DNA of 64,000 bases from Octopus sinensis. Lineage: Eukaryota. The position numbers were made by a program, and so were the translations under genes. Shown piece after piece: positions 1 to 64,000 of this stretch; position 1 is the stretch's first letter, and the number at the start of each line of letters is the position of its first letter. The notes under the pieces were generated by a model. It saw only the letters and a program-made list of their open reading frames with translations, did no database searches and was not told the DNA's origin. Location: NCBI RefSeq assembly GCF_006345805.1, contig NC_043012.1:42470001-42534000 (forward strand). Direction: 5' to 3'.

Positions 1-489
1 ATGGTGATGGAGTGATGATTTGGTATAAACGCTTGATTGCCCGATTAAATAAATTACACTATTTAGTTGTTTTATTTGTTTTAGTTTCTGTTTTGGTTTT
101 ATTTGTTTCCTCAAGTAGCGATCATGTTTCAATTCCCGGTTGAAATCAATTCGCACTACTAACGTTCAAGGAAAGAACATGGACAATACAACTTTCCAGC
201 GACGCTTCCCATGAAAAAGCATGACATATTTTTGTATTATCCAAAAAATACAAAAAGCTCCAGCAATGTTCTTTTGTTTTCTCACTTTCTTCCACAATAC
301 CGATTCGATTTCCTACTAAATTTAAGTGTGATACAGAAATCTTGGAGAAATCAAGAGTAACAGAATGGTCCATTTCGGTACTTCTCTTATCTAGCATTAA
401 GAATTATCCATTGCTTGCGTGAGTAGGTTCCTAACCACTGACATCAAGTAAATCAAAAGCGTAGCAGGACAAAGGAAATGATGCATTAA

Positions 490-877
490 TCTCTCTATAT
501 ATAAAGCTGAAGTTGTCTGTGTATGGCAGGTTTGGTAGCCTTCAACTAACACTATCCCTCCGAGACTCTGCGGCACAAGTTGATCAAAATTGAGAGTATG
601 ATAGAAGAAGGCTTGATCTTCCTTCCGTAGAAGAAAAATTTCAAATCGGACATGTTAACACCAAAAATTATTTACATCAAAAAGGTGCTTTTTCCCCCTG
701 AAAATCCCTATTTTTTACGATTTTTGACTGCTGTGTCGCCATTTTTCGGTGTATTTCAACCAGAAAAATGTTCACTTAAAGGAAATAACAAGCTAAATAA
801 TGCAAAATTTTACCTTTCAAAAATTCCAATTCTAAAGGGTCAAAACAAACCCGAGCAACGCCGGGCGATACTGCTAG
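490..877 (+). mobile_element. Non-autonomous Helitron-like element
   Basis: Starts A|TC (TCTCTCTATATATAAAG). Ends with a CCCG-AGCAACGC-CGGG hairpin followed by CTAG|T. No TSD; A/T target as expected for Helitrons. Confidence 0.7.
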
Positions 878-1565
878 TATATATAATAGACACACTAAAG
901 AGAAATAGCAACGATTTGAACAACCACCACTATATACAAAGAAAGACATCCTTATAAAGAAAACCTGCAAATCCAAAATGTGCAAAACAATAAAGCTATA
1001 CAATAGGTTGGTATAGGAATTATGCCACTTACTTTAAAGGTCAGGTTAAAATTTTGACTCGAAACCTAACATAAGTATCTATCCATCAAATATTTCCTGA
1101 AATATTAATCAAAGCGACAAAATTGACACAGCATCAGGTAATCCCTGATAGAGCAGAGTTATAAATTGAACAATCATATGCCACCGCCAGTATCTAGAAA
1201 TGACAGGGTAACAATATGTTTGGACAGGTTTATTCATAATGATAGACAATTAAGATCATCAATTTATATGTTAAAAACGATGAGTTATTGCAAGGAAAAT
1301 CACAGCTAATGAATTTCAAATGTTTGCGGATGAAAACATTTCCTTGAAAGGACAACTTAGAGAGACTGTCTGAATGAGAAAAACTTAGGAAAGGAAATAA
1401 ATAAATTGTTGAGGCTGAAAATTTAAACAACTCAGCTATGGTAAGAGCACTTGAGAGTTATAAAATGAAGGCAAATCGAGAGATAGACACAATATTCAGA
1501 ATATCCGAAATAGGAAGAAGAGCACTAATAACACATACACAGAATAGCACTATTAGTCACAGCAC

Positions 1566-1566
1566 A

Positions 1567-1633
<67 letters not shown>

Positions 1634-1649
1634 TAGGAAGGTAGGTAGG

Positions 1650-1708
<59 letters not shown>

Positions 1709-1717
1709 GAAGGTAGG

Positions 1718-1800
<83 letters not shown>
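1566..1800. repeat. (AGAT)n compound microsatellite
   Basis: Direct reading. Similar (AGAT)n/(ACAT)n tracts at 2533-2722, 11385-11435 and 54205-54300. Confidence 0.95.
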
Positions 1801-2531
1801 GCAGGAAGGTAGGTAGGTAGAGAAAATGCATACATACTTAAATACGTAAATTCATACATACATACATACACAAGCTTACATACATGCATACATAAATATA
1901 TACATACATATGTACATATATACATTGCTATATACAGATAAATATTTAAAATCCGTCGTATAACGACAAAAGTGTGAGTGAATCGTAATACACTCGATGC
2001 ATGTGATGTAAAGCTGTTGATGCAGCTCTTACGGTATAACGTAACGGAACAATGAATTGATAGTCTTAGCAAGAGCTTAACAAACTCTAAAACTTCAATG
2101 TGTTGTAAAATCCAGTGGATCAGACACTACATAGATAAGGAAGAGAAAGTGTATTGATTTTTTTAAATAATGCATGCAAATATCTACCACTCTCAGAAGT
2201 TCAGATTTAAGTTTAGAGAATAACTACTTAAAGCATATGCAGACTATTGATATGGCCTGTCTGAGAATAACATCAAGGAAAAAAAGCAAGCGAAAAAAAT
2301 AAGTATTAATGTTAGTCTTTGAAATGGCAGAAAAGAGATTTTGAATTAGAGATTGTGCTAACGGCGATTGGTTGAATTGGCAAAGAAATAACGCAAGTTG
2401 AAAGACAAATGAACAAGTTAATTAAATGGGCGATAACTATCGAAGTTGTTTGGGCTAGATCAGAGCTGATGTAGCAGATATATGACCAAAAGCATTCGAG
2501 CCGTGACCATTTCATCTTATTATATATATAT

Positions 2532-2655
<124 letters not shown>

Positions 2656-2679
2656 TAGATACATACATACATACATACA

Positions 2680-2713
<34 letters not shown>

Positions 2714-2723
2714 CATACATACA

Positions 2724-3193
2724 TTATTATGGCTGACTCCTCGTTATCGAGTATGGCCATTGCACGAAGCTTAACTGTTACTGGTGCTGTGATCGAATGT
2801 GACTTTTTAGCCCAGCTAAAGATCTACAATGTCTTGTACAAAATTAGCAACTAAGACCTTTACTAGTCATAACCGGTTGTAGTTGTAACTGGGCTTCATG
2901 TACCTTTGCATGTCGTTTAAGTCCTCCTGCCGAATTACACTCTCTTCCACATGCCCGACAGATATGATTAGTATGGTGTATTACACCACCATCAGTGGCC
3001 AGGTTGTCACTCATCTGTCTTATTTTATGACTACGAAGATGACTCATGAGTCCAGCTTTACCGAGGCAGGGTCTTGCACAGACATTGCATGTCAGAATCA
3101 AAGGAAGACTCTTCCCTTCTGGAAGTGTAACAGCGTTGCCCTTCCTGACATCCCTCCTTACTTTCTCATGTACAACTCGAGATTTCTCAAACG

Positions 3194-3194
<1 letters not shown>
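2724..3194 (-). mobile_element. RTE-clade LINE 3' fragment
   Basis: Translation FEKSRVVHEKVRRDVRKG then three CxxCxRxCxSxxGLxSH-type zinc fingers (one past an in-frame stop). A short 3' UTR runs into an (ATGT)n tail. Confidence 0.75.
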
Positions 3195-3225
<31 letters not shown>

Positions 3226-3229
3226 GTGT

Positions 3230-3600
3230 GGAGGCGCAATGGCCCAGTGGTTAAGGCAGTGGACTCGCGGTCGTAGAATCGTAGTTTCAATTCCCAGCTT
3301 GGATGTTGTGAGTGTTTATTGAGCGAAAACACCGAAAGCTCTACGAGGCTCCGGCAGGGGGTGATGGCAAACCCTATTGTACTCTTTCACCCCGACTTTC
3401 TCTCATTCTTTCTTCCTGTTTCTTGTATTTCAAGGAGCCAGCCTTGTCACGCCCTGTGTCACGCTGAATCTCCCCGAGAACTATGTTAAGGGTACACGTG
3501 TCTGTAAAGTGTTCAGCCACTTGCATATTAATTTCACAAGCAGGCTGTTCCGTTGATCGATGACCTGGGACCCACGTCATCGTAACGACAGAGTGCCACG
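3230..3600 (+). mobile_element. tRNA-derived SINE
   Basis: Head GGAGGCGCAATGGCCCAGTGGTTAAG (A box) and GTTTCAATTCCC (B-box-like), then a non-tRNA body ending in a (TG)n tract. Confidence 0.75.
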
Positions 3601-3789
3601 ATATTATTGTGTGGTGTGTGTGTGTGTGTGTGTGTGTTGTGTGTGTGTGTGTGTGTTCGAGATTCTTTGACTCTGTATAGAAGAATCAATTCATTGACTA
3701 ATACACACACATATATGTGCTCGTGAGCCAGTGGGTGTATGTGTGTGTGTATGACTACATTATATAGGTTATTGTTTCTTTCTTTTATC

Positions 3790-4260
3790 TTTTACGTGCT
3801 TCAGCCACTGGACTTCGGCCATGCTGGGGCACCGATATGAAAGCGTTTTTAGTCGAACAAATCAACTCAGTGTTGATGTGTTAGTTTTTGCTCTTTTTTT
3901 GCTTTCGTTTTTTGTTTGTTTGTTTTGTTTTGTTTTTGGTAGTCTAATACTTGTTCTATCGGTAACTGTTGCAAGCTACTAAGTTATAAGGACTTGAACA
4001 ACCAACGCCGGTTGTCAAGCTGTGAGGTATTGACAAACACAGACACAAAGATACACATGGACATAGATATACCCCTTATATCTCTGTATTTAATCATTTG
4101 ATTTTTTTTTTTGTTTTTTATGTACTACATGACGGTATTTCGTGTACCAAATTTATTCTTAAGGCATCATCTGGATTGGAACACTAGTAGAAGATACTTG
4201 CCCAGGGTGCCGTATGCTGAGAATAACCAGAAAAATAGTTACAAAGCGAGATTTCAACCA
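3790..4260 (-). mobile_element. Degenerate copy of the SINE family at 4718-5130
   Basis: Shares the GGCCATGCTGGGGCACCG, GGTTGTCAAGC and AGAAGATACTTGCCCAGGGTGCC blocks with 4718-5130. Confidence 0.6.
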
Positions 4261-4562
4261 CTCAGCCGTCCTGCGCTTGTATGTTGTATCTTCTACATCA
4301 TTAAAATGAAGTGTGCGATTCTGAAAGATTAGGTACTTTCTAGCACGTCGAGTGTGCATATTGTTGGCTTATCTAAAGCCCGCTTTAAAAGAATTTATAT
4401 AACGATGGTGTCGAGATATTTTGTCTGTAGGTTTTTGTCTGCGTGTTTAAGTAAAACAATATTGACCTTCAAATTTTAGCGCAAGACTAGTAATCCTTGG
4501 GAAAGACTAAGTCGACCCCAGTTCTCAACTACTACTACTTATATTCTCTACACTAAAAGGAT

Positions 4563-4661
4563 NNNNNNNNNNNNNNNNNNNNNNNNNNNNNNNNNNNNNN
4601 NNNNNNNNNNNNNNNNNNNNNNNNNNNNNNNNNNNNNNNNNNNNNNNNNNNNNNNNNNNNN
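4563..4661. other. Assembly gap (99 N)
   Basis: Run of N. Confidence 1.
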
Positions 4662-4717
4662 NTATATATATATTATATATATATATATATATATAGTATA
4701 TATTCTCATTTCTCTCA

Positions 4718-5130
4718 TTTACTCATTTACTTGTTTCAGTCATTTGACTGCGGCCATGCTGGAGCACCGCCATTCGTTCGAGCAACTCGACCCCGGGACT
4801 TATTCTTTTTGTAAGCCCAGTACTTATTCTATCGGTCTCTTTTTACCGAACCGCTAAGTGACGGGGACGTAAACACACCAGCCTCGGTTGTCAAGCAATG
4901 CTAGGGGAACAAACACAGAGACACAAACACACACACATACATACATATATATATATATACATATATACGACAGGCTTCTTTCAGTTTCCGTCTACCAAAT
5001 CCACCCACAAGGCATTGGTCGGCCCGGGGTCATAGCAGAAGACACTTGTCCAAGATGCCACGCAGTGGGACTGAACCCGGAACCATGTGGTTGGTTAGCA
5101 AGCTACTTACCACACAGCCACTCCTGCGCC
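4718..5130 (-). mobile_element. tRNA-derived SINE with LINE-like 3' tail
   Basis: Minus-strand head GGCGCAGGAGTGGCTGTGTGG (A box) and GGTTCAGTCCC (B box). The 3' tail matches the LINE 3' end at 61821-61862. Confidence 0.85.
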
Positions 5131-5215
5131 ATATATATATATCTTTATATATATATATACATATATATATATAACTTTATATATATATGTATGTATATAT
5201 GACTTTATATATATT

Positions 5216-5246
<31 letters not shown>

Positions 5247-5262
5247 TATAATATATATATAT

Positions 5263-5299
<37 letters not shown>

Positions 5300-5301
<2 letters not shown>

Positions 5302-5582
5302 GAAATAGAAAGATGAATAATCTTGTTGCAGATAAATCAAAAGTTTAACCGATACCTTGTAGCAAAAATCACAGCAGAAGACAGCACGGTTGGAGTACGA
5401 CCATATGGTGTTGCAACCGTGCGTTGGTGCGGATAATTGAATTTTAATATTATTAGTGAATTGAAGAAATGGAGTTGAACGAAGATTGAACAGAAATCGT
5501 TTCGAACCCGTGTAGAATGCAATAAAACGATTTCTGTTCAATCTTCGTTCAACTCCATTTCTTCAATTCACTAATAATATTA
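5300..5582. mobile_element. Penelope-like terminal-repeat remnant with 58-bp perfect inverted repeat
   Basis: Arms 5445-5502 and 5525-5582. The arm sequence resembles the region just 3' of the hammerhead at 40763-40808 (TCGTTCAACTCCATT block). Confidence 0.55.
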
Positions 5583-5639
5583 TATAATATAATATATATA
5601 TATATATTATATAATTAGGGCCTAGTAAAATAAATTACT

Positions 5640-6419
<780 letters not shown>

Positions 6420-6421
<2 letters not shown>

Positions 6422-7320
6422 GGGAAGACGAAGGCAGGTGGAAAACAAACAAACAATTGTATTAGTATGGCGCTCAGGAATATAAATAAAACAAGTCTTT
6501 AACGTTTCGAGCCTACGCTCTTCAACAGAAAGATACACCAGAGAGAAAAAAAACACAGAAAGAAGGAGAGAAAAAAATGCGTGCAATAACTAACGAATCA
6601 ACATGGCGATCTGATTTCGGCCAGAGGTCAGAGATCAAACATGAGACGCGAGAGCGAAATAAGGGAGATAATAGGGTGATAATAGGGTTGAATGACCAGC
6701 TCCAACATAAGGGTGTGTGTGTGTGTGTGTGTATGAGAGAGTATAGTGCGTATGAGAGGTCTGGACGTGTATGTATAAGGTTGGTGTATGTATTAGTATG
6801 TATTAGTATGTATAAGGGTGTGTGTGTGTGTGTATGAGAGAGTATTAGTGCGTATGAGAGGTCTGGACGTGTGTATGTATAGGGTTGTGTATGTATTAGT
6901 ATGTATTAGTACGTATTAGTATGTATAAGGTGTGTGTGTGTTGTGTTTATGAGAGAGTATAAGTGCGTATGAGAGGCCTGGACGTGTGTATGTATAGGGT
7001 TGGTGTATGTATTAGTATGGCACATCATATATGATGTGATGTGTAAGTCGTGTGGTGTAGTGTGGAGAGAGGAGAAGAGGGGGAGGAGAGGAGGGGGAGA
7101 GGAAGGGGCGGACGGGGAGGAGGGGAGGAGGAAAGAGGGAGAGGGGGAGAGAGAAGGGGAGTGAGTGAGCAGAGGGAAGGAAGAGGGAAGGAGGGAGGGA
7201 GAAAGAGGGAAGAAGGGAAGGGGAGTAGGGGTGAAAGGATGAAGGACTGAAGAAGTAGGGGTCGGGGGAAGGTAGGTGAGGAGGGGGGAGAGGGGGGTTA
7301 GATGAGGAGGGGGATATAAA
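6420..7320 (-). mobile_element. 3' terminal portion of the Penelope-like family seen at 51012-52440
   Basis: Near-identical blocks (GAAGGCAGGTGGAA...GCTCTTCAACAGAAAG...CATAAGGGTGTG...GA-rich) to 51040-52040. No GIY-YIG ORF retained. Confidence 0.7.
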
Positions 7321-7474
7321 ATAGAAATATTAAAATTACTAAGTCTCTCTAAAGGAGATTACGGCAGCGTTACTGGATATTCATAGTTATCGCCATACTA
7401 ATATGGCAGTCTATAAATATAAGACTAAAGCTTATATATATGTCTGCACATGTCTTTATAATATATATATATAT

Positions 7475-7517
<43 letters not shown>

Positions 7518-7537
7518 GTTTGTGTGTGTGTGTGTAT

Positions 7538-7568
<31 letters not shown>

Positions 7569-7684
7569 TTGTGTGTGTGTGTGTGTGTGTAAATATATCT
7601 TTATATATATATATCTTTATATATACATATCTTTATATATATAAACATATATGTCCGAAACTGATTATATGAAACTTACAGTGT

Positions 7685-8269
7685 ACACTGGTCCTCTGGG
7701 AATTTCAATCCCAGAGCCTAAGTCAGTGAGGAACCTGGGTATCGAGATGAATGATGATACCTCTTTCCAAGGGCACATTACCAGGATGGCGACAAAGTGC
7801 AGACGACTGGCTGGCTGGATCCTAAGGACATTCAGAACCAGAAATAAGGAAACCATGAAGGTCCTCTGGAGGACATTCGTCCTCAGCCACCTGGATTACT
7901 GCACACAGCTATGGTCACCCACCAGTGTGAAATTAACAGCGGACCTTGAAGCAATCCAGAGAAGATTCACAAAGAAGATCGTCTCTTTGCAACAGCTCAG
8001 CTATTGGGAAAGGTTGAAACTGCTAAGACTCTACTTCCTGGAGAGAAGACGGGAGAGGTATGCAGTAATATATATCTGGAAGATCCTGGAAGGAATTGTG
8101 CCAAATGTTGGCATTGAAAGCTACACCAATGCCAGAACGGGACGACACTGCACAGTGCCAAAGATCCCCGCAACGCCATCGTGCTTCAGGACCAGTTACT
8201 GCAACAGCCTGGGTTTTTCAAGGGTCCACAGCTTTTTAATATTCTCCCAAAGAGTCTGAGGAACCTGCA
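7685..8269 (+). mobile_element. CR1-group LINE ORF2 C-terminal fragment, interrupted by an LTR element
   Basis: SVRNLGI...HLDYCTQLWSP...SYWERLK...ERRRERY...CNSLGF. Same family as 61810-64000. Homology stops at the TGTTG LTR start at 8270. Confidence 0.85.
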
Positions 8270-10945
8270 TGTTGTGTGGACGCCCCCAGACGATGAAGTA
8301 GGCTAGCCCAATACGTAGATATAGAGGGAGAAGTCTAGACGTCAAGGAATTGAGTAGAAGATTTTGTAGTTGACAGGTGTTATTTTGAGTTGCTGAAGTT
8401 GAGTTATATTTGTGAGTAGAAGTGAATTTATTGTTGATATTGCTCTTATTAATACCGTTGTTATTACTGTTAATTTTTTGTGTTGTTGAATCTTCCGATT
8501 GAGAAGGTGCCAGCGGGCGGCCACAGCTATGCAGTCGCAACTGGAGGACAAGCAGAGAAGGAAGCATTGAAGACGTATGAAATAAAAGTCGAGCCCAGAA
8601 AGATGAAGCCTGGCAAGAATCTGCTGAGAAAGGAAGGCGAGAAGATAATGTTGATGCCATCCGAGGAACTGACGAACAGTGTTATGAAGAGGACGGTGAC
8701 GTACAAGACCGTGAAGGCCGCTACTAGAAAAATTGAGATAGCATCGGTGGAGGAGATCGAGAAGGTGCTGGAAAGCATGAAGAAGGTGATAATATTCAGA
8801 GCATGAGGCAGGAAATATGCCACTGTGGACGTGCGTTTTACGTCAGAGGAGGAAGCGGTGAGGCATGTGACGGAGGCAATCCGCTCAGGAGAATGGATTC
8901 TTCAGCCATCCTATTGCGGCAAACGTGTAGCGAGAGTTCGGGTGGGTCAGGTACCCACTGAGCTGGAGGAAGCATGGCTGATGATGGCTATCATGTATAG
9001 CATGGAGGAGGAGGCCAAAATTCTGAAGGCAACCAGAACAAACAAGGTGGACTACTGGGCTATGGGTTGGAGTTAACAATCCAGGCAACAGTGGAAGACC
9101 TCAACAGAATACCAGAGGAGATAGTGTTACCTGACGGGTTTTCACTAAGAATGAAGGATGAGGGCAAACCGCCTGTGTGTTATGAATGTGGCGAAAAGGG
9201 TCACATGAAGGCGAGATGCCCACGAAAAGAACAGATAGAGACTAACGAAAACGTTGAACAGGCAGTGACAGTTGAGAATAAGGAGAAAGCTGACGAAGAA
9301 GAATTCAAACTGTTGGAAAGAAAAAGGAGTAGTGGTAGGGTAACCCTGCCGCCGACTAACCAAAAAAAGAAGAAAGAAGAGGTGGAAAAGAAAGAAACGA
9401 CGAGAAAGAAAGAGGATACGGAAAAGGAAAGTGATCGAATAATTAAGGTGTGTGACAACGAGTCAGAGAAGGAGGAAGCGTGTACAGGTGATTTGACGGA
9501 GGTCTTAGGAACGCAACTACAGGAGGATGAGATGGAGAAGCTGTTTACGGTAGAGACGGAGAAAGAGAAGGTACCAGACTCAGAGAAGAGTATAGAGGAG
9601 CTGTTGTTAGAAAAGGTAGTAAAGGAAGAAAGGAGAAGACTGAGAGGAGGTAAGAACCAATGGAATTTTGTAACCTATTCGAAGAATAAGGAGGTGGAGA
9701 AGAAAATAGTTAAATTTAAGCACATCATTAGGGTAAAGCTACCAACTGACGTGTACCCAGAGAGTGTAGAGGCCATTGTGGTCGATAGAGGAACATAAGG
9801 AAGCTTAAGGATATATGTGGAAATAGGATTGACCCAGTTGGTGGAGTTTAATGAGCTGCCACCGGTAATCGATCTGGTGGAGTTAGAGCTGTATATGAGG
9901 CATTAAAATGAGGGGGAAAAAAGGAAAAAAAGAAAGGAAAAAGTTTGAAGAAATAGGAAAAAAACGATAATTAAATGAAAAAAAAGAAAAAATTATCAAC
10001 AGACAGTGTGTGTACAAACGTTCAAATGGTACTGTATGAGGAGTGGGGCCCATGTAGCCATTCATCTTACATTTTTATATAATTCATATTCATTCGTTAT
10101 ATGTTTATTGTCCCCACTGTGGTGTTGTGTCTGTCTTTGTAATGTCCCCTCTGTGTTAAGTGGCCTGAGTGCCAAAATAAAAAATCAGTTGAGTAGAGGT
10201 CATCCGAACGTGTGATATAACAGTGGTGACGAGGATTTCGTAGCTCACACAGCCACTGTGTAGTATTGCGATATAACAGTGGCGACGAGGTTTCGAATAG
10301 TACCGAAATGGAAGAGTTACTGAAAGCAGTTGTAAAACAACATGAGCAACAGCAGCAACAACTACAGAAGTTGTTACTGCAGTCGAGAAATATGACAGAA
10401 TCATTTTCAGCAGATGGTGTTGCAAATTCCATCGAAGAATTTCACTGCAATCCGGATGAAGGAACTACTTTTGCTGCATATTACAGACAATACGAAGACG
10501 TATTCCAAGAGGAATGCAAGAGATGGTCTAATGAAAGGAAGGTAAGGCTCTTTTTGCGAAAGCTTGCTACTCCGAAACACGAAAGATTTTCTAATTTTAT
10601 TTTACCGAGAAAGCTCGCGCAATTGTGTTTTGATGAAACGATAAATATTTTGACTAATATTTTTAGCGAGAAAAGTTCACAGTTTAACATTCGGTGGGAA
10701 TGCTTAAATTTAAAGAAAAATGAGCCGACGATTTTGTAATATATGCTGGTATGATTAATAAGGCTTGCAAAAGGTTTAAGCTGAAAGAATTAATGCCAGA
10801 TATGTTCAAGTGCCTAATATTTGTTAAAGGGCTGGTGGCAACGGAAGACGCGGAAATTAGAAAAAGAATATTATCAAAGTTGAATCAAAATGTGAAACTC
10901 ACTTTGCAGAATATGGCTGAGGAATGCCAACAAATAATAAACATT
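8270..10945 (+). mobile_element. Ty3/Gypsy LTR retrotransposon 5' part (LTR 8270-10222 split by an insertion, PBS, gag fragment 10308-10945)
   Basis: TGTTG...TAACA termini. PBS TGGTGACGAGGAT (10224-10236) is complementary to the tRNA-Ser(GCU) 3' end. The gag-like ORF (FAAYYRQYEDVF...KVRLFLRKL...FKCLIFVKGL) has one frameshift near 10720. Confidence 0.8.
8359..10188 (+). mobile_element. ORF1-only Tx1/L1-type element (HAL1-like), disabled copy
   Basis: 9-bp TSD TTGAGTAGA (8350-8358 and 10189-10197) and an AATAAA/A-rich 3' end. ORF1 (~8495-9906) aligns to the ORF1 at 15557 (GRKYATVDVRFTSEE; CCHC knuckle CYECGEKGHMKARC). No endonuclease or RT sequence. Confidence 0.8.
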
Positions 10946-11370
10946 TGTACATTATTATTCTGTCTTGTTTTGTTCTTATTGTCCTGTTCTTGTTACCACT
11001 TTTACCCTCCGCAAAAAATCACAAATTTTTATTTAATTTGCTTTGCGGGAAGGACTGTTTCAACAAAGTCGCGTCTTATCCCTACCTTCAAACGCAGAGT
11101 AGATGAAACAGGGACAACTGAAGAAGGGGAATATTCCTTGTGTTGTATGTCTTATACTCTGTTTTTTTTTCGTTGTTTGAAAAAACGATCGTTTCTATGT
11201 TTTTGTTTTTATGTTTTCGTTTCTCATTGTGATCAACGTGTTTTTATGTCCTATACCCTTATATGCATGTATATATACATATATATATGTGTAGGTATGT
11301 ACATATATGTATGTATATATGCATATATTTATATATTATTTATATTATTATATTATCGAACACCACGCAT
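10945..11370 (+). mobile_element. Penelope-like terminal repeat fragment
   Basis: High similarity to 31730-32100, which follows a GIY-YIG ORF (CCTCCGCAAAAAAT...GTAGATGAAACA...CTGAAGAAGGGGAA). Confidence 0.65.
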
Positions 11371-11387
11371 CCTTTTCCAAGTAAGTT

Positions 11388-11435
<48 letters not shown>

Positions 11436-11444
11436 TTTTCTCTC

Positions 11445-11937
11445 TGTATGGAGTGAATGGTTACCTCTATGGAAATATATACACACACGTTATACATACA
11501 TGTGTGCATAGATGAATATATAAATACATTTATATATCTATATACACTTTTGGGTGATCTTTCTTTTTCTTAGAGATAACTTTAAATCTTATTTTCGTCC
11601 TAAAAAACTTTGTATGGAGTGAATGGTTACCTCTATGGAAATATATACACACACGTTATACATACATGTGTGCATAGATGAATATATAAATACATTTATA
11701 TATCTATATACACTTTTGGGCGATCTTTCTGCTACTTAGAGATAACTTTAGATCTTATTTTCGTCCTAAAAAACTTTGTGCGGAGTGAATGGTTACGTCT
11801 ATGGAAATATATACACACACATTATACATATAGATGAATATATAAATACATTTAAATATCTATATACACTTTTGGGCGATCTTTCTGCTACTTGAATATA
11901 CTTTAGATCTTATATTCGTCCTAAAAAACTTTGTATG
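11445..11937. repeat. Tandem repeat, three copies of a ~166-bp unit
   Basis: Units start at 11445, 11611 and 11777. The third carries a ~11-bp deletion. Confidence 0.9.
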
Positions 11938-12215
11938 AATTGAAAAATAATATGAATTTAAATTTTTAAGAAAGGAATTTGTTTACATACATGTGTGAAA
12001 TGGCAAATGTTTGTGCAGTTGTCCGAAATGGAACCAGGGTAAATGTGTGGAACTGATGTATAATAATGAATAGGCCTTCTTGTTGTGAATATTAATTTGA
12101 TGAATATGAACTGAAAACCAGTGGTGTAGCAAAAAGGATGACCAGTCTGACTGGCTCATCCCTGTCACACACGCACACACACGCACCCTCACACACACGC
12201 ACACACACACACACA

Positions 12216-12254
<39 letters not shown>

Positions 12255-12255
<1 letters not shown>

Positions 12256-12675
12256 AGCTTACAATTTTATTTATATATTTGCGTGTCTATGTGTGTAAAG
12301 AGGAAGTGGGAGTAATATGCAGAGTAAAGGCTTTGAAGTGAAATGGTAGTTTTCTCGAATTTTTTCTGAAATAGGGGTGAAATTGAAAGAAATTTTGTAT
12401 GTCATGACCGAATGGAAGTACTTTGAAAAATCATAGGTAAACTCTAATTGAAGAAATTGTGTGAGGAGTAAATCGTTATGTATTTATTTGTTTCTCTTTG
12501 CTGTGTTTTCTTTTTTTTGAGTAGTGGTTTAAGGTACACTTGCAAAGAGAAAGTATGAGAAATTATGGTGATAGCATGAGTGATCCGTTTTATATAAATA
12601 CTTTCACTTTAATCGTTGCACACGTGCAAAGAGAAAGGAGAAATTAGGGTGATAGCGTGAGTGAAGTAGATCGCT

Positions 12676-12724
<49 letters not shown>

Positions 12725-12943
12725 AGCCCACACTAAGAAAAGCACTGCACTTACACACCACAATGTGAGTTTTCTCTAAATTTTGCTTAATTGGGGTTGA
12801 AATTTGAAAAACTGGACCTGGCACGACCCGATGTATTCTACTCTTAAAAATGCTAGGTAAATTGTAATTGAAGAAATCCTATATTGTAGATTTCTATAAG
12901 AGACAAGGTGAGGCAGATAAAATCTGCCTTTTATAATAAGAGA
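12255..12943 (-). mobile_element. Possible non-autonomous Helitron-like element
   Basis: Minus-strand start A|TCTCTTATTATAAAAGGCAG resembles the 5' end at 490 and includes an AGGCAGAT-AAA-ATCTGCCT hairpin. The 3' CTRR end was not identified. Confidence 0.3.
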
Positions 12944-13383
12944 TAGACGCGTGCGCGTGTGTGTTTATGCGTAGAAACATAGTTTCACAGGCGCACACGC
13001 ATATGCTGAGTGAGTTAACGAAGAAAGTAGCACTCAGCACGTTTCGGTAGAGTTATATGTATTCAATAATGGTCTGATTCAGTTCCATGTCACTTCAAGT
13101 TTCGTAGCCATAGGACACGTTCTGCGAAATTCACTCACGTTCAATTAATTTAACTAAGATCTCCTGGAATACGATATGATGGTTCGAAAGAGAAGCGAAC
13201 AATGTTGCATGAAGATAACCAAACCATAAAATAACAGCAATGTTAATCAATGGTAGAGAATTCAGTGCAAAGACAAGGGACCGCAACAGATGCAAGAAAT
13301 AGGTTTGCCACGTTTCCTACTCTACTGTCGTATGAAATTAACGACAATTGCCTGGCATGAGAATATATTTGTTTTATTTACAG

Positions 13384-13488
13384 ACTGCATGATGTTTACC
13401 AAGGTTCTGAAAAGAGAAGGAAGTCTAGGAAAAATTTCTTACCAGCATGTGACGGTGCCATCCTCGACATGGACTATTCTCCAACTCA
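13384..13488 (+). CDS. WD40-repeat protein, internal exon A
   Basis: TTTACAG acceptor and GTGAGT donor. Encodes LHDVYQGSEKRRKSRKNFLPACDGAILDMDYSPT; the terminal CA joins the A of the next exon to give Gln. Confidence 0.85.
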
Positions 13489-13509
13489 GTGAGTAGGTTA
13501 CACGATCTT

Positions 13510-14520
13510 CTGATTCCTTTAGGATTTCTTATGAAAGCGTAGAAAGGGCACATAGTAATACAAGGTACAAGGTTTTCGGGCGAATGGAAGAAGACATTAA
13601 ACTCTCTCTGACACATGTCACTTAACTATAAAGAGCTATTATTATTTCTCATTATCACACGTTTTGTTAGAACTCCTGGAGTCTTGCATGCGGAGCAGGC
13701 TTCCTACTTGCAATCTACTGTACCATGCTATCCGTTCTTTTCAGCTGTCTAATACTTTCCTGATTAATCTGGCCATACCGAGGCAAACCTCTACTCCAAT
13801 TTCCTGTATAGTCTCCTTGATGTCTTCTGATACTGTTACAAAGGACTTAAGAATAATTGGCACTATCTTCACCTTCTTCATTTTCCATTTTGGGGCTATC
13901 TATCTTTTCGCCTTCCTTCATAATCGCACCAAGACACTTTTCAATGGTGCTTTCCTCCAGGTGTTCAAATCTTTTTTTCTCTACATTGTATACTTTATAG
14001 ACAATAATCTTTTCTTTCATTTTATTTTTTATTTCGTTTGGTGGTGTTATCCTAGATTCACCGTCTTTGTCGGTGATCAATCCGAAATAGGTTTGTATTT
14101 CTTCCATTTTAATTTTAATGAGTTCGCGCCCGCCGACGACTGCAGCGAAATTCATTTTTGGACTTTCTTTTATCGAAAACATTTTAACAAAAATGCTTCC
14201 GTATAAACGGTGAAAATATTGTCAATTTCCCCAAACAGGGACAGAATTCAATTTTTAAACAATAACCAAAGCTACGGTTTACAATTATTTAACAAATGCA
14301 ACACAACAACGTTTCTCTTACGAGGAACCAACAAACCTGATAACAATAGTTAAACAGTAATAATAATAACAACAAACCTTACAATGAATCAAAAACCAGT
14401 ACTCAGTTGAAGCTATAGTCCTTTATGTATAAGAAATAAACCAACAGCAGTACTCAGTAGAAACGGCTGTTCGAGAAAACAGACATTACATACAGCCAAA
14501 CTTCATATAGATACTTAATT
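13510..14520 (-). mobile_element. Internally deleted Tx1-type ORF1 element
   Basis: ORF 14182-13847 (NFAAVVGG...IVYKVYNVEKKRFEHLEESTIEKCLGAIMK) matches the Tx1 ORF1 N-terminus and jumps to a C-terminal-like block (KSFVTV). It is followed by a Tx1-like 3' UTR. No ORF2 and no TSD found. Confidence 0.6.
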
Positions 14521-15556
14521 CTAGCTAATTAGCAGATAATCTAATGTAAAAGCCGTGGTAAACTAAAGTATAATATAATTATTAAATCGTAACATAACAA
14601 TTAAAAGTAAAAATAGCAATTGGTATAAAATTGCATCAATGATTTGAACTTGAATAAGTGGTTTCCCATGAATGGGAATAAATTAAAAATAAAATTAGCG
14701 TGCAGAAATGGAATAGTCCAGATAGATAATAAAAAATTAAATTAAAGAAAAGACTATTGTCTATAAAGTATACAATGTAGAGAAAAAAAATTTGAACACA
14801 TGGAGGAAAGCACCTTCGAAAAGTGTCTTGGTGCGACTATGAAAGGTATCTAATCAGAGGCGGTAAATTCGTCACATTAGAAGCAAGGTTCGAGTCAACG
14901 GAGCGTGCAAGGGAGTACTCGACTCGAACTTGCAAAGTGGAAATATTTTATTTTTACCTTTATATCTGGGACGTAGGACGTCCCGGAAAAAAATTTTAAA
15001 TCCACCCCACCCCTCACCCCCAGAAGTAGAGGTATGCTGGATTGTAGCTACACTTCTATACAAGAGGGCGGACAAGATACAATTGATCGAAATTACAAGA
15101 GACGGGCTAACAATTCCAGTCTGTTATATATTTTGAGTATTGTTATCACTAGCGATATCAAGATATAACTTTGTATTTTGTATTTTATGCGTAGATGTAT
15201 ATATATAGATGTACATGTAATATGTACACATATATATACACATATATACATGCACTAGCACTATGACCCGGCAACGTCGGGTCTTTAATGCTAGTTGTCT
15301 ATGAAGTATACAATGTAGAGAAAAAAGATTTGAACACATGGAGAAAATCAATTTTTTGCGTTATTAGTAAGTTGATATATTTTTGCTCTCGTACTATTAT
15401 CTCTGTTATTATATACTGTTGGTCTACCTGTTTTGTCTATTGTTGTCTAACTGACGAAGTCAGCCTTCGCGCGAAGACTTCGCGTTGGTGTTCCCCCCTC
15501 CGTGGGGGAAAACTACAATTAATTTGGATTTACCAAAGGCTTGTTAAAACCATTTG

Positions 15557-16940
15557 TTCAAGATGGAGTCCCCCATCTCTTATTCGCCCGTGACGAGCGA
15601 GGATGAATACCCGGCGTTGTCGCCAAGAAAAAAAGAGGCGTTGTCGCCAAGAAAAAAAGAGGCGTTGTCACCGAAGAAAAAAGAGGCGGCGTCGCCCAAG
15701 AAAATGGAAAAACCAGTACCAGCATCAACTCCAGCGAAAAAATTCGCTGAAGTGGCTGGGAAAAAGATTAAAAAAATAAATATAGAAAATTTGGAAAAAT
15801 TTGCAGACTGTGTAAAAAAAGAGGGCACAGAAGTGACTGTGGCCACAAACATACAAAAACATGACGATATAGAAAAAAAAAGAATAATATATAAAACTTA
15901 CGACACAACGACAAAAATGATCCAAAAAATCGAAGAAAAAAAAATAGAGTTTTGTCTAAAACCTTTTATGGATAAAATAACGTATATAAACAGAGGAAAA
16001 AGATTCGGCACAGTGGAGGTGCGTTTTACTACGGAGGAGATAGCGAAGAAACTATCGATGGAGCCGATCAAAGCGGAAAACATTGTCTTACTACCATTGT
16101 ATAAAGGAAAAAGGACGTCGAAAATTTCAATGAACAACATACCGCCAGAGGCAGATGCTGAATGTCTGGTGGCAGCAGTGATGGTAGGTCTGGAGGAAAA
16201 ATAAACATCCTCCAGGCCACAGTGGAGGAAGAGGAGTTTTGGAAAGGGCAGAAAATAGTGATAGCCATTCAGGCGGAGGTGCAAACACTGGAAGAAATTC
16301 CAGAAACGGTAAAGATTAGTGAAGACGAGAAAATAACAGTTTTCGTGGAGGGCAGGAAGCCGAGGTGCTTCGGCTGCGGCAAGAAGGGTCATGTAAGGGC
16401 GGAATGCCAACCCCAACCCAAACCGCAGGAAGCACCTAAGCCAAAAGAAAAAGAAGATAATGTGTCACCAGAAGCAGCGTCGGACGGCCCAGAAGGGAAG
16501 ACTGAAGGTGTGGAGGTGACGGTGACAGCAGAACCAGCGGCGGAGGAAAAAAAGAGCGAGGAAAAAATAAATGAGGAGGGGTGGGCAAAAATTACCGGAA
16601 AAAAAAAAGAAAAACGGAAACCACCCCTCCCAGAGTAATTTTAAAAAAGAAAAAAGAGTCAATGAACTCGTATATGACCGTAAAGGCAGCAAATAGCAGA
16701 CTCGGAAACGTGTTGGCAGCCATGGCCAAAGTGGAGAAAGTAGTGAAAAAAAACGACTTTGTAATTTACAGAATAGGCCGGAAGGATTACGGGCGGATAA
16801 AGTCAGAATTCTTCCATGACGTAGGCCCACTTAGATTGGATGTGACATCTCCACATATATTCGAGGGCCTACGTCAGACTCCCCCACGAGGCCCAGAAAA
16901 AGAGTTAGAAGAACAAGAGAAAACCGAACCACTGATATAA
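15557..16940 (+). pseudogene. Tx1-type ORF1 (CCHC zinc knuckle), two frameshifts in A runs
   Basis: Three overlapping frames (15554-16204, 16162-16638, 16581-16940) join at poly-A tracts near 16197 and 16600. Contains CFGCGKKGHVRAEC. Confidence 0.85.
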
Positions 16941-16948
16941 GGTAAGTA

Positions 16949-19900
16949 ATGGATTACATTATGTTGGTTGTTTGAATGTGCGCGGCCTGGGAGCAGGCTG
17001 GAAGCAAGGTCGCTTCTTGCATGATATCAGGTCGCGTAATTTAGATGTTATTGTTGCTACAGAAACCCGGTTAGAGGGGCCAAGAGGTCTACTCCCGCTG
17101 TTTGACGGCTACGAGAGTTTTTTCTCTCCTGGCAGTCCTACAGGCGGGAGTGGGGTGTTGGTCCTATTAAAAAGAAACCGGGTTTCTGAGAAAAAGTTAA
17201 TTTTTGCAGATCCAGAAGGTAGGCTGGTCGTCATGGATTTGACGTTCAGTAATGGTAAAGTTATCAGACTGGTTGCAATTTACGCACCCAACCATACAGG
17301 GCAAAGTGATTATTTTCGTGAACTAGAAAACTTTCTTGGTACTTCGCATTCATTAGTGGTGCTAGGAGACTTTAACACAATTTGCAAAGCGGATGTAGAT
17401 TGTGTTGGCTCGCGTCCAGATAGAAAAGGCAACAGTGGCTTCATGGAACTGCTAAGCCGCTTTGAGCTAGCAGATCCTTATAGGCTGGAATTTCCGAACG
17501 CTCCATTGTGGACATGGTCAAACAGCGACGGATCTTCCAGGTCATATTTAGATAGAATACTAATTAGAAAAGTAGACAGTAAAATAGCTAAGTGTCCACA
17601 GTTTTACCCGATCAGCTACAGTGATCATAAAATGGTCACTTGTAAGCTTGACATAGATAAGGTTAAAAATAGAGGATCCGGTTACTGGAAACTTAATACG
17701 TCCCTTTTGGCGATTAAGGAGTACAAAGACCGGATTAGGAATATAATTCAGAGGGCACTATCTGGTACCATCATTAATAACAAATGGTGGTACGCCCTCA
17801 AACGAGCCATCAAGTTTGAGTCTATTAGATATAGCATAGGAGTAGTGGCTAGAGAGGCTAGAAGGGAAACTACTCTAGTTAAGGAATTAGAGGAAGCCAT
17901 GAAAACTGGCTCTGCGGCTCAGGTGGCGTCCAAGAGACTGGTGTTAAACCAGCACCTCGAGGCCAAACACATGGGCTGCATTGTCAGGGCTAGAATCCGC
18001 CATATGGGATGTGAAGGAATCAACGCTGTGAGATGGGCCCGAGTGATGGAAGCTCAGCATGGTAACGATGCCACGATTCGATCTTTGACGAACCAAGGTG
18101 AGTTGATAAACGAACCCGAGGAGATGTGTGAGGCCTTTCAGGAGCACTTCGCTCAGCTTTTCGGTGAGTGCGGCGGACTGGATAGGAGGAGGGCCTTTAC
18201 GGACCTACTCGACGGGCTGCCGCGCTTATCGGGGCGAGATGCGGAGGGCTGTGAAGGGCCAATCACGCTTGAGGAGGTGGTTGAGGCAATGGCGGACTGC
18301 GGCGCGGGCAAGGCGCCGGGTTTGGATGGTCTACCCTATGAGTTATATAAGAGTATGCCAGACTTGTTCGGGCACCTACTGGCGGAGGTCTATGCGAACT
18401 GGCAGCAGAACGGGCTTATACCCAGATCTGTGCGCCGGGGAGTAGTGACTCTCGTCAGACAGGACCCGAGCAAGGGGGAGTGCATTGATAATTTCAGGCC
18501 CATCACTCTGCTAAACACAGAGTTGAAGATTTTGGCCAAAGTGTTATCGAAAAGATTGGCGCGTGTCGCGGATGGTCTGATCGGAGAGGCACAGACATGT
18601 GCCGTTCCGGGCAGATCCATTCAGGATAATCTCCATCTAATGCGGTACACTATAGAGGGGTTTAATAGTGATTCTGGCAAGGGTGGGGCACTGGTCCATT
18701 TAGACCAATCTAAAGCTTTTGATAGGGTCGACCATCGTTACCTGGTATCTGCCCTGGCACAGTTTGGGCTGAGCCTTGGCTTCCTCAGGTGGATTATCCA
18801 AATTTATGATAACATCGACTCGGTAGTTCGGGTGAACGGCTTCTTGTCGAAGCCGTTCAAAATCAAACGCTCGGTTCGTCAAGGGTGTCCGCTCTCCCCG
18901 CTTTTGTACGTGATGGCTCTTGAGCCATTACTGCGAAAACTGAGCGGCATCCCGAGACAGCCAGGTAATGGAAAATCAGTGTCAGCGTACGCGGATGACA
19001 TCACCATCATCGTAACCGAAATGGACCACCTATGTAAAGTAGGCAAGGCCATAGAGGTTTACGAGACGGTGACAGGAGCAAAAGTTAATCGCGAAAAGTC
19101 AGTCGGCTTGCAACTCGGCACCTGGAGAGGCAAGTCGATGCCTCCTGACAGCGTCGTGGGACGTTGGACGGAGGGTCCGATTAAACTGCTAGGGGTCTGG
19201 TTCGGTCCAGACCTCCAAATAGAGAAGAATTGGGGCGAGGTAACGAGCAAGGTGGCTGCAGTAGCCAAGACCTGGTCTTGGCGGTGGCTATCCCTGAAAG
19301 GGAGGGCGGAGGTGGCCAATGTGTTTATCGCATCGGTTATCACCTACCGCCTTTCCGTCGTTCCTTGCCCTGATTCGTGGTTGATCAAGTTGGAAAGACA
19401 GCTCTTCTACTTCTTGTGGAAGGGCGGGAAACCACTTGTGAAACGCTCTACTTGCTGTCAACAACCATGAAAGGGTGGGCTAGGGATGCCTTGGCTGATG
19501 ATGCGCAGACATGCGCTGAGGTTAAGACATCTGTGGCTCTACCTGGATGGTGAACGGGTGTGGTCTTCGCTAGCAAAACTGATGTTTCCCAAGTTCACTA
19601 GTTTCGGTGGATGGGAAACCTGGCTGAATCGTAGATCGAAACTTGGTACTTGGTACACGGAGTGTCGCAAGGCTCTCCTGCTATTCCGTCGCTCGGGCAA
19701 CGCCTGCGGTGGGGGTTCCACCACATTCTTCTATAGAGGGTTGGTAGAGGCGGAATGTGAAGATACCTTGGGGGAAACCCTAGGTCTCGACGATAATCAG
19801 CTGGCCAGTCTGTTCCGACGTACGTTCGAGCCGAGAACACTGGACAACTTCCAGAAGTCTCTGGCATGGCAATGCTACAGAGGAGCTCTACCTGTTCGGG

Positions 19901-20340
19901 ATAAACTCGCAAGGCACGGTGGCCAAGACAGTCCGATATGTCCAAGATGCGGGCGGGATAGGGAAACCGTCCCGCACGCTATTGTTCATTGTCCGGACGT
20001 GTCTGAGGTGTGGGTTTATGCCGAACAGCTGTTGTCAGGTACACGAAGAGTACAGCTGTCGACTGAGTCGATTACAAAAATTGACCCACCGGATTTCCTC
20101 GTGAATGAAGGTAAGTTTCGTTTTCTCGTTGTAGTAGCAATTGCGAAAGAGGTGATATGGAAGACGAGAATGAAAGGTTTACAGTCAGGCAAGTTCATCT
20201 CCGGCCCTGGTTTGATGAATTATTTCATCTTTCACCTGAAAAGGAAGATAGGGCTGGAGAGAATATGCCTGACTAGGAGAGTGTATGAAGAACGATGGAA
20301 GGATGTAGCACGAAAGTTGCGAGTGAAAGATACAACATAA
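16949..20340 (+). pseudogene. Tx1-type ORF2: APE endonuclease, reverse transcriptase, C-terminal CCHC
   Basis: NVRGL, ETR, GDFN, SYLDRIL, SDH; FRPITLLN, DQSKAFDRV, RQGCPLSP, YADD; CPRCGRDRETVPHAIVHC. There is one in-frame TGA at 19468-19470, and the ATG at 16949 is one base out of frame. Confidence 0.92.
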
Positions 20341-22041
20341 ATGTAATACCAAGCGCAACCAAAAGTATCAGTGGGGAGGCGGGGCTCGTGGGGTCCGAGC
20401 TAAACCGCACCCACTCCACCCGTAATGTCTTCCGGTCTGTCCCATCATTCGATTTCTGTCCATTTATTGTAATTCATGAAAATTTTTAAATTCGATTTAT
20501 TGTAAAAACCCATTCGTGTGTCTGACCCGATCATCAGATTGTATTGTCCCATCTATGTTCGCCCCTTGTGGGTAATAATAAAACAACATGGAGGAAAGCA
20601 CCTTCAAAAAGTGTCTTGGTGCGACTATGAAAGGTATCTAATAAGAGGCGGTAAATTCGTCACAATAGAAGCAAGGTTCGAGTCAACAGAGCGTGCAAGG
20701 GAGTACTCGACTCGAACTTGCAAAGTGGAAATATTTTATTTTTACCTTTATATCTGGGACGTAGGACGTCCCGGAAAAAAATTTTAAATCCACCCCACCC
20801 CTCACCCCCAGAAGTAGAGGTATGCTGGATTGTAGCTACACTTCTATACAAGAGGGCGGACAAGATACAATTGATCGAAATTACAAGAGACGGGCTAACA
20901 ATTCCAGTCTGTTATATATTTTGAGTATTGTTATCACTAGCGATATCAAGATATAACTTTGTATTTTGTATTTTATGCGTAGATGTATATATATAGATGT
21001 ACATGTAATATGTACACATATATATACACATATATACATGCACTAGCACTATGACCCGGCAACGTCGGGTCTTTAATGCTAGTTGTCTATGAAGTATACA
21101 ATGTAGAGAAAAAAGATTTGAACACATGGAGGAAAGCACCTTCGAAAAGTGTCTTGGTGCGACTATGAAAGATGTCTAATCAGAGGCGGTAAATTCGTCA
21201 CAATAGAAGCAAGGTTCGAGTCAACGGAGCGTGCAAGGGAGTACTTGACTCGAACTTGCAAAATGGAAATATTTTATTTTTACCTTTATATCTGGGACGT
21301 AGGACGTCCCGGAAAAAAATATATAATGCTCCCCACCCCACCGAAGTAGAGGTAGGCTTGATTGTAGCCACACTTCTATACAAGAGGGGGGACAAGATAC
21401 AATTGATCGAAATTACAAGAGACGGACTAACAATTCCAGTCTGTTATATATTTTGAGTATTGTTATCACTAGCGATATCAAGGTATAACTTTGTATTTTG
21501 TATTTTATGTGTAGATGTATATATATAGATGTACATGTAATATGTACACATATATATACACATATATACATGCACTAGCACTATGAACCGGCAATGACGG
21601 TTCTTTAATGCTAGTATGATATAAAGAATTAAATTCGTAAAATAAAAACTGAAATATTCAAATTTGAAATACTAAATTTGAAATATTAAATTAGAAATAC
21701 TAAATATGAAACATTTAATTAGAAATATCAATTTCGAAAAACGAAATATTAATTTAAAGCCTTAAATATAGGATTTTGTATATGAAATATTAAATCTCAA
21801 ATATCACATTTTTCAAATTAACTACTTAATTTGAAAAATGTCATATGACGAATGAAATTTAAAATGCAAAATTTGAAATATTAATGAAATAATATACTTG
21901 AAATATTAATATAAATTATGAAATATTAGCTCAATAAAATATAAAATATTGTTTCAATGTATTAAAAAAATATGAAATAAATTCGTGATAACAAATATCA
22001 ATTAAAACTAATTAAATACCAACAATATGTCATTTTGCTAG

Positions 22042-22225
22042 AAAAGAATTCATCTACGGTTCTTGTGACAGTATGGCCTATATCCGAAAATTCTCCACCA
22101 GAACTGATCAAATGTTACTACAGAATACACTTCAGGGACACGGGGGTGATGTTGTGGCATGTAAATGGAATCCCTTCATTAACAAATGGATTACAGCTGC
22201 GGAAGATGGAATCATCAGAATTTGG
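22042..22225 (+). CDS. WD40-repeat protein, internal exon B
   Basis: TTTTGCTAG acceptor and GTAAAA donor. Encodes KEFIYGSCDSMAYIRKF...LQGHGGDVVACKWNPFINKWITAAEDGIIRIW (GH...W-type repeat end). Confidence 0.9.
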
Positions 22226-22375
22226 GTAAAACTTTTTTCTTCGTTTCACGGTTTTTTAAATTGACTTGTGTGTGTGTGTGTGTGTGTTGCGCGCGCGCGT
22301 GTGTGTATGTGTGTGCGTGCGTTTGTGCGTGTGTGTGTGCGTGCGTGCGTGCGTGTGTGTTTGTGTGTGTGTGTA

Positions 22376-22411
<36 letters not shown>

Positions 22412-23539
22412 ATATTGTGTATTATTGAGTTTTGTTTTCTGAATAAGATTATTCTCGTTCTAAACGTCAACGGTTCTTTTTGCTCCCGGAGCTTCAGACA
22501 GTCACCTTGCGCAAGACATTGATTCTCGCTGCTCTAGTCCACCTTACTAAGTATTGATGGAATGAAGTTTACTTTTGAAAAGACAGAAATACTCGACTTC
22601 TGTATCCATAGATAACATTATCCATATCATTATCTAGAGATATTTTACTTTATTTTCTACATTCCGATAACTCACAAACCGGACGTCTCATTTCTCTTTG
22701 AAACCCAAATTTGTAATATTTTTCTCTGACACATCTATGTTGTCTAGGCTTCATCCTACACGCAAAATTTATCTTGAAAGGCGATTTTTTTCACTTATAA
22801 AGAACCTAATTCCTTGCTTACAACTAAACAAAACAACGTTGAAGCTTTGAAACAAGAAAATGAATCCTTTGAGGACTTTAATGTGAAAAACTTGTCTTAG
22901 CTTTTTCATGGCGCCCAAACCAACACTGGCATAGCAGAAAGCGAATAATTTGCCAACCATATTAAACTGTACGCACCAGTTAGTTATCTGTATTACTCAC
23001 AATTAGGCTAACGCAAAGTCACTCAGTTATCTTCCTTGCTATATCCATCTGAATGCTTCACACAACCAAAGTCCTCCGTCGCACAAACCGTCAAATGGTT
23101 CGTTTGCAACTATACAAACATTTTTGGACACAACTTCAGACTGTCTGGGCGCATCCCCCACCACCACACATACACATTGTAAAATTCATGGAGATTGGGG
23201 TTTTAGGTATTTTACAATAAATATGTCTCTCCTAATCAACAAATCGTCATTTGAGTCTCCCAATCAACAATGGTACCTTGTTATTCCTAAAATTGCTATA
23301 CGCGAATAATAGTAAAAATTGAGGACAAGACATTAAGGCACTTAAAAATAAGTATATATGGCAGGCAATTAAGGGATTAAATATAGGCATTTAAGGCACT
23401 AAAATAAGCATTTATACCACCAACAAATGTGGATTTAAACAAGTAAACGTAGCATTTATAAGGAACGTAGGTGTTTGTGGCACTAAAAATTAGTATTGTG
23501 TAACGAAGAGGAAGTACTGCATAACAAGATATGCTGATG

Positions 23540-24625
23540 GGATCGTAAATATAGTCATGAAGTGAGGGTTAAGCCTGTTTATTATTCAGTAGAAAGTGTT
23601 TATAACTCAAGTAATAAAATGAAATTAGTCAAAATGAAAATATTTATTACAACGTAAAATATGGTAACATAATTTTGCATTATTTGATTAATGGAATTTA
23701 TAATCCATATGAAACAGAAAAGTTTTAATAAGCAAATATATAGATAGAAAAGAGAACACGCTTTCTAAAAATAAAACTTTAAGAACTTTTGCAATATCAT
23801 TAATCTGTTGTCGGCTAGTATTGGCATCAATCACTTTTTGGCACTTTTTAGATATGTGTCTGCCCCTCTCTCCGAGAGTACTCCTTACCTTTTCAACTGT
23901 GCTGTTAAACAAAGATAGAGCTCAGATTTTCTAAAGCTAATATAGTTTGTGGTAGTGTTTTAAAATGTGCAACAATAAAGAAGCGATCGCCATGAACACC
24001 GGAGTTACGAATCAAATCTTGGACAATACGTGTAGAAGAAGCTTAACGGTATCAACATTTGAGGAATAATATGCAGCAGCGATTATCCGCGTTCCCCATC
24101 TTGTGAGAATGGGTTACGGAGGTAAACTCAGTGCTGGTGCATGCTCGCAGAAAAGTTCACACTTACATGGAGATTTAAGAAATATATTTTTACCATTTTG
24201 CAATCAACCTGTCAGCATCTGGAAATTGTAAGCGTACTTCTTCGGAAATTCTATGCAATCCATATATTAAACATGTTACATGGATCATGCGACGAAGCAG
24301 TGTCTTTTTCATAAAAGATACAGCATCTGTCACAAATAGTAAGACATTGTCATACTTGAAACCATCAGTCCATGGTAATGCTAAAGAAGAAGTGAATAGA
24401 TGAGTGATAGAACTATTAATAGCAGTAAGAAATTCTGGTGTTAATAAATGCATATTAGGGCTATCGGACTTTTCTAAAGTACCTACAATAACATTCACAA
24501 GGTACCTTCCCAACAAGTCAGTGGTTTCATCTATCGAAATTCAAATTCCAAGCAGCGATTATCCACATCCCCATCTTGTGAGAAGGGATTGCGGAGGTAA
24601 ACTCAGTGTTGGTGCATATTCGCGA
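23540..24625 (-). pseudogene. Degenerate hAT-superfamily (DUF659-type) transposase
   Basis: SIDETTDLLGRYLVNVIVGTL, VLLFVTDAVSFM, MIHVTCLIYGLHR, LPPxPILTRWGT. Contains stops, frameshifts and a displaced duplicate of the TRWG block. Confidence 0.7.
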
Positions 24626-25160
24626 GAGTGTGGTGTGTATATACTTAACTAGCTGAAAAGCCGCCCAACAGGGCAGCTTTTAAACTAGCTCCTGTGGAGA
24701 GCTCCTCATTAGGTCTTGGGACCCAACATGACACTTCATGCATTGAGTATATATTAAATTTTATTAAATTTGAACAATATTTTTCAAGTAATGAACAATT
24801 TTCATCAAAACAATAATATAATTTGTCGACTTAGAATTTATTGCAAAGCTGTATGATAAACAACAGTACCACCACCATCACCACCGCATCTGCAATCCAC
24901 ACACCATTCAGACTTTTGACGCCACTACCACCAATACATTTGACTTTGCCGCCTTTCCTTCCATCACCACCACCGCTGTCTTTCACATCGCTTATTCTCA
25001 TCGTTATTCCTGACCACAACTACCATCATCACCGCCGCCTCCACCTCTATCACATATACAGCTCATGCTATTACTATCACCCCATTACCATCACAAAAAG
25101 GCTAAATGTGTTTGCAAAAGAATTCAATGTTCAGTATGTTTCTCAGTATGTTATATATAT

Positions 25161-25307
25161 TATATTAGAGACAAAACCACTATTAGGCAAATCAAACAAT
25201 GAAAGACTTAAGCCAATACATATGATTAATTTATATTATTTAAATATGTAACAAAATTAAGTCGTTCATTGTTTGATTTGCCTAATAGTGGTTTTGTCTC
25301 TAATATA
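25161..25307. mobile_element. MITE with ~45-bp terminal inverted repeats
   Basis: TATATTAGAGACAAAACCACTATTAGGCAAATCAAACAATGAA and its reverse complement, in a TA context. Related to 39043-39325. Confidence 0.8.
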
Positions 25308-25391
25308 ATATAATATAATATTTTACTATAAAATTGGATTCAATCCTAAATCTGATTTTTCCCTGTAAGTTTGGATTTATTCCCTAATATT

Positions 25392-25441
<50 letters not shown>

Positions 25442-25528
25442 AAGGGTAAAATCATAAATGATTTTTACCAAGTGGTCAGCACGGAAATGAAACCTTGTAG
25501 GTAAATTAATATAAATATTTTATAATAA

Positions 25529-25730
25529 TATACATAATTATAACAAGGCCTTGGCTTGCACCTCACCACGCACTGAAAAATAGACGTCAAAAGACACTAT
25601 TTCCACCGTAAATTCTCCGAGAAAAACACACTACATATAGGCTAGTAGAAGAAAGAAAATAGTGTCTTTTGACGTCTAACTTTCAGTTCGTGGTGATGCG
25701 CAAGTCAAGCCCTTGTTACAATTATGTATA
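25529..25730. repeat. Imperfect ~74-bp inverted repeat
   Basis: ATAACAAGG...GACGTCAAAAGACACTATT versus AATAGTGTCTTTTGACGTC...CCTTGTTAC, with a ~55-nt spacer. Confidence 0.75.
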
Positions 25731-25794
25731 TAATTATTATATATATACATATATATATAATTATACAATTATATACAATTATGTATATAATTAT

Positions 25795-25827
<33 letters not shown>

Positions 25828-25891
25828 TTCGTCTTTTGTTTATTTCCGTAAACCTGCCTTCGCCTTTTGTCTATTTTCATAAAGCTTCCCG

Positions 25892-25933
<42 letters not shown>

Positions 25934-25966
25934 ATAATTATTATTATATATATATATATATATATA

Positions 25967-26517
25967 CGTAAATATAAGAGAGTTAACGTTAAATAGGTCA
26001 ACTCTAGTGCTAGAAATAGCTCCTCCGGTTTAATCGCCGACGATACCTCCACATAGAAATAACACTACCCTCAACGTAAGGAAAGTGAAATACAACTAAA
26101 AAGTGGATTAATGTTGTACAATTGTTTCTTTATCAATATAATATGCAAATTATACTCACATATATATCTATAAATCATCAGCAACATTTGTCATCGATGC
26201 AATTTATCAGACCTACACGGGCGACGATTACCCATGCGGTCTGATCGATTACATTCAGGGTTGTAGTTACAAATTCCCCGCCAAAAGCAAATGCTAAGAC
26301 TTAGTGGAAGCGAATACCGCATGTAATATTTACTGCAGCATATCAAATTCATAAATTCAAAACTGAGGGTGAAAAATTAGATATTAATTTAATAATACCC
26401 TTATTTTAACACCAAGCGACCTAGCACAATAAACCAGGGAGACAATACATATTTATCCGTAAATATAAGAGAGTTAACGTTAAATAGGTTAACTCTAGTG
26501 CTAGAAATAGCTCCTCC

Positions 26518-26520
<3 letters not shown>
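25967..26520 (-). mobile_element. Retrozyme-like non-coding element: 491-nt unit plus 63-nt terminal direct repeat, containing a hammerhead
   Basis: Direct repeats 25967-26029 and 26458-26520 (1 mismatch), (TA)n on both flanks, hammerhead at 26110-26188, and no ORF in the track inside the unit. Confidence 0.7.
26110..26188 (-). ncRNA. Type I hammerhead ribozyme
   Basis: AAUGUUG-CUGAUGA-UUUAU...AUAAA-GAAAC-AAUU-GUA-CAACAUU: 7-bp helix I, 5-bp helix II, palindromic helix III loop. Confidence 0.85.
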
Positions 26521-26556
<36 letters not shown>

Positions 26557-26562
26557 TATATA

Positions 26563-27919
26563 ACTTAGAATAACTTAGAAAGGTTTTAGCCAGTATTGGT
26601 CCAGGCTATGTCTAACTTAATAGCACCACCTGGTGAAGTTTTTCAATTCAGGATTTGGGCACCAAGGCCCATTCGAGCAGAGAGTTATTGTTTGCGGAGA
26701 CATATCCGGGTGTGGGTGGTTTGTCCAGGACTGTTTGAAGGAATTTGTCCAAAATCTTCTTGAATTTTGTGTAGTCAGTTTCTGTTTTGACGTGTCTTGG
26801 TGTAATGTTGAAGAGAGCGGGTCCAATTGAGGTGAAATAATTGTGCAGTAATGTTGTTATGAGATGCGATTGAGATTTTTGTTGTGGACGGATGGCACGG
26901 GGTCCAAGTCTTGGATGTATTTTGAAGGTGATACCAACATCATTTGGACAGTGCTGATGGAATATTTTCCACATCATACAGATGATGTAGCGTTCACGGC
27001 GTCGTTGGAGTGAATACAGTTTCAGCTTTTCCAGTCGATCCCAGTAGTCGAGGTCTGACATGCCATCTATCTTTTTCGTGATTGACCTTTGGGGAGCTTC
27101 AACTTTCATAATATTTTGTTTTGTGTAGGGAGACCACAGTGGACAGCAGTATTCAAGGTGGGGTCGGGCAAAAGTAGAGAAGAGAAGGATAATAGTGTGG
27201 GAATCTCTCGACTGGAAAGTTCTGAGAATCCAGGAACACATTCTGCGGGCCATGTCAACTTTGCTGCTTATATGTGTAGCCCAGCTTATGTTGTTGTCCA
27301 CAGTTACTCCCAGGTCTCTGATGTTGTTAGACGCCATGAGAGTTTCACCAGAAGGAAGGGAGTATGGGAGTTTCAGAGCGTCCTCCCTTCCAAAGTGGAT
27401 CAATTCGAATTTGTCTTCGTTTAGCAACATGTTGTTCTTTTCCGCCCATTGGACAACAGCCAGTAGGTCTGACTGAAGGTTTATTCGGTCATCCACGCCA
27501 TTGATGACCTTCTGGTGCTTGGAATCATCAGCGAAGATTCTGATGTTACTATATTTGATGATGTCAGTGATGTCATTAATGTAGATGATGAAGAGAAGTG
27601 GGCCCAACACAGTGCCTTGTGGGACACCACTACTGACTTTGGCTGGGCTGGATTTGACTCCTTCGTCTACAACATGTTGGGTTCTGTTAGACAGGAAGCA
27701 CTTGATCCACTGCAGTAGCTTTCCAGTGACACCAATACTGGACAGCTTTCTCAAAAGGATCTTATGATCAACCCTGTCAAAGGCCTTGCTGAAATCAAGG
27801 TAGATAACATCAGTGTTGGAACCCTCTCCCAAGGCTCTCAAAATGTCATAGAAGTGATACAGTAGCTGCGTCAGACAATCCCTTCCATTACGGAATCCAT
27901 GCTGGTTGGAGTTCAGCAT
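26563..27919 (-). mobile_element. 5'-truncated CR1-group LINE with uninterrupted RT and C-terminal ORF (423 aa)
   Basis: QHGFR, YLDFSKAFDRV, GVPQGTVLGPLLF, FADD, RPHLEYCCPLWSP. Short 3' UTR with a TTCTAAGTTA repeat tail. Confidence 0.92.
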
Positions 27920-28465
27920 ATATATAATCCTTTATCTTTCTGTCTGTTCCCAATATATTCTAAAATGGATCAACCACATCGAATCAAATTTTACATGGTA
28001 ATATTATGAGACCCCGTGAGTGTCAACATGTAATTCTGGGGGAATTAAAATAATCCAACATTGGCATTGGTTCCGTATTACGCCTGAAAACTCGGAGAAT
28101 AAAAATGAAAGAAAAACATCTGTATTGTAATGTGATATATTGTTTCCCTTCCATACTTTTAATTTTAATAACCACGACGACGATGTGAGTGTATGAGTGT
28201 GTAGATGTCTCACAGCCTGTGTGTCTTTCCACGTTAGGTACGTTATTAAATATATTGTTTCATTTTTATATTTTAAATTCTAACCACCACTACCACCACC
28301 ACGACAACCTTACATTTTGTATATGACTATGTATCTGTCTGTCTGTGACGGTATGAGTGTGTATGTTTCACAGTGTGTATCTTTCCGCGTTAGGCACGTT
28401 ATTAAACATACTATATGTATGTGGGGGTAGTATATAAGATATAATATATAACATATAATTGACAG

Positions 28466-28581
28466 TCTTCAACAGGATTGTGCAATTGTGAACAAGTTCT
28501 ATCGGCCCATGGATCTATCTATAGCCTCATAATCGACAAGCTGAATGGAAATCTTATTGCTGCGGTTCAAAACACAATCAA
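28466..28581 (+). CDS. WD40-repeat protein, internal exon C
   Basis: GACAG acceptor and GTATGT donor. Phase 0 start follows IRIW; encodes SSTGLCNCEQVLSAHGSIYSLIIDKLNGNLIAAVQNTI plus AA. Confidence 0.85.
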
Positions 28582-28659
28582 GTATGTATATTGTATTTTA
28601 ATTATCTCAAGTGTGTCTGTAAGAAATGAGCTGGTTTCTAACAAAGATTATTAAAATGT

Positions 28660-28975
28660 ATATAACATAAACAAAGTAACATATTGAACTTGAGGAAAGT
28701 CTTGTATATTTTTACTGTTCCGCTTAAAGATTGTATTTGCAACGTGCATGTTAGCTGGCTGATTTCTTTTTCTGAAAACTCCAGTTTACCCAGATTCTCT
28801 CTTAGGCATTTACTCAGAAAACCAAGTGTACCAATTATTAATGGTATAAATGTGAACTTATAATCTGGGAATAGAAGTTTGAGGTTTGGAATCAGTTGTT
28901 CGTAGTTATCCCCTTTCTCTTTAATTTTCGAAGAGATATTCACATAAGCAGGACAGTTCATATTTATGTTTGCAC
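28660..28975 (-). mobile_element. 3' fragment of a restriction-like-endonuclease non-LTR retrotransposon (R2/R4/NeSL group)
   Basis: CPAYVNISSKIKEKGDNY...FIPLIIGTLG...LQIQSLSGTVKIYKTFL resembles the RLE C-terminus. It abuts a (CATA)n tract. Confidence 0.65.
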
Positions 28976-30289
28976 TCAGCATGTATGTATGTATGTATGT
29001 ATGTATGTATGCATGCATGCATGTATGTATGTATGTATGTATGTATGTATGTATGTATGTATGTATGCATGCATGCATGTATGTATGTATGTATGTATGT
29101 ATGTATGTATGTATGTATGCATGCATGCATGCATGTATGTATGTATGTATGCATGCATGCATGTATGTATGTCAGGTCATACTTAGTGCTGCTGCTAACA
29201 CGTAACTCAGTACAAGATATCGCATGATCAAACCGTCAGCGTTTAAACCGGAAAACCTACCAGGCCTACTTAGTAGGAAGGGATATTTTCCTTGGACACT
29301 CGGGAGGACGAAAAAACCTGTCTTAGGACGGATGAACTCTAATAGAGTTCACGGCCATCCAACAGATGAGAGTGTGAGACCATTAGTTTTTATTTAGATA
29401 TCTCTCAAGGAAAAGGAAATTCCGAAACCCGCCTCATTGCTAAGTCGGGGATCTTGCCTTTGCTTGTTTCTGGACTGCTTGGTTTTCTAGGTGAGAGTCT
29501 TAGAGGTGTTCAGTTAGTTGTTATTGACTTTAAATTTCATCATGAGCACTGCTGACAGCCATTGTCTTTAACACTTAGGATAAGATTATTTATTAGTAAT
29601 GATTATACTTATGCTCCTCTACGAGTATGTATGTTCTCAAGTATGTATTTTTGTACACATGTATATATGTTTATATGTATGTAAGGCGAAGAACTAGAAG
29701 AATATTAGAGGCGCGCTATACGTTCCAATACCGACCAGATCGAATTTGCCTTTCACCCAAACAGGAAATTTTCGTCCGGACTTTCGCTATATATGAGAAT
29801 ATTGATAGAAGCTTGTAACAATATCTTTAATATGACTTCACCTATTTTAATATTCCGCCAAAAATAGGTAACTTTTCTACGAATATAGGTTCAGTTAACT
29901 AAAAGTGTTTTGATATTATTACGGGACAGGAACATATTGAATTCAAGAATGATAATTCTTTACAATCGTTTGCACAAGCCGAGATATTAGCTAAGTAGTT
30001 ATCAGCAAAAGAAATCCGTCGTAAATAATTTTCAACGTTTATTTTCTGAATACTATCATATTATTGGTTTCATTTTCATTTATGTTTTCTTGTTCTTTAC
30101 TTATCCTTCTTTTCTTTGTTGCAATCTTGAGTATTTCACGGATGGAGAGCAATTTCCGACAGTGTTTTGACTGTTGGCATTATTTTTCTATTACTATTCA
30201 CTCTATTAAGTTTAAGGCCAATAGTTTGAGCATTCTCTGCCAGTATGTGTGTCTTGGTCAAGCTACATTCATAGGTGGATGGTAGCATG

Positions 30290-30620
30290 ACCATGTCTAT
30301 CGAAATGACACGATTAAGACGATAACGGGCATCAACAGCATCACTTACGAAACAGGACGCAGATGCTGGAATTGGATCGGACACGTTCTCAGAAAAGATC
30401 GAGAAAGCAATTCTATGGTGACACTAATGTAACAGCAGCTGAGGGTGGGAGTGGGGAGTGAAGAGCAGCAGAACACTATAAAGCACATGGCAAAGGATCA
30501 TTGACAAGGAAAGGAGACAAAAAGTGGGAGAGAAGTTGGTATGAGACGAGAACAGTAGCTGAAAATACAGCCAGTTGGAGATCTCGTGTTACAGCTTTAT
30601 GTGTTTCATGACACGGAAAG
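30290..30620 (+). mobile_element. Degenerate RTE-clade LINE 3' fragment
   Basis: RRCWNWIGHVLRKD and WRSRVTALC-like blocks typical of RTE ORF ends. Confidence 0.6.
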
Positions 30621-30829
30621 AACCAGCTAACATTTGAAACAAAAATTTGAATGCAAATGGCTTATATAAACACACGCACACGCGCGTGCACACACACACA
30701 CATATATATATGCACACACGCACACACACCACACACATGCATATGAGGCATATAACACTATTGTACAAAATCTTTCTATGTTCACTAGAAATCCAAAAAT
30801 GAACAACATTCTGAAAACACAAACTCATC

Positions 30830-32100
30830 AAAAGCAAAATTCAACACCAATCGCTAAAGAGACTTCTAACAAATGCGAAGCTTTGCACAAAAACCACGAA
30901 GCCAACGGTTAAAAAATATGGACGCCCAAACTGTGGAACATGCCCCAAACTGTGGAAGCCTCAGAATTCATTTTCAAACAAGGAGAAAGATTCACGATTA
31001 AAACCAACTTCACTTGCGCCACTGGGAATCTAATTTATGTTATAACTTCCTCAGGTTGTGGACATAACTATATAGGACAGACAAGTATGACACTGAAACA
31101 GAGAACCACACTACATAAAGAACAGATCCGATTCCCGCAATACAGACAAATTCCTTTGAGGGAACACATAGAGCGATTTGCCGGTAATATTCAACCAAAC
31201 ATCACAATTTTCCCCATCTACCAGTGCAAAGAAACAATTTATATACAAGAACGTCTAAATAAAGAAAATTTATTGATTGAAAAATACAGAACGCGTGTAA
31301 ATATGTACCCATAGCCAACTTTCATTTCATTGTATATTTTAATTCATGATTACATGCCCATCACTGTACATATTTCTCCTCAGTACTTTAGCTTTTGAAT
31401 TATTCTGTATATTTTTCCTTCTCTAAAAGATTAACAATTACCTCCCCTGTCCCCAATGGTAAAGATCACCAATTACCTCTCCTTAGATTTTCCTACTTGT
31501 TGAATCATTCAGTTATAAACTTCTCCCCACACAACATGAACTAAAATCTTAAGAAAATACAAAAGTACAATAATATCAATGTCATGATTAGCGAAAGCGA
31601 AACCGGTCGACTAACACAATATCAAATACATTAAAACTATGTAAAGTGTGTGCATTGTTCTTCGGCTTAACAGCCCTTCTTGTTTGTGTTACTGTTATTC
31701 TCCTTGTCCTGTCTTTTACTGTTTATATTTTGTACAGTCGTTACTGTCCTGTTTTTGTTACCATTTTTACCCCTCCGCAAAAAATCTCAAATTTTATTTA
31801 ATTTGATTTTCGCGGGAAGGATTGCTTCATTAAAGTCATGTATCGCCTTGACCTTCGAAACGTGGAGTAGATGAAACAAAGGCGACTGAAGAAGGGGAAT
31901 TTTCCTTGTTTTGTATGTCCTGTACTCTATTTTTTCGTTGTTTAAGAAAAATGTTCATTTCCTTGGTTTTGTGTTTATGTTTTCGTTTCTCATTGTGTTC
32001 GACGTTTTTTTTTGGTGTCCTGTACCCATATATGCATGTATATATACATGTAGAGGTAGGTACGTACATATATGTATGTATATATGCATATGTTTTTTTT
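30830..32100 (+). mobile_element. Penelope-like element 3' part: Cys linker, GIY-YIG endonuclease (to 31314), terminal repeat
   Basis: LKRLLTNAK...GRPNCGTCP, then FTCATGNLIYVITSSGCGHNYIGQT...KENLLIEKY. Confidence 0.85.
31581..31611 (+). ncRNA. Hammerhead-like motif with A3:U8 in place of C3:G8
   Basis: GUC-AUGAUUA-GC-GAAA-GC-GAAAC-CG-GUC-GAC. Helix I is only 3 bp. Confidence 0.55.
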
Positions 32101-32156
32101 ATTTATTAATTTATATATATATATTGAGAGTGTAATATATTATTTATTGCTTGCAG

Positions 32157-32250
32157 AGTGTTTGATATTGAAAGTTACTGCGTTGTCCAGGTGAATGTAG
32201 GCCACAATGATATGATAAAAGACATCATCCATGTACCCAGCAGAAACCAG
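32157..32250 (+). CDS. WD40-repeat protein, internal exon D
   Basis: TTGCAG acceptor and GTAAAA donor. The first A completes Lys; encodes VFDIESYCVVQVNVGHNDMIKDIIHVPSRNQ. Confidence 0.9.
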
Positions 32251-32290
32251 GTAAAATTATGAGTGTGTGTGTATATGTGTATATATATAT

Positions 32291-32561
32291 ATTACATTAT
32301 ATAATTAGGGCTTAGTAAAATAAATACTTTGCCACATACTGAACTTAGTAGAAATAGCAGCCAAAAAAATTGTTTTAGCCATTTCTACTACTTAAAAGAA
32401 AATTTCTCTCAGATAATGTTTACATTAATGTAAACATTATCTGAGAGAAATTTTCTTTTAAGTAGTAGAAATGGCTAAAAAAATTTTTGGGCTGCTATTT
32501 CTACTAAGTTCAGTATGTGGCAAAGTAATTATTTTACTAAGCCCTAATTATATAATGTAAT
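32291..32561. mobile_element. Foldback MITE, near-perfect ~270-bp palindrome
   Basis: Symmetry centre CATT|AATG at 32426/32427 with few mismatches and a 1-nt indel. A terminal remnant of the same family lies at ~5608-5650. Confidence 0.85.
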
Positions 32562-32645
32562 ATTTTGAATTCGCCTTAAATGGTCCTTTACATACTGAAC
32601 ACTTGGTGAAATTGATTAATTAATTAATTTTACCCTCAATTGTTG

Positions 32646-32734
<89 letters not shown>

Positions 32735-33789
32735 CGAAAAAAGGAGGAACTCAGAAATAGCGCTTTCGTTCGTTTACAAAACGAAAATTAAAACCAAAAT
32801 GATAAAAACAGACCGTTTCTTCGTCTTTTTACGTGAATCGGGTAATTTTTTGCTTTGTTTAGTAGAGGAAAAAATTTCTTTGTTGTTTGAAGAGGGGAAA
32901 AAGGTGGAAATCAAGAAAGCATAACAAAGAGGGGGTAAGATAGACAGAGAGAGAAAGAGGGTTACTTTTCAATTATATTGTTTGTTTAGAAGGGGAAAAA
33001 ATTTTCTTTTTTTTCTGAAGAAAAGAGAGGAAGAAAAGTAAGGAGCAGCGATATCGAGAAAGAGGAAGAAAAGCAAAGAGTGGGGAAAGTATAGACAGAG
33101 GCAAGTTTCTTATTAATTTGTGATCAACCCATTCAAATTTCATTACAAGGCATCTTTTTTCCTCCTCTTTCCTTTCTCATTGTACACCTATCAACATATT
33201 TGTAAAAATACACATTTTCTCATAGTAGATGGTAGTGGCTAAATGACCTTTGAAGGTGTCAGTTTTAGGAAGTAAGATGGAAAAGATAAGAAAATAGAGG
33301 AAGAAGAAAAATAATTTTTTTACTCCTAAGTGGGGGCAGTCACACTATAAAGTGAGACAATAAAAGGTGTTCAAAGACCAATGAAAATGTACATTCGTTC
33401 ACACTTGTAGAGTCAAATCTCATATTTTGTGTATTTCCATGTTTTGCACAAACAGACACTAAATGTTAGTACAACATTGATAAATTAGGAAAATAAAGGC
33501 AGAATATAAAAAATAATTTGAGTACGGTACTGTTTATAATTCAATTTATTCTCTATAAAACATCATGAATGAGTTGTGTTATAAAATGTACATTGTATAA
33601 TTAGGTAGAAACTACTCTAAGATATAAATTATATAACAAAGCAGGACCTGCTTAAATATATTTTTGTGTATCTTTCAACATTTTGTAGAATTTATTTTCC
33701 TTGCTTGTTTAAATAAGATGATTCAAAAGAGACATTTTTACATGAATTACTTTGCCAAGTAGCTACCTTAGACTTCCGTACTAATCTTC

Positions 33790-34614
33790 TTTCAAACACT
33801 TAATTTTGGGGAGTATTTTTTGATGAAAAGTAGTTCCATTGCCTTTCCAAACTTTGGGTTATCTCTTGAACATTTGTAGAAGGGGAAAGTTTTAAATTTT
33901 TTTCACCGCATTTTTCTAGATACTTGCTCAGTGAAATCTTACGTAGTTCCTCTTGTCGGATTCGCTGTCTGTTCTTGCACGTTGGCAAAGGGAGTTATTT
34001 GTTTCGCCAATATAATTTTCCTTGCAGCTGGGGCAAGTGATACAGTATATAAGATTCTGTGTCTTGCAGTACATATCTGCATTTACTTTCAACTAGAATC
34101 TACTCTTGGATTCTATGTGAGAATCACTTTCTAAATATTTGAAGCTGTTGTTGTTGTTGTTTTGTAGTTGTTGTTGCATACGGAGAATTCTAATTCATTC
34201 TCTGATGTGAATTTTGCCCTTGTGAGGTGTCTTTTAAGATTTTTTAGGTGGCGTTTATTGTTTCGTAAGAGGTTTTCATCAATCAGATTTTTCATTTTAG
34301 GGCTTTGTAGAAGTATTGGTAGGTTTGATTTTGTGGTGTGAAAAATGTTGGTTACTCCAGGATTGTGCATATTGATAAATGGAATCGTGTGTTCTTCAAT
34401 TTTTTGCTTTGGTGTCCTTAGTCGTGTGATGTTCAACTTCATCACCTTTTTGATTCCATCATTTATTAATTCTAAGGAGTAATTCTGTTTTCTTAGGAAG
34501 CCTTTGAGTTCATTAAGTCGGATTTGACGTATTTTGAGGTCAGTTACTAAAGAACAGTAACTTCTTGCCATACTGCATGGGATGTTCCTTTTGATGTGTG
34601 AGGGATTGCAAGAG

Positions 34615-34615
<1 letters not shown>
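33790..34615 (-). mobile_element. Degenerate Penelope-like element (post-RT helical domain and GIY-YIG)
   Basis: SCNPSHIKRNIPCSMAR...RLNELKGFLRKQNY...LKRHLTRAKF, then NLIYCITCPSCKENYIGET...FPFYKC with frameshifts. Confidence 0.8.
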
Positions 34616-34682
<67 letters not shown>

Positions 34683-34772
34683 ATTCATTGTTGTTTGTTT
34701 TGCTTTCAATAAGTGATATTGTTGACCGCAATATAGAAGACTTACATTTCTTTTATCTTTCTTTGTGCACAG

Positions 34773-34874
34773 TACGTTTCATGTTCCTGGGACCAGACTG
34801 TTCGAGTATGGAAAGCATGGATGAAAAAAGCTCCTAGAACTTTAAACAGAACATTTCAAAATTCAACGATTTAA
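34773..34874 (+). CDS. WD40-repeat protein, exon E (terminal as assembled)
   Basis: TTTGTGCACAG acceptor. Encodes YVSCSWDQTVRVWKAWMKKAPRTLNRTFQNSTI-stop, completing the WD40 repeat begun in exon D. Confidence 0.85.
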   Translation, partial: YVSCSWDQTVRVWKAWMKKAPRTLNRTFQNSTI

Positions 34875-35339
34875 CAGAAAAGCGCAGAAGATAATGGAAC
34901 CTCAAGAAAATCCTAGCGAGAGCAGTGTGCTAGTATGTGTGTGCGTGTATGAGTGTGTCTGCATATGTCAGTGTGTGTGAGTGTGTATGTGTGTATGTGT
35001 ATCTGTATGTGTGTGTGCATGCGTCAGTGTGTGTGCATGTGTCAGCGTGTGTGCGTGTTTGTGTGTGTGTGAGAGAGAGAGAGAGTATGTACGTATGCGT
35101 GTGCTTCATGATTCTGAATATTCTATTGTTAATTCAGCTGTTAAGGTGCAATGCTAGCAGAACCATTTCAGCTTTGGACAAAATGCCTTGCGTTATTTGT
35201 TCTGGCTCTTTTCGTTCTCAGTTCAAATCCCACCGAGGCCAGATTTTCCTTTTATTCCCTCGAGGAGGTTGAAATAAATAAAGTATCAGTTATGTACTGG
35301 GTCTGAACAACCAATTAACCAGTTAACCCCTTCCCAATT

Positions 35340-36060
35340 ATTACAGAAAGATGATGACTTGGCAGAATTGTTAGAACGTCGACAAAATTACTTGAGCGTA
35401 TTTTATTTCTAGCTTATTACGTTCTAAGTTCAAATTCGATTGAAGTCAACTTTACTTTTCATCTCTTTGGAGGTTCGATAAAATAAAGAACCTGTCAAGC
35501 ACTGTGATCGATTTCCGGTTCTTTATATTCTGAGTTCAAATCACACGAGCTCAACTTTGCTATTAATCCTTTCTGGTTCATGAGTTATATGTATTTGATG
35601 TTCCCTTCCCCTTGAAAACAGCTGGTCTTGAGCCTAAATTAGAGGAGTTAATTATTTCAGCTACCAACACAACGAAATAGAATCGTTAGACTGTAGAACA
35701 AAATGCTTAGTGACATTTCCTCTGTGTATATGCTCTGAATTGAAATTCCGCAGAGGTCGACATTTTCTTTTATCCTTTCAGAGTGGACAGTATACGTAGC
35801 TGTTGAGTACTGAGGTTGATGTAATCGACTTACCCCTCCTCCAGCTAAAATTACAGCCCTTGTGCCAAAAGTTGAAACCGTTATTTTAGCTTCCAACGGT
35901 AGAATCATAAGGGCATCGGACAAAATACTTAGCGGTATTTCTTCCGGCTCTTTAAATTCATCTTCTATCTTTTCAAAACCAATAAAAATAAATTTCTAAA
36001 CAAGCTTTGGGTCCGATATAATCGTCTTATCTCCTCTTAAATTAACGAACCTTGTGTCTA
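35340..36060 (+). mobile_element. Cluster of degenerate tRNA-derived SINE fragments
   Basis: Repeated TGGCAGAAT...ACAAAATGCTTAG...TTCAAAT...GAGGTCGAC...GATAAAATAAA blocks. Related pieces at ~37700 and 53500-53640. Confidence 0.6.
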
Positions 36061-36639
36061 ATCGAGAAATTATTTTTAATTCAGATGCTTTTTTTTTATA
36101 TTCCTTGCAAACGATTTTTAAAACTTTACACATTCTTTATCATATGTTCTCTATAAACTAACTAATTCGGCAACAACCACCTTTTATTACTTAAAAATTA
36201 TCATTGAAGATTTATTCGTGTAAAGTCATTTTTTAGCATGTTCAAGTACACGCGGGTATGTGAAGCGTTTTCGCTGGGGAACTAAGTCTCAAGAGAAAAG
36301 TTTCCTCTTTGGCGACATGTATGAAAATACATTGGTCTGTGAATGACATCATTGGATCGTAGAACGCATGCGTTGCTGTGTTCTTTCATGTCCGAATGTA
36401 CTAGAACGTGTAAAATATCTACACGAATATATTGGATTCAATGCTGCTTCGTGCGACTTTATTTAAAGACTATTACTTAAGATATTTCCATTGTATTTCA
36501 TGTAACAAAATGTTAATACCACTGTTGTTTAGCTCTAGATAAGTCCTGAACCAGCAGACCTATAATTAAATACATGATCACCATGTCAATTTGGGGTTTA
36601 TTTTTGAATAAAGAATATCATAGATAAAATTATGCAATC

Positions 36640-36800
36640 TCGGCGTAAGCATGGTTGTGTAGTTAAGAGTTCGCTTCGGAACCACGAAGTTTCGCGTTCA
36701 GTCCCACTACGCCGTACGTTTGACCAGTGTCTTCTATGTCACCTCAGATCGCCCAATGCTTTGAGTAAATTTGGTAGTCAGAAACTGTGTGGAAGCCGGT
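36640..36800 (+). mobile_element. 5' half of the SINE family at 4718-5130
   Basis: TGGTTGTGTAGTTAAG A box, GTTCAGTCCC B box, and a CAGTGTCTTCT...CAGAAACTG body. Confidence 0.65.
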
Positions 36801-36811
36801 TATATATATAT

Positions 36812-36885
<74 letters not shown>

Positions 36886-37970
36886 TACGTACATCTCAGA
36901 TAAAGGAGATTGAAACCTGAACATTATCCTCAGTAAGCACTTCCGCTAAAAGCAGCTATCAAAGTATATCTCTGCAGATGGTTTATCTCAAGTGTAATAA
37001 ATTGTCCCGTAATTTTCCAGATTCATATTCTTAAGAATATTATTTCTCTTGCACGCATTTTTCCATGTAATACATGTATTTTTCTAGGCTATGCTATTAT
37101 GCTAATTAATAATGTGTTGAATGTGTCAATTAGTGGTGTCACTGGTAATTTTTTCCTTACCTCAATGACGCCGGTGACATATATTAAAAGTCCCCTTTAA
37201 AATAAAAAAGTTAATTATACTTAAATCCAATTTTTTGCCTTATATTGTTTCATGATTTTTTGCATCACAACTTTTTTGATACAATTTTTTATTGCATGGG
37301 ACCAAAACTATGAAATTCTTCATGCTTTCTTCTATCATTGAAGCTAAGATAAATATATCTTGCTTTAAAAATAAGTTATTTAGATCTAAACTTGATTGGT
37401 GACGTTACTTACTCTCCTAAAATGTTGCTACAAATTTTGATATAAACTTTTTTCTACTGGATCCAATCACAATTTTTTATGCCAAGATGTGGCTAGGGAC
37501 CAGTTCTCTTCAAAAATGTTAACAGATTTCAATTTGATTAAGAACTGAATTAGCGACAAGATCTCAAAGATGCTGCATGTGAGTAAATTGCGGCGTTAAG
37601 AATATTATTCAACTACTACCGTAGTTGAATGATAAGATATAGAATACAGAGTAGAGCAAAAGTATCTTTGCATTTCAATAACATAAATAACATTTTAAGG
37701 CGGTGAGTTGGCAGAATCATTATAACGCCGGACAGAATTCATATTAAATCATCGACTAAATACATTAGAACCGACCTACAGTCAGTATATAAATGAACCG
37801 CATGAAATATATGTGGTCGGAAATCGTTTGATAAGGCTGGAAAGAGGTGAAAAGCGATGAAATCGAAGAGTTAAGGAGTTCGTTTATTTTTCACAGTGAA
37901 TATGCACCGAAATATGGATGCTGAAATCACAACGAGAACAAAGACATGATGGAATGGAAGGCGTTTATCT

Positions 37971-38009
<39 letters not shown>

Positions 38010-38109
38010 TACATATACACACACACAAACACACACATATATATGTATATATATATATATATATTTACAAACATATATATGTATATATATATATATGTAT
38101 TTACATATA

Positions 38110-38145
<36 letters not shown>

Positions 38146-38151
<6 letters not shown>

Positions 38152-38470
38152 CAAGACCAACTTCTGTTTCTCCGAGAACCTTATCTACGTTCTCACATGC
38201 GCCGGTTGCCAACATAAATATGCTGGACAAACGAGCCTCCCTTTACGTAAAAGAGTAGCGGTCCATAAAGAACAAATAAATCACCCAGAATACCGTCAGA
38301 TTCCACTAAGTAGCCACATAGACTCATGCGCTAAAGACAAAAATCCCAAATTTTACATATTCCCCTTCTACCAATGTAAAGACGGAATCACCACACAAGA
38401 AAGAATTAACAAGGAGAATCTTTTTATTGAAAAATTCAAAGCGCATCTTAATATGCAATCTCCACGTTAA
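38146..38470 (+). mobile_element. Penelope-like GIY-YIG endonuclease fragment
   Basis: [19 protein letters not shown]...HKEQI...YRQIPLSSHI...KENLFIEKF. Same lineage as 30940-31314. Confidence 0.85.
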
Positions 38471-38589
38471 TCATACTTCTTTTTTGTACCTCATTCTTCA
38501 TGGATGGACTAATACAAACATATAAGTCATCACTTCAAGCTAAAACATATATTCTTTACTTATTATTATTTTTATTATCATTATTTTTA

Positions 38590-38678
<89 letters not shown>

Positions 38679-38836
38679 GACATAACAATCTGAAATGAAA
38701 TTATAAATTGGTTTATGTAAATTTATATAATTAGAAAACAATATAAATAAAGTGTTAAAATCTGAATGTTAAGTTAGCAAACAATTATATAAAAAAAAGA
38801 TAATGCAAATGAAGCTAAAATGATAATTTTATAATT

Positions 38837-38883
<47 letters not shown>

Positions 38884-39042
38884 CAAATATATATATAGAT
38901 GTATATATATTTACAAATATATATATATATATATATATATATTTACAAATATATATATAGATGTATATATATATAATTTACAAATATATATATAGATGTA
39001 TATATATTTACAAATATATATATATATATATATACATGATGT

Positions 39043-39325
39043 ATATAAATTAGAGATAAAACCACTATTATGCAATTCAAACAATGATAGACATAAACCA
39101 AACATAAATAAAAAAATAAAATATATTTTAAAACATATAACTAGATCACAAAAAGTACATAAATAAATAAACTTATTATATAAGTATATTATATATTGTT
39201 TATTCATTTTTGTACTTTTTATGATCTAGTTATATGTTTTAAAATATATTTTATTTTTTATTTATGTTTGGTTTATGTCTATCATTGTTTGAATTGCATA
39301 ATAGTGGTTTTATCTCTAATTTATA
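39043..39325. mobile_element. Foldback MITE with ~115-bp arms
   Basis: AAATTAGAGATAAAACCACTATTATGCAATTCAAACAATG...AAAAGTACA and its reverse complement. Partial copy at 41810-41955. Confidence 0.85.
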
Positions 39326-39679
39326 TTTTATATATTTATATCGTGAAATTTGACTTAATACTAAATTGAATTTTTCCCTGTAAGTTTGGAGTTATGCTCC
39401 CTAATATTATTATCAATATATATATATATATATATATATATTTATTCATAGCAGCGTTGGCATTAACAATAGTAATATTAATAATAATATTAGTCAGATT
39501 ATTAACAGTGGTAGTGTTAGTGGTAATAACGACAGCATTTCTAATAACAGTGGTAGTATTAATGATAACAACCCCAACATTCCTATAGTCAGGGAAATTA
39601 CCGACGATAGTACAATTAATAGTAATGATAATAATAGGAATAGTATTGTGGTCAATGCTAGCAATAATATTAACAGCAA

Positions 39680-40810
39680 TCATAACAATAAAAACTCCGT
39701 CTTAGTCTCGGAGGTAAACCCTAACAGATTAAAGTTCTTATCCAGCAATTCCAAAATTAGAAATTCCATTTACCAGTGTAAAATTTCTTCCGGTACCGAT
39801 GTCTTCTTCTACATTGGGGCAACTGCTTCTAAATTAGCCCAGAGGATCTCCAATCATTATTCAACTTTCCGAGATAAGAGAAAACAACAAAGCACAGGAC
39901 TAAGTAAATTAGTTTGGCGTCTTAAGGACAGCAATACAACTTTCAAGCTGGAATGGTCCATATTGTCTGTATCCTTTCCGTTTGATAAGGGCAGAAAATT
40001 TTGTGGCGTCTGTAATTCCGAACTTTTCCATATATTGTTCGCCAAATTCCCTTTGATAAATACAATGGTCGAAAAATCCTATAGGTGCATACACTGGCAG
40101 AAACACACCTTTCACTTATATGAATGATGATTAATATAGATAACCTCCTTGAATTTTAATAATTTGGTTCTATTTATACATCACCCCCATAGTCAAATTT
40201 TTATACTCATAAAGGACTACTACCCAATTCATTGAGGTATGTTTTACCTTTGTCTCTCTACCTCGCCCTCCTCTCTCTCTCTCTTTCCCTCTCTCTATCG
40301 TAAGCACAATCAAACACACAGACACAAACCTGTCACTTCACCACTGTTTGTTTTTCGCATCTACCCAACCACACACACAATCACGCACACACATACACAC
40401 ACATAGACATGAATGCAGTTATATATATACACACACATAGGCACTCAATCACAAAAGAAAACAACAACAAATCACCATTCATATGACTTGCACCCTGTCA
40501 CCTTCCTATTCTTATACCTCTCTCCTCCAACCTTGAACTTTCTAGAATCTTCTACACTCAACCATTTTTGACGTCACTGCTTATAACGGAATATTTTAAA
40601 GAAACACTCATTATCGCTATGGGCTCCGTGTGGGCAGTCATCTAAAAGTCTTTGTTCATCTTGATGCTGACATAAGTTCCTTGTTTTTCCTGATGAGAAG
40701 GCGGTATAATGCACCCCTTATTCCTTCGAAATTAGGAATATGAAACATTCGAAACATATGTCGAGAATAAAGGAATTTTGTTAATTCGTCGTTCAACTCC
40801 ATTCTTTCAT
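39680..40810 (+). mobile_element. Penelope-like element 3' part of a different lineage: GIY-YIG (to 40127) and terminal repeat with hammerhead
   Basis: SIYQCKI...FYIGAT...RISNHYSTF...STGLSKLVWRLK...CGVCNSE...CIH, with a hammerhead at 40679-40773. Confidence 0.8.
40679..40773 (+). ncRNA. Type I hammerhead ribozyme
   Basis: CCUUGUUUUUC-CUGAUGA-GAA...UUC-GAAAC-AUAU-GUC-GAGAAUAAAGG. Helix I is 5+4 bp and the helix III loop is palindromic. Confidence 0.8.
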
Positions 40811-40815
40811 TTATT

Positions 40816-40856
<41 letters not shown>

Positions 40857-41005
40857 TATATTATATATATATATATTTACAATATATATATATATACAAA
40901 TATATATATATACATTATACATATATATATATATACATATACATGTATATATGTATTTATAAATATATATATATATATTTACAAATAATATATATATATA
41001 TATTT

Positions 41006-41040
<35 letters not shown>

Positions 41041-41065
41041 CAAATATATATATATATATATATAT

Positions 41066-41137
<72 letters not shown>

Positions 41138-41149
41138 CCACTAAATCTT

Positions 41150-41310
41150 TTTTATTTTCTCTCTCTGCTTATTTCTGAGTTACTTTCTGTTGAAGAGCAT
41201 GGGCTCGAAACGTAAAAGACTTTCTCACTTATAGAGTGTTAAACTAATACATATTTGTTGTTTACACACCCGTCTTCGTCGTTTCTTTTTGTTTTCGTAA
41301 ATTCTAACTA
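41150..41310 (+). mobile_element. Short terminal fragment related to the family at 51012-52440
   Basis: CTTTCTGTTGAAGAGC...GCTCGAAACGTAAAAGAC block. Another fragment lies at 42660-42845 on the minus strand. Confidence 0.6.
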
Positions 41311-41529
41311 TATATACATGCATATAAATAATTTGCGATGAGTCATTCTCTTGCTACTGTATATATATATATATCTGTGTGTAGGTGTTTGTGTGAATAG
41401 GGCGTTAGGAAACATCTACATTGCAAGATCTAAAAGATAAAGCGCTCTACTGTTGTATTTAACGCACATGAATGAAAACATATACGCTACCAGGGACCAT
41501 AATTGTCCAAAAAATGCCGATCAAGAATT

Positions 41530-41577
41530 CTTAATACGACGTCAGTTTCGGCAATTTCCGTTACCTCATCAGTTAAG
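41530..41577 (-). ncRNA. Compact type I hammerhead ribozyme
   Basis: CUUAA-CUGAUGA-GGUAA-CGGAAA-UUGCC-GAAAC-UGACGUC-GUA-UUAAG. Confidence 0.85.
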
Positions 41578-41634
41578 CCCGCTCAGTTTCTCGTAAACAT
41601 TGCAAACTGCTGATTATATTAATTATATATATTC

Positions 41635-41810
41635 TTTTAGTCGTTTTAGTCATTTGACTGCGGCCATGCTGGAACAGCCCAGGACTTGTTCTTTGTAAAC
41701 CTAGTACTTATCGGTCCTTTTTGTTGAATCGCTAGATTACGGGGACATAAACACACCAACATCAGTTGTCAAGCGATGGCTTGGGGGTGCACAGACACAC
41801 AAATACACAA
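41635..41810 (-). mobile_element. 3' half of the SINE family at 4718-5130, internally deleted
   Basis: GTCATTTGACTGCGGCCATGCTGG...AAACACACCA...TTGTCAAGC. Confidence 0.7.
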
Positions 41811-42864
41811 ACTAGATCACAAAAAGTACAGAAATAAATAAACTTATTATATAATAAGTATATTATATATTGTTTATTCATTTTTGTACTTTTTATGATC
41901 TTGTTATATGTTTTAAAATATATTTTATTTTTTTATTTATGTTTGGTTTATGTCTACCCGTTGAAAACAAACGGAAAGAAAATAACACTCAACATATTTA
42001 ATCGGAGTTCTAGGGATTTAATAACGGGTTGACTAAGCTTTACAGTCATAAAAAATATGAAGAGTAAATAGATATATACGTGTGAGCCACACAGCGATGC
42101 TTGCTCCAATAGTGAATTTGTTTGTTAACTACTCTCTTTCCATTAAATCTAAAATTTCTGCTTTTTATTGACAGCTGAATCTGCAATTTATTGCCGTTTT
42201 TTATTTTAAAATAATTTTCAGGCGAAAAGGTGTGATTTAAGGGAGATTTAACTGTTTTTTCTACACATCCTACGACCACCTGATACCATATACACGTGTA
42301 TTGAAGTTTTGTCACTTCAATAAGTTTTTAAATATTTTCCCCCGTAAACGCATTTTGTGGAATGATGTAGCGATGGTCCATTGGTGGAATTTAAGCAACA
42401 ACAAAAAATATCGTAATTTAAATTGTTGATCCCCCACCCGTCACCAAATCAGCCCGTGCCCGCGCGTGTGTGTGTAAGAAAAAGCAAATCTTTTAAATTA
42501 TCTTTTAATACCTCATTTAAATCACACCGTCGTCCTAAGGAAATTATTTACATGCATGCATACGTACACTGACAAGCACGCATATAATCAGCGTGAGCTA
42601 TATACTTTTATAGATAGTAAGAGAGAGTGTTGTACTATATATATATAGGGAGAGTTTAAATATATATAGGGAGAGTTTATATATATAGGGAGAGTTTACG
42701 AAAAAAAACAAAAGACGAAGACAGGTGGTGTACAAAACAAACAGAAGTATTAGTATAACGCTCAGGAATAGAAAAAGTCTTTTACGTTTCGAGCCTACGC
42801 TCTTCTACAGAAAGGGACACAGAAAAAACAAGGAGAGAAAAAATTATTCCTATATATATAATTT

Positions 42865-42912
<48 letters not shown>

Positions 42913-42916
42913 ATAT

Positions 42917-42970
<54 letters not shown>

Positions 42971-42977
42971 TATATAT

Positions 42978-43018
<41 letters not shown>

Positions 43019-44699
43019 GAGAGAGAGGGAGAGAGGGGGAGTTTACCATGATGAAAACGAAAAATAAAAGAGATAAACAGAGAGATCTTTTCTGTCACAG
43101 ACTGAAATTTTAAAATGAAGCAAAAAGCTTCAAATTTGGTATATTGATGTACTTTTTCACGTTGAATCCGGGTTTGTGATTCATTTATTCCAGAATTTTT
43201 TTTTAATGTCACGGAGGTTTAAAGTTTGATTATTTTTACCCAATCAGAAAACAGGATTTGGAAGTTAATCATAGTGTGCATGAAAAGCTGTGTATCATAA
43301 AATGAAAGTAAAGATTAGAAGACGAAATTTTAAACAAAATGAAAGCAATGCGTGTGAGATAATAAATATTTACAGAGAGAAGGGAAAAGAGTGAAAGAGA
43401 GAGATAGTGTGTGTGTGTGTGCGTACATGTGTGTGTGCGTGCATATGTGTGTGCGTGTATGTGTGTGTGTGTGATAAAGAGTGTGGTAAATAATAGAGAG
43501 TGAGTGACGGTGACAGATAGGAGATTTTTAAATCTAAAACAAATTATATTTTCTACTATTATTTATGGACGATATTCTCATTGGGATGCACATTTCGAAA
43601 ATGAAATCCGTTGTAATAATATTTTACAACACTTGTATTGCTGTTTTCATGATATAATTATGTTTTTCTTCAATAATGTAATTATGTATTCATCCAATAA
43701 TGAGGTTGAGCTGCTGGTTGCAATAATATTCTAAAAACTTTCAGTAATATTTGATATTGTTATGATATACATCTCAGTTTAAGATCAATGGCACTCACGA
43801 CATTGAATACTGTCATTTTTTCCAATCCAATAATGTTATGTGTAAATGTTATATGTATCTGACGATTTGACAGCCTTGACTATGTAATTTGCATTATGTT
43901 GCAAATAATCACCTTATGTCAGTGAAACGTACGTAAGGTAGTGTTACTAAATATCTCATACAATCTCATGATTTCCTTCGCTTTATAAATAATGTTTTAT
44001 AATAATAAAATACAGAAATTATTACACTGACAATGATGAAGTAATAATTTTAACATTTTAAAAATATCTTGATTATGATTCGTTGCGTTTCGATAATTTT
44101 TGACAATGTTTAATAACTCTTTTGGTATTCCTTCAATAATATATTTGGGATTGTTTTGAAAGCGTTTAAAAGAGGCGCAATAATGTTTCAACTTACTTTA
44201 TTACAATTTTGATAAATGTCAGAAAGCTGTAATAAAGATGATGATGATTATGATGATGATGATGATGATGATATATTCATATCTACACAACATTTCGTTC
44301 TGTTTCATTGTCACCTGGTGTCTTATCAATTACTCCTGAAAAATTATAATCTAAATAACAGTAACAACATCACTGACAATAACAACTCATCTCAGACATG
44401 TTGAAGTGTATGATAATGGATTGCATATTATGATAATATTATGATCATCATATGTTATCATAATAATGGATTGAAGATATTCAATATACAATTTTATAAT
44501 TACATTTTTTTAAACTATATTTCTCCTTGTGACATGATGAAAAATGAAAATTAATCATATTTATATTATTCATTTAGGTTTATATATTTTCAAAATATTT
44601 TCATAATGTAACAGTAATAATATCGATATCCCACCTGTCTCCCAAAGCATAAACAAAAATAAACAGGATTTTACCAAGTGTGAAGGTCATTGATACATT

Positions 44700-47600
44700 T
44701 CAACAGCCTATCTTTGAAGCTGTAAGGTTATCGCTCTCAGGAAGTACCGGGTCTTTCATCCAGTCAATTAATCCTTTCACACTGACAATGTATACATCGG
44801 ACAATTCCTCAACCAGTCCCAGGAAAGCGTTTAAACCTTTGAGGTTTTCTTCGTTGTTCGGTAAAAACCAGTCCGATCGTAAGCGAACACCAAAAGGCGT
44901 TCGATCTCTTTTGTAAAATGCCATGAAATTACTTAGAAGGAGATCATAGGTTTGCACCGCAGTCTGGGGTTTGTTATAGCAACTGTCAACAAATTTACAC
45001 AAATACCTTTTCTTAATTCCAACATAAGGAACAGCAGGGACTTCCCAGAGACCCTTAAATTTTTTAGTAGGACACTGTTGTAGCAAGCAGTTTTTCTTCC
45101 ATCCAAAGTCTAAGGTAGACGGCCAAATTCCTGTCCTATTCTCTAAATTTGTCATTACAAACAGTGACGAATCATACAGCATCTTACTATTTTGCAAATT
45201 TTCAAATTGAACGTCTCCTTTCGATTGAAGATCAATATTTCTCCAGCCAAATATTTTGTCATGAGATACATTAGCATATCGGTTAAGCAAATATTTTTGC
45301 AAAGCAATTTCCATATTTAAAAGATTACCGGCCAGATTCTTCTTTTTTAACCCATGTAATGCAATTTCCATTCCTTCGTCGTAAAGCTCTTTAATAGCGG
45401 TATAATTAGATCCTTCGGATGTGACAAATAAGGTGCTTTTAATCCGGCAACCATTTGCATTTAACCTTTCGGCATGAAAAAGCCCTTTAAGTTTTTCAGT
45501 AATAGAAGAATTGATAGATCCTTCGTAAGTGAAATAAACGAATTGAGGAATTTTCTTCGATGTTGTTGGGATATGGAATTGGTGACATTGACAACCTGGT
45601 TTATAGCAGTTCTTCCCTTGTTGACAGGATTCCGAAACTGATACATTGCTGTCGTCATTTGATTTCGAAGGACTGCTGTTGCTGCTACTACTATTACTAA
45701 GTTCCAAATGTTCATCCAGTGGGTCTGACGAAAATTCTCGAGATTTCACAAAGCCTGGTAATAAAGCGGATTTTGTATATCTACTTGTAAGAATATTTCG
45801 CTGACCTACACTTTTATTTTTATATCTGTTATTAATATTTATTCCAGTAGTAAAATCCAAGAAAGTTTTTCTTAAATCAGAGTATTTTGTTTTTAAATAT
45901 TGTCCCCTTTCTAATGGAAGAATTTCGGCCTTTTTAGATAAAATAGCTTCTTTTTTCGGTGAAAGTATTTTAACTGTTTCTGATGATGGAATTTCTAATT
46001 TTTCAAATGGACGAATTTTGGTTATTTTAGATTTCAATAAATTTCTCATTGTTGTCATCGGTTTCACGTTTAACTCCTTCAAACCGTTTTCATAGTCCAA
46101 CTTCTGCTGTCTGTTGTGGATTAATATTACCGGCTCACGGTAATCCTTGTTTGTAAGAAGTTGCCTGTCTATCGAATTATTCTTTGCAACTAATATCACA
46201 GCGCTATCGTGGTTAGACGAATCTTTCGTAATTATCTTCTCTAGCTCCTTATCATTTTTCATTACCAGGCTGGCCGCTACTCGGAATAAGTTTGATTTTC
46301 TATGAAAAACACTTTGAAGTGAATGTCTACTAGTGTCAATATTACTTTGGTCATTTTCATTTCTATTGTGTATGTTCATGTTAGAATTGCTTTGAATAGG
46401 TAAGCTTCTTGTTTTCTTGATATCTGAATTTTCCTCGGCTGCGCTTCTCTCAGAAAAAACTTCAGGGAATTCGAATTTGTCCCTTTTATTACTTTTCAGT
46501 GACCGTTTATGGAGAATATTAGTTGGTACAGAATCAGAGGTCTGATAGGAAGTTCTCAACGTCACAGAAGACTCATTCAGTGGAGTCAGTGTCGTCTGAG
46601 AAATATTTTGTAATTTATTTCGACTGGCTGTATTCGAAGGTGACAGTGTCGAGTGAATTAATTCTCTTGTTGAATTGAAACTATTACCGATAGGCTGGGT
46701 TTGAGATGGTGTTGACTGAAAATTATATCCTTCCGTTACAAAATTATTAGAAACTTGTTGGGTTTGCAGCGATTGTAACCTTGCGCTCGGGTCATTGTTA
46801 TTGTTCCCTTCCATGTTTTGTGACATCATCACGTTTGTAGTGATTTCTCCCATCAAGACTGTTGTTGCTAGTTTCGTTGACGAAATCGTTTCTACAGAAA
46901 CTATGGTTTGGTTTGGGAAACTGGAAGATTGGTTTATGGAACTGGTGGTTTGATTTGGGAAACTGGAATATTGGTTTGTGGAACTGGTGGTTTGATTTGG
47001 GAAACTGGAATATTGGTTTATGGAACTGGTGGTTTGATTTGGGAAACTGGAATATTGGTTTGTGGAACTGGTGGTTTGATTTGGGAACTGGAATATTGGT
47101 TTGTGGAACTGGTGGTTTGATTGGGAAACTGGAATATTGGTTATGGAACTGGTGGTTTGATTTGGGAAACTGGAAGATTGGTTTATGGAACTGGTGGTTT
47201 GATTTGGGAAACTGGAATATGGTTTATGGAACTGGTGGTTTGATTGGGAAACTGGAATATTGGTTATGGAACTGGTGGTTTGATTTGGGAAACTGGAATA
47301 TTGGTTTGTGGAACTGGTGGTTTGATTTGGGAAACTGGAATATTGGTTTATGGAACTGGTGGTTTGATTTGGGAAACTGGAAGATTGGTTTATGGAACTG
47401 GTGGTTTGATTTGGGAAACTGGAATATTGGTTTATGGAACTGGTGGTTTGATTTGGGAAACTGGAATATTGGCTTATGGAACTGGTGGTTTGATTTGGGG
47501 AGTTGTTTGTTTGTTTTGGCGAAATGGTGGTTCCGTTTAGGTAACCGTTGGTTTGGTTCTGACATTGAAACGGAGCAAATTTGGACAACTCATTTAACGA

Positions 47601-48590
47601 TGGTTGGTGCTTCATCCATTCCACAATCTGTTTAATATTAACAACATAAACGTCATTGAGGCCGAGGATATAGTCTAAAAATCGATGCATGGCTTTCATT
47701 CGGTATGGGTTCGTCTCATATTCTTGCAACAACCATGTTGAATGCATGTTCAAGCCAAATGGTGCCTTGTTCATAGTGTAGTAACTCATGAAATTTTCCA
47801 GCAAGAAATTGAATGATTCTTCTTCGTTTGTTGGTGAATTCGCACATCCGTCCACATAGACGCAAGGATAACGAGCCAGTTTGTCAAGCACTGTCACGAT
47901 AGGTACTTCCCAGAATCCTTGAATATTTTCGGTCGGACATTCGGGAATGCTGCAAGGATATGGCCAACCATAATCCATCGTAAATGGAACTGGGGATTCT
48001 TCAATCAGTGACCTTTTGGTGATAGTCAAAGTTGAATCGTAGGCAAAACCTGCCTTACTCAGTATTTCAAACTGTTCGTTTCCGTAAGCTATTAAATACG
48101 GACTTCTGAATCCGACAATTTCTTCTTTGGGTATCTGCGATCGATTGGCAAGGTTTAACCGTTGACCAAGTGCTTCGTATGAAAACTGAAGAGCATTCAG
48201 TGATCTTATATGATTGATGCCATGCACTGCTATATCCATTCCTTGGTCATAGAACTGCTTCACCAAGTCGTAATCGGTATCGTTATGCGACACGAACAAA
48301 GTCATCGAAATTGGGCACTTATTTGGATTTGTGCGGCTTTTATTGAATAATTCTTCATAAAGAGGAGAATTTCGAACTGTCACTGCATCGTCGAACGAGA
48401 AGTAAACCAACTGAGGCCTTTGTGACTTTTTACCGGGGATTGTATGGCCACAGCAGGAGCAGTTTGGCAGAGTGCAGTGACCCGTTGTTCTACATTTATT
48501 GCATTCGTTTGGTGTAGTGCGTATGTTGGCGAGGACGATAGAAGCAGAAAAGATTGCCAATGACAAGACGAAAAAGAATGGGAAGTTCAT
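44700..48590 (-). CDS. Secreted tandem CE4 (chitin deacetylase-like) protein, 1296 aa, intronless CDS
   Basis: Hydrophobic N-terminal signal. Domain 1 (aa ~30-343) has SFDD, HGINH, RSPY, DST and FGLNMH. Domain 2 (aa 989-1296) is homologous but has TYEG, HGLKK, RNID and FGVRLR. A pyrimidine-rich acceptor-like site lies just 5' of the ATG. Confidence 0.92.
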   Translation of the reverse strand: MNFPFFFVLSLAIFSASIVLANIRTTPNECNKCRTTGHCTLPNCSCCGHTIPGKKSQRPQLVYFSFDDAVTVRNSPLYEELFNKSRTNPNKCPISMTLFVSHNDTDYDLVKQFYDQGMDIAVHGINHIRSLNALQFSYEALGQRLNLANRSQIPKEEIVGFRSPYLIAYGNEQFEILSKAGFAYDSTLTITKRSLIEESPVPFTMDYGWPYPCSIPECPTENIQGFWEVPIVTVLDKLARYPCVYVDGCANSPTNEEESFNFLLENFMSYYTMNKAPFGLNMHSTWLLQEYETNPYRMKAMHRFLDYILGLNDVYVVNIKQIVEWMKHQPSLNELSKFAPFQCQNQTNGYLNGTTISPKQTNNSPNQTTSSISQYSSFPNQTTSSINQYSSFPNQTTSSINQSSSFPNQTTSSINQYSSFPNQTTSSTNQYSSFPNQTTSSITNIPVSQSNHQFHKPYSSFPNQTTSSINQSSSFPNQTTSSITNIPVSQSNHQFHKPIFQFPNQTTSSTNQYSSFPNQTTSSINQYSSFPNQTTSSTNQYSSFPNQTTSSINQSSSFPNQTIVSVETISSTKLATTVLMGEITTNVMMSQNMEGNNNNDPSARLQSLQTQQVSNNFVTEGYNFQSTPSQTQPIGNSFNSTRELIHSTLSPSNTASRNKLQNISQTTLTPLNESSVTLRTSYQTSDSVPTNILHKRSLKSNKRDKFEFPEVFSERSAAEENSDIKKTRSLPIQSNSNMNIHNRNENDQSNIDTSRHSLQSVFHRKSNLFRVAASLVMKNDKELEKIITKDSSNHDSAVILVAKNNSIDRQLLTNKDYREPVILIHNRQQKLDYENGLKELNVKPMTTMRNLLKSKITKIRPFEKLEIPSSETVKILSPKKEAILSKKAEILPLERGQYLKTKYSDLRKTFLDFTTGININNRYKNKSVGQRNILTSRYTKSALLPGFVKSREFSSDPLDEHLELSNSSSSNSSPSKSNDDSNVSVSESCQQGKNCYKPGCQCHQFHIPTTSKKIPQFVYFTYEGSINSSITEKLKGLFHAERLNANGCRIKSTLFVTSEGSNYTAIKELYDEGMEIALHGLKKKNLAGNLLNMEIALQKYLLNRYANVSHDKIFGWRNIDLQSKGDVQFENLQNSKMLYDSSLFVMTNLENRTGIWPSTLDFGWKKNCLLQQCPTKKFKGLWEVPAVPYVGIKKRYLCKFVDSCYNKPQTAVQTYDLLLSNFMAFYKRDRTPFGVRLRSDWFLPNNEENLKGLNAFLGLVEELSDVYIVSVKGLIDWMKDPVLPESDNLTASKIGC
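46911..47500 (-). repeat. Coding tandem repeat, 14-15 copies of 42 bp (SSFPNQTTSSINQY)
   Basis: Direct reading. Six single-base deletions lie in two clusters of three. Confidence 0.95.
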
Positions 48591-48724
48591 AATGATTGCT
48601 TAGACAGTTATCAAAGAAAACAGAGCGAGCGAGGACGGTAAGATATTATTATTGTTGTTGTCGCTGTTGTTGATGATGACAAGGATGATGACGTGCCTTG
48701 TTTACGGTTTTCTTAGTTGTTGTT

Positions 48725-48755
<31 letters not shown>

Positions 48756-49111
48756 CCGATAACAATGATGCTGACTGATACTATTATCAATGTTGTTGTT
48801 CAGCCCTGATCGAGAAGACCTTTGATCAAAGTTATTTCAGTCCGAACCCATTCCAGCGATGGTCATCTGCCTTGCTAACGGTAACTTGGACTACATTATG
48901 CAATGAACCATTCCCCTTTCTTTTAATATGGTCGGGTGTGATTCGAAGGAGGTTTTATTGATATTACTAACAGGTCAAGCGGCCGCCCAAAAACTTGATA
49001 CAAAGAATTTGCATGTGTGTATGTAAATGTATTTATGTATATATTTTTTATATGTATGTATGTAGTGTCCGTGATCACTATCTTCAGCTACGGCGCCACC
49101 AGCACTAGCAG

Positions 49112-49232
<121 letters not shown>

Positions 49233-50588
49233 GGTGGTTAAAACAAATCAAAACCATAAAGGGGTTATAGATCAAATAAATCGATATTCTTTTATCAAGA
49301 AAACATTCAATGATAATTTTTCAAAATAAATTTTTCAAACAGAGCTCTATAAACAACATTGAATACACAGGAAAATGTACACACACCTATACATATTTAT
49401 TTATTTACATATATATATGTGTGTGTGTTTATGTGTGTGTGTGTTTATGTGTGTGTGTGTTTATGTGTGTGTGTGTTTATGTGTGTGTGTGTTTATGTGT
49501 GTGTGTGTTTATGTGTGTGTGTGTGTGTACATACATACATACATATACACACCTTATTTTACACGCGCATTCTTTACGTTAAGTCTCCAAGAATTCTTTT
49601 GTAAATTATCCCAAATAAATTCCGTTGTTTAATTTTCCTTGAATTATTTTCCTTGTAAGCGCTTTACTTTTCTTTCTGCTTGTTTTCTTTCATCCAAAAC
49701 TATTCGTATTTCATTGCACTCCACCACACAAGTATGTTTCAGATGACATTATATAGTTTGTACTATTCTAAAGCTTATTCTCCTTTTTGATGTTATGTAT
49801 CTTCTTCTTTCCGTCTTCTTTCACTTCTTATATTGATGTCAAAATGACATTTATTTCATTGGAAAGAAACCTTCTTGAAGTGCTTTTTGTCCACTTATAT
49901 GTAAATATCTTGCAACTTTTTTCTGAAAGTGAGAAACATTAACTCTGAGTTAAATAGTTTGAAAGTCTTAGCCGATGCATGTAATTAAAAGGTAAGAAAG
50001 GACATATATATGTATATATATATATATATAGCTTTTTATAAATGTTTTCTTTTTCACTTTCTTATGCTTGCTGTCCGTCGCTTCTATAAAATAAATGTTC
50101 TTCAGAGTTTTATTCACTATTTATACTGTGGTTTTATGAAATTGAAACAAAGCCTCAGGTTAATGAAAAAAAGCATGGTAGCGTATAATTATATTAAGGG
50201 ACAATATAACATGAAAAGCCAAATGGAAAGAAGAAAGCGAAGATTAAAAAGAGAGATAGAAACGAATAGAAAACAAGAGAGAGGGTGACAAAGATTTAAA
50301 GAGAAAGATAGATAAAAAGAGAAAGTGAGATGAAGAGAGGGAGCAAGAAAAAGAGTGGCAAAAAAGTAAAATGAACGAAAGGAGCAAAGCAAAACAAGAT
50401 ACAAAATGTACAAAATACGACAAAAACCAGACGAAAAGAAAAGAAGATAAAAACAACAAAACCTAAAAGTTTGAAAAGTAAGAAATATAGATTACAAAAA
50501 TGATAGAAAAAATTTGGGAAATCAGTGTAAAGGAGGAAAGAAAGGAGAGAGGGAATAAAAGACTGAGAGAGAGGGGGAGATGGGGAGG

Positions 50589-50635
<47 letters not shown>

Positions 50636-50955
50636 TAATTTTGGGGTCAGAGAAAGTAACTGAAATGAATGAATGTTTTGAAAGTTTGTAATCCTCTTTA
50701 TAACCCTGTCATATCCACATTTGGGTTGCGTGTTTGTAAATCCTCACAGTTCAAAATCTGTGTCTGAAGAATGATTAGGGTATGTGATGGTGTGGTTGTG
50801 TGGTGAAGGGGAAATAGGAGGTTTTCATGAAGGGACGTGGGAAAAGAGACGCGAGGATGGAGGGATAATGTATAAGGATAGATAAATGGGTAAGTAGACA
50901 AGTCGACAAATAAATAGATAAATCAAAAGTTAGGCAGAGGTAGAAAAGTGTGAAT

Positions 50956-51011
<56 letters not shown>

Positions 51012-51013
<2 letters not shown>

Positions 51014-52440
51014 CGGGAAGCTTTATGAAAATAAACAAAAGACGAAGGCAGGTGGAATACAAACAAACAATTGTATTAGTATGGCGCTCAGGAATAGAAA
51101 TAAAACAAGTCTTTTACGTTTCGAGCCTACGCTCTTCAACAGAAAGATACACAGAAAAGAAACACGGAGAGAAACAAGGAGAGAAAAAAATGCGTGCAGA
51201 AGCTAGCGAATCAACATGGCGATCTGATTCCGGCCATAAGTCAAAGATCAAACGTGAGACGCAAGAGCGAAAATAGGGGAGATAACAGGGTCAAATGACC
51301 ACGCCCCAACATAAGGGTGTGTGTGTGTGTATGAGAGAGTATGTAGTGCGTATGAGAGGTCTGGACGTGTGTATGTATGTATGATGTGATGTGTAATGTC
51401 GTATGGTGTAGTGTCGAGAGAGGAGATGAGGGGGAGAGGGGAGGAGAGGGGAGGAGATATGGGGAGGTAAGGGGGAGAGAGAGGAGAGGAGAGATGAGGG
51501 GTGGGAGAGGGGGGTGGGAGAGAGGAAGAAAGGAAGGAGGAAGATAGGAAGAGGGGGGAAGGAGGAAGATAGGAAGAGGGGGGAAGGAGGAGGGGAAGAG
51601 GAGGGGAAAAGGAAAAAGGAGAAGAGGAGGGAGAAGGGGTAAAGGTGAGAGTGATGAGGGGGAGAGGGGGAGATGAGGGGAGGGGGGAGATGATATGAGG
51701 GGGAGGGGGAGGGAGAATGAAAGAGAAGAGGAGGGGAGGGGTAGGAGGGAGAATGAAAGAGGAGAGGAGGGGAGGGGTAGGAGGGAGAATGAAAGAGGAG
51801 AAGAGGAGGGGGAGGGGGAGGAGGGAGAATGAAAGAGGAGAAGAGGAGGGGGAGGGGATGGAGGAGAGAGAGGGGGAGAGAGAAGTGGAGTGAGGGAGCA
51901 GAGAGAAAGAGGGAAGGGGAAGAGGGAAGAAGAAAGAGGGAAGAGGAGGGAAAGAGAGTAGGGGATGAAGGACTGAAGAGAAGTAGGGGTCGGCGGGGAG
52001 GTTAGATGAGGAGGGGGAGAGGGGGGTTAGATGAGGAGGAGGGAGAGTTGAGACCAAATGGCGTAAAAGAGCGAAGAGAGAAGATTAATTCCTGTTCACG
52101 GCGCAAACGGGAATCCGGATGGCCTCTCTGCAAGGACAAACCGAACACAGGTGTTGCAAGGAGTGACCGGTGGAGCGGAAATGGCGTGAGACCGGTGTGT
52201 CGTTGGCAAGGCGGATGTCACGGAGGTGTTCCGCGAACCGGTCAGCCAAGCGGCGTCCCGTTTGTCCGATGTACAGGGAATGGCAGAGAGAGCAAGAGAT
52301 GCAATAGATGATATTGCTGGAGGTGCAGGTGAAGGGGTTGATGATGCGATAGGGTCGATGATGGGTGCCAGTGAGGAGGGTGGTGTTGGAGAGGTAAGGG
52401 CAAGTGCGGCAACGTGTAGTCCGGCATGGTGGAATAGTGA
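51012..52440 (-). mobile_element. Penelope-like element 3' part: GIY-YIG, CT-rich tract, terminal repeat
   Basis: PCRTTRCRTCP...FTCTSSNIIYCISCSLCHSLYIGQTGRRLADRFAEHLRDI...PVSRHF. Confidence 0.88.
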
Positions 52441-53008
52441 AAAAAAAGGAGAGGAAAAAAGGAGAAAAAAAAAAGGGGAGAAAAAAAGGGGAAAGAAACA
52501 AACGTTCGAAAAAAACAACAAAAAAAACAATCGTATATATAAGGATAAGGGAAATTTTAGAAGGAACACATTCAGGCAGTTCAATAGGAATTGCTAGTGC
52601 TCCGCCATTTGGAAATGGATCGGATAGATGTAAATTGTGTATTGGAGAATGGTATCTAATTCTGAAATTATTTAATGCTGAACAAATTTTCAGATGTGAT
52701 TCCTTCATCTACTCATAAGTTCTATTCAACATTTCTAAGGACACATAGCACTAGACCTATTCTATGTTTCTATGTAAATCTATTAAAACTTATCTTATTA
52801 ACACTTGACTGTCTTTACCGTGAATTTTAGATCCTTCCATTCTAGCCAGCACATTATCACTTACATATGAATAATAATAATATGCCTATAAGTTCTATTC
52901 ACCATTTCCAAGAACACATAGAATTAGATTCGTTTACTAAATCTATTAAAACTTCTCTCATTACTATTTGAAATATGAAATTTAGATCTTTCTAGTCTTG
53001 CTTTGTAG

Positions 53009-53084
53009 GCTGTAGTCGAGCTAAAGAAAGATGACGAATTAAAATTTTGGTTAAACGTGCACAAGATCTGGCTTCAAGGTTTTG
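53009..53084 (+). CDS. Candidate exon of unknown gene
   Basis: CTTGCTTTGTAG acceptor and G|GTAAGA donor. Only one frame is open (AVVELKKDDELKFWLNVHKIWLQGF). Confidence 0.35.
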
Positions 53085-53217
53085 GTAAGAAATTATACCT
53101 ACTGCTATCTTCAGCACCGTTATTCCGTAGCATAAATTTACAAGTATTTACACAGCTGTAGGTATAACTTTTTAGATTTTTATTTTCTCGCTGGACTCCT
53201 CATAAAATCGTTGATGA

Positions 53218-53303
<86 letters not shown>

Positions 53304-53775
53304 TATTATTTATTTATTTATTTGTTTATTTACAATGTTATTGAAAGAATGTGGCTTATACTCACGTCATCGGTACTCGACCATGGAAATTGCTATGATT
53401 GATGTCTATAGAAGAAACATGGGAAAGAAAGGAAGGCTTTCAGTTGCGTGAAACGCTGCCAAAGGCTCTCTTAAACGTTATGTGACAGTATTAATTCGGG
53501 TGCTGTGAGGCGACGAGCTGGCAGAATCGTTAAGCACGACCGACAAAATGCTTAGCGACATCTCGTCTGTCTATACACTTTGAATTCACATTCCACCGAG
53601 GGTGATTTAGCTTACACATTCGATGAAATAATCGACATGCTCCACCCCGACCCCACATAAAATATCACGCTTTATTCTTGTAGTAGAAAAGACCAATAAA
53701 GTCTTGTTCGCAGTTTTCATTTTTATACAGAGAAAATATTCAATCCTTTTGCTGCTAATTGTTTTCCATGTTTAG

Positions 53776-53839
53776 AACGACAACAACATTTTGCTATTGC
53801 ACTTCTATCAGAAATCTAAAAATGTTTGAAGCGCCAACT
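53776..53839 (+). other. Candidate exon with in-frame stop
   Basis: TTTAG acceptor and GTAAGT donor. Phase-compatible with 53009-53084 (ERQQHFAIALLSEI-TAA-KCLKRQ). Confidence 0.25.
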
Positions 53840-54111
53840 GTAAGTCACTGAAAATGCTAACCTATTACCAGATATCAACCCGTTCCCAAACTCAATACAT
53901 CCCACTCCTTCTCCACTGAGTGTCGTTAAGGTAAAAAGAAGGATCAAGTTTTTAATGCTGTAATTTGCAATTATTTATATTTGACATGAATACCCGAGGC
54001 AGCCGTTTTGTTTTCGTTTTTGTACTCTTTTTGATAGGTTGTTGGCAGTGGGAAATGCCGCTGAAGGGTCTCATAAATATTATGTAACGCTATTAATTAG
54101 GGTGCTGATTC

Positions 54112-54159
<48 letters not shown>

Positions 54160-54273
54160 TAGGTAGATAGATATATAGGTAGATAGATAAGTATATAGAT
54201 AGACAGACAGACAAACATACGTACATACATACATACATACATACATACATACATACATACATACATACATACA

Positions 54274-54304
<31 letters not shown>

Positions 54305-54999
54305 GGTATGTCTGTCCTTTTCAATTGTATTTGGGTTGGAATTTAGGACACAAACAAGAAAACAAATAATGAAGCCGTCACATGTCAAACGATACTGTTT
54401 TGTAAATGAGGAGAACGCTAAAGCTGTTGTTAAGTTTTGAATTGTACCTAAGTCACGTGTGTGAGTCACATGGCAAATTTAGAGTTCACATACGTACATG
54501 CTCCTCGCCCCACACACATTTCTGGTTTTTGTTTTTCAAATTAAACCATCACATACACCACCACCATCATTTCCTACTTATGGTGATGGTTGTATGATAG
54601 TTAACATTGTTTATTCAGCTAAAGGATGCAATTATGTCTTCGATTTCGTTCGAGTAACACTCGAACGTCGTAGCATATTATACTGTAGATGATTTTTAAC
54701 AGAACATCGTTAATGTGGTAGACGGAACAGTAGAGTATATTGAAGGGTGGGAAATAATATCAGCCTCTACGCGATTTGAACTGAGAGCGAAGAGGAAGTG
54801 ATGTCGTTAAGGCAGTATTGACACCTATTCTCTATCAATTTTGGCTTTCAGCCAATAAGATGTGATTTGAAAGAAATCGACTGTGGTTTCTAACAGGTTG
54901 AGTGAACGCGTTGAGGCCTCTAAGGTAATTCGGGTGATCATATTGTTAGTAACAATGGAGAATGAAGTTGCTAAATAGTGTTGTTCTGGAATTTTAGGA

Positions 55000-55700
55000 T
55001 AGGAGTAGGGTCATCTTTTGGCATGGACACACTGGGCAGTTGGCTGGATGCTCCCCGAGTCAAGGGGCCCAGTGTTACTCTATGTATGCCGTGGTATACA
55101 GGAGCCCCAATCCATTGCTTTATATGAGTACTTCTATGGAATCAATACAATGATACAATTGACTATATCACCTCATTTTGACAAATCTTTGCCAAGTCCA
55201 AGCATATTCACAGACATGAATAAATCAGCAAGTGTATCCAATTGATAATATGCCGACATATTGGCACATCTTAAACATATATTAAAACGCTACCTACTAT
55301 AAAATATTAAGCTGACCTTCGAGCCATATCTCTACCAGAAGATAATGCTATCATTTGAAAACTATCTCCTTGATTAATGAAACATTCACAAAAGAAATTA
55401 CATAACTAGAAACCTATCCATGGAAACTAGGTGTTATATAAACCAGGGGTTATTATTATAAACGTTGTTGGAAAGGCAGTACTTTAGGGCGGAAATGATG
55501 ATCTTGCAGAAATTAGCATCTTGCCTTCAAATTTAATCTTTGGAACCATTTGTAGCGAGTTCTAACTTTCTATCCTCACGCTAAAAGTCAACGTGATCTA
55601 TGAAAACAAAATGGATGTCAAATCGTTCAACTTCTGCCTGCGAGGTAAGTTGATCCAACCTCTGGGATAAGCTGTACCATACAAGGGTAAGTTGATCAGT
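55000..55700 (+). pseudogene. Heavily decayed CR1-group LINE RT fragment
   Basis: Remnants resembling GxxGKLxxW, YADD (YADI) and LQxDL (xADLRAI), with many stops. Confidence 0.4.
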
Positions 55701-55984
55701 GCCCCAAATAAAGATAACTGGGGTACATAACCATTGTTCTGTCTGAAAATATATTTAATGTTGCAACTACAACACTGAGCGAAAGGATTACTTTGTGTTC
55801 ATAGTTATAGTAGCCAATTAGAAACAAATTGAATCATTGGAATGTCCTTTGTGATAAGGGAACTCAATTCATTTCAGCTGCCATAGTTTTAAGTCATAAT
55901 TAAATTTTAAAAAGTGTCTCAAAGGCACCTGGAAATGCCATCAGTAAGATTGTAGCAATTAAGTCAGCATATCTTGCTCATCAA

Positions 55985-57504
55985 TGCCAGCTGCATCATT
56001 TGGATATGGAAACAGAAAATGTCAGAAATCAAGTCAACTAAGCCACTTTCATGTCATCGTTGAACACAAGCTGGCCAGAACAACAGGCAGGACTGCCAAT
56101 GCTCCTAGGCCGTGGCAACTTATTATGCACGACGTATGTTCATTTTTTGGATTTGGAACTGAAATTCCTCTTCATTGTTTACATCAACCGAATAATGTAA
56201 TGCACAAATCGATTTTCCAACACATTTGACAACCACAAAGTCACTTTCAATGATATCCATGTCACTGTCCCCATCTGATTCGTCATCGTACTCAACTTTT
56301 GAATCATCATCTACCTCGCTGAAACTAAGGGTTTTGGAGTTTGGGGGACTTGCATTTTCCCCTTTAGCTTTGAAGAAATATCACTTTGGCTTCTTGGCAG
56401 ATGCCTTCCGTTTGCGATTTTCAGATAGGGCTGCAAGCTCCGGGATTTCTAGTGTGTCGGTCAGAATTTTCATGCTGCCTTTTTACGACTGGCTTTCGTT
56501 TTCTTTCTTGCTGTAATTTTCAAAACTAAGCGAACGAGGCACGACATCCTGTTGATTGGGTCGAATAGGAGGTAGGTGATAGAACACCATCTTAAAGAGC
56601 CCGTACACTGATCGATCGAGAACTGAAGACGATGTGAAATGTCGAGTGGTATTGACAGTCGGACAACGTTATCATATCTTACAGTGTCCACAACATTGAG
56701 AGAAATGTGGGTGTCATGGTTGTGGAGTATCAGGAGAATCTTCTCTGGTGAACATCTGGTGTAATTTGGGTATTCCACGGATGTCTCCTCCTTATTCATC
56801 CAGCTACTGCTCGCTGCCCTACCTATGGTCTACCCCCACTGAAGTGTTCTTTATAGCGGACTCTCGGAAAAATGAATAAAGGAGGCACGACTGGCCTAAT
56901 TGCACTCACAGTGTACACGACAGTTATCAGTTCTCCAAGTTCAGCAGAAGTGATTGCACGAACTTGTTTCATTCTCTTCTCGATCACAATAGTTGCAGGG
57001 TTTTGAACTGTTGTGCATCCAGTTTCGTCAGCGTTGTAAATGTAATTGAATGAAAACTTGTATTTGTCCGCTAGTTGGGCAAGATTGTCGAAGAACTTAT
57101 CAACCATTGGTCGGTTGAAAGCAGTAGCACATCCAAAGGATGTAGCTTCTGGACCTCTTATTGCCAGATTCTATCGCTTCTTGAAGCCTTACCACCAATC
57201 TTGGACTGCCTTCTTCCCAGCTAGCTGGCATATCAAGACTGTTTCGTTCTGCAAGCTTGTATGTTAGTGAACAACGCCAATTCACCAACAAACCATGAAA
57301 CATATCTACCAACTGTTTCACGCAATCGCCTAAATCATTCTCCATCTCAGTAGGAAACACCAGTTGCCGCAAGGCCACAGGCGTATAAGTAGTCCCTTGT
57401 TGTCTATCTCCCTTTTCAATGTATTGCTTAAGCGTCATTCGATCGATGGTATAGTGCTTAGCTGCACTCCTTGATCCAGTTAGCCAATGATCAAACACGT
57501 TCAT
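55985..57504 (-). pseudogene. pogo-like (Tc1/mariner, DDE_1) transposase pseudogene
   Basis: HTH-like SRSAAKHYTIDRMTL, IYNADETG, RGELITV-like, PPLFIFPRV, GWM, LLILHNHDTH, HRLQ and an acidic/basic tail. Multiple frameshifts; TIRs not resolved. Confidence 0.82.
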
Positions 57505-58532
57505 TTTGTATAGCTAACATAACTAGATTTGAAATTTACCAATATGCCAGTCCTTCCTTTAAAGCAAGTGATTTGATCTGAAACTTATGTGACTGTTACT
57601 TCTTGCAAGCTAGTTGATCTAATTGAAATTTAATTTCTTCCTCGCACCACTACCGCCGCCGCCGCCACCACCACTAAATAAAGATTTTTCTGAAATAGAG
57701 ATTTTTTTCAGCTACTTAGTTCTATGCGAAAATGTCACACTATATCCATATAAACGTATAAACATTCGTATACGTGTATTTATGCATATATGTGCATAAC
57801 CTATTAGCTTCTTATCCCTTATAAATTGTTATTTTCCCTGTTCGTAAATAGATACTTTTCAGTTACTAAAGTCTATGCGAGATGGTTATACTATAGCCAT
57901 ATAAACGTTTAAATATTTGTGTATGTGAATGTGTGCATGCGTGTGTATCTGTACACATCTTTATTCTTTCTTATTCCTGGCTTATAATTAATATATAAAT
58001 AGCATATTTATCTCTCCAGTATTCCAGAAGTAAATGTCCTGAGCAGTCCTTATAGAAACCACATAATAAGCAATTAATTAAGTACATGAGTGAATATTAA
58101 CCTGATTCTATGCCATCGTTCCTTTTCAATTTTGACAATTAATATATGCATTCTGCCTATTTTGGTAATATCATTTTTAATAATCTTAAATTTTATGTTT
58201 ATACAAGATAGCAATATTGTTTATAAGCAATCATCCATAGTACCCCAAGATAAAATTTCTTCTGCATTAACATCCTAGGTTCTATTAGCGTCTTAGCCCT
58301 TTAACTGGTATTTAACATCATGATTTGGAGTCTTCTCCTACCCAGCCTCCTTTTATAGATAGTTACGCTACATACAATTTACTACCGATATATTCTTCCC
58401 TCCCTGAGAAAAAGGGAAAGATATCACAATATTCATGACCATACCTAACCATGAGCTCTCAACTCACTCTTGCCCTTCATTCTAAACAAACAGACATGTG
58501 TATGTATATATATATTGTGTATTGTATGTATG

Positions 58533-58585
<53 letters not shown>

Positions 58586-58920
58586 GTGTGTATATATATA
58601 TATATGCATACATATATATATATGTGTGTGTATATATATATACATATATATATACATATACATATATGTACATATATACATATATATACATATACATATA
58701 TATACATATATACATATATATACATATACATAAATATATATACATATACATATACATATATACATATATATATATATATACATATACATATATGTATATA
58801 CATATACATATATACATATACATTTACATATATATATACATATACACATATATATATATGCATATACATATATATATATATACATATACATATATATACA
58901 TATATATATATATAATATAC

Positions 58921-58973
<53 letters not shown>

Positions 58974-58989
58974 TATATATATATACATA

Positions 58990-59573
58990 TATAAATACAT
59001 ATACTTTATTTACTTAAAGTTAGATTATATTTAGTAGTTTATTTTATTACTAAATATTTAATGGTTTTATTGAATATAGATTTAGGAAGGTTTTAATTTT
59101 GAATGTATAGGACAATTTTCTTTTATTTATGTAATATTTTTTATAATGATAATTTATTCAATTATAGAACAATGTATTTGATCTATCGCCAAATTAATTT
59201 ACCTGTTTAATTAGGTTAATTTAATATTGATTAGTATTTATTTTGAGTATTAATAATATGATATATAATATAAATATATATTTATCTTATGCTAGAGTTA
59301 AGTTTATATTTTGTTATATTTTTGTTATGAATTTGTTAAATTAATCTATATGCATGTATTTCTTTATATTTGAAGTAGATTTATTTAGATGTTTATTTAA
59401 TCAATTTTATTTAATATAGACGTATAGATTAGTAAGATAGAATAAATGGATAAAATGAAATGTTTACCTGTATGTTTGTAAGGAAGTATGAAAATAGGTA
59501 TTTATATACGTATGTATTCATATATGTGTATATGTGTGTATGTATGTGTATATATATGTATATGTATATGTAC

Positions 59574-59623
<50 letters not shown>

Positions 59624-59628
59624 GTACG

Positions 59629-59661
<33 letters not shown>

Positions 59662-61790
59662 GTATATATATGTGTGTGTATGTATTGTGTATTGTATGTA
59701 TGTGTGTATATATATATATATAATATATATATATATATATTTATATGTATACACATGAACAGTAATACCTCACCTTATGAGAAGCGCTTTACGAGACACT
59801 GGGTTCTGTTCACGAGTTTTAGCTTAAAAATAAAAGCATACTCTGGAAACAATTTACTCGTACGTCGAGGCGTTACTATAATTTTTTATATATATTTATC
59901 AATCTTATAAGATTTTTAGAGTTTACATAGTAATTAGTAGTTATTGATTATTTAATTTATTTAGTATTAAGCATATTTATCATAGTTATTTTAATAATAA
60001 ATCTTATAGTATAGAGTGGTTCTATTCTTTAATTGTGACTTCATTCTATTTACATTTATTGATAAACCTTAACTTTTTCCATTGACAATTTTAATTCATA
60101 ATTTTCATTGATAAAGCGTATATGTAGTTCTTCACTGTTAAAGAATTCTTTAACAATTTATTCTATTTTTGTTAATAACGTAATTCCACGTGTATTCTTA
60201 TAAATGCTGAAAAGACGTATTCCGATTCAAAATTTTAGTTCATCACAAAACCTTGCAAAGCTAAGTATATATTTATATTTAAGATTTTGAATTTTAAAAT
60301 TGAAATATTTTAATAAGTCTTATTGTATAGTTTTGTATTTTATATAAATACTGATTGTTATGTAATGATTTAGTTATCGTAGTTATTTATATAATTATTA
60401 GATTTTAACTCTACGTTTATTTGTAAGTTTTTACTTAGCCAAAGAGATATATCGATCGTTAATAGTAATACGAGTTTTTTTTAAAGTTAGGTTTCATGTA
60501 TTTACATTTATTGATAACTTAAATTTTAGTCTTTATTAACTATATTTGTTGATAGTTATTTAGTTATTATTTTAAATATTTTATAATTGTTAGATGTGTA
60601 CTTAAATGTAATATATGAATAATATTTTTTAGTTAATTAATTTGGTAATTAAATTTTTGGGCTATAACTGAGTTTAAAATATTTGTGAGTTTATGTTTTT
60701 TAAGCTATTTTGTATATTCATAAATATCTCTAATAGTTGATTTCGTCTATTATAACTTATATATTGCTATTTTCAACTGATAATTTGTTGTAGTATCTTC
60801 ATTGATAAATATATTCGTAGTATTTATTGGATACTATATAACTACGGATTGATCATTTCATTAAGTATTAAGTTGAAGATATGTATTTCATTATTTCATT
60901 TTAGTTCTTAACTATACGGTTTTTGTAAGTCATTAATTAGCCAACGAGATATATGGATCATTAATTAGTTATAGCGTTCTTTTAAGATAGTTTGTTTGTT
61001 TGTTTACAATTTGCTTTTTCTTCTTTAATCTTTTAATTTTTAATATATTTCATAAGTAATAATGAATAATTTATTTATTAGGTTTTTATTATACGTGATA
61101 GAGATAATTTTAGATCTTAATTCTTATATTTATATACATTTATATATATCCATTGATAATTTAGTTATTATTCAAATATTATATAATTATTTGATTTGAA
61201 TATTATTCAAATATTATATAATTATTTGATTTGAATAGTAATTATTTTTTTTTTTTGTTAAAGATTTAGGTAAATTATATATTGACTATAACTGTGGTTA
61301 GAGTATTTGTGGGTTTATCATGTATTTCTAAAAGCCATATTATATCTGAATAGATAAATACATTTTCTATCTATTCTTACCTTAAAAATTAATATTTAAC
61401 ATTATAATAGATTGAATGACATAATCATAATCGTTAAAGTTTCTAGTTTGATAATAGAGTTTTTTATAAGAAAAATTATTTTATTTATTTCTTTAAAAAT
61501 ATTGTTTAAATATATTTGATTATTTATTTAACTATTATCATTAATCTGAAGATTGACTATAACCATAATTCGAATTATTAATTGAATTTAAATTATTGTT
61601 ATTCGAATTAGGTTATGGGCATGAAACGATCGTAGTGGTTTTACATTTTATCTTATATTAAACTTATTAATACTTTTTGATAGTTTATATATTTAATTAA
61701 TAAATATATAACAAATAAAATTAAATTAAAATAAAAATAAAAATAAATAAATAAATGAACAATTAAAATTAAAATTAAAATTTAAAAAAT
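58990..61790. repeat. Very AT-rich degenerate repeat region, C-depleted on the + strand
   Basis: Recurring blocks (TTAGCCAAxGAGATATATxGATC at ~60435 and ~60938; CTATAAC at 60662, ~61285 and ~61556). Interrupted by a TA/TG microsatellite at 59480-59750. Confidence 0.6.
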
Positions 61791-61809
61791 ATATGATTGA
61801 TTTTGATTT

Positions 61810-64000
61810 TGATTTTTCCAGTTTCAGCTAATGAGCTGTGGCCATGCTGGGGCACCGCCATTTGGTTTGCTACATGATTTTACCTCACGAATGCTTTTCA
61901 GCAACTGCCATTTGGTGCATGAGTTCGATGCAGCTGCCCTCATCTGCCCCTCCTGCCGTGAAGTTGGTTCATCCGGGACACCTGACAGGAAGAGATCCAG
62001 TCCTACTTTAAAGACATCCGCATCTACACCATACAGGTCCCTCAGGTTCTTCGGGAGGATATTGAAGAGCTGTGGGCCTCTGAAGCCCAGGCTATCACAG
62101 TATCTTGTCCTACATCTTGATGGCAAATTTGGAGTCCTTGGTACTACCCAGTGGCGCCCGGTTCTGGCATTTGTGTGACTCTCGATGCCAAAGTTTGGGA
62201 CAAGTCCTTCCAGGATCTTCCAGATATATATTATGGCATATCTTTCTTGCCTACGCTCCAGGGAATAGAGCTTTAATCTCTTGAGTCTTTCCCAGTAGCT
62301 TATATGCTACACAGAGGCTATCTTCGTGTAGCTTCGTTGGATCGCCTCAAGTTCTGTGATCAACTTGACACTGGATGGTGACCATAGCTGAGAGCAATAG
62401 TCAAAGTGGCTTAGGACAAGTGTCTTCCAGAGGACCATCATGGTTTCTTGTTCTCTTGTTCTAAAGGTTCTAAGAATCCATCCGGCCAGCCGTCTACATT
62501 TCATTGCCAGTTTAGCAACATGTACATGAAAGGTCGCGTCATCACTCATGTGAATATCCAAGTCACGCACTGATTGTGCCTCTGGGATTGCAATTCCTCC
62601 GGGTCCAGTGTATTCATTGGGTATTGCATTCAGTTTTGCATGCTGATAGCATAAAGCTTGAAACTTTTCAGCATTGAACTGCATGCTATTCTTTTCGGCC
62701 CACTTGTATATTTTGTCCAGCTCACATTGCAGGTGCTTAGTGTCTTCAGGGTTCTGTATTGCCTGTGAAACTTTTGTATCATCTGCATAACTTGTGATCG
62801 TGGCTCTCTGCGTGGCTGAGGGCATGTCTGAGAGGTCCATTATGAACAGTAGTGGTCCCAAAACAGTGCCCTGCGGAACACCGCTCACTATTTGCGTGTT
62901 AATGGCTGCTACCACCTGACTTCTATTCTTCAGAAAGTCATGAAGCCATTCTCCAAATTTTCCAACTATGCCAAGATCACGCAGTTTGTGACATATCATT
63001 CCATGATCGACTTTATCAAAGGCCTTTGCAAAGTCGAGATATATGACTTCCACATTTGAGTGGTTGAGCAGTCGTTTCAGCACCCAGTCATAGTGTTGTA
63101 GGAGCTGAGTTAAGCAGCTTCTTGCTGGTCGGAAACCATGTTGGGTGTCAGGCAGCAAGTCATTTTCTTCAAGGAAGGTGATTAGTTTCCTTCTGACTAT
63201 TCGTTCCATGACCTTGCTGATGTGTGAGGTGAGAGAGATAGGTCTGTACTTCTTGGCCTCCGCTCTGCTACCTCCTTTATGAATAGGGCATATTTTACCT
63301 TCCTTCAGTTTTCTTGGAAGTTTGCCAGTTGCAAGGAAGCTCTGAAAGAGAGACCGCAGTGGTCTTGCTAGGACTCTCTTACATACTTTTAGAAGGATTG
63401 CTGGGAATCCATCGGGGCCAGTAGCTGAGTTTGTTTTCATCTCATCTATAGCCTTTATTACATCGTCTTCCTTTATATTGATGTAATCAATCATCGCCGC
63501 CTCTGACCCCATATCTGCAGTGGTGAAGAAGTCAGTTGGATTGCTGATTTGGAAATGCCCAAGGGGTGGGGTGAAAACACTCTTGAATTGCTCATTTAGT
63601 ATTTCACTTACCCTCATTGGATTTCTTGTGAGTGTGCCATCCCTTTCAAGGAGTGGCCCTATCCTACAGTGCACCGTAGCTGTTTCTTTGGCATACCTGT
63701 AGAAAGCTCTGGGGTTAGATTTTATGTTGTCTATAGCCCAGGCTTCTTTGTCTGCTCTTTCCTTTTCATGGGAGAGTTGCAGACAGTTTTCAATTTCCAA
63801 CAGTTTCATTTTCAGGCGGGACTTTTCAGTGCTTTCCATTTGTTTGTTTAGGCGATTTGAGATTTTTGTGCGCCGTCTCATTAGAATTTTCCTCTCTCTG
63901 GGGATTTTGTTCTTGTGTACAGTGGCCTTTCTCTCTGGGACACATTTGTAGCATATGGCTTACATTACAGACATGAATTGTTGAAGTTTCATGTCCATAT
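61810..64000 (-). mobile_element. CR1-group LINE, ORF2 with RT and 3' end, continuing beyond the window
   Basis: YRPISLTS, QHGFR, YLDFAKAFDKV, GVPQGTVLGPLLF, YADD. An in-frame TAG at 62307-62309 is followed by the same frame to 61824; another stop lies near 63960. Confidence 0.93.

What the first reader, a model, noticed from the sequence alone, without database searches (positions are those of the whole stretch)
44700..48590. Double chitin-deacetylase-like protein: one motif-intact domain plus one pseudo-enzyme domain on a long glycosylated spacer
Seen: signal peptide and domain 1 with all CE4 motifs (D67 D68, H123, H127, RSPY, H283). A ~640-aa S/T/N/Q-rich linker carries 13 in-repeat NQT sequons and dibasic sites (HKRS, NKRD). 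Domain 2 keeps the cysteines and core motifs but lacks the Asp pair, the second His, PY and the motif-5 His. The CDS is intronless in a locus with otherwise long introns. Established: the CE4 Asp-His-His metal triad is required for deacetylation. Inference: domain 2 may be a chitin-binding or scaffold module, or be released by convertase cleavage, in a chitinous structure such as beak, radula or sucker cuticle.
Basis: partly seen in the sequence, partly recalled or inferred. Interest (0 to 1): 0.7.

Follow-up and report, generated by a model that had tools for sequence, protein, structure and literature searches.

The report
Octopus chitin deacetylase with dead twin domain
This is a real, single-exon octopus gene for a secreted protein that joins a working-looking chitin deacetylase domain to a catalytically dead copy through a long sugar-coated spacer; the same layout is conserved across molluscs but its function has never been studied.

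Summary
Window 44700-48590 (-) is one 1296-aa ORF in Octopus sinensis chromosome CM016874.1 (LOC118766574).

- **Domain 1** keeps every CE4 catalytic motif and matches Bombyx chitin deacetylase BmCDA8 (E = 1.6e-54).
- **Domain 2** has the same fold (AlphaFold pTM 0.87; TM 0.82 to BmCDA8). It lacks the metal-binding Asp, the second His, the Pro-Tyr of motif 3 and the motif-5 His.
- **The linker** carries 13 NQT sequons.

New here: this is a pan-molluscan family, not an octopus oddity. About 43 of 73 homologues, from cephalopods, bivalves and gastropods, share intact N domain, variable spacer (73-1018 aa) and degenerate C domain. All C domains form one clade (99/100 bootstrap) and share the Asp-to-Gly switch. 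The coding sequence is intronless in every genome checked.

Domain 2 is under purifying selection as strong as domain 1 (omega 0.06-0.12 against 0.08-0.10; linker 0.42-0.72).

Furin-type sites are not enriched in the family. No fixed packing of the two domains is predicted. An abalone shell-matrix proteome already lists a "NodB (2x)" chitin-deacetylase-like protein.

Best reading: a matrix chitin deacetylase tethered to a non-catalytic chitin- or chitosan-binding domain. That binding role is inferred, not shown.

The parts
44700..48590 (-). Complete single-exon CDS, 1296 aa plus stop. It corresponds to O. sinensis LOC118766574 at CM016874.1 42514700-42518590.
   Evidence: ORF listing and translation; locus identity.
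48528..48590 (-). Probable signal peptide (aa 1-21, MNFPFFFVLSLAIFSASIVLA).
   Evidence: Mean hydropathy is 2.03 and no other hydrophobic stretch exists. The homologue model shows an N-terminal helix followed by a low-confidence break. The abalone relative is annotated with a secretion signal. Inference only; no SignalP run.
47562..48512 (-). Domain 1 (aa 27-343): CE4/NodB chitin deacetylase domain with an intact Asp-His-His metal triad, catalytic base, motif-3 Arg and motif-5 His.
   Evidence: PF01522 above cut-off; 5Z34 E = 1.6e-54; motif table; omega 0.08-0.10.
48387..48392 (-). D67-D68 (motif 1: catalytic base and Zn ligand).
   Evidence: residue roles from PMC6463723.
48210..48224 (-). 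H123-G-I-N-H127 (motif 2: two Zn-binding His).
47742..47744 (-). H283 (motif 5 His).
45627..47561 (-). Linker (aa 344-988): Cys-free, S/N/T/Q-rich, 25 N-glycosylation sequons, fast-evolving.
   Evidence: Composition and sequon counts. Omega is 0.42-0.72. Only 7% of positions are invariant in four octopods. The equivalent linker in the Pecten homologue model has pLDDT about 30.
46904..47499 (-). 42-bp (14-aa, FPNQTTSSINQYSS) tandem array, 14.3 copies at 95% identity, carrying the 13 NQT sequons. It is lineage-specific.
   Evidence: TRF. Absent from orthologues P0002, P0003 and P0005, and largely skipped in NCBI's model.
46500..46511 (-). H694-K-R-S697 dibasic site. It aligns with RRKR-S and RHKR-N in more distant octopod orthologues.
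   Evidence: Suggestive only; not a family-wide feature.
44703..45626 (-). Domain 2 (aa 989-1296): CDA-fold pseudo-enzyme domain with no metal site; disulfide cysteines and fold core retained.
   Evidence: 5Z34 E = 2.4e-40. AF2 pLDDT 84 and pTM 0.87. Foldseek TM 0.82 to 5Z34. Omega 0.06-0.12. Clade-wide loss pattern.
45519..45524 (-). E1023-G1024 in place of the Asp pair. The Gly at the metal-ligand position is shared by 90% of molluscan C domains.
45342..45356 (-). H1079-G-L-K-K1083 in place of H-x-x-x-H.
44877..44879 (-). R1238 in place of the motif-5 His.

Best explanation
The gene encodes a secreted extracellular-matrix enzyme of a pan-molluscan family. Its layout is signal peptide, catalytically competent CE4 chitin deacetylase domain (D1), long disordered and heavily glycosylated spacer, then a second CDA-fold domain (D2).

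D2 lost its zinc site and acid catalyst once, before cephalopods, bivalves and gastropods diverged. It has been kept under strong purifying selection ever since.

The most likely mechanism has three parts.
1. D2 no longer deacetylates. It still uses the remains of the substrate cleft (motif-3 Arg, TLD motif, motif-4 Asp, conserved Trp and Tyr) to hold chitin or partly deacetylated chitin.
2. In this way D2 anchors the protein in a chitinous matrix.
3. D1, on its flexible tether, deacetylates chains within reach.

D2 would thus do the job that the CBM14 chitin-binding domain does in arthropod CDAs, a domain these molluscan proteins lack.

What is shown: gene integrity, domain identities, loss of catalytic residues, the age and monophyly of D2, purifying selection, a disordered linker, and the absence of CBM14.

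What is inferred: secretion, D1 activity, D2 binding to chitin or chitosan, and the tissue. In shelled relatives the protein is in the shell matrix. In octopus a chitinous structure such as beak, radula, stylet, sucker lining or gut cuticle is a guess.
For: **Real, complete gene.** The ORF is intact, and it is a single ORF in the genomic contig of another octopod. The CDS is also single-exon in O. bimaculoides, Mytilus and Haliotis.

**D1.** It is intact.

**D2.** It has the BmCDA8 fold. Metal and acid residues are lost, with D68->G in 90% of C domains and H123, H127 and H283 unconstrained. All Cys, R1117, T-L-D and D1202 are kept.

**Single origin.** The C domains are monophyletic in 99 of 100 bootstraps.

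**Selection.** D2 omega is 0.12 and 0.06, with CIs far below 1 and below the linker.

**Linker.** It varies from 73 to 1018 aa and is often Thr/Pro mucin-like. It is disordered in the model, and pTM of 0.48 means no fixed D1-D2 interface.

**No other binding module.** Neither the window protein nor the molluscan two-domain hits have CBM14 or another Pfam domain. The arthropod Cda5 hits carry PF01607.

**Matrix localisation of relatives.**
- An abalone 'NodB (2x)' protein with a signal peptide is in nacre and prismatic layers (PMC6003135).
- Chitin deacetylase isoform B, as named in the Hyriopsis cumingii record, was detected in Unio pictorum shell (PMC6542584).

**Precedent.** The insect enzyme BmCDA1 needs a chitin-binding accessory protein for activity (PMC6463723).
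Against: - No binding or activity data exist for any family member.
- Almost no positions became newly conserved in D2 (only Q991, N994 and W1156), so nothing marks a new binding site.
- Several cleft positions conserved in D1 are unconstrained in D2 (Y78, P210, Y211, F226). The BmCDA8 +1 and +2 subsite residues Q125 and S241 align with A1087 and K1199. The old cleft may therefore not bind sugar as before.
- The catalytic-base position is still Asp in most C domains, which a pure lectin would not need.
- Tissue expression in octopus is unknown.
- The two-domain AF2 model used a shallow alignment of 14 sequences, so a missing predicted interface is weak evidence.
Confidence: 0.55

Rival explanations
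1. Polyprotein precursor. The spacer is cut by a proprotein convertase, and D1 and D2 act as separate matrix proteins, as the shell protein Pif is cut into Pif97 and Pif80.
For: H694-K-R-S aligns with RRKR-S and RHKR-N in the other octopod orthologues, inside a linker that is otherwise only 7% invariant. Cleavage of Pif into two functional proteins is a molluscan precedent (bioRxiv 10.1101/2021.07.10.451900).
Against: Furin-type sites are not enriched in the family: 8 observed against about 19 expected, and 36 of 43 members have none. The O. sinensis site lacks the P4 Arg. Keeping the two domains in one intronless ORF for over 500 million years, with linkers as short as 73 aa, suggests the physical link matters.
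Confidence: 0.13
2. D2 is not a sugar binder. It is a protein-interaction or regulatory module. It might dock onto other matrix proteins or mineral, or transiently regulate D1, as many pseudo-enzymes regulate their active paralogues.
For: Purifying selection is strong even though cleft residues are unconstrained. In the octopus protein D1 is acidic (pI 5.6) and D2 basic (pI 8.9), so they are electrostatically complementary. Relatives sit in protein-rich shell matrix.
Against: Family-wide the charge difference is weak (26 of 41 pairs, p = 0.03). No D1-D2 interface is predicted (pTM 0.48). No new conserved surface patch is evident from sequence.
Confidence: 0.2
3. D2 is still an enzyme, with a metal-independent mechanism or another substrate, as the NodB-fold allantoinase PuuE works without the Asp pair and second His.
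For: Among the fold matches is PuuE 3CL6 (TM 0.60). PuuE lacks both motif-1 Asp and the second His yet is active (PMC10967932). D2 keeps the motif-4 Asp invariantly, the motif-3 Arg, and in most species the first Asp.
Against: PuuE relies on the motif-5 His, and in D2 that position is unconstrained (R, K, H, S, T, Q). The base position is E, N, S or T in several lineages. No alternative catalytic residue has become conserved.
Confidence: 0.08
4. Annotation or assembly artefact: two neighbouring CDA genes are read through as one ORF, or the repeat array is an assembly error.
For: NCBI's model skips 540 nt of the repeat. The repeat number may be unreliable in a short-read-polished assembly.
Against: The ORF is 3.9 kb with no stop, and D2 has no start codon or signal peptide of its own. 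The same N-linker-C arrangement occurs in a single ORF in more than 40 proteins from three molluscan classes and several independent assemblies. Only the repeat copy number, not the architecture, is in doubt.
Confidence: 0.03

Closest known systems
Insect group V chitin deacetylases (Bombyx mori BmCDA8, PDB 5Z34; also the BmCDA1 catalytic domain, 5ZNS)
   Same: These are the best sequence and fold matches for both domains. They share the N-terminal Cys-rich segment, the (beta/alpha)7 NodB barrel with its loop insertion, and motifs 1-5. D1 keeps every catalytic residue.
   Different: The insect enzymes have a single domain. The molluscan domains end about 50 residues earlier than BmCDA8, so they lack part of its C-terminal loops. 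D2 lacks the Zn triad.
Arthropod group IV CDA (Cda5): CBM14 chitin-binding domain + long Ser/Thr-rich linker + CDA domain
   Same: The logic is the same: a binding module, a long low-complexity glycosylated linker and a catalytic CDA domain. These are the closest non-molluscan hits to the full protein.
   Different: The order is reversed, with the binder N-terminal. The binder there is a peritrophin-A (PF01607) domain, not a dead CDA domain. The molluscan family has no PF01607.
Molluscan shell-matrix 'chitin deacetylase' proteins (Haliotis laevigata idb_6290 'SSP; NodB (2x)'; Hyriopsis cumingii CDA isoforms A/B; Lottia Lotgi1|181237)
   Same: For Haliotis this is almost certainly the same family. 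The proteome table lists a signal peptide and two NodB domains. Haliotis genome homologues P0030, P0031 and P0034 have the intact-N / degenerate-C pattern.
   Different: These are only listed in tables and have not been analysed. No paper notes that the second domain is catalytically dead. They are shell proteins, whereas octopus has no shell. I could not inspect the Hyriopsis or Lottia sequences themselves.
Stand-alone CE4 pseudo-enzymes (bacterial BA0330/BA0331, BA3943, Ba0150; microsporidian EcCDA 2VYO)
   Same: They have the NodB fold with lost catalytic or metal residues and retained structural roles in a polysaccharide wall (PMC4505593; PMC10967932). BA3943 appears among the fold matches.
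   Different: They are separate proteins, not fused to an active paralogue. They are only distantly related in sequence (10-12% identity).
PgaB (E. coli PNAG deacetylase): N-terminal CE4 domain + C-terminal non-catalytic barrel that binds the polymer
   Same: It works alike: a catalytic CE4 domain depends on a second, non-catalytic carbohydrate-binding barrel in the same chain. This rests on my own knowledge and on papers cited in PMC6463723.
   Different: The PgaB C-domain is glycoside-hydrolase-like, not a CE4 duplicate. The two domains pack tightly, with no long linker. It is bacterial and periplasmic.
Multi-domain GH18 chitinases and chitinase-like lectins of insects and mammals (own knowledge, not tested here)
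   Same: They offer a precedent in chitin biology for duplicated catalytic domains, some of which lose the catalytic residue yet persist as binding modules.
   Different: They belong to a different fold and enzyme class.

Membership tests
CE4 / NodB chitin deacetylase (catalytically competent): domain 1 | NodB homology domain recognised by the family profile | tested here: met
   PF01522 scores 34.2 bits against a cut-off of 23.1 over aa 55-182. 5Z34 E = 1.6e-54.
CE4 / NodB chitin deacetylase (catalytically competent): domain 1 | Motif 1 (T/S)FDD: catalytic base and metal-binding Asp | tested here: met
   S65-F-D67-D68.
CE4 / NodB chitin deacetylase (catalytically competent): domain 1 | Motif 2 H(S/T)xxH: two metal-binding His | tested here: met
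   H123-G-I-N-H127. Both His are present, with Gly in place of Ser/Thr, as in the mite-type hits P0057 and P0058 (HGITH).
CE4 / NodB chitin deacetylase (catalytically competent): domain 1 | Motif 3 RxPY and motif 5 His | tested here: met
   R162-S-P-Y165 and N-M-H283.
CE4 / NodB chitin deacetylase (catalytically competent): domain 1 | Measured de-N-acetylation of chitin or chito-oligomers | not testable with these tools
   This needs recombinant protein. Note that BmCDA1 has all motifs yet is inactive alone (PMC6463723).
CE4 / NodB chitin deacetylase (catalytically competent): domain 2 | NodB / insect-CDA fold | tested here: met
   AF2 pLDDT 84 and pTM 0.87. Foldseek 5Z34 E = 5.8e-24, TM 0.82.
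CE4 / NodB chitin deacetylase (catalytically competent): domain 2 | Asp-His-His metal triad | tested here: not met
   G1024 replaces the Asp ligand, K1083 replaces the second His, and only H1079 remains. Clade-wide, G is present in 90% of sequences and both His positions are unconstrained.
CE4 / NodB chitin deacetylase (catalytically competent): domain 2 | Catalytic base Asp (motif 1) and catalytic acid His (motif 5) | tested here: not met
   E1023 and R1238.
Molluscan two-domain CDA-like family (defined here from the data) | N-terminal intact CDA domain + low-complexity spacer + C-terminal CDA domain with xx(D/E)G and no HxxxH | tested here: met
   The window protein fits. So do 42 further hits and most of the 25 multi-domain representatives. 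All named members are molluscs.
Molluscan two-domain CDA-like family (defined here from the data) | The C-terminal domain belongs to the single C-domain clade | tested here: met
   NJ tree: all 43 C domains, including the window's, fall on one side of a split in 99 of 100 bootstraps.
Molluscan two-domain CDA-like family (defined here from the data) | Single-exon coding sequence | tested here: met
   Window; another octopod; O. bimaculoides paralogue, Mytilus and Haliotis.
Arthropod CDA groups I-IV | Chitin-binding peritrophin-A domain (CBM14), with or without an LDLa domain | tested here: not met
   The Pfam scan at E <= 1 finds only PF01522 and a spurious zinc-finger match.
Convertase-processed matrix polyprotein (Pif-like logic) | Conserved R-x-[KR]-R cleavage site between the modules | tested here: inconclusive
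   A site aligns in the 4 octopod orthologues, but O. sinensis has LHKR. The motif is not enriched across the family. Cleavage itself cannot be tested here.

The most novel reading that the evidence does not exclude
The dead C-terminal domain is a previously unrecognised class of chitin/chitosan-reading lectin, a 'CDA-lectin' invented once in the molluscan stem lineage. The tethered enzyme-pseudo-enzyme pair would work as a ruler or processivity device. D2 would dock on the polymer, perhaps on already deacetylated stretches now that its acetyl and metal pocket is gone. The species-specific spacer length would then set how far D1 can reach. Together they would write a defined deacetylation pattern that helps organise shell, beak, radula and other molluscan chitin composites.
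Probability: 0.2. Interest if true: 0.7.

Novelty: new variant of a known kind. Interest (0 to 1): 0.45.

Why it matters
Chitin is the organic scaffold of mollusc shells, radulae, beaks and pens, and its degree and pattern of deacetylation control stiffness, hydration and protein or mineral binding. How molluscs control this is almost unknown.

This analysis shows that the main insect-like CDA family in molluscs is built as an enzyme fused to a conserved dead copy of itself. That arrangement has persisted for more than half a billion years under strong selection.

It gives biomineralisation and biomaterials researchers a concrete, testable module: D2 as a candidate new chitin- or chitosan-binding domain, and the spacer as a tunable tether. 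It also adds a clear animal example to the short list of CE4 pseudo-enzymes.

For genome annotation, it shows that the current 'uncharacterized protein' models can be named, and that NCBI's repeat-skipping model for this gene is probably too short.

Tried and rejected
1. **Furin or convertase site as a family feature.** Counted R-x-[KR]-R in 43 linkers against shuffles. Not enriched, so rejected as a general mechanism and kept only as an octopod-specific possibility.

2. **Fixed intramolecular D1-D2 pairing.** The AF2 model of the short-linker Pecten member gave pTM 0.48 with a disordered linker. Not supported.

3. **Charge complementarity or a basic D2 as a family signature.** Only a weak trend.

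4. **A conserved element hidden in the linker.** No 12-aa window is at least 50% invariant among the four octopods. Pfam finds nothing.

5. **A recent retrogene origin for the intronless state.** Rejected, because intronless CDSs occur across the family.

6. **NCBI's 540-nt gap as a true intron.** No canonical splice sites at any equivalent placement.

7. **A second CDA copy or tandem paralogue in the window.** None found, although another octopod has one about 8.7 kb upstream.

8. **A second word-index homologue search with D2 alone.** It returned one irrelevant hit. It was replaced by the exhaustive profile search.

9. **First NJ/bootstrap script.** It timed out and was rewritten.

10. **Literature searches.** I searched for cephalopod beak, radula, pen, cuttlebone, Nautilus and argonaut CDA, for an oyster CDA gene family, for 'pseudoenzyme', and for the LOC identifiers. 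Nothing was specific.

ORF scanning showed no recognisable exons, so I dropped it.

12. **Contigs L002/L003 as transcript evidence.** Their ends fall in microsatellites that are also present in the window flanks, so they may be genomic. Only L005-L007 look like mRNA assemblies.

Full report
**1. What is at the coordinates**

Window 44700-48590 on the minus strand is a single open reading frame of 1296 codons plus stop. The window is a stretch of the Octopus sinensis assembly GCA_006345805.1, chromosome CM016874.1. The gene lies at 42,514,700-42,518,590 and is annotated as uncharacterized LOC118766574.

NCBI's protein (P0001, 1116 aa) is identical to the ORF except for an in-frame 540-nt gap. 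That gap lies wholly inside a 42-bp tandem repeat. None of its 27 equivalent placements has GT-AG or GC-AG ends. It is therefore a difference in repeat number or an alignment artefact, not an intron.

The rest of the window is dominated by retroelement ORFs and microsatellites. No second CDA copy is present.

**2.

- *N-terminus.* The first 21 residues are strongly hydrophobic, and nothing else in the protein looks like a membrane span.
- *Domain 1 (aa 27-343).*
  - It passes the Pfam threshold for PF01522.
  - It matches the Bombyx enzymes BmCDA8 and BmCDA1 at E = 1.6e-54 and 3.3e-51.
  - It has D67-D68, H123/H127, R162-S-P-Y165 and H283.
  - The BmCDA structure paper assigns these residues as catalytic base, Zn ligands, base-stabilising Arg and motif-5 His (PMC6463723).
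- *Linker (about 640 aa).* It has no Cys and is S/N/T/Q-rich. It holds 25 of the protein's 36 N-x-S/T sequons. Thirteen of these are NQT, inside the 14.3-copy repeat. It also contains HKRS and NKRD.
- *Domain 2 (aa 989-1296).*
  - It is 34% identical to domain 1 and matches BmCDA8 at E = 2.4e-40.
  - It has E-G for D-D, K for the second His, N-I-D for S-P-Y and R for the motif-5 His.
  - An AlphaFold model built on 20 C-domain sequences is confident (pLDDT 84, pTM 0.87).
  - The model superposes on BmCDA8 with TM 0.82.

**3. It is a family, not a one-off**

Of 73 homologues of the full protein, about 43 have the same layout. They come from cephalopods, from bivalves and from gastropods.
- Bivalves include Mytilus, Pecten, Mizuhopecten, Sinanodonta, Potamilus, Ruditapes, Mercenaria and Saccostrea.
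- Gastropods include Haliotis, Babylonia, Nucella, Elysia and Plakobranchus.

In every one the N domain has xFDD / HxxxH / RSP(F/Y) / xMH. The C domain has xx(D/E)G, no His pair, and usually no motif-5 His.

An exhaustive profile search of 1.84 billion representatives with the C-domain alignment found about 40 representative clusters with two or more CDA stretches. Most of the 25 new ones show the same pattern. All that carry a species name are molluscs (Tegillarca, Dreissena, Potamilus, Saccostrea, Babylonia, Haliotis, Ostrea).

Tandem CDA domains also exist in a centipede, a hairworm and Hydra. There the domains are adjacent and have other motif patterns, so these look like independent events.

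A neighbour-joining tree puts all 43 C domains in one clade in 99 of 100 bootstraps. That clade is separate from the N domains and from the arthropod and nematode CDAs. One duplication, and one loss of the metal site (D->G, shared by 90% of C domains), therefore predate the split of the three classes.

The coding sequence is a single exon in the window, in another octopod's genomic contig, in the O. bimaculoides paralogue, in Mytilus and in Haliotis. The intronless state is thus ancestral.

Octopods have at least three paralogues:
- the window gene;
- P0013;
- a form with both domains degenerate (P0095), which lies just upstream of the ortholog in another octopod.

**4. Domain 2 is constrained**

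I used codon alignments of four octopod orthologues and the Nei-Gojobori method with bootstrap confidence intervals.

| Region | O. sinensis vs closest species | More distant pair |
|---|---|---|
| D1 | 0.084 (0.05-0.14) | 0.096 |
| Linker | 0.42 (0.30-0.60) | 0.72 |
| D2 | 0.12 (0.07-0.21) | 0.056 |

No bootstrap replicate gave a D2 omega at or above the linker value or above 1.

Site by site, D2 has lost constraint exactly at the metal and acid positions and at a few cleft positions. It keeps all disulfide cysteines, the G-W-R of motif 3, T-L-D, the motif-4 Asp and the core Trp residues. Almost nothing new has become conserved.

**5. The spacer**

Across the family it ranges from 73 to 1018 residues. 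It may be Thr/Pro mucin-like, Q/K/R-rich or S/N/T-rich. Among the four octopods only 7% of its positions are invariant, against 59-68% in the domains, and no conserved block exists.

In an AlphaFold model of a 746-aa Pecten member, both domains are confident and the linker has pLDDT of about 30. Overall pTM is 0.48, so no fixed inter-domain packing is predicted.

The 42-bp repeat with the 13 NQT sequons is missing from the other three octopod orthologues. It is a recent lineage-specific expansion.

**6. Convertase idea**

R-x-[KR]-R sites are not enriched in family linkers: 8 seen against about 19 expected, and 36 of 43 proteins have none.

Within the octopod orthologues, LHKR-S / LHKR-S / RRKR-S / RHKR-N align. 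This is suggestive but short, and the O. sinensis site lacks the P4 Arg. Cleavage stays possible for octopods, and Pif is a molluscan precedent. It is not the explanation for the architecture.

**7. Mechanism**

The best-supported picture is two independent modules on a flexible, glycosylated tether, secreted into a chitinous matrix. D1 is the deacetylase. D2 is a non-catalytic domain retained for binding.

I favour binding to chitin or chitosan for four reasons:
- D2 keeps the fold and much of the cleft.
- These proteins lack the CBM14 domain that arthropod CDAs use.
- An insect CDA needs a chitin-binding partner for activity.
- Relatives are physically present in chitin-containing shell matrix.

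This step is inference. The rivals are a protein-docking or regulatory role, a released fragment, and a metal-independent enzyme like PuuE. They are listed with their tests in the rival explanations.

**8. Known or new**

The sequences are in public databases as 'uncharacterized' or 'NodB homology domain-containing' proteins. A few are named 'chitin deacetylase isoform B' after a Hyriopsis entry. One abalone shell proteome table lists 'NodB (2x)' (PMC6003135).

I found no paper in the searchable library that describes the family, its age, or the dead second domain. Subscription journals are largely outside that library, so an earlier description cannot be excluded.

CE4 pseudo-enzymes are known as stand-alone proteins. 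An active CE4 domain fused to its own dead duplicate appears to be a new variant.

**9. Verdict**

This is a real and well-observed feature. The specific function, the processing and the tissue remain open.

It is an ordinary gene in genomic terms, but a moderately interesting and readily testable protein family for chitin-matrix biology.

Noticed in passing
window 46959-47498 (within repeat array 46904-47499): NCBI's model for LOC118766574 leaves out 540 nt (180 aa) of the tandem repeat although the genome ORF is open. No GT-AG or GC-AG exists at any of the 27 equivalent placements. The annotated protein is probably too short, or the repeat number differs between the genome and RNA samples.
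   Followed up: yes
L004:1-1271 (ENA ctg108615l, another octopod), about 8.7 kb upstream of the ortholog: A second two-domain paralogue (P0095, 1245 aa) sits in tandem on the same strand. Both of its domains are degenerate (LFDD / PRYNY / QAQY and TFSG / NGLTD / RNPN). No counterpart lies within this 64-kb window.
   Followed up: partly
window 16972-20340 (+), 26648-27919 (-), 62307-63881 (-), 7651-8259 (+): Long ORFs with endonuclease and reverse-transcriptase features (LINE-like retroelements). The window is largely repeat-derived, with many microsatellite-encoded pseudo-ORFs.
   Followed up: no
window 30940-31314 (+), 37946-38470 (+), 52085-52708 (-), 33928-34092 (-): Several short ORFs share a 'C..C...YIGQT...R...H' motif reminiscent of GIY-YIG endonuclease domains, as in Penelope-like retroelements.
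   Followed up: no
window about 34700-34874 (+) and lower coordinates: The assembly's annotation places the end of an 826-aa WD40-repeat gene here. Its exons are not evident from ORF scanning.
   Followed up: partly
proteins P0004, P0075, P0089, P0096, P0100/P0212, P0087: Other multi-CDA-domain architectures exist. P0004 has four domains with mixed intact and degenerate motifs. An unnamed ENA protein (P0075) has four intact domains. Strigamia has two adjacent intact domains. Hydra has a degenerate first and intact second domain. A Gordionus protein also has two, and Ostrea edulis has an adjacent pair. CDA domain duplication followed by partial inactivation has therefore happened repeatedly in animals.
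   Followed up: partly
window 44237-44272 and 48716-48755: (GAT)12 and (GTT)13 microsatellites flank the gene, about 430-460 nt downstream of the stop and 126-165 nt upstream of the ATG. Short-read contigs of the sister species (L002/L003) break at the corresponding repeats. Candidate AATAAA signals lie about 500 and 590 nt after the stop.
   Followed up: partly
window protein D1 vs D2: In the octopus protein D1 is acidic (pI 5.6, about -9 at pH 8) and D2 basic (pI 8.9, about +7). Across the family the difference is only a weak trend (26 of 41 pairs).
   Followed up: yes
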